A DNA stretch of 64,000 nt from the NCBI RefSeq assembly GCF_030144855.1, contig NC_082736.1, positions 7,378,001-7,442,000 of the forward strand. The letters run 5' to 3'. Source of the stretch: Hypanus sabinus. Taxonomy: Eukaryota. Positions 1-64,000 of the stretch are shown one piece after another. Both the position numbers and the translations under genes were made by a program. The notes beneath the pieces are model-generated. The model made no database searches, was not told the DNA's origin, and was given only the letters and a program-made list of their open reading frames with translations. The stretch's first letter is position 1. Each line of letters opens with the position of its first letter.

Positions 1-794
1 TTGAGAACAGTTTGTTTCAGAGGCCATGTTTTTCTCCTTGTGCACAGGTAACTAAGGTTTGATTGAAGAACGAGTGCGAGTTTTCAGATTCCAGCTACTG
101 GGTGATGGTGGAAACATGGAGTTTCCTCTGAGAAGCTGAACCCTTGGCTTTGTTTTACAGGAGAAAGGAATTCAGCCCCTGTAGCCAATCAGTCCTCAAA
201 CAGAATTCCTCCTGTGTGGAGTAGTCCATCACCTTTGTCCACCGTCGGAAGGCTGCAACAGTAAAGAAGGAGCATTAGGTGGGTTTGAATCAGCTGAGGG
301 AATAGAGGGAAACTGTGGCTGCCTCGGGCTGGGCTAGGTCCCATGAATCGATGGGAAAAGAGGATGCCTCATGCTGGATTGAATCCCATTGGTCATCATG
401 CATATGCCTTGGGGTGGATTTGACCCCATGATGCACGAAAGAAAGGGAATTCTGAAGTACGAGTGAGTGCCTTGATTGTGTGTCTGAATGGTCACGTGAG
501 AGTCTCTTACTTGACATCTAAGACGACTCGGTGGCTTGTTTATTCGTACATTGTGGAGCAGAAAGAATTAAGTATGTTGAGAAGGGGGTGGAATGGAAGA
601 AGGGAGTGCTTACAGAAGTACAGATAAAGGAGAGAGGAAACTTTCAGGTTTGTGTGTGTTTTATTGTGTTTCACTGTGGTGTTCACCTGGAGAGAAATGC
701 GAAAATAATTGGTTGCTCCTCACAGTAAGAGCAGAGAAGATGAAAAAAAAAGTTAGAGAAATAGAGTCAGAAAGAACAGGAAAGTGTAATCGAG

Positions 795-935
795 GCTAAC
801 TCAATGTTTAAGAGACTACTAGACAGGAATATGGAGGAACTTAAGATGGGGGGTTATATGGGAGGCAGGGTTTGAGGGTCGGCACAACATTGTGGGCTGA
901 AGGGCCTGTAATGTGCTGTACTATTCCATGTTTAA
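795..935 (+). mobile_element. CR1 LINE 3'-end fragment
   Basis: Tail ...ggcacaacattgtgggctgaagggcctgtaatgtgctgtactattccatgttt matches the 3' ends of other CR1 copies in the window (e.g. 7700-7765). Confidence 0.7.
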
Positions 936-2325
936 CAAGACACAACTCTTACTAATGTCTGAGGAGGAAGTAGTAGGAACCTGTTTTACCCCTGCCCCCC
1001 ACAGGTACAGTTACAACAAAGCTCACCCCAGTAGTGTCTTGCGAGTTCTTGAAGAGGTTGGTGTAAATCTCTCAAAAGCTCGATGGGAGAATGACCAATA
1101 TGGAGACTTTTATGCACTTTGAACTAAAATGTCATGTTATACTGAAGTGTTTCCTTCACACTCCAGAGTGACATATGATACACTGCATTGCACAAAAAGC
1201 AGATGGGCACCTTAATAAATTTGTAAAGTAGATAAACAAAGTATTTCAGAAATACACTGATTTACTCGATTGTAATGAATGTTATTGCAAATGATGATTA
1301 AGTGAGTCCAGGTTAAAGGAAATGTAGATTGTTACTTGTGTTAGATGAAAAGAGTTAAGTAAAATTCTGAGTGGTTTACAATAATTTCAGATGAAATCAA
1401 ATGCTTCAAGCTGTTAAGGGAGTTGATAATATTTGTGTGAGGACTGGAGACTCCCTGGACTGCTCTACCATTGTCTCATTAATATTGACCGTTGTATAAA
1501 TATATTGTGACAGCTGCCCTGTATGATTTGAATGTTATTTTAACTTGTATTCTGTTTTATATTTAATAAAGATGACTGTGACCACATTGTTGCTCATCAT
1601 TACTATATTAAAGCTGTTTACAATTTCATTCTAAATTTTGTTTGAACGTTACTTGCTTTAAATGCATTTGACTTGTCACCCATTTGTGACTGGTATTTAT
1701 TTTGATCTGAACATTGTATAGTGTTATTTAGAGGGGAAAAAAAACAACTATTCTAAATTATGGATTTTGCACTTCTTTGATTCACTTCAAGAAACATGGG
1801 GAGAAGGCGGAGGACAGTTACTGGTAAAAGGTGGGGCGTCAGTGAGAGGTGCACCTTGTTTATGGACAGTCTCGCCACTGAGTTCAAAGATGCCCTCAGC
1901 GCCAAAGCAACTTTGATAACAGTCAGTTTCACCCTCAGCCGCCACAAACACCACAGACTATGAAGTTTACTTTAACTAATCCTTTCCCAACTGTACTGTA
2001 GAATTTGTACTAAGTGCTCGAGTTGTTGAGTGTGTTGTAGGGGGCCCAGACATACGGAAGGTGGGTTAACAGTGAAGTCTGAACCCCTCAATTGTACTGA
2101 GTGATTCTGTTATAATGAACTCCCCCCCACCCCCGCCCCCGCCCCCGCCCCCGATTAGCTTCATTCTTTGCTGTGATGCTCTACTGTCCCGGGGTCACAA
2201 CAGTCCGAACTATATTCCACCTTGCCAATGCCGAATGAACTGATTTAGCGTAACACAAATTCTTTGTCCACTTTAAATTTGTCTTAAGACAAAACTCCCC
2301 TTGAATGGTGCAGTAAAATTTGTAA

Positions 2326-2397
2326 CTCCCCGTCGGGGAATTGAACCCCGGTCTCCCGCGTGACAGGCGGGGATACTAACCACTATAATAACGAGGA
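2326..2397 (-). tRNA. tRNA-Asp-GTC: tRNA-Asp (anticodon GTC)
   Basis: Minus strand reads TCCTCGTTATTATAGTGGTTAGTATCCCCGCCTGTCACGCGGGAGACCGGGGTTCAATTCCCCGACGGGGAG (72 nt), essentially the vertebrate tRNA-Asp. It carries a G10>T change. A T4 Pol III terminator lies ~8 nt downstream (+ strand aaaa, 2315-2318). Confidence 0.95.
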
Positions 2398-3014
2398 ATT
2401 CATACCCTCGTTTTATGCACGTTTCAGAACACACCCCGGTGAACAGAATCTCCTTGATGTTTGGTCACTGAGATACTGGAGCCTTTCACACGTGTCCTTC
2501 CCCCAGCAGAGTCTCACTTTTCTCCAGCCATTCAGTCACCTATTATCTTCTAGGATTACCAAACCAGGTGCTCTCATTCCAGCCCAACTCCGTCTTTCAA
2601 TCAACATTTTCATCACAGTTATACATTTATATTTCTGCTTTCGTAATGCCACAGGCGGGACACGAAATGTACCTCATCCAATTCTCAAGCCATCACTCCC
2701 ACTTCAATCAACTTCACTCAAACACGGCTTCTGTATCTCCGCTCTGTCGGACGATCGCCACCTCAACTGGACATCACACGAACTGCACCACACTGAAGAA
2801 TCAGAGCGACAGCATTCACAATCACCTCCAGCCACACTCATGCACTTCCAGCGTCCCACTGCTCCTACCCTCAAAACTCGACTACCAATTCCACAAGTCA
2901 TGTCAATCCATGGGTCACTCGAAAATTATTATGGGCTGGCCAGGCCAGTCCATCAACGATGGAATTGCTCTCCCTCACATTTTCCCCGGTCAACCGATCA
3001 CTGCAGCTTCCTGC

Positions 3015-4085
3015 TCTCACTCTAACCCAGCTTCCCACAATATCCTTGTAATATTTCTCTTCACTCTTTCAAACTTAGTTGCATTCCTGTGAGTTGGCAA
3101 ACAAAACTGCACACAATACTTCAAATTATGCCTCACCACTGACTTATTCAACTTCAAAAAACTCCCCATCTCCTGCACTCCATACTTTGATATGCCAAAA
3201 GCTTTCTTTATGACACTATCTACTTTGACACCTCTTTCAACTATTATGGACATTTAATCCCATTTCCCTTTGATCTAGCACGCTCCCTACTTCCCCACTG
3301 TTCACTGTACCCCACAGAAGTGTAAGAACTCACGCTTCTCAGCATTAAGTTCCATCTGCCATTTTCAGCCCATTTTACCAGCTGGTCCAGATCCCACTGC
3401 AAGCTATGATAGCGTTCCTCGCTGTCCACAGCAGGCCTAATCTTGATATGAGCCGTATATTTGTGATCCAGTTCACCACGTTATCACACAGATCATTGAT
3501 ATAGATGACAGATAACAATAGACCCAGCACCAATCCCTGAAACGTCTTATCCAACCCATTATGCAGGACCTTGTCAAATATCTTGCTGAAGTCCATGTAG
3601 ACAACAACCACTTCCTTCCCTTTGTGAACTTTTCTGATAACTTCCTTGAAAACTCTATAAGATTAGTTGGCATTAACTACCACGCTCAAAGCCATGATGA
3701 ATATCCTTAATCAGTTCATGTTTATCCAAATACTTGTAAATCCAGCCCCTCTAAATACATTCTATTTACTTTGCAAATAATGATGTCAGGCTTAAGGGCC
3801 TATCATTTCCAGGTTTAATTTTTGAGCCGTCCTTAAAGAGCGGAACAACATTGCTACCCTCCAGTCCTCTGGTAGATACATCTGTTGCAAAGCATGATTT
3901 AAATATCTCTGATAGAGTTCTGGCACTCCCTGTACTTCCCTCCTGCAGAGTCCGAGGGAACACCCTGGGGATTTATCTATCCTAATTTATCTGAAGAGAG
4001 CAAACATCTCCTCCTCGGTAATCTGTATAGGGTCCATGAAATAGATGCTGCTTTGTCTCGCTTCTATAGACACTGTGTCCATCTC
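3015..4085 (-). mobile_element. Degenerate CR1 LINE ORF2 (RT) fragment
   Basis: ORF pieces VYMDFSKIFDKV, VLGLLLSVIYINDL, LQWDLDQLVKWAE, NVVPLFKDGSKIKPGNDRPLSLTS; many stops and frameshifts. Confidence 0.85.
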
Positions 4086-4275
4086 CTCAATGTGCCAAAT
4101 ACAGGGCGTAGCTGGATGATGCAGCGTGGATAACTTCACTTACTTCAACCCCGAGCAACCTCTGCACACACTAGCAATGACTCTTTAACTCAGTATTATT
4201 TGTTTGTTGTAAAATAAAAATTGTGCTTGAAATGGGGAGAGGAAAAGCTGCTGGAAGTGAAAGAGAAACAGACAA

Positions 4276-4420
4276 NNNNNNNNNNNNNNNNNNNNNNNNN
4301 NNNNNNNNNNNNNNNNNNNNNNNNNNNNNNNNNNNNNNNNNNNNNNNNNNNNNNNNNNNNNNNNNNNNNNNNNNNNNNNNNNNNNNNNNNNNNNNNNNNN
4401 NNNNNNNNNNNNNNNNNNNN
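4276..4420. other. Assembly gap (run of N)
   Basis: 145 consecutive N. Confidence 0.99.
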
Positions 4421-4835
4421 TCCAGCTGGACTTTGGTCTACGAAAGGAAACCAGTGCGGTCACTTTCAATTCCCACCATTCAATACTTCACCTGTGGGCC
4501 TGGTGTCCGAGATCTTCAATATCAGGACGCAGTAGTTCATAAGCCAGTTTCTCTTCGTGACTTTTGTCTCTACCTGTTTCTATGAAATTCTTTTAAGTTC
4601 AAACTGAGACTAAGGAACGCTAGGAATGTTCAGGAGGCTACACCGAATGCCTGGAGAGATAAAGTTTTCAGTTGGAAACCCGCCCTCGGAATGGCCCAAA
4701 ATGATGCTGTTTGTTCAGCGTTATTGAATATAATATGAGGTCCTGAGATCAGATACGATTCACAGCCGTACGATTGTGGGTAGGAATTGCTATTGAAGCA
4801 TTTCTCTTAAACTTGAAAGCAACCTTGATTAACGT

Positions 4836-5653
4836 TGTTACGTACCCTGTAACTAGGTCACTTACCAGCGAAGATAGAGAGGTCCATTGAAATCTGATGG
4901 TAATATTTTTTTAAAGTCTTTATTTATAAAGGGGCACAAAAATAAGATTAATATAAACATTCAGACAATATACATCGTCACTACTCAATCTAAAAGTGTG
5001 GGTCTAATAATAACCATCAATAAGAAACAGCTCGATCGTTTGTCTAGGGGATAATATTTTGTCCGATGGAAATATAAAAGTCACTCAGTTCCTGCAGGCT
5101 TCAGCCTTTGGGGACTGCTGGGTTTTCACTTGTTGGAGAGAGAGAGAGAGATTTGTGAGAAAAGAAACTTGCCCGGGTCTTTTAAGAAGCAAATCCGTTG
5201 AATCGGGAAAGTTGGTTTCCCGTTGTTAGTTCAAGAACATCGGTTCTATGGTACCTGCCACCGGCTCCCAAGCAAAGGGGAACCGAACGCACGTGGCTTC
5301 CTTCAAATGGCTTCCCGCTACTACGGGATCATTAGCGTTTCTTCTGGTGCGTCTGAAGGGGTTGTTCCCCCAGACCCTCTTTTATACTTCCTCATGGGGT
5401 CACAGATATCAATCAGGTTGGGATGATGCAATCTCTTCTCAACCAGCCCACTTTGCCCGAGGGCTTACACGTAGCATAGTCCCCAATCCACAAACGTGGT
5501 CTCCAGGAGACAATGGTCAATGTCACGTTATTTTGCATCACTGGGGAACGAGGCTTCCGGCACGTCTCTCTCCCATTTCCTGGGTCTACTGACCCCACCC
5601 CCCCAACTAGTGCTCTTGCAATTCTCACAATGGAGGGGGCTGCCCGCATAACA
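4836..5653 (-). mobile_element. Solo LTR (Gypsy-type), 818 bp
   Basis: TGTTA...TAACA termini and a perfect 4-bp TSD ACGT (4832-4835 / 5654-5657). Its left end is homologous to the reverse complement of the right end of the solo LTR at 44383-45233. Confidence 0.85.
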
Positions 5654-5724
5654 ACGTAACGTAGCATTTGCAAACCTGCCAGTGAACATGGAATTTCCTA
5701 TTTCAGTAGAATCGGGCTGATTTC

Positions 5725-5832
5725 GTCCTGGACTTATATTGGGAAGGAAAGTGAGCGAGTCCTGGACTTATATTGGGAAGGAAAGTGAGCGAGTCCTGGA
5801 CTTATATTGGGAAGGAAAGCGAGGGAGTCCTG
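5725..5832 (+). repeat. 34-bp tandem repeat, three copies plus a partial
   Basis: Unit gtcctggacttatattgggaaggaaagtgagcga at 5725, 5759 and 5793. Confidence 0.95.
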
Positions 5833-6414
5833 GTGAGTATGTCCTTTTACACACTGTGGTGGTAGTGCGTGTGGTTTGGGGTTGTGTGACAGGTCAAGGT
5901 GTTTTGGGTTGTGTGGAAGAAAACGAACGTGAAAACCGCAACTGACAGTGAGGAAGACGCACGTCACTCAGCAGACAAGAACTATTCAGCATTTTCTCTG
6001 TTTCTCAGAGTATTGGGTTCATCTGTGGGTTCCATACATCAGCAAAGACATTAATTCTAAGGTGCGATATTTTAGTAATCCGATACATTGTTGAAATGGG
6101 GTTTGTTTTGTCGCCCTGGTTTGGATATGGCCAAAGTGCAATGTGAGAGACACTGAAGTGGGTTGATAGTTCACAAATCTTCCATGTGAACAGTGTTAAA
6201 ATGAAAGTAAATCAATAAACGCTGGGCAAAGACAGGACTAGTAACCAAAACTCTCAAACAGGTAACGGGCTGAAAAGAACATCAAATTATTGAACGAATA
6301 GCGTGAGTCTTCAAAGTCAGTTGACTCCAAAGTCCAGGTTCTCAGACAAGGCTGATGCAAAACAAAATCGAACCGTTGCTGTGCTCTGAGCAAGTCTCAA
6401 GAAGTGAGTCTACA

Positions 6415-7765
6415 TCAGAGGTCAGTAAGTTGATGGAGAAGATACTGAGAGGCCGGATTTATGAAGGCATCATATGATTAGGAATATTCAGCATGGCTTT
6501 GTGAAAGGCAGGTCGTGCCTTACGAGCCTGGTTGAATTTTTTGAGGATGTGACTGCACACAGTGATGAAGGCAGAGCTGTAGATGTAGAGAATATGGAAT
6601 TCAGCAAGGCATTCGATAAGGAACACAATGCAAGGCACATTGAGAAAGTAAGGAGGCATGTAATCCAAGGGGACGTTGCTTTGTGGATCCAGAACTGGTT
6701 TGCCCACAGAAGGCAAAGAGTGGTTATAGAGTTGGTATATTCTACATGGAGGCTGATGAACAGTGGTGTGCCCCAGAGATCTGTACTGGGACCCCTACTT
6801 TTTGTGATTTTTATAAATGACCTGGATGAGGAAGTGGAGGGATGGGTTAGGGAATCTGCTGATAACATAAAAGGTTGGGGGTGTTGTGGATAGTGTGGAG
6901 TGCTGTCAGAGGTAACAGCGGGACATTGATAGGATGCAAATCTGGGCTGAGAAGTGGCAGGAAGGTATGATGTGGTTCATTTTGGTAGTTTGAATATGAT
7001 GGTAGAATGTAGCATTAATGATAAGACTCTTGGCAGTGTGGAGGATCAGAGGTCTGAATCCATAGGACACTTAAAGATGCTAAGCAGTCTGACGTTGTGG
7101 TTAAGAAGGCATACGGTGCCTTGATATTCATTAATCGTAGGATTGAGCTTTGGAGCTGAGAAGTATTGTTGCAGCTATATAAGATCCTGGACAGATCCCA
7201 CTTGGAGTATTGTGCTCAATTCTGGTCGCCTCACTACAGGAAGGATTTGGAAACCATAGAAATGGTTCAAGTGAGATTTACAAGGATGATGCTTGGATTG
7301 GGGAGCATGCCTTATGAGAATAGGTTGAGTGAACTTGGCCTTTTATACTTGGAGCGGCAGAGGATGAGAGGTGACCTGATAGAGGTGTATAAGATGATGA
7401 GAGGCATTGATTGTGTGGATAGTCAGAGGCTTTTTCCAGGACTGAAATGGCTGCCACAAGTGGACACAGGTTTAAGGTGCTGGGGAGTAGGTACTGAGGA
7501 GATGTCAGTGGCAAGTTTTTACATTCAGAGAGTGGTGAGTGCGTGGAATGGGCTGCTGGCAACGGTGGTGGAGGCGGATAAGATAGGGTCTTTTAAAAGA
7601 CTTTCCGATAGGTACATGGAGCTTAGAAAAAGCTATGTCCATGGAGGTACATGGAGCTTCGAGGGCTTTGGGTAAGCCTAGTAAATTCTAAGGTAGGGAC
7701 ATGTTCAGCACAACTTTGTGGGCTGAAGGGTCTGTATTGTGCTGGAGGTTTTCTACGTTTCTATT
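6415..7765 (+). mobile_element. 5'-truncated CR1 LINE (RT C-terminal half plus 3' UTR)
   Basis: [58 protein letters not shown]; CR1 tail ending ttctacgtttctat. Confidence 0.92.
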
Positions 7766-7999
7766 AACTTAATTTGGATTAAAATGTTGACTTTGACTTA
7801 TTTTTCCATAACGTTCTGTTTTCATGCAGAGGTCCAGTGATCCACATACAACGTTATTTCACCCCAAATTATAAAAGATTATATACACAAGATTATACAA
7901 AATACAAACATTAACTATTTATAAGACCGAAAAGTCAAATTAAAATGTGAATATTACTGTCTATAACACACTCAATTCCCGTGGGTGGGGGTGAGGTCA

Positions 8000-8310
8000 C
8001 TGTTCCCGGAAATGCCCCTCTGTACCCACTGTGTTCCAATGCTCTCAGTTTCTCAGTGGCACCACTGATTGACAGGTCTCTCTGACCCCGCCTTCCATCA
8101 CGTGACACCGTGTTGCGATGATGCCGTGTGGCGATTATGACGAGATGAAGACGCCACAGAGGTCCGATCGTCACCGACGTCGTTTCCTAGGGAACGGTCC
8201 GGAATGGTGGGCACGGGGTTGTGGTAAAGTGGAGTCGGTCTCTACTTTGGGTTTTGGCTCCACTGTGGGAATCGGCCTCTCCTCTTCCTGCCCACGGAAC
8301 AGTGAGTGTC
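8000..8310 (+). promoter_or_regulatory. CpG-rich promoter-like module, copy A
   Basis: TTCCCGGAA(AT) STAT/ETS-like site 8003-8013, E-box TCACGTGA 8098-8105, RFX X-box-like GTTTCCTAGGGAAC 8182-8195, possible splice donor GTGAGT ~8302. CpG is retained in an otherwise CpG-poor window. Confidence 0.6.
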
Positions 8311-10224
8311 TGTCAGCGCCTCACCGCACCGGCTCTCTGCCTCAGGTACAATATTTAAACCATATTTGTACAGTTACATGGATAGGAAAGGTTGAGAGGG
8401 ACACGGGCCTAATGCAGGCGGATGGGACGAGTTCAGGTCGACAACTTGGTCGGCCTCGATGAGTTTTACCGAAGGGACGGTTTCAGTTCTGTATAAATCA
8501 CTGACTCTATTCTGGGCGGTTCAACCAGGGCAGGATGTACACAGTGAATGACAGGTTCCTGGGAAGGTTTAATGAACAGAGACTTTGCGGGTTTCTGCCC
8601 CCACACCTCCTCCGGCAGCTGATTTAGGATAGCAGCTATTCTCTGTGTGAAGTATGTACCCTTCAGATCCCCTTTAAATCTGTCTTTAAACAGTTTTGTA
8701 CAATTCTAATGAGAGGCAGTTCTTTGGCTGATAAGGAAAGTACAACACACAACCCTGTCTCTCTGTGATGCCACATGCAGGGAACTGTGTAACAATATTA
8801 GAGACACATGCACAGGCAGTTCAGTGAGCAAGGCCTGGAGGGATATGAAACTAATGCAGGAAAGTGGGATTAGTATAGCTGTGCATGATGGGGAGCATAA
8901 ATGTGATGGGCCAGAGGGTCTGTTTCTATCCTGGCCAACCCTGGTAACAGCAGTCCTCCACTGCAGTGGGGTTTGTTACCTTCATTCTCAGCTGTGAGCT
9001 TGTTCCACTGAACCCCTTATCCTCTGAGAAGATATTTACACCCTTCCATTGTGACCTCCATCTCTCCTGCTATTAACGAGTGTTCTTCACCGAATTCCAA
9101 TTTAAAAGTCCTGTTACTGGTGAACAGGGAATTGGTGCATTTTGATAGCCTTTTGAGGTGTTTGATTCACTATTAACCCTAATGCATTAATTCTGAGTGT
9201 TTTAGGTAAGTCCATCCTGAAGTTCTGTGTTCCAGGTTCCCACTGAACTTTCACAGTCAGTGGTTTCTGCATGTCTATACTGACCATCGAGAATCTGTCT
9301 CCATTAACTCAGCACTTGGTCTGTCTCCTACCCTGACCTAGTGATTCAAATGTTCAGCCAGATGTTCCTTAAATACCAGCCTGCACCTCTCCCTCAGACA
9401 GTGTGTTCCAGATTGTAACCAAGTTCATTTTGCAAGGCAGTTCACTTCCCACTTCAAGATTTGCTAGCCGTCTTTGCTGTCCATCATACCCCTAATCTTG
9501 TTGTCATCTGCAAACTTGCTGATGCAGTTTACCACATTCTCATCCAGATCGTTTATACAGATGGAAAACAACCGTGACGTTAAACCAGGGCAGGATGAAC
9601 AGAGTAATGACAGGTTCCTGGGAAGTGTTCATCAACAGAGACTTTGTTTTTTTTTCCTCCACCACCTCATCTGGCAGCTCATTCGGGATTCTGTGTCAAA
9701 TATTTACCCTTCAGATCCCCTTTAAACTACCCCCCTATCACCTTACAACTATAGCTTTAGACAGCCACACCACGGGAAACAGTCTCTGACACTCTAACTT
9801 TTGTATGCCTCACGTAATTTTATCCACCTCCATCAACTCACCCTTCAGATTCCCTTTCAACCTCCACCCTGTCACGTCTTAGTTTCTGTCTGATTTCTCT
9901 AAATTCACTGCACAGGACACAACCCTCGTATCCCTGCGTTGCTATTACCAACATGCACCGTCCACCAGGACGTCCGGCTGCTCAACCTTCCCTTTGAAAT
10001 ATCCTGCAGCTGCTCCGAGACCATCGGACCATAAGACACAGCAGCAGAATTAGGCCATTTGGCCCATCCAGTCTGCTGCCCCATTCTGCCAGGTGTAAGA
10101 GATCATGACAGATCTCTTAACCCTCTCAAACACTCTTATCCCATCCCACCCCCCCCCCCCCCCACAATCGAGAACCTCCACATTCAATGTACCCAATGAA
10201 TCGGTCACATCCGTCTGAGGGGAT

Positions 10225-10930
10225 GAATTCAGAGTCAGGACCAGAATCAGGTTTATTACCACCGGCAGGTGTCAGGAAATTTGTTAATTTAGCTGCAGCA
10301 GTTCAATGCAGGACATGCTAATATATAAAGATGGTTGCTGCTGGAATAGATTGTGCTTGGTGTGACTTGGGTCCACAATGATCCCTCAGGCCCTTTTCTC
10401 ACACCTGTCTTTGAAACTGTCCTGAATGATGGGAAGTTCACAACTACAGATGCGCTGGGCTGTCCGCAACACACTCTGCAGAGTCCTGCGATTGAGGGAA
10501 GTACAGTTCCCATACTAGGCAGTGATGCAGCCAGTCGGGATGCTCCCAGTTGTGCCCCTGTAGAAAGTTCTTAGGATTTGGGGGCCCAGAGCAAACTTCC
10601 TCAGTTGTCTGCGGTGAACGAGGTGCTGTTGTGCCTTTTCCACCACTCAGCAGGTACGTATAGACCACGTGAGATCCTCGGGTATGTTGATGTCGAGGAA
10701 TTTAAAGCTGTTTACCTTCTCAACCCCAGATCCATTGATGTCCATTGGGGTTAGCCCATCTCCATGAACAATCTGTGTGGATTATCACTAATCCGCACAG
10801 ATTGTGGTCTCCCAGTTAGGAAGTCGAGGATCCATTTGCAGAGGGACCAGGTTCCATTGCTTATTGATCAGGACTGTGGAAATGACGGTGTTAAATGCTG
10901 ATCTCTTGTCACTGAACAACATCCTGACAT
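10225..10930 (-). mobile_element. Rex1/Babar-like LINE remnant
   Basis: Minus strand DGLTPMDINGSGVEKVNSFKFL...EDLTW RT C-terminal motif; mirrored at 55950-56500. Confidence 0.7.
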
Positions 10931-10979
10931 AGGCAGCACAGATTCACTAGCTTTTTCCAAAGAATTTGCTCCTTACCTT

Positions 10980-12130
10980 TGTTCTAACCACTGACCACTG
11001 ACTCGACTGGCAAGTTTATCTTTAGGAAATCCTTCACATCTGAGACGAACCTGACCCCAGTAGCCAGAAGACAACAGACCATCGTGTCATCTCTGTTGCT
11101 GCCACAGAATCTCCTGCACATCCCCTGTACTGTGAGTCTGCTGTCATCACTGCTCTGCTTGACCATTCCTCCCGTGGAGCATCGGTCTGGGGTCTCAGTA
11201 CCACCAACCTGGCGGGCTGCTGTCTCTGGTTCGTCATCCCAGGGGTATCCAAAGGAGTGTACTTGTTGCTGAGGGTCACGGCCACAGGCAGACATTACTC
11301 TGTCTGTCTCTTCCCCTTTCCGTCGTGATGGTCACACAACAGTCTGCATCCTGACCTCAGGTGTGACCAACTCACTGAACCTCTCGTCTCAGCATCCTGG
11401 AAACTCTCGGTCTGTCCATCTCCATCTTCATTTCCTTCACACGGTCAGTCAGGAGCTGCACCTCGGTGCACTTCCCTCATGTGAAGTTATCGGGGACACT
11501 GAGTGACTCCCACATCCTGAGGTGGAGCATTTCACTGCCGTAACTGTAATTCCAGCCACTCTGATGGGGAGAGGAATTCCAAAGAAATCCTCTGACATTT
11601 GACTTCCCAGAGTACACCGACTTATCTCCCATTTCTCTGCCCACATTTCCAGCTGGTCTATGTTCTGCTGAATCCTTTGGAAACTTTCCTCACGATCCAT
11701 AACTGCACCAATTTCTGTGTCTCTGCAGACCAACAAATCAGCCCTCCTTCGTTTTCATCTGAAGCATTTCACAAAAAGCAGAATTTCTTGTGGTGCCCAC
11801 TCTTCACAGGTCTCCAGTCAGAATCACACCCCTCAACCATTACCTTCTGTGTTCTCTGATTGAGTACATTTTGAATATACTCAATCAGATTTCTTTTGAG
11901 CGATGTGCTTCCATGCTGTGGATCAGCCCACCATGGGGACTCTTGTTGAAAGCTTTACCAAAGTCCTTGTGTCCTATACCCACTACCCATCTCTCATCAG
12001 TTGAGTCTGTCACTTAAAACATTCGGCCAAGTTTGCCAGAGTTGACGTTGCCCATGCAATGTGATATTGGCTACTCTGAAATTGTTTATGCTTTTTGTTT
12101 ATGCAAGCTGATCCTATCATTAAATTTCTT
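10980..12130 (-). mobile_element. CR1 ORF1 (zinc finger/esterase) and ORF2 fragments
   Basis: VTLSNKYTPLDT and DTMVCCLL ORF1 motifs, IQQNIDQLEMWAEKW ORF2 motif; mirrored at 54400-55540. Confidence 0.75.
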
Positions 12131-12543
12131 TTGTCTCTGGCCTTGGGCAGAACAACCTGATCTTTTCATTCTGACCCTGCGTCTAAATCGTCATCCAAAC
12201 ATTGGGTTCAGTCGCTTTGATACGATTTGGGGACTGGTACCCACCACCTCGATTTGGCCTGTACCTGACTTTGCCATTTCAGCCCGGAGTTTAAATCAAC
12301 CGTACTTTGGGTCTTCCTCACATTGGTTCTGCCACATCAAATTGCGTCCAAGTTGATAGGAAAGTTACAGGCTATTTGTTTACCAGAAAAAGAGATTCAC
12401 TGGTGTCACTTTAAACCAGAACCAGTGGAGATAACTCTATTTAACTTCACTTAACTCACCACTGAACTGTTTCCCACAATCTATCACTTCACTTTCAAGT
12501 ATTCTGCATGTCATGTTCTCTATTTATTTAATTATGACTATAT

Positions 12544-12830
12544 TGTAGCGGTGTGCTACACGCAGCGCTGAAATAAAGACACGTAGTCGGTAAGCTGCAG
12601 TTGCAAAAGAGGTTTATTCAAACTTGGCGGCCTTGCTTAAAAGCCTTCCTGTTCCTGCCCTCCCCGGGTGGGAATACCTGTAGGGGGCGCATATTCACAG
12701 ACCTGTCCCGCGTGCGGGCTTTTCCTCTTGCTGGTGAAGCAGGCTTGGTGCCCTTTTTGGGACCGGCCTCAATGCCCGCGCTCGCCACTTTGTGAGCCAG
12801 TTCGAGTGCGCTGGGAAGTGGGTCGCTACA
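12544..12830 (-). repeat. Gypsy 3' LTR
   Basis: tgtagcgg...ggtcgctaca; direct repeat of 16255-16505; adjacent to the PPT. Confidence 0.93.
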
Positions 12831-13184
12831 TAACCCCCCCCCCCCCCCACAGAACCGGCGATACACCCCCCAATGTCCTCAGTCTGGGTCGGACTCTGTT
12901 TGGATGGTCTGCCTCTGCGCCGCGGTGCCTGAATCTCGACCGGCTGCGCCAAGTTCACATGGGCCAGTTGGAGTTGGTCCACCGTGAAAACCTCCTCTCT
13001 CCCCACAACGTCCAGCACGAATGTGGACCCGTTGTTTCTGAACACCGTAAACGGCCCCTCATAGGGCCGCTGTAGCGGTGCCCAGTGTCCGCCCTGTCGT
13101 ACAAAAACACAGTTACAGTTTTGCAGGTCGTTGGGAACGCAGGTCGGGTTCTGCCCATGCTGTGAAGTGGGTATGTGGGCCAGG

Positions 13185-13790
13185 TTACCAAGCCTCGCGT
13201 AGTCTGCCCAGGACTGCTGCGGGTTCTTCCTCTTGCCCCCTTGGGGCTGGTATGAACTCTCCTGGGATGACCAGGGGTCCGCCGTGCACCAACTCAGCCG
13301 ACGAGGTATGCAGATCTTCTTTGGGCGCCGTGCGGATTCCGAGCAGGAACCAGGGAAGCTTGTCCACCCAGTTAGGCCCTTTGAGGTGGGCCATGAGAGC
13401 TGATTTCAGATGGAAACGCTCCACTAGTCCGTTCGCTTGTGGGTGGTAGGCAGTTGTGTTTTGCAGCTGTGTCCCCAAAAGGCTGGGCATAGCTGAGCAC
13501 AGGCTGGAGGTGAACTGGGAGCCTCTGTCGGAGGTAATGTGGGCCGGTACACCCAAGTGAGATACCCAGGTTGCAATCAGTGCTCGGGCGCAAGATTCGG
13601 AGGTGGTGTCGGTGAGCGGGACTGCCTCTGGCCATCTTGTGAACCGGTCCACGATAGTCAGGAGGTGCCACGCTCCTCGCGACACTGGCAGGGGCCCACG
13701 ATATCCACATGAATGTGGTTGAAACACCGCCGGGAACTGCTGCGGCAGGGGTTTGTTGTGCCGCTCAGCCTTGGTTGTTTGGCAGTGCAT
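13185..13790 (-). pseudogene. Gypsy integrase core fragment
   Basis: rve-type D..D..E motifs in the 201-aa ORF; frameshifted relative to flanking pol. Confidence 0.9.
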
Positions 13791-14614
13791 TCACGTTTTG
13801 GCCCATTCACTGACCGGCTTGCAGAGTCCGTGCCAAACGAACCTGTTGGCTACCATCCAGACGGTTGACCAGATGGAGGGGTGAGCTAAGTTGTGCATGG
13901 AGATGAAAATGTGCCACCGCCAGGCTGCCAGGATGACGGGGCGCGGTTGGCCAGTGGCGACGTCACAGAGTAGGGTCCTCTCACCTGGGCCTGCAGGGAG
14001 GTCTTGGAGCTGCAAACCGGAGACTGCGGTTCTGTAACTAGGGATCTTCTCGTCTGCCTGCTGTGCCTCCTCCAGCGCTTCATAGTCTACCTGCAGGACA
14101 GGGCTTGGATGTTAGGGCGTCCGCAACGACATTGTCCTTTCCCGAGACATGCTGGACACCCGTCATGCATTCGGAGATGTAGGACAGATGTTGCTGCTGG
14201 TGCTGCTGGACCATGGGTCGGATGCTTTCGTGAACACAAACGTAAGAGTGTTGTCGTCCGTGAACGCGGTAAAGGGCCTACCTTCTAAGAAGTACCTGAA
14301 ATGCCAGATTGCCAGGTTATCACGCCAACAGTTCCCGGTCGAAAGCATTGTATTTGAGCTCGGGTGGTCATAGGTGTTTGCGGAAAAACGCCAGGGGTTT
14401 CCTGCGACCCTCGATGAGTTGTTCCAGCACTCCATCGACTCCATCGTGTTAGATGCGCCACTGTGAGGGCGGTAGGCACGTCCATTCTGGGGTGCACTAG
14501 CATCGCGGCGTTTGCCAAGGCTTCTTTGGTTTTAATGAAAGCGGCGGCGGACTCCTCATCCCAGGTTATGTCCTTGCCCTTATCTGACATCAGGGCGAAC
14601 AGGGGGCACATGAT

Positions 14615-15778
14615 TCAGGCTGCTGAAGGGAGGAAGCGGTGGTAGAAATTTACCATACCCACAAATTCCTGAAGGCCTTTGATTATGTTGGTTCGGGGGA
14701 AATGACGGACCGCGTCTATCTTGGCGGGCAGAGGGGTTGCCCCGTCTTTAGTAATCCTGTGGCCCAGGAAGACGATGGTGTCGACCCGAACTGGCATTTG
14801 GCCGTACTCACTCGGTCGGGTGTAGAGTTGATGAAGGTGGGACAGATGCTCCTGACGACTACTGCTGGCTATGAGGATGTCATCCAAATAGATGAAAGCG
14901 AAGTCCATGTCGCGTTCCACCGCGTCCATTAACCGCTGAAAAGTCTATGCGGCATTCTTTAGGCCGAACGGCATGCGGAGGAATTCGAAAAGGCCGAAAG
15001 GGGTGATGAGTGCCATTTTGGGGACGTCGTCCGGATGCATCGGGATCTGATGGTGTCCCCGGACGAGGTCTACCTCGGAAAAGATCCGTGTGCCATGCAG
15101 GTTTGCTGCAAAGTCCTGAATGTGCGGCACAGGGTAGCGGTCCGGTGTTGTAGCTTCGTTCAGCCTGCGGTAGTTGCCGCATGGTCTCCAGCCCCCTGTT
15201 GCTTTGGGCACCATGTGGAGGGGGGAGGCCCATGGGCTGTCGGACCGCTATATGATCCCCAATTCCTCCATCCTCTTGAACTCCTCCTTTGCCAGTCGGA
15301 GCTTGTCTGGGGGAAGCCTTCGAGGACGGGGTGGTCCTTGTATCGGGATGTGGTGCTGTATGCCGTGTCTGGGCATGGCTGCCGTGAACTTCGGCACCAG
15401 AACCGATGGGAAACCTGCCAGGACTCTGGTGAAGTCATTGTCAGACAGCGTGATGGAGTCGATGTGTGGGGCCGGCAACTGGGCTTCACCCAGGGAGAAC
15501 GTTTGAAAGGTCTCAGCGTGGACCAGTCTCTTCCTTGGCAGGTTGACCAGTAGGCTGTGAGCTCGCAAAAAATCTGCTCCCAGGGGCGGTTGGGCTACAG
15601 CGGCCAGTGTGAAGTCCCACATGAACTGGCTGGAACCGAACTGTAGCTGCACCGTATGGCTGCCGTAGGTCCTTACTGTGCTGCCGTTCGCGGCCCTCAG
15701 GGTGGGACCCGATTCTCTGTGGCGGGTGTCGTAACATGTCGGAGGTAAGACGCTGATGTCGGCTCCGGTGTCAACCAA
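14615..15778 (-). pseudogene. Gypsy protease / reverse transcriptase fragments
   Basis: VDTGADISVLP, WRPCGNYRRLN..PDRYPVPHI, TPFGLFEFLRMPFGLKNAA and YLDDILIASS in separate frames. Confidence 0.9.
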
Positions 15779-16254
15779 AATGCAGCGTCCCGACTGCTTG
15801 TCCCAGACATGCAGGAGGCTATTCTGATACCATGTCTCTATGTGGCATTCCCTGGGAACTTGCAGGGCGGGCTACAGCAACGGGCTTCTGCGCCCCACCG
15901 CTGGTGGTAGAAGCACCATTGTCCGTTGGTCTCCTCACCCCTGCCTCTGGGGTTAGTGGGCTCTGCGGCCAGGCCCGGTCTGGTCTGCTGCTGGGAGCCT
16001 GGCCTGGTGATCTGTGCGACGGACGTCTCACTCTCCTTGGCTTTCCACAGCACGTCTGCCCGGGCCGCCACCTTCCGGGGGGGGCGGGGTCACTGAAATC
16101 CACGTCAGACAGCAGCAGACGTATGTCCTCGGGCAGCTGCTCCAGGGGCGGTCGCAGCGTCCTGAAGCTTGGCAGTTTTAATGAAAATGCAGGAACAGAT
16201 GTGGCGTCGTTCATCTCCGGTCCAAATATCGTTTGGGCCGTCGGGGTCACCAAT

Positions 16255-16505
16255 TGTAGCGGTGTTCTACACGCAGCGCTGAAATAACGACACATAGTCA
16301 GTGAGCTGCAGTTGCAAAAGATGTTTATTCAAGCTGGACGGCCTCGCTTTAGAGCCTTCCTGTTCCCGCGCTCAGTCCCATCCCGTGCGCGGGCTTTTCC
16401 CCTTGTTGGTGAAGCAGGCTTGGTGCCCTCTTTGGGACCAGCCTCAATGCCGGTGCTCGCCACTTTGTGAGCCGGTTCGAGAGAGCTGGGAAGTGGGTCA
16501 CCACA
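16255..16505 (-). repeat. Gypsy 5' LTR
   Basis: tgtagcgg...ggtcaccaca; adjacent to the tRNA-Trp PBS. Confidence 0.93.
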
Positions 16506-16619
16506 ATATTATTATTTTCTCTTTTGTATTTACACAATTTATTGTCGTTTGCACATTGGTGATTTAGCCACCCTGTTGGGTGCGTCTTTCTGTTGTGGTT
16601 CGTGGATTTACTGAGTAAG

Positions 16620-19520
16620 GCCGTACAGCATAGCAGCAGAATTAGGCTATTTGGCCCGTCGAGTCTACTCCCATTCAATCATGGCTGACCCTTTTTTCCC
16701 TTTGCATCCCCACTCCCTGGTCTTCTCCTTGCAAACCTTGATGCCGTGTCCAATCATGAGCCTATCAAGCTCTGCCTTAAGTAGACCCAAGGACATAGCC
16801 TCCACAGCAGCCTGTGGTTATAAATTGCATTAATTCACCACCCTCTGACTAAAGAATTTCTCTGCATTTCTGTTTCAAATGGACAGCCTTCTATCCTGAG
16901 ATTGTGTCTTCTCGTCCTAGACTCCCCCACCATAGGAAGCATCCTTTCCACATCTACTCAGTCTAGGCCTTTCAGCATTTGAAATGAGATTTCCCCCCCC
17001 ACCCATCCTTCGAAATTCCAGCGAGTCCAGACCCAGAGCTATCAAATGTTCCTCGTATGATAACCGTTTCATTCCCAGAATCACCCTTGTGAACTTCTTC
17101 TGAACCCTTTCCAGTGCCAGTACATCTTTTCTTGGATGAGGAGCCCATAACGCTTCACAATCCTCAAGGTGAGGCCTCACCAATGCCTTATAAAGTCTCA
17201 GCATCACATCCCTGCTCTTGTATTCTAACCGCTTGATGTGAATGCTAACATTGCTTTGGCATTCCTCACCTCCGACTGTACCTGCAAGTTATTTTTTGGC
17301 TGGTTTGCACGAAGACTCCAGGTCCCTTTGCATCTCAGATGTTTGGATTTTCTCCCTATTTGGAAAATAGTCTGTACGTGTATTTTTACTACCAAAGTGC
17401 ACGACCATGTATTTTCCAACATTGTATTGTCTTTACCATTGTCTTGCCAATTCTCCTAATCTGTCAAAGTACTTCTAGAGCCTACCTGTTTCCTGAACAG
17501 TACCTGCCCTTATTGTCATCTGCAAACTTGCAACAAATCCATCTATTCCATCGTTTAAATCATTGATAAACAGCATAAACAGAAGTGGTCCCAACACCGA
17601 CCCCTGCGGAACACCACTTCTCACTGGCAGCCAACCAGAAAGGATCCTTTTATTCCCACTTGTTGGCTTGCTGCCTTCTACCAATCAGCCAATGTTCTAA
17701 CCACGCCAGTAACTTACCTGTAATACCATGGGCTATTAACTTGGTAAGCAGCCTCATGTGTGGCACCTTGTCAAAAGCCTTTTGAAAGTCCAAATATATG
17801 ACATCCGTTGCATCCCCTTTATTTATCCTGCGTGTAATCTCTTCAAAGAATTCCAACAGGTTCATTAGGCAAGACTTCCCCTTAAGGAAACCATGCTGAC
17901 TTTGTCCTCTCTTGTTCTGTGTTTCCAATTACTCCATAACCTCATCTTTAACAATTAACTCCAGCATCTTCCCAACCACTGAAGTCAGACTAACTGGTCT
18001 ATAACTTCCTTTCTGCCGCCTTCCTCCTTTCTTAAAGAGTGGAGTGACATTTGCAATTTTCCAGTCCCCTAGCACCACGCCAGAGTCCAATACGTCTTGA
18101 AAGATCATTACTAATGGCACCACAATCTCTACCGCTACCTCTGTCAGAATCCTAGGGTCCTAGGGTCCAGTTCATCTGGTCCAGGTGACTGATATACCCT
18201 CAGGACTTTCAGCTTTTTGAGCACCTTTCCCTTATAATAATAACTGCACTCCCTTCCCTCCCCTCACTCCCTTCAACATCTGGCACATGGCTAGTAACTT
18301 CCACTGATGCCAAATACTCATTTAGTTCATCTGCCATCACCTTCCACCCCCCCCCCACCACCCCATTATTCTTCCTCTGTCCTGATTTTCTAGCAATCCA
18401 GTATCCAGTCTCATCTCTCCTTTATGTTTTACATACTTGAAAAAGCTTCAACGATCCACTTTGATAATATTTGCTAGTTTGCTTGCATATTTAATCTTTA
18501 TCCTCTAGGTTGCTCTCTGTAAGGTGGTAGAAGCTTCCCAATCCTCTGTATTCTATTTTTTTCTTTGTTTTATGCCCTCCCTTTTGGTTTTACATTAGCT
18601 TTGACTTCCTTTTCAGCCACAGTTCTACTATTTTGCCATTTGAGTATTTATTTGTTTCTGGAATACGCTTATCCTGGACTCAAGTTGAACTCAATGATAC
18701 TGTGATCACTGCCTCCTAAGGGTTCTTTTACCTTAAGTTCCCTAATTGCCTGCTGTTCATTAAATAACACACAATCCAGTATAGCTGATTCCCTCGTAGG
18801 TTCAACGACAAACTGCTCTCAAAAGCCATCTCTTAGGCATTCAACAAACTCACTCTCTTGAGATCTATTTCCAACCTGATTCTCCCAATTGACCTGGTTG
18901 TTGAAATCTCCCATGAAATCTCCAATAACATTGCCTTTTGACATGCCTTTTCCATTTCCTGTTGTAATCTGTGGTCCACATCCAAACAACTGTTGGCGGC
19001 CTGTTTATAACTGCATCAATGTCCTTTTACACTTGCAGATTTTTTTAACTCTACTCACAATGATTCAACATCTTCCGATCCAATGGCTCATCTTCCTACT
19101 GATTTGATACCATTCTTTACCAGCAGAGCCATGCTATCCCCATTGCCTACCTTGCTGCCCCTCTGATATGTCTAACTTGGGCATTTAGCTCTCAACTATA
19201 AATATTTTTCAGCTGTGATTCAATGATGATCACATTATACATGACAATCTGTAGTAGGGCAATAAGATTATCCACCTTATTTTTTATATGCTATGCATTG
19301 AGGTACAACACTTCAAGTATTGGATTTGCTACCCTTATTGATTCTGCATCCCTCTGCTGGCTGCAGTTATGTCCTACCATCAGCTCGCTCTTCCTGACAG
19401 TGTGACTGCATGCTATCTTTTCTTTCTTTACCAACTGTACTATCCTAAGTACTTTCATGCCAGTTCTCACGCCCCTGCCAAATCAGTTTATACCCTCCCC
19501 AACAGCTCTAACAAACCAGC
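16620..19520 (-). mobile_element. Long degenerate CR1 LINE (endonuclease-RT-3'UTR)
   Basis: [72 protein letters not shown]. Confidence 0.9.
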
Positions 19521-20684
19521 AGTACGCACACAAGAAAATAAATCCCGGGGTTGCGTATGATGACAGAAATGTATTTTGATATTACATTTACTTTCAGCTT
19601 TGAACTTTGTATTAGAGAGCCGGGTGTTGTACTTGTCTGTGTCCTCACTGGCCGGTGCTGTGCTCTGGCAGCTCAGTGTGCTTGGAATACAGTGTCAGTG
19701 TTTTTACAGAAGTGTGTCCTCATTACACAATTGATCTTGTCCACCCTGGAGTTTGGAAGATTGACTGGAGACCAGAATGATTTTTTCAGGCTGTTATTGG
19801 TCACAGGATCATTCTGGGATGGTCTGGACTATCTGACCCATCAAGTTTATACCAACTCCTGCTACAACATTTCCACAGTCCAATTCCCCTCTCTGTCCCC
19901 ACAGCTCTGCTGGTTATTTCCCCTGAAGAACCTGTCTAATTCCTCTGTGAACACTGGTTGTTCCCGCCACCACTCTGGTGAGTCCCATATTTCCCAAAGC
20001 AAAGTCAAGAATATCTCCCTCCCTGGTGGACCATCTACATACTGTTTCAGGAAACCTTGCTGAACACACTTAACAAATAATGCCCCATCCAAGTCTCAGG
20101 TGGTAAGGGAGTCCCAGTCACTGGGGAGATTATTCACTCAGCAAAGCTACTCTGTTGTTTTTACATCAGCCCATAACCTGCCGACATATCTGTTCCTCTC
20201 TCTCACTGGCTGTTTGGAGTCCTACAGTACAATCCCATAACAGTGATTGCACTCTTCTTATTCCTGAGTTCTACCCGCATTGTCTCACTGGATGACCTTG
20301 AATTTGTGACATTCTGCCTGATCAGCAGTACAGCTCCCCAGCCTCATTCACCTCCCTCTGGACTGTCTGAATCTGAATCCTGGAATGTTTCGCTCCCAGT
20401 CCTGCCCTTCTCTGTAATGGCTGAATCACTGTGCCATGTACTAATCCAGGCTCTAAGTACGTCTGCATTAACTGTTCCACACCCGGCACTGACACAAACA
20501 CACTTCAGCCCCTCGGTGCCACTGTGCTCATTAACTATGCAGTGGTGTACTGGGCAAATGGCATCAACACGGGTTGAAGTCATTCGGACCCTCGGCTCTG
20601 TACTGACTCAACCTATAGCCGGGGAAGTGACGGCACCCCTCATGTTAGACTGTTTGCGGTAACTTTTTATTCTTTCTCTTATTT

Positions 20685-21585
20685 CTAATAGAAACGTAAA
20701 AAATATGTGCAGGAGCAGGCCATTCGGCCCTTTGAGCCTGCACCGCCATTCAGTATGATCATGGCTGATCATCCATCTCAGAACCCTGTACCTGCTTTCT
20801 CTCCGTACCCCCAATCCCTTTAGCCACAAGGGCCATATCTAACTTCCTCTTAAATATAGCCAATGAACTGGCCTCAACTGTTTCCTGTGGCAGAGAATTC
20901 CACAGATTCACCACTCTCTGTGTGAAGAAGTTTCTCCTCATCTCGGTCCTAAAAGGCTTCCCCTTTATCCTTAAACTCTGACCCCTCATTCTGGACTTCC
21001 CCAACATCAGAAACAATCTTCCTGCATCTAGCCTGTCCAATCCCTTTAGAATTTTATACGTTTCAATAAGATGCCCCCTCAATTTTCTAAATTCCAGTGA
21101 GTATAAGCCTAGTAGATCCAGTCTTTCTTCATATGAAAGTCCTGCCATCCCAGGAATCAATCTGGTGAACCTTCTCTGTACTCCCTCTATGGCAAGAATG
21201 TCTTTCCTCAGATTAGGGGACTAGAACTGCACACAATATTCTAGGTGCAGTCTCACCAAGGTCTTGTACAACTGTGGTAGAACCTCCCTGCTCCTGTACT
21301 CAAATCCTTTTGCTATGAATGCCAACATACCATTTGCCTTTTTCACCGCCTGCTGTACCTGCATGCCCACCTTCAATGACACCCAGGTCTCGTTGCATCT
21401 CTCCTTTTCCTAATCGGCCACCATTCAGATAATAATCTGTTTTCCTGTTCTTGCAACCAAAGTGGATAACCTCACATTTATCCACATTAAATTGCATCTG
21501 CCATGAATTTGCCCACTCAACTAACCTATCCAAGTCACCCTGCATCCTCTTAGCATCCTCCTCACAGCTAACACCGCTGCCCAGC
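20685..21585 (-). mobile_element. Relatively young 5'-truncated CR1 LINE
   Basis: Well-preserved ORF2 C-terminus (MQGDLDRLVEWANSWQMQFNVDKCEVIHFG; LSYEERLDLLGLYSLEFRKLRGHLIETYK; FFTQRVVNLWNSLP) and tail. Confidence 0.92.
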
Positions 21586-21764
21586 TTTCCTCCCACTGTC
21601 CAAAGACAAATTGGTTAGTTGGTTAATTGGTCATTGCAAATTGCCACACAAATAGACTAGGGTTAAATTGGAGGCTGCTAAGTGGTGGTGCTCGAAGGCC
21701 TGTTCCATGCTTTATCTCTAAATAAAATATTCCTATAAACACTAAAACCTATTTTGTAAATTTT

Positions 21765-22240
21765 GTCCATCGCAGGTAAAGACCTTCCTCCCACTGAGCA
21801 TATCTACACAAAATGCTATTGCAGGAAAGCAGCATTCATCAGGAACCCCCACCACCCAGGACAAGCTCTCCTCTCTTTGCTGCCATCAAGGAGTTGGTCA
21901 GAGAGCCTCAGGGACCACACCACCGCGTTCAGGAAAAGTTATCATCAGCCCCCTGAGCCAAAAGGGATAACATCACTTGCCCCATCACTGAGTTCTTCCC
22001 ACAGTCTATGGACTCACCTTCAAGGACTCCATCCCATGCTCTCAATATTTATTGTTTGTTTATTTATTTTTCTTTTCTATTTGTATTTACAGAGCTTGTT
22101 GCCTTTTGCACATCAGTTGTTTTTCTGTCCTGTTGGGTGCAGTCTTTTAATGATTCTATTGTTTTTAGTTTTTACTGTGAATGTCCTTAGGGTTGTATAT
22201 GGTGACATATGCATTGATAATAAACTTATCCTGAACTTTG
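21765..22240 (+). mobile_element. Rex1/L2-like LINE 3' remnant
   Basis: IRNPHHPGQALLSLLPS..S..L...TTAFRKSY motif and tail aataaacttatcctgaactttgaa. Confidence 0.65.
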
Positions 22241-25200
22241 AAAATACACCAACTTTGAGCATCATTGATTATTAACAAAATATCATAAAATCTCTTTGAG
22301 GAAGTAATTTTAAGAAACTTTGATATTCTGATATTTTATCTGGAAATTATATACAAGATGTAATACAGCACACAGAAACTTGCTATTCAGCCCAGTCAGG
22401 CTGGAATTTATGCCTCACAAACCTTCTCAATTTTTCTCCATTTAATTATCATTTCTAGCTCTCTCTCTTTCAAATACTTAAGCATTTCAAAGGACTTCAA
22501 AGACTTGCATACATTATTGTGATTGCCACATCACAAAAAATAAGTAATGCTAGTTCAGAGATCTAGATATATAGATAGTTTTAAAGGCTTTATTTAGGAT
22601 ATTTCCTGATCCTTCCCCACTCAAAAGTAGGCATAACAAGCCTATCATCAGTACTTCTTGATTAAAAACTCATGAACCTTTCCCGATTGCTCCATTAAAG
22701 ACCAAAAATTGTGTTAAGTTTCTTTCAGATCCATTTTAAAAAAATAAATGTAAATTTGAGGCCTACCTGGTATTTGTTTATCTGTGCACTTGTAGTGCTA
22801 CTGAGACACTGTAATTTATCTATTTGGACTTACTTTTCTGTGCTGTTCCACATCTGTCAACTCCACTACTGACCTTTCACTCTTCCCAACTCCTCTCCTG
22901 AAAGAGAGCCCAATGATCCATGTAACAAAAATCCTCCGTCCTGCACCAGCTTGTGAGCCACACATAACTGTACCACCTTTTACTTTCTTCCCGCACTAGC
23001 AGGTGACACTGGGATTACCCCCCTCCTCACCACTGCGTTTCTACTTAATTTTTTCCCCAACTCCCTCAGTCTCTTTGCAGGACTTTGTCTCTTTTGTTAG
23101 AACCAATATGGACACGACCTGTGTCTGCTCACCCTGTCCTTTCAGAATGGCCTGTACTTGTTCAGTTACATCCTTGGCCCTGGTATCAGGGAGGTGATGC
23201 ACCATCCTGCAGTGTCTCTCCTTGCCACAGATACACCTGTCTGTGACACAGGCTAAGGACTCCCCCGTCACTGAGGCTCACCGAGAACACAGAACAGTAC
23301 AGCACAGGAATAGGCCCTTCTTCCCATGATGTCTGTGCTGAACACGATGTCAAATGGAACTAAATCTCTTCTGCCTGCGTATAATTCATGTGCTTCAATT
23401 CTCTGAATATTCATGGCTTATCTAAAATGCTGTTAAATGTCATTATCATATCTACTTCCACCACTCCCTAAGGCAACCCGTACTCGGCCCTCACCACTTG
23501 CCGTATGGAAACAGAAATATTACCTGCCCTGAAATAGACTTTTTAATTCTCACCCTGGCATTTTACAGCTGTGCTTTCTCATATTTGATATTTCTAACCT
23601 GAGGAAGTGATTTTGACTGTCTAGCTTGTTGGCACTTCTCATAGTTTTATAAACTTCTGTCAGGTCTCCCCTCAGCCTCCTTCACTCCAGGGAAAACAGT
23701 CCCAGTCAGTCTGATCTTTCCTTGTAACTCAAGCCCCCAGTCCAGGTTCCATTCCTGTGAATCGTTTCTGCACCTTTCCAGCTTAATCACATCCATCCTC
23801 TCGTGGTGACCAGAACTGCACAGGGTACTCCTGGTGTGGGGTAATTATTGATTTGTACAACTGTAATGTGATGTCCCAACTCCTCTCAGAGCCTTTGCTG
23901 ATGAAGGTATGCATTTCATGCACCTTCTTCACCACCTTGTCTACCTGTGTTGGCACTTTCAGGGAACTATTTACCTGTGCCTCAGGTTTATCTTTTCATC
24001 AACACTCCTCAGGACCCTGCCATTCACTGGGTATGTGCTGACCTGCTTTAACTTCCCAAAATCCATCAATGTGCATTTGTCTGACACTGTAGCAACACTG
24101 CTCTGTTTCTCTGCACTAATGCCCCAGCAATAAATGTCAATGAACCACTCACCTCTGAACTTTGGTCATATATGGTCTTATTAACCCCTCACTGCACCCG
24201 TCACTATTTTGTTGTGCAGGCAACACCTCAACAGTCCAGTAGTTATGTCATCCCAGCCTGAAACAGACCTGTTATTCTGTCTCAGTATGATAACCAGTCT
24301 TCAGTCAATATTAACACACTTCCTTCCCAGTACTGAGCTCTGGTCTTGTGCACCAGCCTTTCATGTGAGACATTGGCAAATGGCTCCTGAAAATCCAAAA
24401 TCACCACTTCTCCAACTTCTCCTGTAAAGTCTCAAATCTCTGGTATGTTTGTCAAACATGACTTAACATTCAGTAACCCAGGTTACAGGGACAAAAACCA
24501 GGTTCCAGATGGACAGGGTGGTGACGAGGCTTTTGGAACACCGGCCTTCAGTCAGGGCACCGGATATAGAAGCTGGGATGAAATGGTGCAGTTGTACAAC
24601 ACGTTGGTTTGGCCGCATTTCATAAATAGTGTTTAGTTTTAGTGATCATGCAGTATGACAGACACCATTGAGCTGGAAAGAGTGCAGAGGTGATTTACGG
24701 GCATGTTACTGGATCTCGAAGGACTGATTTGTGGAAAGTGTTTTGGATAATTTTCCTTGGGAAGTTGGAGAATGAGTGGCGATATTGCAGAGGTGTATAA
24801 AATATTAAGTGGCCTGGGTTGAGTCAAAGATAACAATATTTTTGTCAGGGTAGGGGAATCAAGAACTGAAGAGCATTGGTTTGAGATGAGATTTAATAGG
24901 AACCTGAAGGGCAACTTTTCCACACACAGGCTGGTCAGTGTATGGAGTGAGCGGCCGGGGGGTGGTTGAGTCAGGTATATTTAAGAAAAGTACTTGGACA
25001 GGTAGATGGGAAGGAAAGGTTTTGAAGGATATGGGATAAGGAGGAGGATTGCCTTGTTCTTAATGTGGTGGTGAGGGGGTTACAGACCACAAGCTCAGAT
25101 GGGAACTTTGGTCAGTGTGGACCATTTGAGCTGATGGGCTCGTTTCTGTGCTGTGTGAATCTGACTGTAAACCCTGTTGACTCAGTTCAATCACATTAGA

Positions 25201-26124
25201 CTTTTCTAAATGACTTGTTATTTCTTCACAGATTATAGACTCCAGTAGCTGAAGTGAAGTTAACTGGACTACAGTCACCTGCTTTTTATCTTCCACCCTT
25301 CTTCAACAATGGTTTTCAACTCCACTGGGACCTTTCCGTAACAGTGAGTTTTGACAGACCTCAGTGTCTCTACTTTCTCTCCAGGCTTCAGTGCCGGTCG
25401 TTGGGACCTGGAAATGTTTGCTTTTAGTCCCATTAGTTTCACACTTGTGATGATGATTGTTACACATTATGGCACAATGTTATAATGTCACTGTTCGATA
25501 TCTCTGGGATGTTTGCTGTGTCCCCACTGTGAACACTAATTAAAATTATTGAGTTAACCTATCTGCTTTTTCCTTGTTAGTTTTAGCTTTTGTCTCATCA
25601 CTGGTTCCTGAAAAAATCCTGATCCTCTTTTCTACTGCCAACCCTTGCCTCTTTTTATGCTCTTTGATTTAATGTTTCCCTTGAACTCCATTGACCACAG
25701 AACGTTCTTTGCTCTCTGCGATCCCTCTGTAGAATCGGGATCAACGTCTGCTGACTGTTATGAACAGTCTCCTTAAACGTCGCCACTGCTCATTATTGAC
25801 TTGTCCCTAAGCATATTTACCCCATCTGCCCCAGACAACGCCACTGTCACGTCTCCGTAATTGCCTTTATTTAGGTTGAGGACACTGGTTCTGGACCCTG
25901 GTGTTCACCCTCAATCTGTGGTCTGGAGTTCTCCCACATTGTGATCACTTATTCTGGGATACTTCACCACAAGATCTCTCTTTAATCCCACCTCATTATA
26001 CGGATTACATATGAGATGTTTTTGTTCCTGGGTAAGGTCCTGCTGTAAGAAACTGTCTCTGACCACTCCACAATTTCCTCTTTGATTGTACCAGTTTGAT
26101 CAGCTCAATGACCACACAGACTGA

Positions 26125-26400
26125 CACAAACACGCACAAAATACTGCAGGAGCTCAGCAAAGAGTCGACATTTCGGGCTGAGAACCTTCATCAGGATTAG
26201 CAAGAAAGGGACAGTAGCCAGAATAAGGTGCAGGGAGGGGGGGGGGAGGACAAGTGAGTGGGGGAGGGGGTTGTTTTGTGGAGGGATGATAATGTGAAGA
26301 CCTGGGTGACGACAGGAAAGGCAAAGAGATGAAGAGAAAGGAATCCAGTAGGAGAGAACGTTGGACCATGGGATGACACAAAGGAGGTGGAGAACCAGAG
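26125..26400 (-). mobile_element. Penelope-like element pLTR remnant with hammerhead motif (26163-26198)
   Basis: Minus strand AATC-CTGATGA-AGGTTCTCAGCCC-GAAA-TG-TC-GACT; homologous to the PLE at 52187-52857. Confidence 0.75.
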
Positions 26401-26899
26401 AGAGTGAAAGCCCCATCTGCCCTTAGCGGTTAGTTATATAATGCCAGTAAACCCATTTAGACCCTCCCCGTCACTAAGAAAGAGTCTGTCAGGCTTCGTA
26501 GCTAAGCGATAAAAGCCAGGAGCTGGACTTGGTTGACAGAGACAATTTGAAGCAGTAATTTATAGGAAGTGACAGCTTGTCCCCATTACCGCCCCACCAC
26601 TGGTTAAAACACGTGTAAGGCACCAATATGTCAGTATGTGAATGGGAAATGGAACTAGAATGCATTGCCACTGGCAGATTGTTGTTGTTGCAGCTCACAG
26701 AGTAGAGGTACTCGATGTTGTGGTACATCAATTTGCTTCCGATTAAATCTCTCATGACAATCACATTTCCATTCTCATCTCTCTTTGATATTTACCCTTT
26801 TGTGTTTTATCCCTTCGGGAGGAACACCTGAGCATCCTGAGACCACTCCCCCCTGTGTCTTCTTTCCCTCCCCTTTCACCAACACTGTCCCTACATGTA

Positions 26900-28450
26900 A
26901 GGTACCTATGAAAAGTATTCATGCTGCTTTTAAGTTTTCATGTTTTAATGTTTTACAACTTTGAATGACGGTGGATTGAATTTGGCATTTGTTTGACTGA
27001 TCAAGAGAAAAAGACTTTTGTGTCAAAGTGAAAACAGATCTCCACAAAGTGCTTGAAATTAATTAGATATAAAATGCAAAATAATTGACTGTATAAATAT
27101 TCACCCCAAAATCATCACTGGTACAGTTTTAGGAATTACATTATCAGTTAAGTGGAGGTCTCTGTGTGAGTCAAGGTGTTTCAATTGATTGTAGTACAAA
27201 TACACGACTGTTGGTAGTCAGTATTCTGGGAGAAACTACACCATAAAAACAAATTAACACTCTGAGCAGCTCTGCAAAAAGGTAATTGAAAATCACAATT
27301 CAGCAGATGGATACAAGAAAATTTTCAAGTCACTGAATATCCCTTGGAGTACAGTTAAGTCACTCATCCTGAAATGGAAAGAATATGGCAGAGCTGTAAA
27401 TCTGCCAGGATTAGGCCATCCTCAAAAACTGAGTGACTGTGCAAGAAGGGGACGAGTGAGGGAGGCCACCAAGAGACCTATGCTAACTCTAGAGAAATCA
27501 CAATCTTCAGTGGCTGAGATGGGAGAGACTGTGTAGACAACAACTGTTGCCCAGATGCTTCACCTGTCAGAGCTCTTTGGGAGAGTGGCAAAGAGAAAGC
27601 CATTGTTGAAAAAAGCTCTCATGAAATCTCACCTGGAGTTTGCCAGAAGACTCTGAAGTCAAATGGAAGAAGGTTCTATAGTCTGATGAAACAAAATTGA
27701 CCTTTTTGGCCATCAGATTAAACACTAAGCTTGGCGCAAGACAAACACCGCACAGCATCAAAAACACACCATCCCAGCATGGTGAGGCTGCATCATGCTG
27801 TGGGGCGTTTTCACTGCAGCAGGCCCTGAAAGGCTCAGAAAAGTAGAGGGTAAAATGAATGCAGCCCAATACAGTGAAATCTTGGAGGAAAACCTAATTC
27901 AGTCTGCAAGTGAACTGTGACTTAGGAGAAGATTCATTTTCCAGCAGGAGAATGGCTGCAAGTATAAAACCAAAACTGCACAGGAATGACTTAAAACCAA
28001 AGTTAATGTCCTGGAGTGGCCAAGTCAGAGTCCAGACCTCAATCCAATTGAGAATTTAACTGGACTTGAAAAGATCTGTTCACTCATGAACCGCATGCAA
28101 TCTGACAGAGCTTCAGCAGTTTTGTAAAGAAGAATGGGGATAATTTTCAGTGTCCAGATGTGCAAAGCACATAGAGACCTGTCCACACAGAGCCAACGGT
28201 AATTACTGACAAATGTGCGTCAACTTGACTTGAAGGAGGTGAATACCAATGCAATTAAATTATTTTGTGTTTTATATTTGCAATTAATTAGATCACTTTG
28301 TAAAGATCTGTTTTTCACTTTGAGACCAGAGAGTCCATTCTGCTGATCACTGTGGGAAAATAAAGCCAAATTAAATCCACTGTGAATCAACGTTGCAAAA
28401 CAATAAACATGAAAACCTCCAAAGGAGACTGAATACTTTTGATGGCACTG
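26900..28450 (+). mobile_element. Tc1-like DNA transposon, IR/DR type (~210-bp TIRs), transposase decayed
   Basis: Long inverted repeats 26900-27110 / 28235-28450 ending ...gaatacttttgatggcactg-TA. Transposase remnants KVL*SDETK, GEAASCCG, FQQENG and LEWPSQSPDLNPIENL. Confidence 0.88.
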
Positions 28451-28674
28451 TATCCACCCCTTCACCAGCACGTTATGAACAAATCCACCCTGCTCCTTTC
28501 CATTTTGCCGATTCCGTGTGGAACATTAAACATGTAGGAATGTCAAATTCCCAGTCCAAGTCTCTGTAACCATGTCCCTGCAATAGCTGGTAGCTCCAAC
28601 ATATTCGTCAGTACACAATATGGAACAGATGGCAACCTGCCCTTCTGTCCACAATATCTGCACCAATCATAACA

Positions 28675-29240
28675 GTGTTGAGACTTTGTAAAGTACTGGT
28701 GAGGTCTCACTGGAGTATTGCGAGCATTTGTGGGCCCTTTATCTTAGGAAGGATGAGCTGAAACTGGATGCGTTTCAAAGGAGATTCTCAAAATTGCCTC
28801 CAGGATGAAACAGCTCGGCATATGAAGAGCGTTTGATTGCTCTGGGCCTGGACTCACTGGAATTTAGGTCAATGAGGGCTGACCTAATTGAAACCTTTCG
28901 AATGGTGAAAGGCCTTGATAAAGTGGATGTGCGGAGGATGGGAGTGTCTGAGACCAGAGGACGCAGCCTCAGAATAGAGCATTGTAGAATGTGGAGATGA
29001 GGAATTTCTTTAGCCAGAGAGTGGTGAATCTGTGGAATTTGTTTCCTCGGGCCGCTGTGGAGCCAAGACTTTATGTATATTTAAGGCAGTGGTTGGTAGA
29101 TTCTTGATTGGTCAGATCATGAAGGGTTACAGGGAGAAGGCAGGGGATTGGGGCTTTGAGGGAAAATGGATTAGCCACGGTGAAATGACGGAGCAGATTT
29201 GATGGGCCTAATGGCCTAATTCTGATCCTATATCTTAGAG
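28675..29240 (+). mobile_element. CR1 LINE 3' fragment
   Basis: ORF2 C-terminal motifs (YEERLIALGL, FFSQRVVNLWN) and tail ggcctaatggcctaattctgatcctatatctt. Confidence 0.8.
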
Positions 29241-31170
29241 TCTGTATCACCTCCTCAGAAACCTCAATCAGCTTTATCAAGTGTGATCTGCCTGCACAAA
29301 GCCATGCTGATTGTCCCTGAGCAGGCCGTGCCTTTCCAAATGTGCATAAACCCTGTACCTCAGTATCCTCCCCAGTAGCTTCTCCACCACTGAAATGAGG
29401 CTGCCTTGCTTATAGATCCCTAGGTTCTTGTTATTTCCTTTCTTGATCAAAGCTGCAACATTTGCTACACTCCAGTACTGAGGGACCTCAAATGTTGCAA
29501 TTCAGGACACAGACAGACAGACATACTTTATTAATCCTGAGGGAAACTGGGTTTTGTTACAGTTGCACCAACCAAGAATAGTGTAGAAATATGGCAATAT
29601 AAACCATAAATAATTAAATAATTAAATTATGCCAAGTGGAAATAAGTCCAGGACCAGCGTATTGGCTCTCGTTGTCTGACACTCCGAGGGAGGAGTTGTA
29701 AAGTTTGATGGCCACAGGCAGGAATGACTTCCTATGAGGCTCAGTGTTGCATCTCGGTGGAATGAGTCTCTGGCTGAATGTACTCCTGTGCCTAACCAGT
29801 ACATTGTGCATTGGATGGGAGACATTGTCCAAGATGGCATGCAACTTGGACAGCATCCTCTTTTCAGACACGACCCTCAGAGAGTCCAGTTCCACCCCCA
29901 CAACATCACTGGCCTTACGAAGGAGTTTGTTGATTCTATTGGTGTCTGCTACCCTCAGCCTGCTGCCCAGCACACTACAGCAAACTGGATAGCACTGGCC
30001 ACCACAGACTCGTGGACCATCCTCAGCATCCTCCGGTAGATGTTAAAGGACCTCATTCTCCTCAGGAAATAGTGACGGCTCTGACCCTTCTTGTAGACAG
30101 CCTCAGTGTTCTTTGACCAGTCCAGTTTATTGTCAATTCGTATCCCCAGGTATTTGTAATCCTCCACCATGTCCAGACTGACCCCTTGGATGGAAACAGG
30201 GCTCACCAGTGCCTTGGTCCTCCTCAGGTCCACCACCAGCTCCTTAGTATTTTTCTCATTAAGCTGCAGATGATTCTGCTTGCACCATTTGACAAAGTTT
30301 CCCACCGTAGTCCTGTACTCTGCCTCGTCCCCCTTGCTGATGCATCCAACTATGGCAGAGTCATCAGAAAACTTCTGAAGTTGGCAAGACTTTGTGCAGT
30401 AGTTGAAGTCCGAGGTGTAGATGGTGAAGAGAAAGGGAGACAGTGCTGCTGACCACTCTGTCTGACACACATTGTTGGAAGCGCACGTACTGTGGTCTGC
30501 CAGCCAGGCAATCAATAATCCATGACACCAGGGAAGCATCGACCTGCATCACTGTCAGCTTCTCACTGAGCAGAGCAGGGCGGAGGGTGTTGAACGCACT
30601 GGCGAAGTCAAAAAACATGACCCTCACTGTGCTTGCCGGCTTGTCCAGGTGGGCATAGACATGGTTCAGCAGGTAGGTGATGGCATCCTCAACTCCTAGT
30701 CGGGGCTGGCGGGAACCCTCTGGAGACTCAGGCTCAGCTTGAAGACATGGTGAAGTACTCCACATAGCTGGGGGGCACAGCCTTTGAGCACCCTGGGGCT
30801 GACACCATCCGGGCCTGCAGCCTTGCTTGGGTGGAGACGTTTCAGCTGTCTTCTCACCTGTTCAGCTGTGAAGCCCACCATGGTGGTTTTAGGTGGGGGA
30901 GGGGTGTAGTCCTGAGAGCAGGGTGGGGGGCTGTGAGGAGGAGTAGGAGGGGAGAGTGGAGTATGTGTTGGTTGGGGGCCGACAACAGATGAATCGTGTG
31001 GGGGATGGGCCGGGGCCACACTGTCAAATCTGTTGAAGAACAGGTTAAGTTTGTCGTCCCTGTCCACACTGCCTTCAGTTCCTCTGTTGCTGGTTTGCCT
31101 GAACCCAGTGATGGTCCTCATCCCACTCCAGACCTCTGTCATGTTGTTCTGCTGGAGTTTTCACTCAAGC

Positions 31171-31204
31171 GTCCTGACGAAGGGTCTCGGTCCGAAATGT
31201 CGAC
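31171..31204 (+). ncRNA. Minimal type I hammerhead ribozyme motif
   Basis: GTC-CTGACGA-AGGGTCTCGGTCC-GAAA-TG-TC-GAC: stem I GUC/GAC, CUGANGA and GAAA core boxes, predicted cut after C31201. Confidence 0.7.
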
Positions 31205-31300
31205 TGTGATTCTTCCTATAGATGCTGCCTGGCCTGCTGTGTTCCACCAGCATTTTGTGTGTGTTGTTTGAATTTCCAGCATCTGCAGATTTCCTCGTGC
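31171..31300 (+). mobile_element. 130-nt Penelope-derived mini-element inserted in Rex1
   Basis: Starts gtcctgacgaagggtctcgg, ends gcagatttcctcgtgc; the Rex1 sequence resumes on both sides. Confidence 0.85.
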
Positions 31301-32940
31301 TTCCTCCTACACCTGTCTTTAGCCTCCCTGATCTTGGCTTTCAGGTCCCTCTATATTGACCTCAGCTCCTCCCTATTTCCATCTCTAAATGCCCTCTTTT
31401 TAGCGTTCAGGATGTCCTTAATGTCCTTTGTTACCCATGACTTGTTATTTGAATAACGAAGGACAGTTCTTGCCGGAACACTGCAGTCCACACAGAAGTT
31501 GATGTAACCAGTGATGCACTCTGTGAGCCCATCAATGTCCTCTCCATGTGGCTCACAGAGTGCCTGTCTGTCTGTCACCTCAAAACAACTCTGGAGTGTC
31601 TCAGATCAGTGGTCCCCAACCACCGGGCCGCAAAACACGTGCTGCCGGGCTGTGAAGAATCAATATGATTTGGTGATATGAAACAATATGAGTCAGCTTC
31701 ACCTTTCCTCGTTCCCTGTCACGCCACTGTTGAACTTGAACGCACGCAAGGTCATCAGTCGGTATGAGTAAAAAACAAACGTCGCTTGAGAGTTTCTTTG
31801 GAAGAGGTGGTGGGGGACATAAAAGGCCCAATGATGACGACCACGCAGAGACGGCTGAGGCCAAGACTACAAAAAAAAAGAAAGCTTCCTTCAACAGAAA
31901 ATACGACGAGTCGCACATAAAATATGGCGTTATTGCGACCGGTGACTCGTATGCTCCAAGCCCCTGTGTGTGATATGTGGAGACATGCTGTCTAATGAGG
32001 CAATGAAGCCCTCAAAACTGCTTCGGCATCTCGAGTCCCAGCTCCCTGTACTTAAAGACAAACCCTTTAAGTTTTTTGAGTGGAAAAAATGTGAGCAAGC
32101 GGGACAGAAGCAAGTGCTGAGAGCCACCACCTCCACAAATGCTGCTGCTCTGAGAGCGTCATAGTTAGTGGCTAGCCATATTGCTGAGGCTAAGAAGCCT
32201 TTCACTGTTGGGGAAGAAGTGATTCTGCCTGCTGCCAAGGACATGTGCTGTGAACAGTTGAGAGAAGCTGCTGCTAACAAGATGGCACAGGTTTCTCTTC
32301 CAGCTACCACAGTTTCAAGGAGAATCGATGACAAAGCGGAGGACATTGAAGCATAGATGTTAGAACGGCTTAACGAGTCACCATGGTATGCTATCCAGGT
32401 CGACGAGTCTACCAATGCGACAACAAGGTAACACTGCTGGTTTATGAGCGATATATATTTCAAGACGATGTGCACGAGGATACGTTGTGCGCAATGCCAC
32501 CGCCAACTAACACAACTGGGGCAGAACTGTTCAAGTCTTTGAATGACTACATGTTAGGCAAACCGGACTGGTCATTCTGTGTTGGAATATGCACAGATGG
32601 GGCTGCAGCTATGACTGGACGGCTGTCTGGTTTCACTACCCGAGTCAAAGTGGTTGCTCCTGAATGACAGTCTGCAAACTTCAGGGGAGAATGACAGCTA
32701 TCCATGTCAGCGCGGGAAGATCAACCCCTCGAGCTTGCAAATGATGGTGGGTTGAAAAATATGTTTAACATAACATCTCTGCCGGCATTCTGGATCAAAT
32801 TCAAGGCTGAATATCCTGAGATAGCCATGAAAGGACTGAAAACGTTGCTTCCGTTTCCAACATCATATCTCTGTGAAGCGGGGTTTTCTGCAACGAATGC
32901 AACAAAAACTAAATTGCGGAATAGACTGGATATAAGGAGC

Positions 32941-33072
32941 AAAAACGAGGAAATCTGCAGATGCTGGAAATTCAAACAACACACACAAAATGCTGGTAGA
33001 ACACAGCAGGCCAGGCAGCATCTGTAAGGAGAAGCACTGTCGACATTTCAGGCCGAGACCCTTCGTCAGGAC
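32941..33072 (-). mobile_element. 132-nt Penelope-derived mini-element with 9-bp TSD
   Basis: TSD ataaggagc at 32932-32940 and 33073-33081; same unit as 31171-31300, opposite strand. Confidence 0.88.
33039..33072 (-). ncRNA. Minimal type I hammerhead ribozyme motif
   Basis: Minus strand GTC-CTGACGA-AGGGTCTCGGCCT-GAAA-TG-TC-GAC. Confidence 0.7.
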
Positions 33073-33532
33073 ATAAGGAGCCCCCTTTGAGTATTGCTGT
33101 CTCCCATCACCCTTCGATGAGACCGCCTTATTGTAGGAAAACAAGCCCAGGACTCTTACTGATTCACCGATATTGGTGTGTTGCAATGATTTTATATGTT
33201 CATACGGGGATATTAGGTGCTGTGTGTTTAATATCCAAATGTTACTTAATATGTTATGGTGCTATTGACTTATAAGTGCCCTATAATTGACTTATCACTG
33301 TATTCATGGGAGGAAAATCTGCACTGTGTGTTTAATACTAAATTCTTGAGATAAACCCCTTTAGAAACAAAATTGAGTGTATTAATTAGCCACTTATAAG
33401 TGACTTATAGTTTCACCTGCATTCTGGTATATATTAACAAACCCCTACCCCTCCCCCCCGCCGGCCGGTCCGTAAGAATATTGTCAATAAATATTATATG
33501 GGTCTGCGGTGCAAACCAAGTTGGGGACCCCG

Positions 33533-35050
33533 ACAAAGATCCTTGTCAAATCCCCAGCAATCTGCTCACTTGCTTCTTTCACTATTGTAGGATATATGCC
33601 TTCAGTTCTTGGAGTCTTATCCATCTTATTGCTTTTCAGATGTCCCAGCACAGCCTCCTCCTCAATCTCAACATTTCTCTGCACATTAGCATGTCTCGCT
33701 CTATTTTCATTGACATTCAATTCCTTCTCCTCGGTAAATATTGACACAACGGACTCATTTAGTACCTCAGCCACTTGGTCTGACTTCAACCACATCATTC
33801 CTCCTTTAATCTTGAGTGGACCTTTCCAGTCTCTGGTTATCCCTGTTTAACTAATATAAATCAAGAGGCCTTGGGATTATCTTTGATCCCACTGCACGAG
33901 GACGGTTTGAGGCCCCATTTGGCCTTTCCTATCACCAGCTTTCGCATTTCCCCGCTATCTTTATATTCCAAAGATACCCAGTCTGATTTTAGCTTCATAA
34001 ACCTTCCATATCCTTCTGACTAAATTCAGGATCTCTCCATTCATCCAAAGTTCCCTTACCTTACCGTCCTTGTCCTTACTCCTTACAGGAACATGCTGAT
34101 CCTGAACGCTGAGCTGCTGGTCTTTAAACAACTCCCACATGTCAGATGTCGACTTGTCTGACAGTGGCTGCTCCCAATCAATGCCCCTTGGCTTCTGTCT
34201 TACTCATAACTAACGAACAAAATAAATGGTGATCGTCAGCTGGCCTGGCTCGTTTCCCTAAACTAATTCCCGTCTGTTCTTGCCTCTGGTGGGGCTCTGT
34301 ACATAATGTTTCAAACACTCCTCGGAATCGCTGAAGAAATCTTGAGCATCTCAGCATTGAGCAAGATCCAGTCAATTCGAGGGAAGATAAAGCCCCCCAC
34401 TATGACAGTTCTGTTCTGCACCTCTCCCTAAACATAAACCTCTGTGTACCTCCACCTCCCGGTGGTTATTGGGGGCCAATACTATAATCCAGTCCGTGTG
34501 ACTGTAGATTGCCTCTGTAAGTGAGCCCCCCAGTTTGCTGTGACATTCCCAGTGGGGTAACCTCTGCATTTTATAACCCCCCTCCTCCCCACTCACATGT
34601 AAAACAATGAAACCTAGAGATGTTGAGCTGAACGTCCGACAACATAATACTCCTAATGTTGAAATAAACTTCTTTCAGCCCACCAATCCCACCATGTTTA
34701 TTGGCCTGACATTGGCTCTCGTTCTTTTCAGACTGTCTTGTCATACATACATTCTCCCACTTGCTACTCCAGTTCCAACTCCGCCAAGTGACACCATCAA
34801 ACCTCCTGGTGAGGATATTGGTTCCCCTCCGGTCCAGATGGAAATGGCCTTGTTTGTCCCGGTCTCCCACCTGACTGGAAGGGAGCCGATTGATCCATGA
34901 ATCTGAAGATCTCCCTCCTGCATCGGTTCCTCAGCAGCAATTGTTTCCTCACCACACCAGCACAAGGTTTGGGCCACAATTCGATAATTACAATCCTGGA
35001 AGTCCTGCTTTTTAACCTATTTCCTGAAAATCACTGTGTAGGACCTGATA
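33533..35050 (-). mobile_element. Old CR1 fragments (ORF1 esterase, endonuclease, RT N-terminus)
   Basis: HLDRRGTNIL, VYFNIRSI, VAEVLNESVVSIFTEE, KMDKTPRTEGIYPTIVKEA. Confidence 0.75.
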
Positions 35051-35499
35051 CCTGCTCGTTTAACCCTTCCGTGTAGCATGAAGAAAGCTCCCGTAAACAT
35101 ATTGGCTCCCCTCCTTGGACCCGTCTCACCTTTCCCTCGGGACCTCAATGATCCTCGTACCTAAAGCCGTCACCCACCTCACACCAGCTCCTCAGCCACC
35201 ACTTTACCTGGTCTTTAGAAGGCACCAAAGCGAGGTCTGTATATCCTTATATCTGCCTATGTATCCTGTTCCTTTATGTGACCGGACTTTCATTTCCCTC
35301 GTGATCCAGGGGAACAATTGTTCTGATGAATTAACCCTCTCGACTGCACCCTCGCCCACCAACTGCTGTGTGTGAGGACGCTCGCATTGGTCCTGGGGCC
35401 GGGGAGGGACAGACTGAGGTCCTCGGGGAGTAGCGGAATGGAAAAGCACTCCTATAATTTAAAACAGGAGAATCAGCAAATTTCCAGAAATCTTCCAGT

Positions 35500-35842
35500 T
35501 TGTACGTGTTTCATACCATCTTGGACAATGACTCCCATCCACTCCAAAACGTACTGGTTAGGCACAGGAGTACATTCAGCCAGAGACTCATTCCACTGAG
35601 ATGCAACATTGAGTATCATAGGAAGTCATTCCTGCCTATGGCCATCAAACTTTACAACTCGTCGCTCGGAGTGTCAGACAACCTGAGCAAATAGGCTGAT
35701 CCTGGACTTATTTCCACTTGGCATAATTTACTTATTATTATTGAGTTATTTATGGGTTTATATTGCTATATTTCTACACGATTTTTGGTTGTTGCGACTG
35801 TAACGAAACCCAATTTCCCCCGGGATCAATAAAGTATGTCTC
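35500..35842 (+). mobile_element. Rex1/Babar 3' end
   Basis: HTILDNDSHPLQNVLVRHRSTFSQRLIP; reverse-complement match to 29520-29850; aataaagtatgtct tail. Confidence 0.88.
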
Positions 35843-35846
35843 TCTG

Positions 35847-35967
35847 GAGTGGATGTGGAGGGGATGTGTCCTATAGTGGGGGAGTCTAGGATCAGAGGAC
35901 ACAGATAGAGTGGATGTGGAGAGGATGTTTCCTATAGTGGGGGAGTCTAGGACCAGAGGACACAGAT
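35847..35967 (+). repeat. Tandem duplication (2 x 61 bp) of a CR1 fragment occupying the H4 promoter position
   Basis: gagtggatgtggag.ggatgt.tcctatagtgggggagtctagga.cagaggacacagat at 35847 and 35908. Confidence 0.9.
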
Positions 35968-35992
35968 CGAGCAAGAGCGCTTTCTGTTGGAA

Positions 35993-36284
<292 letters not shown>

Positions 36285-36317
36285 AAAACTCCCACTTCCT
36301 CCCGAGAACAACACAAA

Positions 36318-36333
36318 GGCTCTTCTAAGAGCC
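36318..36333 (+). terminator. Histone 3' stem-loop (H4)
   Basis: GGCTCT-TCTA-AGAGCC followed by ACCCA and a purine-rich HDE (cagagggagc). Confidence 0.93.
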
Positions 36334-36679
36334 ACCCACCGCCTCACAGAGGGAGCCGTGTCCACAACCTTTTAATTATTTTTATCGATATATTTGGCTG
36401 AGCTACTTTTGAAACAGATTAATCATTCCGCTTGAAATATATATATAGCTGCGATTGTGCCTTTCCAGGCGGTGATTACCGTGAATGCTGGATGCATTTA
36501 TATCGATCTTAAGCATTCTGTCCATCTCGGACAGAAATCAGTTCACTCGTTTTGAGAGTCGATTCCGTAATCATGCATTCAAATCTTCACTGAGGGAATT
36601 AGATATTAAATGAAACTGAAAGTACATGATCCGTGATAGAATTAATTGTAAATAATAAGTTATCAGGCTGGGTGCTCTG

Positions 36680-36901
36680 AAATTGGCGGGCGGTTCGAAA
36701 TTAATCGGGCGCCAATCACAGTGCATTCCGATTGGATGAAGTCCGACCGCCAATTAACAATTTCCCATTTTGTCGTAAATTGTTATTCGCCGCCAGCCTG
36801 CATGAAATCAATAAACCAATCGCAGCAAGGAGATCCTTTAACAGACAGTTGGTGCACAGCCAATCATAAGCGGTGGGACTGCACTTCCCAGCGGTATAAA
36901 A
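36680..36901 (+). promoter_or_regulatory. H3 promoter
   Basis: TATAAAA 36895-36901; CCAAT boxes ~36711, 36816 and 36860, ATTGG ~36731; E2F-like TTGGCGGG ~36683. Confidence 0.8.
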
Positions 36902-36965
36902 GCCTGTGCTGGAGCCCGTTTCGTCTATCTTGTTCCTGTATTTCAGCCTGTGTCCTCACTCCTGA

Positions 36966-37382
<417 letters not shown>

Positions 37383-37411
37383 GCCCAATCTACACACCAA
37401 ACACCTGAAAA

Positions 37412-37427
37412 GGCTCTTTTAAGAGCC
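37412..37427 (+). terminator. Histone 3' stem-loop (H3)
   Basis: GGCTCT-TTTA-AGAGCC with downstream HDE aaggaaagggctgt. Confidence 0.93.
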
Positions 37428-38209
37428 ACTACCACGGCAAAGGAAAGGGCTGTAGCTTGCTCATCATTGTTGTAGTTGCGACCTGTCCTGCCGATCGATT
37501 TTGCACTAATTATCCCGTGCTCCCAGTGTAGTTTAGCGAGGGACAGGAGCTGAACGCGCTCACTTCCTGTCAGGGTCTCATCTGGCCCTTCACTTCTCTC
37601 ACAAACCTGTCGTGTACAGCTGGTGCGGCTGTTACCGTTTTGTTTGCTTTGGACATGGGGATACGTTCGTGCCCGCTGTGCTTGGAGTGAAGCATGCCGA
37701 CGCGAGGGGTAACAGTGGGGGAATTCAGGGGGCGGTGACTGCCAAGAAATAGTGATTTTTAAGATTAGATTTCGCTCTTGTACATTTTTGATATTGGTGT
37801 TTTGTGTAAATTAACAATGTCGTTTTGTAGCTGGGGCCTGCATGAAGGTCAGTCGGCAATGCCACCGGGTAGTTTATCATATAGCCTCCCGCTGCAGTCC
37901 GTCCCAGAGACGGATCCCTCTCTCAACACGCCCCCTCCCCTCTCGCGTAGGTTTCAGCAGTTCCCAATCAACTCAGCTGAATCTCCGCTGGTGTCAATGT
38001 CGGTCACTCTCGCCCAGATCGGAGAAGGAATTGGTCCTGAAACTGCCCACATCCCTTATCTCTCAATCTCAGCTCGGGCATCCGTGTCTCATTTCAGACA
38101 CCGCACCAAATGTCAGAGGTACCGGCAATCTCGGGTTCCATTGAGTTCTCAATCGGACCCAGCGCGGGAATCACAACACTCCGAATCAGCTCTTTTCTGA
38201 GATGTGGGT

Positions 38210-38225
38210 GGCTCTGAGAAGAGCC
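38210..38225 (-). terminator. Histone 3' stem-loop (H1)
   Basis: Minus strand GGCTCT-TCTC-AGAGCC-ACCCA and HDE cagaaaagagctga. Confidence 0.93.
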
Positions 38226-38262
38226 GTTGGGTTCAGATACACACAAATGGTGGATTCTCAAT

Positions 38263-38880
38263 TCACTTTTTGACTGCTGTCTTCTTGGGTTTCGCGGGTT
38301 TCGACTTCGGCTTCTTGGCCGCCTTCGTCTTCGGGGTTGCGGCTTTCTTGGGGCTCTTGGGCTTCGGCGCCGCTTTCTTAGCCACGGGTTTCTTTGCTGC
38401 CGCTTTTTTAGCCGCTGGTTTCTTACCTCCCGCTTTTTTAGTCGCTGGTTTCTTTGCTCCTGCTTTCTTAGCCGCTGGTTTCTTGGCGCCAAGCTTCTTG
38501 CTGGAAGATTTCTTTGCCGCTGGCTTGTTCGCTTTCTTCACCACCTTCACGGCAGTTTTCCCTTTACCGGATTTAAAGGATCCCGAAATACCCGAGCCCT
38601 TGGCCTGAACCAAGGAGCCGCTTTCCAGTTTCCTCTTGATGCTCATTTTGACCTGGTGGCGACGTTTCGCCACATCGACACCGCTGTCGGCCAGAGCCTT
38701 CATGATGGCCGCACCGGACATACCCTTCCTATCGTGACAACCCGTCACGATCTTATCGATCTGTTCGCCCAGCGAGGGACCGGTTGGTTTGCTCCGGACA
38801 GCCGCCTTCTTCTTGGGAGTCTTCTTTGCGGCGGCGGGTGCGGCTGGAGGAGCAGTTTCGGCGGATGCTGTCTCAGTCAT
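38263..38880 (-). CDS. H1: Linker histone H1 (205 aa)
   Basis: MTETA N-terminus, winged-helix globular domain (..GSLVQAKGSGISGSFK), Lys/Ala/Pro-rich tail with TPKK/SPKK sites; stem-loop and H1 promoter present. Confidence 0.97.
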   Translation of the reverse strand: MTETASAETAPPAAPAAAKKTPKKKAAVRSKPTGPSLGEQIDKIVTGCHDRKGMSGAAIMKALADSGVDVAKRRHQVKMSIKRKLESGSLVQAKGSGISGSFKSGKGKTAVKVVKKANKPAAKKSSSKKLGAKKPAAKKAGAKKPATKKAGGKKPAAKKAAAKKPVAKKAAPKPKSPKKAATPKTKAAKKPKSKPAKPKKTAVKK

Positions 38881-38949
38881 GTCGGCGACTCTGGTAAATC
38901 CTTCTCACAATCAGAACTGAATGAGAAATGAAGCGAAAGGCGGCGGCAC

Positions 38950-39030
38950 AGAGCAATTTAAAGGCAGCGAGCGGACGGGGCGGAGACATCCTGCTGGCAG
39001 CTCCCGGCGGCTTCATTTTTCTGTGTTTCT
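38950..39030 (-). promoter_or_regulatory. H1 promoter with H1/AC box
   Basis: Minus strand AAACACA (+ strand tgtgttt, 39022-39028), GC box ~38978-38983, TATA-like TTTAAA ~38957-38962. Confidence 0.75.
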
Positions 39031-39429
39031 CTCTCCTCAAAAACTCGCCGATTCCAATTCAAATCGGTCGCTGCGGAGACTCGGACTAGTCCCTGTCCGT
39101 CCCTGAGGCCGGAATGTTCGCTGGAAAGAAAGTTTAATCGGGATTAAAGGCAGCGCTTTCTATTTTAACCCATTTCGTTACTGCATTGCCCGCGTTCTCT
39201 CTCCCTATCATTGACCTGTTCTGTTTTATGGCTGAAATATTTAATCGAATTAAAACTTTGCGGTTAATTCCCTCTTCCGGAATGATCTGGGGAGTCGGGC
39301 GCTTCCGTAACAGAAAAATCTTTTCATTTTCAACAGGAGGTGCTGAGAAATCCTACGATGTGTTCGGACTCACAAACACAGTGACACTGGTCTAAGCCGC
39401 CCGCTCCTTTAACTCACTCTCTCTGACAC

Positions 39430-39605
39430 AATACACACTCAATGCTGACGGAAATCAGCAACTCAGGCAGCATCAATGGTGGGAATAAACAGCCGACATT
39501 TCGGGCTGAGACCCTTCCTCAGGACTCTGGTGGGAGATGCTGCCGGACTTGCTGGGTTCCTCCAGCATTTTGTCCGCGTTGTTCGCGATTCCCAGAATCT
39601 CTTGG
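39430..39605. mobile_element. Inverted pair of Penelope pLTR fragments with hammerhead motif (39491-39526, minus)
   Basis: Minus strand AGTC-CTGAGGA-AGGGTCTCAGCCC-GAAA-TG-TC-GGCT; second half is an inverted copy (gatgctgcc...cagcattttgt). Confidence 0.78.
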
Positions 39606-42600
39606 CGTTCTGCTGACACAATGTTCACATCTGCACCTTCATCGCATTGTTCTGCCGTCAAAATAAAATGACAGATTCCTTGTCATATAACACGGTGATA
39701 AATGATTCTGATTCCAAGGAATAAAGGACAACGGACATTGTCTGACCAAACTCTCTGTGTAACTGAGAACCTCAGGTCCGGGAAACATCCTTGGAAATCT
39801 TTTCTACTCTCTCCCCAGTTTAACCACCTTTCCTATAACGGTGACAAGAGCTGTACACAATACAAGTGTGGCCTCCCAGTCACTTACACAACTGTAACAC
39901 AATGTCCCAACTGATATACTCAGTCCCCTGACTAATGAAGATCAGCATGTTAAACCCCGTTCTTCACCACCCTGTCTGCCAGTGACACCACTTTCAATGA
40001 ACTGTGTGTGAGAGATTTACCCCTAAATCTCTCCGGCCCATTACACTCCCTAATGACTGACCATTCACAGTGTAAGTTCTACACTGGTTTGACTTTGCAA
40101 TGTGCACTGTCTCACATTTATCTGTATTGAAATGCATTTGCCACGCTGTGGCCCTCTTCACTAAATGTTCAAGATTGCCGGGTTAAGTAAGAAATACAGA
40201 ATAAACTAAACAGTGTAAAAGAGGCTCAGGGAGGGATGTGATTCTGAAGGTGAGAATGGGAAACCTGATCCATTCTCGCCTCTTTTACTCTTTAAATATC
40301 TGAAAGAAATCCTTATTCCCCTTTATACTATTGGTCAGTCACATTAATAATTCATCTGTTCTCTCCATATTGCTATTTAGTTACCTTCTGTTCTTTTTAA
40401 GTCCACTAATCCTTTAGCTTCCCACTAACTTTTGTGATATTCTCTGCTCTCTCATGTTCCTTTATGTTGCTTTTGTCTTCCGTTGTTGGTGATGGTTGCC
40501 TCATTCTCCCTTTCAAATATTGTTTCTGCTGAGGGATGAACTGATCCTGCATCTGCCAAATTACTCCTGGAAACTCAAGCTTTTCATACAAAGGTAATCT
40601 GGTTAATGCAGGGGAAGTCAAAATGCCCGGCTGCTGTAAGCCAGTTCCCATTACACCTCTGTGTGATTTACCAACATGTCTGCTCCACAATACCTGAGCC
40701 TATTGGGAGGCCAGCAGTGTAATCCCATCAAATCACCATTCATCACTTTATTTAAAACCTCTACTTACAAGACCTCATCATATCCCTCACTAATTACTGT
40801 TGTGTTGGTCTCCTTAATCAAACATGCAACATCCCCCCCACCTGTCAAGTAGCCTTTAAATGTTTCCCCTTCACCTTAAACAATTGTCTTGTAAATGTAT
40901 GCTTCCCTACCCTGACAAAAAGAGTGATTGCCTACTGATTTTGTAAACCTTTGGATGATCACCAGACAGTTCCTTAATCTCTCTGGTGAGAAAGAGTGTC
41001 CTAGTCTGTCCAAACCTCTGCTAATAATTCAAATCCTCCAGTGTCAGTAACACCCTCATCAAACCTCCCTCCAGCTCCTTCATGACATCCTTCCTGTAGC
41101 TGGGTGACTAGAACTGTGCACAATACAGTGCAATCTCACTTTGATGATGACATCCCAAATCCTGTAACAATGAAGATTGGTTCCCTGACCAATGAAGATA
41201 AATAGGCCAAACATCATCTTCACCATCCTGACTACCTGTGTTGTCACTTTCAGTGAATGTTGTTCCTGTATTCCATGGATGCTGTCTCTGCAATACTCTC
41301 CAAGGAACAAGAATTTTCTGTGCTGCTCCTTCCCTGGTTGGACTTCTCAAAATGCAGGAGCTCACCCTTGTCCACATCAACATTCATCTGTCATTCTTTG
41401 GCTGACTTCCCCAGGTCATCTCAATCACGTTGTACTCTCAAAGAACCTTCACTGCCCACTCTACCACCAACAAAGCACTCTGCAACAAATACTAGAATCC
41501 CCTGAGAGGAATGGAGATGCTGGATGACCAAAAAGATTTAAAGAGAACGAGGATAACTGTTTGTAAAATCAGGGGAGTGGAATCGACATACAGGAGGAGT
41601 CTGATGGCAGATCAGCCTTTACATGGAATTGTTGGTGAGGGACTAAGAGAGAACACACTGGAGGCTCCATCCAGTGAGACGGTGTGGATAGAGCTCAGGA
41701 TAAGAGAGGTGCATTCACTGATGGAGTTGTGCTACAGGCCTCCCAAATGCCAGCAGCAGGTAAAGAAACTGAAATGTAGCAGGGAATGAAAGATGCAAAG
41801 GCAACAGGTTTGTTGCAGAGGGCGACTAGTTTTCCCAATGTTGACTGGGACTCCCTTAGACTCAAGGGCTTAGATATCACTGCATGTGTTGGAAGAATAC
41901 TGGGATGTTTTTTAACATAGAAGTGGATAGTCTAACCAGGGAAGGTGGTCATAGAAGACATTGTGTTGAGAAATGAGCCTGGCCATTGAGAAAAGTTTCA
42001 TTCAGGGAAAAGTAAATAAGCACAAGACTGGACACAGTGGTTATGTGGTCAGTCGGGATTATAGCGAAAGGCAACTGTGTTGGACAGGAACTGAAGAGAG
42101 TGGAATGTGATTTGTCCAAACATATTTGACATGTGACTCTCACAACACGCTGATATTCCAGGGCATGTTGTTCCTCAGGCAATAGAGTCAAACCAGGAAA
42201 TTACTGACTGATGAGGCTTGGATCAATGCTCAGGAAATTGTTCCAGAATATTATTAGACATACGATCTCTCATAAAAATTAGGCATGTAAAAGGACGATA
42301 TATCAAGAATTGGAAGGAAAAGCGAGTAAAATCCCCTGAGATTCTCTCGGTACATTCAGAGGAAAAGGGAATTTGGACAGAATTGTTCCGCTTGGAGATG
42401 AGGATGGCCATCTGTGTGTGGAAGTGAAGGAAATGGGAGAGGCTTTCCATGAATGCTTCTGACGTTTATTTCACCATTGAGAAAATTATGGAAAGTGATG
42501 GAGTTACCAAAATGGCAGGAATCAGCTGTGATTTTTTACACCACATTCAAATTAGCAGGGATCTATATTGGAAACCTTAAGATGCATTAAGGCTGTTGAA

Positions 42601-42724
42601 TCTCCAGGGCCATATCAGGTACATTCTTATATTTTGTGAGAAGTTAGAGAATACACTGTGGAGGCCACGGGAGAAATTGTTGCTTCATCACAGGCACCAT
42701 TTGAGGTTACACGTGATTGGAGAG

Positions 42725-43625
42725 TGATTAATGTGGAATTGACAGTTTTGAGGCCAAGTCTGTGGATAAATCAAAAATAGAATGAGCGGCAGGCAGTGTT
42801 ATGGAAGCAAGGAGTCTGCAGTAGCACTTGGACAGATTTATAGAATGGACAAAGAAGTGCCAGACAATATAGAGTGTAAGGAAGTGTGTGGCCATATCCT
42901 CTGGGAGGAGGAATAAAGGCATGTATTCCATCTAATCAGGGAGAGAACAGAAATCAGACGTGTAAAGGGACTTTGGGGGTACTAGTGCAGGATTCCCTAA
43001 AGGTTAATGTGCACGTTTAGATGGTAGTAAGGAAGGCAAATGCAATATATGTATTCATTCCAAGAGAACTAGAATATAAAAGCAAGCATCTAATGCTGAA
43101 GTATCATGAGCAGGTTTGGGTCAATTTTCTAAGAAAGGCTGTGCTGACATTGCAGAGGCTGCAGGGTAAATTCACGAGAATGATCCCAAGTCTGAAAGAG
43201 TTAGGATATAACCATCATTTGATGATCTGGGCAGGTACTCACTGGAGTCTAGAAGAATGAGGGAGCATCGTATAGAAACACATTGAATGTTGAAAGGCCT
43301 AGGTAGTGTTGATATGAGAGGATGTTTCCAATAATGGAAGAGTCTAGAACCAGACCACACCCTCAATACAAAGATGCCCCTCTAGAATAGAGATGAGTAA
43401 TTTCTTTATCGATGGGTTTCTTTTGGCACAGGTGGCCATGAAGGCAGTCGGTAGGTCTATTTAAAGCAGATGTTAGTGGGATTTAATTATTATTAATGGC
43501 ATCAATGTTTACGGGGAGAAGTTCAGAGAATGGGGTTGGGATGGATAATAAATCAGGCATGATGGAATGATGGAACAGGCTGGATGAGCCAAAAGACCTA
43601 ATCCTGCTCCAATGACTTTAGGTCT
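42725..43625 (+). mobile_element. Old CR1 3' fragment
   Basis: VVRKANAI..FIPRELEYKSK, RLQGKFTRMIP, CR1 tail ~43560-43625. Confidence 0.75.
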
Positions 43626-44382
43626 TTTGGTTTAATGCTGTGCCATTGTTTAAAAAGGGTAGTGGAAACTAGTCAGGAAACTACAGGCAGGATATCAGTG
43701 TTGGGGAATATACTGGAGTGATTTCTGAGGAACAGGATCTACCAACATTTGGTCTGATTCAAGACAGTCAGCACAGTTTTGTGCAAGGGAAATCATGTCT
43801 CACAAATATCTTGCAACTCTTTCAGGAATTTCACAAGTGCGTAGATGAGGTTAGGGTTGTGAGTGTTGTCTATCTGGACATTAGCCAGACCTTTGACTCT
43901 GGTCTGGGAGGTTAGTTCTGAGAGATGGAATCCAAGGGAGATAATTGATTGGTTTCATAATTGCCTCAGTATCAGGAGGCAGAGGCTGGTGGGTTGATGG
44001 TTATACCTCAGACTGGAGGTCTCTGTCAAGTGGTGTTGCACTGCACACCGGGACCTTTGTTGTTCGTAATTTATATAAACAATATCCATGCGAATCATAG
44101 TTCACCGGATCTGACACCTCAAGGAGATAACAGTGGTGAAGTTGGTGTTGTTTGACCTGCTGTCCTTCATCATTCATGGCACAGAGTATAAGAGTTGAGA
44201 AGATACGTTGTAGATATACAGGTTTTTGGTGAGGATGGACTGGGGATACTGACTATTGTTTTGATCACCCTATTATAGCAAAGATGTTCCTAAACTAGAA
44301 AGAGTGCACAGAAAAAAATAAATATCAGATGGTTGCTTAGACCTGGGGAGTCAGAGTTAGAAGGACAGGTTGTATGGACTAG

Positions 44383-45233
44383 TGTTACGAATGAGGAGCA
44401 ACTCTCATGAGCAGAAGGGTGCAAAGTCGCCCCCCCCCCTCTTTTTGAGAATCACAAAATCGCTACTATTTTGGGTCTGATACCAAGGAAATGAGAGAGT
44501 GACAACGCAGAGATACACAAAAGTGGAATGTCTCCTAACAAAAGCGGAACGGAACCACTGATTACTGCTATTGTCTCTTGGAGAAGGATTGTGTATTGAG
44601 TACTGTTCTATTCATTGAAACTCCTCAGGGGGCAACCAGAGTGGTCTGGTTGATGGGTTGTATCATCCCAACCTGATTGACACCTGAGACCCCGTGAGTG
44701 GGGATAAAAGTAAGGTCTGGGGAAACACCCCTCAGACGCAGCAGGAGAGACACTACGAGACCAGTGGGGGCTTGTGTGTGTGTCCACCCTTGCCTGTGTG
44801 ACGAGTCCGTGACGGAAGAATGGTCTCGCTAAAGGACAGAGGGGTCATAAGTGAATGGCCACAACAACAACGCATCGACGGATCAAGATCGAAAAGGAAG
44901 GTCGGCAGGTCAATAGCTGTTTCTCTCTCTCTCTCTCCAACAATTGCAACATAGTGACCAATAAACCACCACAGCCTGCATGAACTGAACTGAACTTTAT
45001 ATTTCCATCGGACAATTCATTATCCCCTAGACAACGATAGAGCTTATTTCTTATTGATTATTATTATACCCACACTTTTAGTTTAGTATTGATGACATAT
45101 ATTATCTGTATATTTGCATTGATATTATTTTTGTGTTTTTTTACTAATAAATACTGTTAAATCTAGTACCATCAGACTGCAACGGATACTCCTATCTTTG
45201 CTGGTAAGATACCCAGTTACGGAGTTCGTAACA
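44383..45233 (+). mobile_element. Solo LTR (Gypsy-type), 851 bp, inserted in a CR1 fragment
   Basis: 9-bp terminal inverted repeat TGTTACGAA/TTCGTAACA, perfect TSD CTAG (44379-44382 / 45234-45237), GATAAAA ~44703, AATAAA ~45146. Confidence 0.9.
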
Positions 45234-45809
45234 CTAGTATTTTATTCCCTGGAGCAGAGCAGATTCAGAAGTGATCCCAGTAGACGTATGGAGATCATGG
45301 GGAGCACAGACAGGGTAAAAACACTGTTTTTTTCACAGGAAATGGCTGGTAAAAACAAGAAGGTAGGTGTTTCAGATCAGACATAATGGGCAGAGTGTGG
45401 TATGTATATTGAACAAACTGCCGGTGATTGTGGCAGACACATTAGAAACATTTTAAAATCTTGTGATCCGAGCTGGTTGCCACATCTCAGGAACGACAGT
45501 TTCAGTTATAAGGTGAGGATGTAGAAACACAGATTGTTTACAAACTGTGTTTGTTCGATCTCCCTTTATCTCTCTTGTTTCAAAGGCCTAGCAGAGACCT
45601 TTAAAATAGATAAGGCGGACAAGAGTCTTTTACACAGGCAGCAAATGTCAAATACTCAAGTGCAGAGCTTCAATTTAAAAGTGGGAGAGGGATTGGTTCA
45701 AATAGATTGAGCAGGTGAGTTTCTATTTTCCTCAGAGACTGATGGCTGCCAGGGAAAGGTTCAAGCTGATACACTGGTAATATTGAAGAGGTGTTTAGTC
45801 AAGCAGGAA

Positions 45810-46000
45810 CAGGCAGGGAATGGAGAAGCCCATTCCATCCCCTCTCATTCTTCCAAAGGGCAGCCAGTACAGACCGACCCCATTTCAGTTCGGTCCCTGC
45901 CACCCCGCTGGGGGTGGGGGGGAAGGAAGCCTCAACGCCACCCCCGGGACCAGGGCGTTCCCCCTCCCTCTCCCGCATCCGTTGCCAAGGAAACGAGTCA
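45810..46000 (-). promoter_or_regulatory. Diverged third copy (C) of the X-box promoter module
   Basis: GTTGCCAAGGAAAC 45981-45994 plus colinear blocks agtacagaccgaccccattt and ggcagggaatggagaagcccattcc matching copy B (agtagagaccgactccacttt; ggcaggaagaggagaggccgattcc). Confidence 0.6.
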
Positions 46001-46014
46001 CAGACAGAGTATAA

Positions 46015-46210
46015 CATGCAACAACCGAGGGAATCTGCAGATGCTGGAAATCTGAACTACACACACAAAATGCTGGAGGAACTCAGCAGGCCAGACAGCA
46101 TGTATGGGAAAGCATGTATCGGGCTGAAGGGTCTCGGACCGGGTCTTCCGCTGTACTTTTTTTTTCCATAGACGCTGCCTGGCCTGCTGAGTCCTCCAGC
46201 ATTTTGTGAG
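46015..46210. mobile_element. Fold-back (inverted) Penelope pLTR pair
   Basis: cacaaaatgctggaggaactcagcaggccag...ctggcctgctgagtcctccagcattttgtg. Confidence 0.8.
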
Positions 46211-46584
46211 ATATAAAGCTGGAGAGATTTGAAAACTAATGCTGAGACGTTTAATATGAACAAACTGATTGCTGAGAATTTTAACTAGATTGGTAAGGCA
46301 CAGGGACATTTGGAGATATTGCGGGTATTAATGGCAGAAAATAAAGAGTTAATAGATAAAAGACGTTTTAGGCACCAGCCTGATAACATGTGGGGTTTCA
46401 CACTGCTGGCGTAGCGTCTACAGGTCTGGTCGACACACTGTAGAAAGAAAATTATCACTGGAATGGGTGACCTGGAGCTCTGGTCCCCATCCCCTGCCAA
46501 TCCCAGGGAACAGGAATGAACCTCCCTGACAGTGTGGAGCAGGTTTACTGGGAGGTTGTTTGGGATGGAACCTATCTGATGTAA

Positions 46585-47687
46585 GACCATAAAATATAGG
46601 AGCAGAGTTTGACCCTCTGGCCCATTAAGACAGTACTTCCATTTCATCATGGCTGATCCATTTCCCTCTCAGCCCCAATATCCTGACGTCCCCTTAACCC
46701 ATCATGCCCTGACAAACGAACAATGTATCAAACTCTACCTTAAATATACCCAATGACGGCCTCTACAGCTGCCTTTGGCATGGAATTCCACAGATTAACC
46801 ACTCTCTGGCTAAATAAATTCCTCCTCATCCCTATTTAAATGGACGTCCCTCTAGTCAGAGGCTGTGCCCTCTGTCCCTAGACTCCCCCTCTAAAGAAAA
46901 CATCCTCTTCAGATCCACTCTACCGTAGCCGTTCAACATTCAACAGGTTTCAAAGCAATCCCTTCTCATCCTTATAAATTCCAGTCAGTTCAGGCCCAGC
47001 ATAATCAAATGGTCTTCATATGATAACCCTTCAATCCTGGAATCATTCTCGTGAACTTCCTCAGAACCCTCTCCAATGTCAGAGTACCTTTCTTAGATAA
47101 GGGGCCCAGAATTGCTCACAGTACAAACGAACCTCAAGGAACCTACTCTGCTACAAATTTCCTTTGCACATCAGATTTTCATTTTTCTTTCCCCTTAGAG
47201 CAATTGTCTATCCTTTTATTTTTATACCAATGTCCATGACCATAAACTTCTCAACATGGTAATCCACCTGCCAGATCTTTCCCTATTCTCACAATCTGTC
47301 TAAGCCCTTCTGTAGCCTCTCTGCTTCCTCGACACTGTCCTCCCCCGACCTATTTTGAACTGAAAATGGCCCGAAGCCATCATTTCTGTCATCCAAATCA
47401 CTGAAATATACTATAACATAAAATGCCATTAGTCATTGTGTCAACCAGAAAAGGCTCCCTTTATGCCACTCTTTGCTTCCTGCCAATCAGCCAAGTTGTA
47501 ATCCATGCTCGTAACTTTCCTGTGTCATAGGCTCTTAATTTAAGCAGCCTCATATGTGGCACCTTGTCAAAGGCCTTCTAAAAATCCAATTGCACAAGGC
47601 ACACCCATCCAGTGATTCTCTTTGTCGATCCTGCTTATTTCTTCAAGCAATTTCAACACATTTGACAGGCAGGATAATCCCCTAATG
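46585..47687 (-). mobile_element. CR1 LINE 3' portion, truncated at hAT boundary
   Basis: CR1 tail at ~46585; RT motifs (GLSCLSNVLKLLEEI) up to 47687. Confidence 0.8.
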
Positions 47688-47834
47688 TAGTGGTCACAAA
47701 TCTTTTTAAGCCCAAGATCCCCTACCTCGGCCTGAGAGAAAGGCAAGATCAACTCCAAATTGATTAGATACACCGGGGCAGAAAGACTGGAAGTAATACC
47801 CCACAACCCGGATGTAGAAATAATCCATAAACAC

Positions 47835-48694
47835 CAGGGGTGCCCACCCTTTTTTACACCGCAGACCGGTTTAATATTGACAATATTCTTGCGGACCGGC
47901 CGACTGGGGGGGGGGGTGGACGGGACGGGAATGAAGCAGGTTCGTTATGTCCAGTCTATCCCGCAATTTAGTTTTCGCGACTCTCAGCACTTAGCAGCTG
48001 TCCCGCGCTGCTCACGTTTTTTCCTCTGATAAAACTCAGTGGGTGCAGGGTGCTTGGATTCAAGGTACCGAAGCAGTTTTGAGGGCTTCATTGCCTCATT
48101 AGACAGCCTCCGGGCCCGAACTCCAGCCTCTGCCCTCCCGCCGCCAGACGCCCTGGCCAGGTGCATCTGGTCGCGGGTGGGGTGAGAGGACAAGTTCAGG
48201 GCCAGAGGTCCTCGTGCCGGGGACGCGGCGGTCACAGTTAGAACAGAGCGACCGACCAAGTGAGGAGAGCGACAGGTCCGTGCTCGCCCCCCTTGTAGGA
48301 TCTATTGGCCGACAAAAATTTGTTTCAGTAGATCGCAGCGAGGTAGCTGTTCTGATACTTACGAAGCCTTGAGCCCAAATTAGGTTGTCTGCTAATATTT
48401 TAGCACCGGGTTCCCCACGAACATTCGGTGTGCTAAACAGGTTTAGAGGCGGTTCCCATCTGTCCGCGCTCCAGGCCAATAGCATCGGCGACTCTCGCTG
48501 GCTGTGCTCTGGGCCAGCAGCATCGGCGCTTCCCACCAGCCGCGCGAGGCGAACACTGGCGCGAGGGTGTCACTGCATTTAGGCGACTGATGACCTCACG
48601 TGAGTTCAAGTTCAAAAGTCAGTGTGACAGCAACTGAGGGAAGGTGCAGCTGACTCATATTGTTTCCTCACGGCCCGGTGGTTGGGGACCACTG
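47835..48694 (-). mobile_element. Non-autonomous derivative of the 31607-33532 hAT family carrying foreign (rDNA) cargo
   Basis: TIRs caggggtgcccacc / gttggggaccactg; both ends and the LSNEAMKPSKLLRYLESKHP fragment match the first hAT; imperfect TSD ataaacac/aagtacac. Confidence 0.85.
48311..48478 (-). rRNA. 28S rRNA 3'-terminal fragment (non-functional, inside hAT)
   Basis: + strand tttcagtagatcgcagcgaggtagctgttctgatacttacgaagccttgagcccaaattaggttgtctgctaatattttagcaccgggttccccacgaaca aligns, from memory, with the reverse complement of the conserved eukaryotic LSU 3' end (TTTCAATAGATCGCAGCGAGG.AGCTGCTCTGCTAC...AGGTCGTCTACGAATG.TTTAGC.CC.GGTTCCCCACGAAC). Confidence 0.8.
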
Positions 48695-48885
48695 AAGTAC
48701 ACTGTGTCATGCGGGGGAGCTATGTGCATGCGCACTGAGCAGAAAGAATGGAACTAAAACCCCGCAACCCGGAAACAAACTCTCAACAGTATTTGTGTAT
48801 TTATTTTTCTTTGTTTTTTGGGATCTACTGGGAAAGTCTCAAAAAATCGACCAGTCGATAGCGATCGACGGGTTAGCGACCACTA

Positions 48886-49830
48886 ATCTGGATGATGGGG
48901 TGGTAAATTGGATTAGTAAGTATGCAGGTGATACTGAGATAGGTGGTGTTGTGGATAATGAAGTAGGATTTCAAAGCTTGCAGAGAGATTTAGGCCGGTT
49001 AGAAGAGTGGGCTGAAAGATGGCAGATGGAGTTTAACGCTCATGTGTGAGGTGCTACATTTTGGTAGGACTAATCAAAATAGGACATAGATGGTACATGG
49101 TAGGGCATTGAGGAATACAGTAGAACGGAGTGGTCTAAGAATAATGGTGCATCGTTCCCCAAAGGTGGATTATCATGTGGATAGAGTGGTGAAGAAAGCT
49201 TTTGGTATGCTGGCCTTTATAAATCGGACCACAGAGTATAGGAGTTGGGATGTAATGTTAAAATTCTACAAGGCATTGGTAAGGCCAAATTTGGAGCATC
49301 GTGTACAGTTCTGCTCACCGAATTATAGGAGAGATGTCAACAAAATAGAGAGAGTACAGAGGAAATTTACTAGAATGTTACCTGGGTTTGAGCACCTAAG
49401 TTACAGAGAAAGTTAGGTCTTTATTCTTTAGAGCATAGAAGGTTGATAGGGAACTTGATAGAGGCATTTATAATTATGACGCGATAGATAGAGTTGGTGT
49501 GGATAGGCTTTTTCCATTGAGAGTAGGGGAGATTCAAACAAAAGGACATGAGTTGAGAGTTAAGAGGCAAAAGTTTAGGGGTAACACAAGGGGGAACTTC
49601 TTTACTCAGAGAGTGGTAGCTGTGTGGAATGCGATTCCAGTAGAAGTGGTAGAGGCAGGTTCGATATTGTCATTTAAAAAAAATTGGATTGGTATATGAA
49701 CAGGAAAGGAATAGAGGGTTGAGGGCTGTATGCAGGACGGTGGGACTAGGTGAGAGTAAGTGTTCGGCACGGACTAGAAGGGCTGAGATGGCCTGTTTCC
49801 ATGCTGTAAATGTTACATGTTATATATAAC
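48886..49830 (+). mobile_element. CR1 LINE 3' portion
   Basis: LDDGVVNWISKYAGDT, LQRDLGRLEEWAERWQMEFN, YKALVRPNLE, FFTQRVVAVWN, tail. Confidence 0.9.
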
Positions 49831-49831
49831 A

Positions 49832-52025
49832 CTTAGGAGGCAGTGATCACAGTATCATTGAGTCCAACTTAAAATTGGACAGGGAGAGACATGGCAGTGT
49901 TTTAGTGGAGTAAAGCTAGGAACAGTGTTATGACAAAGGAGTCGGCTGAAGTAAATTGGAAGGAGATGCTGGCAGAGATGGCAGCTGAGCAGCAAAGGTG
50001 AGTTTCTGGGAAAAATGAGGGAGGTGCAGGATAAATGTATTGCAGAAACAAATAAATACTCAAATGGCAAAATAGTACAAACGTGGCTGACAAGGAAGTC
50101 AAAGCTAATGTAAAACGAAAAGGAAGGGCATACAACAAAGAAAAAAATTCAGTATACAAGGATTGGGAAGCGTCTAACACCTTACAGAGATAAAGAGGAT
50201 AAAGATTAAATCTGCAAGCAAGCTAGCAAATATTATCAAAGTGATTCGTTGAAGCTTTTTCAAGTATGCAAAACATAAAGGAGAGCTGAGACTGGATACT
50301 GGATTGCTAGAAAATCAAGCCAGAGGAACAATAATGGGGTGGTGGGGGGGGGGGGGGGGGGTGGAATGTGATGGCAGATGAACTAAATGAGTATTTGGCA
50401 TCAGTGGAAGTTACTAGTCATGTGCCAGATGTTGAAGGGAGTGAGGGGAGAGAAGGGAGTGCAGTTATTATTATAAGGGAAAGGTGTTCAAAAAGCTGAA
50501 AGACCTGAGGGTATATCAGTCACCTGGAGCAGATGAACTGGACCCTAGGATTCTGACAGAGGTAGCGGTAGAGATTGTGGATGCATTAGTAATGATCTTT
50601 CAAAATGCATTGGACACTGGCATGGTGCTAGGGGACTGGAAAATTGCAAATGTCACTCCACTCTTTAAGAAAGGAGGAAGGCGGCAGAAAGGAAATTATA
50701 GTCCAGTTAGTCTGACTTCAGTGGTTGGTAAGATGCTGGAGTTAATTGTTAAAGATGAGGTTATGGAGCATTGGAAACACAGGACAAGAAAGGGCAAAGT
50801 CAGCATGGTTTCCTTCAGGGGAAGTCTTGCCTGATGAACCTGTTGGAATTGTTTGAAGAGATTACACGCAGGATAAATAAAGGGGATGCAACGGATGTCA
50901 TATATTTGGACTTTCAAAAGTCCTTTGACAAAGTGCCACACACGAGGCTGCTTACCAAGTTAATAGCCCATGGTATTACAGGAAAGTTACTGGCGTGGTT
51001 AGAACATTGGCTGATTGGTAGAAAGCAGCATGTCAGCAAGTGGGAATAAAAGGATCCTTTCTGGTTGTCTGTCAGTGGGTAGTGGTGCTCCACAGGGGTC
51101 GGTGTTGGGACCACTTTTTATACTGTATATCAATGATTTAAATGATGGAACAGATGGATTTGTTGCAAGTTTGCAGATGACAAGAAGGGCAGGTACTGTT
51201 CAGGAAACAGGTAGGCTGCAGAAGTACTTTGACTGATTACGAGAATTGGCAAGACAATGGCAAAGGAAATACAATGTTGGAAAATGCATGGTCGTGCACT
51301 TTGGTAGTAGAAATAAATGTACAGACTAGTTTCCAAATAGGGAGAAAATCCAAAAATCTGAGATGCAAAGGGACTTGGGAGTCTTTGTGCAGACCACCCC
51401 AAAGATAACTTGCAGGTAGAGTCGGAGGTGAGGAAGACAAAAGCAATGTTAGCATTCACATCAAGCGGTTAGAATACAAGAGCAGGGATGTGATGCTGAG
51501 ACTTTATAAGGCATTGGTGAGGCCTCACCTTGAGGATTGTGAAGAGTTATGGGCTCCTCATCCAAGAAAAGATGTATTCGCACTGGAAAGGGTTCAGAAG
51601 AGGTTCACAAGGGTGATTCTGGGAATGAAACGGTTTTCATACGAGGAATATTTGATAGCTCTGGGTCTGTACTCACTGTAATTTAGGATGGGGGGGGGGA
51701 ATCTCTTTTCGAATGTTAAAAGACCTGGGGGCACAATCTCAGGATAGAGGGCTGTCCATTTAAAACAGAAATGCAGAGAAATTCCTTAGCCAGAGGATGG
51801 TGAATTAATGCAATTTATAGCCACAGGCTGCTGTGCACCCATGTCCTTGGGTGTATTTAAGGCAGAGCTTGATAGGCTCATGATTGGACACAGCATCCAA
51901 GTTTGCAAGGAGAAGACCAGGGAGTGGGGATGCAAAGGGCAAAAAGGGTCAGCCATGATTGAATGGGAGAGTAGACTCGACGGGCCAAATAGCCTAATTC
52001 TGCTGCTATGTCGTACGGTCTTATT
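49832..52025 (+). mobile_element. CR1 LINE (duplicate of 16620-18720)
   Basis: Same frameshifts and ORF breaks as the left-arm copy (METQDKKGQSQHGF vs METQNKRGQSQHGF). Confidence 0.9.
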
Positions 52026-52186
52026 CAGTAAATCCAAGAAAGACCACACCCAACAGGGTGGCCAAATCGCCAATGTGCAAACGACAATAACTTGTGTAAA
52101 TACAAGAGAGAAAATAATAATGTCATAATTAAATAAATAGAGAACATGAGATGCAGAATCCTTGAAAGTGAATTGGTAGATTGTGG

Positions 52187-52857
52187 GCACAAGGAAATCT
52201 GCAGATGCTGGAAATTCAAGCAACACACACAAAATGTTGGTGGAACACAGCAGACCAGGCAGCATCTATAAGGAGAAGCACTATCGAAGTTTCAGGCCGA
52301 GACCCTTCGTCAGGACTAACTGAAAGGAAAGATAGCAAGAGATTTGAAAGTAGCAGGGGGAGGGGAAAATGCAAAATGATAGGGGAAGACCGAGGGGGTG
52401 GGTTGAAGCTGAGGCCCGTAAAGGAGATTGGCAAAAGGGGTACAGAGCTGGAGAAGGGAAAGGATCATTGGACGGGAGGCCTAGGGAGAAACAAAGGGGG
52501 AGGGGAGCACCAGAGGGAGATGGAGAACAGGCAGAGTGATGGGCAGAAAGAGAGAAAACAAAAGGAGGGGGATAAACAACTAAATATATCAGGGACGGGG
52601 TAAGAAGTGGAGGAGGGGCATTAATGGAACTTGGAGATGTCAATGTTCATGCCATCAGGTTGGAGGCTACCCTGCCGGTATATAAGGTGTTGTTCCTCCA
52701 ACCTGAGTGTGGCTTCATCTTGACAGTAGAGGGTTGAGTATCTCTTATTATTTTCCTTTCAGTTAGTCCTGACAAAGGGTCTCAGCCCAAAACGTCAACA
52801 GTGCTTCTCCTTGTAGACGCTGCCTGGCCTGCTGTGTTCCACCAGCATTTTGTGCTT
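52187..52857 (-). mobile_element. 5'-truncated Penelope-like element with inverted pLTR
   Basis: 15-bp TSD attg(g/a)tagattgtgg (52172-52186 / 52858-52872). Minus strand 52620-52732 encodes LYCQDEATLRLEEQHLIYRQGSLQPDGMNIDISKFH*, the GIY-YIG C-terminus of PLEs. Hammerhead motifs at 52283-52316 (-) and 52766-52799 (+, core mutated). Confidence 0.88.
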
Positions 52858-53196
52858 ATTGATAGATTGTGGAAAATAGTTCTGCGGTGAGTTAAGTGAA
52901 ATTAAATGCAGTTATCTCCACTGGTTCTGGTTTATGGTGACATCAGTGAATCTCTTTTTCTGGTAAATGAATAGCCTGTAACTTCCCTTTCGACTTGGAG
53001 GCAATTTGATGTGGCAGAACCGACGTCACAGAAAGTGAGGAAGACCCTAAGTACGGTTCATTAAACTCCGGGCTGAAATGGAAAAGTCAGTTACAGACCA
53101 TATCGAGGTGGCGGGGACCAGGCCCCAGATTGTATCAAAGCGACTGAACCCAATGTTTGGAAAACGAGTTAGACGTGGGGCCAGATTGAAAAGGTC

Positions 53197-53879
53197 TACC
53201 ATTTCCTCAATTTGGAATATTGATTTACAACCTCATTTTATCACTGCAATTTTTGGTATACCAAATGAAGATGATAGTCGACTCTCCCCTTCAATTAGAC
53301 GAATGATTGCCTTTATAACATTAATGGCCAGGAGATCTATATTACAAAATTGGAAAGAAGTAAATCCTCCTACCATATCTCAGTGGTTCTCTCAAACTAT
53401 TTCTTGTTTAAGTTTAGAAAAAATTAGAAGTACTGTTTTTGATTCATCAATTAAATTTGAAGAAACTTGGGGACCGTTCATTCGACACTTTCATATGAAT
53501 TAATTTGGCTTCTTCCAGACCTTTACTCTTTTTATTCTTGTTCTGGTATGGACACCATCATATACATATAAACTATTATTATTGCCCATGTTAGTTTAGG
53601 TTTATATTTTTTTATATTTTTTTTTATTTCATAAATATACAGTTTTTTCTTGTATTCTATTTTTTTTTCTTTTGATGATTATTTCTAATCTTTTTCATGT
53701 ATAATCAATATAGATTTGATTGATTATTGTACGATCTTTTTTGCTGATAGTTTAATAAGATATTGTTATCTTGTTACTAATTTAACTCTAAGTCTAATGC
53801 ATTCATGACCTATTTAATATAATACTATGTTATGTTTTTTTTAATAAAAATTAATAGAAAGATTGAAAATGGAAAGAAA
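53197..53879 (+). mobile_element. 5'-truncated L1 LINE
   Basis: ORF2 C-terminus (..AIFGIP..AFITLMARRSILQNWK..PPTISQW..LSLEKIR..FEETWGPFI), AT-rich 3'UTR, 14-bp TSD agattgaaaaggtc (53183-53196 / 53880-53893); empty site in the left arm ~12160-12175. Confidence 0.9.
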
Positions 53880-55949
53880 AGATTGAAAAGGTCAGGTTGT
53901 TCTGCCCGAGGCCAGGGACAAGCCGGTTCAGCTCGCTACTCCACTCTGCACTGAACTAAGCATCTGTGCACAAACTCTCTTTGAGCATTTCAGTTCAAAA
54001 TGCTACAGAATTTGCTTGTGTTTATTGTTTGCAGGATTTGTCTTTCTTTCTGCACATTGGGTGTTTGATGGTCTTATTTTATTAGTGTGTTCTTTTGGCT
54101 CTCTTTGTTTCACGACAGCCTGTTTGAAACAAACCTCAAAGTTGTATAATGTATACGTACTTTAATAATAAATTTACTTTGAACAATGATTCAAAAACCT
54201 GATGCTTGAGGGATAAAATAAGGACAAAAAAATAAATAACTCAAAAGTGATTCTCTTTTAATTACAGGCCAGGATGCAGAAGAGCGGAAAACAACAAATA
54301 TTCTTCACCTTTTTAAGAATTGCAATAGGGACAAGCCGAAAAACTATATCCTGGTGACTCTTACATTAGTGGTAGGGATATCATAAATTGCTGATATTAC
54401 TAGAAAAGATATTTAATGATAAGATCAGCTTGCATCTGAAAAAGCATAAACAATTTCAGAGTAGCCAATATCGCTTTGCATGGGCAACGTCAACTCTTGC
54501 AAACATGGCCGAACGTTTTAAGTGACAAATTCAATTGATGAGAGCTGGGTAGTGGGTACAGGATACAAGGACTTTGGTAAAGCTTTCAACAAGAGTCCCA
54601 CAACAAGATCCACAGCTTGGAAGCACATGACTCAAAAGAAATTTGGTAGAATATATTCAAAATGTACTCAATCAGAGAACACAGAAGGTAATGGTTGAGG
54701 GGTGTGATTCTGACTGGACACCTGTGAACAGTGGGGCCCACAAGGAATCCTACTCTTTGTGAAATGATTTGGATGAAAATGAAGGAGGGCTGATTTGTTG
54801 GTCTGCAGAGACACAGAAATTGGTGCAGTTATGGATCGTGAGGAAAGTTGCCAAAGGATTCAGCAGAACATAGACCGGCTGGAAATGTGGGCAGAGAAAT
54901 GGGAGATAAGTGGGTGTACTCGTGGAAGTCAAATGTCAGAGGATTTCTTTGGAATTCCTCTCCCCATCAGAGTGGCTGGAATTACAGTTACGGCAGTGAC
55001 ATGCTCCACCTCAGGATGTGGGAGTCACTCAGTGTCCCCGATAACTTCACATGGGGGAAGTGCACTGAGGTGCAGCTCCTGACTGACCGTGTGAAGGAAA
55101 TGAAGATGGAGATGGACAGACCGAGAGTTTCCAGGATGCTGAGACCAGAGATTCACGAGTTGGTCACAACCGACGTCAGGCTGCAGATTGTTGGGTGACC
55201 ACCATGACGGAAAGGGGAAGAGACAGACAGAGGAATGTCTCCCTGTGGCCGTGACCCTCAGCAACAAGTACACTCCTTTGGATACCCCTGGGATGACAAA
55301 CCAGAGACAGCAGCCCGCCAGGTCGGTGGTACTGAGACCCCAGACCGATGCTCCGCAGGAGGAAAGGTCAAGCAGAGCAGTGATGACAGCAGACTCACGG
55401 TACAGGGGATGTGCAGGAGATTCTGTGGCAGCCACAGAGATGACACGATGGTGTGTCGCCTCCTGGGTACTGGGGACAGGTCCGTCTCAGATGTGCAGGA
55501 TTTCCTAACGATAAACTTGCCAGTCGAGTCAGTGGTAAGGAAACCAAATGTCGGCATTCATTTAGAGAGGACTACAATACAAAAGCAAGGATGTAAGCAT
55601 TGGTCCGATCACACTTGGAGTATTGTGAACTGTTTTGGGCCTCTTATCTAAAAAGCTACATGCTCGCATCGGAGAGGGTCCAGAGGAAGTTCACAAAAAT
55701 GATCCTGGCAATAAAAGGGTTAATGCACGGGGATTGTTTGATGGCTCTGGGCCGGTTGTCTCTGGACTTTAGAAGGACGAGGGAATCTCATTCAAACAGA
55801 TCAAATATTGAAAGGCCTAGAATGGAGTGGGGAGGGAGCTTCCGATAGTGTCTAGGAACACAGGGCACAGCCTCACAATACTAGGACAATACTGTTAGAA
55901 CAAAGATAAGGAGCAATTTCCTTAGTAAAGAGCAGTGAATCTGTGTAGC

Positions 55950-57410
55950 CTATGTCAGGACGTTGCTCATTGACTAGAGCTCAACGTTTAACACCATCAT
56001 TCCCACAGTCCTGATCAATAAGCTACAGAACCTGGTCCCTCTGCAAATGGATCCTCGACTTCCCAACCGGGAAACCAGTCTGTGCGGATTAGTGATAATC
56101 CACACAGATTGTGTGGAGATATGGAGATGGGCTAACCCCTATTGACATCGATGGATCTGGGGTTGAGAGGGTAAACAGCTTTAAATTCCTCGGCATCAAC
56201 ATACCCGAGGATCTCGCGTGGGCTGTACGTACCTGCTGTGTGCTGAAAAAGGCACAACAGCGCCTCGTTCACTTCCCAAATCCTAAGAACTTTCTACAGG
56301 GGCATAATTGGGAGCATCCCGACTGGCTGCATCACTGCCTGGTATGGGAACTGTACCTCCCTTAATTGCAACACAGCCCAGCGCATCTGTTGTTGTCAAC
56401 TTCCCATGATTCAGGACATTGACAAAGAGAGGCGTGAGAAAAGGGCCCGAGGGATCATTGTGGACCCCAGTCACCCCAAGCACAATCTATTCCAGCAGCA
56501 ACAATCCAGGAAACGGTACCACAGCACAAAAGACAGAACCAACAGGCTTCTGGATAGCTCCTTTGACCAAGCCATCAGGCTGATTAACTCACGCTGATTT
56601 GAGGGTACCTCTCTGTTACACTGGCTTTTCTATTTATTATCAAATATTATAAATCACTATGATTGCACATTACATATTTAGATGGAGACATAACGTAGAT
56701 TTTTACACCTCATGTATGTGAAGGATGACAGAAATAATGCCAATTCAAATTCAACTATCTCCTCTCCTCTGAAGATCAACACTGCTCTGGTGCACCTCCA
56801 GGACGTGTGCTTAGCCAACTGCTCTACTCTCTCTAAACCCATGACTATGTGAAGAAATCTCACTCAAATGCAATCTATAAATATGCCTCATACAACCATT
56901 GATAGTAGAATCTCAGATGGAGATGATTGGACATACAGGAGTGGGATATACCAGCTAGTTGAGTGGTGTCACAGCAACAACCTTGTGCTTAATGTCAGTA
57001 AGACAAAACAGCTGATTGAAGGAAGGGTAAGACGAGGGAACATCCCTCATAGAGGGATCAGAAGTGGACAGTGAACAATTTCAAGTTCCTGGGTATCAAT
57101 ATCTCTGAGGATCTATTGATGCAGCTACAGTATAAAGAAGGCAAGACAGCGTATATATTTCATCAGGAGCGTGAAGATATTTGGTTTGTCACTTTAAAAC
57201 ACCCAAAAACTGCTGAAGATGTATTCTAAATATTATTTATAATATTTCTGTTTTTGCACTTTTTTAATCCACTTAATATTCATATCCATATACATATATA
57301 CAGTAATGTATTTATTGTTTCTATTTTATCAAGTCCTGCATTGAACTGCTGCTGCTAAATTAACAAATTTCCAGACTCCTGCCAGTGGTAATAAACCTGA
57401 TTCTGGTCCT
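55950..57410 (+). mobile_element. Rex1/Babar-like LINE remnants
   Basis: DGLTPIDIDGSGVERVNSFKFLGINIPEDLAW; IIVDPSHPKHNLFQ..S.KRY..TNRLLDS. Confidence 0.75.
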
Positions 57411-59219
57411 GACTCTGAATTCCTCCCCACAGACGGATGTGGCCAATTCACTGGGTATATTTAATGTGGAGGTTCTCGATTTTTGGGGGGCGGGGGGCGG
57501 GATAAGAGTGTTTGAGAGGGTTAAGAGATCTGTCATGATCTCTTACTCCTGGCAGAATGGTGCAGCAGACAGGATGGGCCAAATGGCCTAATTCTGCTGC
57601 TGTGTCTTATGGTCCGATGGTCTCGGAGCAGCTGCAGGACATTTCAAAGGGAAGGCTGAGCAGCCGGACATCGGGGTGGACGGTGCATGTTGGTAATAGC
57701 AACGCAGGGATACGAGGGTTGTGTCCTGTGTAGTAAATTTAGAGAAATCAGACAGAAACTAAAAAGTAGTAAGCTCTGTATTACTCCCAGTGACACTTGT
57801 TAGTAGGGGGAGATATAGAGAGATACCAGTGATGAACGTGCGACTCAGGAGCTGGTGCAGGGGACAGAGTGCCAGTTTCATGGATCAATGGGACATCTTC
57901 TAGGGATGGGTAGGCAGAAACTGTTCACTCCACAGGGTCTTTTAGGGAAGCAACAGTTTTCTCCGTACTAAAAGTGCACGGTTTAGTTTTGATGTGACAG
58001 GGTGGACATTGAAAGGGAATCTGAAGGGTGAGTTGCTGGAGGTGAATAAAATTACATGAGACATACAAAGGTTAGAGAAGCAGAGGCTGTTTCCAGTGGT
58101 GTGGCTGTCTGAAGCTAAAGGGAATAGTTGTAAGGTAAGAGGGTGTGTTTAAAGGTGATCTGAAGGGTAAATATTTGACACAGAGAATAGCTGGAATCCC
58201 AAATAAGCTGCCAGAGGAGGTGGTGGAGACAAAGGCACACAAAGTCTCTGTTCCTGAACACTTCCCTGGAACCTGTCATTACTGTGTTCATCCTGCCCTG
58301 GTTTAACTTCCCAATGCTGGGTCCATTGTTGTTTTCCATCTGTATAAACGATCTGGATGAGAATGTAGTAAACTGGATCAGTAAGTCTGTGGATGACAAC
58401 AAGATTAGGGGTATGATGAACAGTAAAGCCGGCTAACAAATCTGGATGTGGAATGCGGACCAGCTGGCAAAATGAAGTTGGTTACAATCTGAAGCACACT
58501 TCCTGAGGGAGAGGTGCAGGCTGGTATTTAAGGAACATCTGGCTGAACATTTGAATCACCAGGACAGGGTAGGAGACAGACCAAGTGCTGAGTTAATGGA
58601 GACAGATTCTCGATGGTCAGTAAAGACATGGAGAAACCACAGACTGTGTAAGTTCAGTGGGAACCTGGAACACAGAACTTCAGGATGGATTTACCTAAAA
58701 CACTCAGAACCCAATACGATGGATTTTTGTTGGACAAAGGTATTAATGCATTAGGGTTAATAGTGAATCAAACACCTCAAAAGGCTATCAAAATGCACCC
58801 ATTCCCTGTTCACCAGTAACAGGACTTTAAAATGGGAATTTGATGAAGAACACTGGTTAGTATTAGGAGAGATGGAGGACAGCTTGGTCACAATGGAACG
58901 GTGCAAGTATTTTCTCAGAGGATAAGGGGTTCAGTGGAACAAGCTCACAGCTGAGAATGAAGGTAACAAACCCCACTGCAGTGGAGGACTGCTGTTGCCC
59001 TGGTTGAACCGCCCAGAATAGAGTCAGTGATTTCTACAGAACTGAAACCGTCCCTTCGGTAAAACTCATCCACGCCGACCAAGTTGTCGACCTGAACTCG
59101 TCCCATCCGCCTGCATTAGGCCCGTGTCCCTCTCAACCTTTCCTATCCACGTAACTGTGCAAATATGGTTTGAATATTGTACCTGAGGCAGAGAGCCGGT
59201 GCGGTGAGGCGCTGACAGA

Positions 59220-59530
59220 CACCCACTGTTCCGAGGGCAGGAAGAGGAGAGGCCGATTCCCACAGTGGAGCCGAAACCCAAAGTAGAGACCGACTCCACT
59301 TTACCACAACCCCGTGCCCACCATTCCGCACCGTTCCCTAGGAAACGACGTCGGTGACGTACATCTATGACGTCACATCGTCACAGATAGGCATACGCGC
59401 ATGATATCACGTGACGCGTTGCCAACAGACCTGGAGGCGGGACACAGACACCTGTCAATCAGTGGAGTCGTTGAGAAACTGCAAGCATTGTAACAGAGTG
59501 GGTGCAGAGGGGCATTTCCGGGAACAGTGA
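59220..59530 (-). promoter_or_regulatory. CpG-rich promoter-like module, copy B
   Basis: X-box GTTCCCTAGGAAAC 59333-59346, full CRE TGACGTCA 59368-59375, E-box TCACGTGA 59407-59414, TTCCGGGAA 59516-59524. Confidence 0.62.
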
Positions 59531-60129
59531 CCCAACCCCCCCACCCACGGGAATTGAATGTGTTATAATAAGTAATATTCACATTTTAATTTGACTCTTC
59601 GGTCGTATAAATATTTAATATTTGTATTTTTTTACTTTTGTGTGGATAATCTTTTATAATTTGGGATAGAAAAACGTTGTAACTGGATCACTGAACCCTT
59701 TATGAAAAAAGAACGTTACGGAAAAATATTGTCAAAGTCAACATTTTAATCCAAAGTAATTTAATAGAAGCAGAGAAAACCTACAGCACCAAACAGGACT
59801 TTCGGCCCACAATGTTGTGACGAACATGTCCTTACTTTAGGAATTACTGGGCTTACCTATCGAAAAGTCTCTGAAAAGACCCTATTGTATCTGCCTCCAC
59901 CACCGTTGCGGGCAGCCCATTCCACGCACTCACCACTCTCTGAGTAAAAAACTTACCCCTGACATCTCTGTACCTGCTCCCCAGCACCTTAACCTGTGTC
60001 CTCTTGTTGCAGCCAGTTCAGCCCTGAGAAAAAGCCTCTGACTGTCCACACGATCGATGCCTCTCATCATCTTGTACACCTTGGGCCTAAAGGAAACGAT
60101 GCTGACTTTGTCCTATTTTATCATGTGTC

Positions 60130-62080
60130 GCCAAGTAGCACGAAAATACATCGAGTCCATCATCTTCCCCACCACTGAGGTCATAATGACTGGCCTATGA
60201 TTTCCTCTCGTCTGCTCTTCTCCCTCCTTCAAGAGTGGAATAATGTTTGCAATTTTCCTCTTCTCCAGGACCACGCCAGAATACAGGGATTATAGAAAGA
60301 TTATTACTAAAATTTCCACTATCTCTTCAGTCACCTCTTTCATAGCACTGGTGTAGAAAATCCCGTCCAGCTGATTTATCTACCTTCAGATCTTTCAGTT
60401 TCCCAAGCAGCTTTTCCACAGTAAAGGCCAATTCACTCATTTCTGCCCCCTGATTCTCCTGAATTTCCAGCAGACTGCCAGTGTCTTCCACAGTGAAGAC
60501 TGATGCACAATACGTATTCAGCTTCTCTGCCACTTCCCTGTATCCCATTACTACGTCTCCAGCATCATCTACTTTTGCCTCTTTTTTACACTTTGTATAT
60601 CTAAAGAGACATCTGGTATCCTTTTTAATACTAATGGCTAGCTAACCTTCGTATTTCTTCTTTTCCCTCTCAATGACTTTTTTTTAGTCGGTTTCAAAGT
60701 TTTGTAAATCGTATAACTGAGTGTCAGGGACGTCTCCGAGCAGCTGCTGAACAATGTTCACTCAGCCAGAGGTGGTGGTTCACGTCAGTAGCAGTGGACA
60801 GGTAGAAAAGAGATGAGGTCCCACAGTGAATATAGAGAGTTAGGGAACAAGTTAAAGAGCAGGACCTGAAAGGTTATAGTTTTTGTGTTACTCCCAATGC
60901 TCTGTGGTAGTTCGGGTGGGAACAGAAAGTTAGAGCAGATGAATGTGTGGCTGAGGAGCTGGTGCAGGGACAGGGTTTCAGGATTCCAGAACACTGGAAC
61001 GTCTTCAGGTCCAGAGGTGACATTTACGGGGGCGGGGGTGGGGGTGGTTTGCACCTTCACGGGGGGAGGGGGGGGGGTCAGAATCATGAGGTTCATTGTT
61101 GTTCCCTGGGAGGGTTGAAATGAGATTGACAGGGGGATGTGAACCAGAACACCAGTCACTGAATGGAGAGATTGATGCCAAGTTTGATGCTTAATACTGT
61201 AAGGATGCATTTTGAGGCAAATCCTCATCTGACATGAGTTTGTTTAAAGACCAGCTGCACAGTGATTCAGGGCCAGTTTCTTCCTGTAAGGGAGAGGGCC
61301 CAAGATGGCAAGGTTCAGGAACCTTGGATGATGAGAGAGGAAGAAAATTTAGTCAAGGAAGAGTGAGAAGCTTATGTAAGGCTTAGGAAGCTGGAATCAA
61401 ACAGGGGGTTTGAGGACGATATTTAAAACACAGAAGGGAACACAAGAACATTTGGAGAGTGAGAAACAGTGATGAAAAATCTCTGGTGAGCAGGATTAAA
61501 GATAACCCCACTGCATTCTGTACATTCATTGTGGTGAAAAGGATACCCAGGGGTGCACGTCCAACATAAAGCGTGGGTACACAGGTAATGGCAGGAACAT
61601 TAACATACAGAAGGATGCTGGGTCCGGGCAGATTGGTTCCCTGAAACTGGGAGCACAGGTTGACAGGGTGGTAAAGCCGGTGTACGGCATGTTTGCCTTC
61701 ACCGGGCAAGGCATTGAGTTCAATCACCAGGACATCATGTTACAGTTTATAAAATGCTGGTTCGGCCACACTGAGAGCACAGTGTTCAGTTCCGGTCACC
61801 TCATTCTAGGAAGCATGTGGAGGTTTCGGTGCAGGTGCAGAAGTTGTTAAGCAGGATGTCTGGAGGAGGAGTGAGGTGAGGAGAGGATCGACATGCTGGA
61901 GCTTTTTCCTCTGGAGTGGCGTCAGCTCAGGAGAGATCTGACAGAAATTTATACAATTTTGCTGGTGTACATTGTCAGGGGTGGTGTCAGAGGCAGAGAG
62001 CACAGGGGTATTTAGGGAAGTCTTAAACAGACAGGAATTTGGAGAGAAGTGACTGGCAGGAGATACAGAAGCCTGCAGGC
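60130..62080. mobile_element. Patchwork of old CR1 fragments on both strands
   Basis: VAEKLNTYCASVFTVED (minus); RKLEQMNVWLRSWCR ORF1 and YGMFAFTGQGIEF ORF2 (plus). Confidence 0.7.
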
Positions 62081-62787
62081 ACACTCAGCGATTCAGGAAC
62101 AGCTTCTTCCCCTCTGCCATCCGATTCCTAAATGGACATTAAAACTATGGACACTACCTCACTTTTTTAATGTACGGTATTTGTTTTTTTACGTTTTTTT
62201 TTAAAATAACAGTCAATATACGTAACTGATTTACTTGTTTCTTTATTATGTTTTATTTTAATTAATAATTTTATAATTATCTTCTAGATTATGTATGACA
62301 TTGAACTGCTGCGGCTGAGTTAACAAATTTCACGTCACATGCCGGTGATAATAAACTTGATTCTGAAATGTAAAACGCAAATGTTATTTTTCTGTGAGGC
62401 GATGGGAATCGCTCATGAAGCAACGAACAGGCAATGTTCCCTCCTTCTGCACACCGGAACGGTCCGGAGTCAACCCGTAATGTGGAACCCAGACAACGCG
62501 GTTCTAGGTGATGAAGAGCGGAGTCGTTCAGTGATCGGAGATTAAATTCTCCCTCTCGGGGCTGACTCCGGAAGTACATTTCATGAACCCGCTGACTCTC
62601 TGCAAGGGGAGAGAGCTCATTCGGTCTGCTGAAAGGGGAAAACAAGCCGGGACTGAAACGAACCGGTTTCTGTGCAGATTTATTCCAGTTTCTTTCGCGG
62701 AAGAAACATGTCGAGGCACTGACAGATGCAGGATATCAAACCGACGGATAGAACCCGCCGCTCAGCCCTTCCACAGACATTGTAAGT

Positions 62788-62803
62788 GGCTCTGTAAAGA
62801 GCC
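62788..62803 (-). terminator. Histone 3' stem-loop (H2A), variant loop
   Basis: Minus strand GGCTCT-TTAC-AGAGCC-ACTTA, HDE gtggaagggctga. Confidence 0.88.
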
Positions 62804-62833
62804 TTTGGAGAATTAGATTCAGCTTACGTCGCT

Positions 62834-63259
<426 letters not shown>

Positions 63260-63280
63260 TCACCCCGCCCCAACTTGCCC

Positions 63281-63475
63281 TTTTTATACCCTCTTTGAGA
63301 ATGCAAAGTGATGTTTGTGATTGGTGTGATCCTTCTTATTCTCATTGGTGAAGACAAATGTCCCAATCGAAGAACTGCCTTAATCACCAATCAGCAGTCC
63401 GTAAAAGTAGAAGCGGGGAAAATAACCGTCTCCTCCACAAAATGTACTGAAATCTGGAAAAAAGCCCGCCAAAAA
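63281..63475 (-). promoter_or_regulatory. H2A promoter
   Basis: TATAAAAA (minus) 63281-63288; ATTGG 63320 and 63344; CCAAT 63363 and 63387; E2F-like cccgccaaaa ~63465. Confidence 0.8.
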
Positions 63476-63649
63476 TAAATCTATTGTTCAAATTTAATTT
63501 CCAGTTAAATAATTGCAGATCGGTTACCCTCTGTTACTGAAACCGGGCATATTTGATTTAAGTGTAGTTGATATTGGAGTGTCTGGGAACTCAATTCTCT
63601 AATTTCTTTCAACCCGTAACGGAACCTAATAAAACTGACCCTCAGCTTC

Positions 63650-63691
63650 AGGTTATGGAAAGGTTATGGAAAGGTTATCAGGTTATGGAAA
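63650..63691 (+). repeat. Short tandem repeat (aggttatggaa) x ~4
   Basis: aggttatggaaaggttatggaaaggttatcaggttatggaaa. Confidence 0.85.
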
Positions 63692-63759
63692 ACGGTTCTT
63701 CTCAAACTTTGACCAGCGTCTAGTCTGCAATTTTATAAAGTTATTATATGAAAGAGCCA

Positions 63760-63860
63760 TCACGAGGAAAGCTGTAGATGCGGCAAATTCAAGCAACACA
63801 CAAAATGCTGGTGGAACCCAGCAGGCCAGGCAGCATCTATAAGAGAAGGACTGTCGACAC
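63760..63860 (-). mobile_element. Penelope pLTR fragment ending near the hammerhead cleavage site
   Basis: cacgaggaaagctgtagatgc...gcagcatctataagagaaggactgtcgacac; the hammerhead core is absent. Confidence 0.75.
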
Positions 63861-64000
63861 TTCTCCATACGAAAGCGTCATGGGGTCTTTCAGGCTCGAG
63901 TTGAAATGAGATTCAGGAGTTACCCAGCTGGAACCAATAAACCCCGAACCCACAAATAAAACGGCAGCAATCCTCCACTTGGCATGGATACCGAGTGGGA

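What the first reader, a model, noticed from the sequence alone, without database searches (positions are those of the whole stretch)
8000..8310. Orphan RFX X-box/CRE/E-box promoter module with no visible coding gene; copies A and B face each other
Seen: the main non-TE, CpG-retaining island in the duplicated arms has TTCCCGGAA, TCACGTGA, CRE or CRE-like motifs and a near-palindromic GTTTCCTAGGGAAC. About 110 nt later comes a donor-like GTGAGT (GTGGGT in copy B at 59220-59530). Established: GTT.CC..GG.AAC is the RFX X-box, typical of ciliary and spermatogenic promoters. Inference: this is a promoter plus non-coding first exon whose downstream sequence is mostly antisense TE debris. In the left arm, Rex1, CR1 and Gypsy all lie on the minus strand. 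That layout resembles a germline lncRNA or piRNA-precursor locus, with the two copies firing convergently toward the histone genes.
Basis: partly seen in the sequence, partly recalled or inferred. Interest (0 to 1): 0.7.

Follow-up and report, generated by a model that had tools for sequence, protein, structure and literature searches.

The report
Stingray promoter driving TE-spliced non-coding RNA
A small CpG-rich promoter with an RFX-type X-box, present as two facing copies beside histone genes in a ray genome, drives a short non-coding first exon that is spliced 13 kb downstream onto a piece of a transposon; this is an ordinary kind of non-coding RNA gene, and its exon occurs in tens of copies.

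Summary
All the reported motifs are present in both copies, and the copies do face each other. A is on + at 7990-8345 and B is on - at 59537-59183. The X-box pattern occurs 3 times in 64 kb, against 0.11 expected. The island has a CpG o/e of 1.0-1.1, against 0.46 for the window.

The reading "promoter plus non-coding first exon" is supported, with one correction. Three public contigs read straight through the proposed donor at 8302. They break at 8345 (CAG|GTACAA). One contig continues with 30 letters that match window 21779-21808 (29/30), directly behind an AG at 21775. This defines a GT-AG intron at 8346-21775. Exon 2 is a sense-oriented, 5'-truncated retrotransposon tail with an AATAAA at 22219.

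The exon block is not unique. Its depth in a DNA run is 4-20 times that of its flanks, which implies tens of copies and not thousands. Parts of it occur in runs of many coded organisms. A third, older copy lies at 45994-45812 (-).

There is no ORF, Pfam, Rfam or folding signal. The piRNA-precursor idea and germline expression remain untested, and no downstream exon was found for copy B. First readers of this scan noted similar modules elsewhere in this genome; I did not check those.

The parts
8000..8550 (+). CpG island of copy A (promoter, exon 1, start of intron 1)
   Evidence: CpG o/e is 0.97-1.11 at 8000-8300 and 0.8-0.9 up to about 8550. It falls to 0-0.3 beyond that point, and the window mean is 0.46.
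8003..8011 (+). TTCCCGGAA palindrome (GAS/ETS-like)
   Evidence: It is present in A and B only.
8066..8075 (+). TGATTGACAG (PBX-MEIS/PKNOX-type site)
   Evidence: It is present in A and B only and is identical in both.
8098..8105 (+). E-box TCACGTGA
   Evidence: B keeps the motif, but about 18 nt away in the alignment.
8083..8168 (+). Hypervariable CpG-rich spacer with CRE half-sites
   Evidence: A and B are only about 55% identical here. The differences are 15 gap columns and 15 transversions, so this is not simple CpG decay.
8182..8195 (+). RFX-type X-box GTTTCCTAGGGAAC, abutted upstream by the CRE-like CGTCACCGACGTC
   Evidence: There are 3 matches in the window against 0.11 expected. The stretch 8169-8195 is identical in A and B.
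8197..8345 (+). Exon 1, non-coding (the 5' limit is inferred)
   Evidence: Contigs cover 8197-8321, 8238-8345 and 8224-8348 without a break. The RNA-like runs give no contig depth over 7797-8190. The exon holds only a 7-codon ORF and has no Pfam or Rfam hit.
8302..8307 (+).
   Evidence: Three contigs from three runs read through it.
8346..21775 (+). Intron 1 (13,430 nt, GT..AG), filled with TE pieces; all the ORF-bearing ones are antisense
   Evidence: The contig junction is and its continuation was located.
8343..8532 (+). 5'-truncated LINE 3' tail; its first letters supply the donor CAG|GT
   Evidence: It aligns to other LINE tails in the window from 8344-8348 onwards, and at protein level from about 8336.
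21776..22245 (+). Exon 2: a sense-oriented, 5'-truncated retrotransposon tail with AATAAA at 22219-22224 (the 3' end is inferred)
   Evidence: The acceptor is a pyrimidine-rich tract followed by CAG|GTAAAG. It matches the contig's continuation at 29 of 30 letters and is the only such site in the window.
59183..59537 (-). Copy B of the module (X-box at 59333-59346, exon-1 equivalent 59331-59183, donor kept)
   Evidence: It is 85% identical to A overall and 97% from the X-box onwards.
45812..45994 (-). Copy C, an older paralog: X-box GTTTCCTTGGCAAC plus a diverged exon-1-like stretch, with no LINE tail
   Evidence: The X-box match is. The local alignment scores 23, against maxima of 21.5 in 500 shuffles and 17.5 in 940 real chunks of the window.

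Best explanation
Copy A is a CpG-island RNA polymerase II promoter. Its motifs run in a fixed order: GAS/ETS-like site, PBX-MEIS site, E-box, CRE half-sites, then an RFX X-box directly at the start of the transcribed part. It drives a 149-nt non-coding first exon, about 8197-8345. That exon ends at a donor (CAG|GTACAA) formed by the first letters of an old 5'-truncated LINE fragment. It is spliced over a 13.4-kb intron, filled mostly with antisense transposon debris, to a terminal exon at 21776. The terminal exon is itself a sense-oriented, 5'-truncated retrotransposon tail that supplies both the acceptor and a poly(A) signal. The product is a TE-terminated long non-coding RNA. The promoter-plus-exon unit belongs to a family of tens of copies. 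The family most likely spread by DNA-level duplication in and around the histone clusters of this ray genome. A and B are one inverted pair and C is an older member. Shown here: the motifs, the CpG retention, the duplication, the junction contig and the copy-number ratio. Inferred: that the junction contig is RNA, the start site, RFX binding, the poly(A) site, and germline activity. Germline activity is suggested only by the survival of CpGs in both copies.
For: Motifs and their rarity are, and the CpG island in both copies is. Contigs from three runs cover 8197-8345 without a break, and two of them stop matching at 8345 and 8348. The 30-letter continuation of the X26 contig matches 21779-21808 at 29/30. 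That site is the only match in the window, lies on the same strand, and sits directly behind a pyrimidine tract and AG. Both contigs still include the LINE-derived CAG before the break, as expected for a splice and not for a LINE-free paralog. The runs guessed to be RNA give zero depth over 7797-8190, although the DNA run has depth 5-12 there. RFX2 sites lie very close to the start site in most mouse testis targets (PMC4498915). There is no ORF beyond 7 codons, no Pfam, Rfam or protein homologue, and no fold signal. All four ORF-bearing TE insertions in the intron are antisense. Copy C keeps the X-box and exon but lacks the LINE tail, so that pairing is older than the LINE insertion.
Against: The runs are RNA only by the tool's guess. 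The splice rests on one contig, from a different coded organism, and only 30 letters of its continuation were shown. The continuation lies in a TE, so a similar copy elsewhere in that genome could be its true source. The donor GTACAA is weak, and the stronger GTGAGT at 8302 goes unused. In the RNA-like runs the LINE tail just past the donor has almost the same depth as the exon (X27: 191 against 140), which is unlike a cleanly spliced exon. No exon 2 was found for B. The exon block is far more abundant in DNA than the promoter (44 against 4.8), which also fits a mobile unit.
Confidence: 0.55

Rival explanations
1. The block 8197-8532, a unique head plus a LINE 3' tail, is an interspersed SINE-like retroposon copied by the LINE machinery. 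The CpG-rich motif cluster is then the promoter of a source copy or merely a flank. The contig breaks at 8345 are head-to-tail chimeras, not splices.
For: DNA depth is 44 and 31 inside the block, against 4.8 just upstream and 2-7 downstream once the A-specific insertion is set aside. The head abuts a LINE tail. Head and tail have similar depth in X25 and X27. Parts of the block are held by runs of many coded organisms.
Against: The continuation of the X26 contig begins exactly after an AG at a site 13.4 kb downstream on the same strand of this window. The head shows no tRNA, 5S, 7SL or snRNA likeness. Copy C has the X-box plus head without a LINE tail. About a third of the DNA reads at 8203 extend upstream of 8197, and the upstream flank 7797-7993 is itself at depth 12. 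Copy number is in the tens, which is low for a SINE.
Confidence: 0.15
2. One reading: the unit is a germline uni-strand piRNA-precursor locus. A promoter and a short spliced first exon are followed by a body of antisense TEs, and A and B fire convergently.
For: All four ORF-bearing TE insertions in the 13.4-kb body are antisense. CpG retention suggests a germline-unmethylated promoter. X-box and CRE motifs are typical of spermatogenic promoters (PMC2797782, PMC4498915). The unit is multi-copy.
Against: No small-RNA data could be examined. Antisense TE bias is also normal for ordinary introns. The transcript seen is spliced to a terminal exon with a poly(A) signal only 14 kb away. Copy A has no MYB-type site (YAACNG) in 7980-8350, whereas the known vertebrate pachytene clusters depend on A-MYB (titles and abstracts). 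Nothing shows that B is transcribed.
Confidence: 0.1
3. The island is read in the other direction, or in both. The X-box with the CRE-like site abutting it would be an MHC-type X1-X2 pair serving a leftward (minus-strand) gene, and the plus-strand RNA would be a by-product.
For: On the minus strand the X-box is followed at once by GACGTCGGTGACG, an X1-X2-like arrangement. The LINE at 6474-7760 lies on the plus strand, which is antisense to a leftward transcript.
Against: There is no Y box (CCAAT/ATTGG) at the canonical 15-20 bp. The only CCAAT is about 130 nt away, in A alone. No contig covers 7797-8190 in the RNA-like runs. The observed junction is GT-AG on the plus strand only.
Confidence: 0.05

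Closest known systems
RFX (X-box) dependent promoters of spermatogenic and ciliary genes (Alf/Gtf2a1l, histone H1t, Spag6; PMC2797782, PMC4498915)
   Same: Both have a 14-bp inverted-repeat X-box, here with a CCTAGG centre, placed within a few nucleotides of the apparent transcript start in a CpG-rich, TATA-less promoter that also carries CRE-type sites.
   Different: Here the target is a non-coding exon in tens of copies, not a single protein-coding gene. RFX binding and tissue of expression are untested.
Vertebrate lncRNAs with transposon-derived splice sites and terminal exons (own knowledge: Kelley and Rinn 2012; Kapusta et al. 2013)
   Same: The donor comes from a LINE fragment, and the acceptor and poly(A) signal come from another retrotransposon tail. 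There is no ORF, and the gene has two exons.
   Different: The promoter and first exon are multi-copy and occur in several species' runs, which is more conservation than is typical of young TE-built lncRNAs.
Uni-strand piRNA precursors (Drosophila flamenco; A-MYB/TCFL5-driven pachytene precursors of mammals and birds)
   Same: A Pol II promoter and a short spliced first exon are followed by a transcribed body rich in antisense TEs.
   Different: The body is only 13-14 kb, copy A has no MYB site, and there is no small-RNA evidence. Membership is not claimed.
LINE-tailed SINEs of elasmobranchs such as HE1 (own knowledge: Ogiwara et al. 1999)
   Same: A unique head is joined to a LINE 3' tail, is repeated in the genome and is shared among species.
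   Different: The head shows no Pol III-type likeness (tRNA, 5S or 7SL), copy number is only in the tens, an external CpG-island promoter is attached, and an older paralog lacks the tail.

Membership tests
RFX/X-box promoter | Match to the 14-bp inverted repeat GTNRCC(N0-3)RGYAAC | tested here: met
   GTTNCCNNGGNAAC occurs at 8182, 59333 and 45981: 3 hits against 0.11 expected.
RFX/X-box promoter | Site lies close to the transcription start | tested here: inconclusive
   The 5'-most contig starts at 8197, 2 nt after the X-box, and the RNA-like runs give no depth upstream. Contig ends are not start sites, however, and the runs are RNA only by guess.
RFX/X-box promoter | RFX occupancy and X-box-dependent activity | not testable with these tools
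   This needs ChIP and a reporter with a mutated X-box.
CpG-island Pol II promoter | CpG o/e above 0.6 and G+C above 50% over at least 200 bp | tested here: met
   CpG o/e is 0.97-1.11 and G+C is 0.56-0.57 over 8000-8300, with the same values in B.
Spliced TE-exonised lncRNA | Exon-exon junction with a GT-AG intron seen in RNA | tested here: inconclusive
   One contig joins 8345 to the sequence at 21776. The run is RNA only by guess and comes from another coded organism.
Spliced TE-exonised lncRNA | No conserved ORF | tested here: met
   The longest exon-1 ORF from an ATG is 7 codons. The 114-aa ORF at 8118-8462 is not kept in B and has no Pfam hit or homologue.
piRNA precursor locus | 24-31-nt, 1U-biased small RNAs map densely to it | not testable with these tools
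piRNA precursor locus | A-MYB-type site at the promoter (vertebrate pachytene class) | tested here: not met
   There is no YAACNG in 7980-8350 of A. B has two.
SINE / LINE-tailed retroposon | Pol III-type head (tRNA, 5S, 7SL or snRNA derived) | tested here: not met
   There is no Rfam match, even at E up to 1, over 7900-8600.
SINE / LINE-tailed retroposon | 3' tail shared with a partner LINE | tested here: met
   The stretch 8343-8532 aligns to LINE tails of the window.
SINE / LINE-tailed retroposon | Copies end at fixed limits in unrelated flanks | tested here: inconclusive
   DNA depth drops on both sides of the block. However, the upstream flank is also multi-copy, and a third of the reads at 8203 run further upstream.
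MHC-type S-X-X2-Y module | Y box (CCAAT) 15-20 bp beyond X2 | tested here: not met
   The only CCAAT is at 8036, about 130 nt away and absent from B.

The most novel reading that the evidence does not exclude
The unit is one member of a conserved, multi-copy family of RFX/CREB-driven germline transcription units embedded in the histone clusters of rays. These units would act as uni-strand piRNA (or convergent double-stranded RNA) sources against the LINEs and LTR elements lying antisense in their bodies. That would be a flamenco-like design in a cartilaginous fish, driven by RFX and not by A-MYB.
Probability: 0.08. Interest if true: 0.65.

Novelty: new member of a known kind. Interest (0 to 1): 0.3.

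Why it matters
If the main reading holds, this is a clear example of new non-coding genes being assembled from spare parts in a ray genome. A duplicated CpG-island promoter and first exon take their donor, acceptor and poly(A) signal from three unrelated transposon fragments. It also gives annotators of elasmobranch genomes a repeated promoter and exon family to recognise near histone clusters. The family allows a paralog-footprinting test of which motifs matter, since the X-box, PBX-MEIS site and E-box are kept while the spacers are scrambled. It would matter more only if the family proves to be germline-specific and a source of small RNAs.

Tried and rejected
- **Known RNA families.** Rfam at gathering threshold over the whole window, and at E up to 1 over 7900-8600, gave nothing at the module.
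- **RNA structure.** Folding exon 1 gave a z-score of 0.05, so there is no structure signal.
- **Protein searches.** I searched the open frame through exon 1 and the TE ORF of exon 2, hoping to fetch transcripts or paralogs. Neither found a homologue. Pfam found nothing on either ORF.
- **Other collections.** An exact-pattern scan of metagenome contigs with a 45-nt exon core gave 0 hits. A look-up by sequence in the scan's earlier findings was blank.
- **"8169-8532 is unusually conserved between A and B."** Rejected. It is 97% identical, but other stretches of the arms reach 97-99% (9147-9246 and 11447-11746).
- **"The hypervariable spacer is CpG decay."** Rejected. Only 6 of 31 substitutions are CpG transitions, and there are 15 gap columns.
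- **"Exon 1 is itself decayed LINE coding sequence."** Not supported. Nucleotide and protein alignments upstream of about 8336 are at noise level.
- **"MHC-type SXY module."** Rejected, because there is no Y box.
- **Exon 2 for copy B.** There is no second copy of the exon-2 TE in the window.

Full report
**Context**

The window has the repeat landscape of a cartilaginous fish. Follow-up notes of this scan call the genome a stingray, which I did not verify. The window holds:
- an intact histone H3 (36972-37382, +) and an H1 (38263-38880, -) with its stem-loop;
- an H4 that lacks its N-terminus (36036-36284, +);
- a tRNA.

The rest is almost entirely transposon debris. An inverted duplication pairs 7383-18679 with 60081-50024 at about 92% identity. 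An LTR retrotransposon at 12486-16508, with integrase, RT and protease on the minus strand, and a LINE tail at 8533-8946 are present in the left arm only.

**Checking the observation**

- Copy A carries TTCCCGGAA (8003), TGATTGACAG (8066), TCACGTGA (8098), TGACG half-sites (8138, 8169), GTTTCCTAGGGAAC (8182-8195) and GTGAGT (8302).
- Copy B carries the same order on the minus strand.
- B alone has a full TGACGTCA, and A alone has a CCAAT.
- The X-box pattern occurs three times in 64 kb against 0.11 expected.
- Two other motifs occur only in A and B.
- Both copies are small CpG islands, with o/e of about 1.0-1.1 against 0.46 for the window.

**What the public reads show**

No run holds the whole stretch. 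Runs of at least sixteen coded organisms hold a quarter to a half of its sampled words. The single read-laying run allowed gave four results.

1. *The proposed donor is not used.* Three contigs, from three runs guessed to be RNA, cover 8197-8321, 8238-8345 and 8224-8348 without interruption.
2. *Two contigs stop matching at 8345 and 8348.* They then run on for 153 and 115 letters that are unlike the window.
   - The first 30 of the 115 letters match window 21779-21808 at 29/30. This is the only such site in the window, and it is on the same strand.
   - The three letters before that site (GTA) are shared with 8346-8348.
   - Directly in front of it stand a pyrimidine-rich tract and AG.
   - Together this is what a GT-AG intron from 8346 to 21775 would give.
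3. *There is nothing upstream in the RNA-like runs.* The two RNA-like runs of organism C show no depth over 7797-8190, where a DNA (Hi-C) run has depth 5-12.
4. *The exon block is multi-copy.* In the DNA run, depth is 44 over the exon and 31 over the LINE tail behind it. It is 4.8 over the motif cluster, 2-12 over most of the arm, and 500-2500 over real high-copy TEs.
   - Nearly all reads carry G at 8203 and C at 8255, unlike copy A.
   - The exon block is thus a family of tens of copies.
   - I give ratios only, because the run's species and genome size are unknown to me.

**Anatomy of the transcription unit**

- Exon 1 runs from about 8197 to 8345.
- From about 8343 (by DNA) or 8336 (by protein) the sequence is a 5'-truncated LINE 3' tail. 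The donor CAG|GT is therefore made of the first letters of that fragment.
- Both contigs keep the LINE-derived CAG before they break. This fits a splice better than a paralog that lacks the LINE.
- Exon 2 (21776 onwards) is a sense-oriented, 5'-truncated retrotransposon tail. Its own reading frame begins a few codons upstream of the acceptor. It carries the only AATAAA of the stretch, at 22219.
- The intron contains four ORF-bearing TE insertions, all antisense.
- I found no coding capacity. Exon 1 has a 7-codon ORF. The 114-aa ORF at 8118-8462 is not kept in B and has no Pfam hit or homologue.
- There is no Rfam match and no folding signal.

**Comparing the copies**

- A and B are 84-88% identical upstream of the island.
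- They are about 55% identical in the CpG-rich spacer 8083-8168. The differences there are indels and transversions, not CpG decay.
- They are 97% identical from 8169 to 8532. That last figure is not exceptional, since other stretches of the arms reach 97-99%. I do not read it as selection on the exon.
- The motif set and its order are kept even though the spacer is scrambled.
- A third copy, C (45994-45812, minus), has a perfect X-box followed by a diverged exon-like stretch. Its alignment score exceeds all 500 shuffles and all 940 real control chunks. It has no LINE tail, so the pairing of X-box with this exon is older than the LINE insertion.
- First readers of this scan noted similar promoter modules 82 kb, 0.86 Mb and 1.06 Mb upstream, and on another piece, some in inverted duplications at histone genes. 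I could not inspect those.

**Interpretation**

The best reading (0.55) is a CpG-island promoter with an X-box at the start site. It drives a non-coding exon that is spliced onto a TE-derived terminal exon. The unit has been multiplied by DNA-level duplication. In mouse testis, RFX2 sites lie very close to the start site in most target genes (PMC4498915), and an X-box is known in the histone H1t promoter (PMC2797782). The layout is therefore typical. CpG retention in both copies suggests a germline-unmethylated promoter, but that is an inference.

The main rival (0.15) is that 8197-8532 is a LINE-tailed retroposon. This explains the DNA depth profile and the similar depth of head and tail. It does not explain:
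- the AG-flanked match 13.4 kb downstream;
- copy C;
- the absence of any Pol III-type head.

Copy A lacks the MYB site typical of known vertebrate pachytene clusters. An MHC-type S-X-X2-Y reading fails for want of a Y box.

**Limits**

- The runs are RNA only by the tool's guess.
- The splice rests on one contig from another coded organism.
- The continuation of the second contig was not shown.
- Contig ends are not transcript ends.
- Nothing was learnt about transcription of B.

**Verdict**

It is an ordinary kind of gene: a TE-built lncRNA from a duplicated promoter. It is a new member of a known kind and of modest interest.

Noticed in passing
window 36036-36284 (+): A histone H4 reading frame lacks its N-terminal 20 or so residues. 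The frame runs from ...[12 protein letters not shown] to ...LYGFGG and a stop, and TE-like sequence lies upstream. It is a truncated H4 copy next to the intact H3.
   Followed up: partly
window 8533-8946: A LINE-tail insertion is present in arm A only. It is flanked by a diverged 12-bp target-site duplication (TCAACCAGGGCA / CCAACCCTGGTA), so it is younger than the inverted duplication.
   Followed up: yes
window 12486-16508 (-): An LTR retrotransposon with LTRs at 12542-12830 and 16253-16505 carries integrase, RT and protease ORFs broken into pieces. It is present in the left arm only.
   Followed up: partly
window 45812-45994 (-) relative to 59183: Copy C lies 13.2 kb downstream of B's donor on the same strand. 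That is nearly the same distance as A's exon 2 lies from A's donor (13.4 kb). The two downstream sites share no homology, so this is probably chance.
   Followed up: no
window 8083-8168 vs 59360-59440: This spacer is far more diverged between A and B than anything around it (55% identity). It keeps its high CpG content and its motif types, and the E-box sits about 18 nt away in the alignment. A segment replacement or conversion from another family member is possible.
   Followed up: partly
window 29514-29845 and 35508-35846: A second, inner inverted repeat (88% identical) brackets the region just upstream of the H4 and H3 genes.
   Followed up: no
window 7797-7993: The AT-rich stretch upstream of the island is itself multi-copy in the DNA run (depth about 12). 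All 10 reads at 7932 carry the B-type letter.
   Followed up: no
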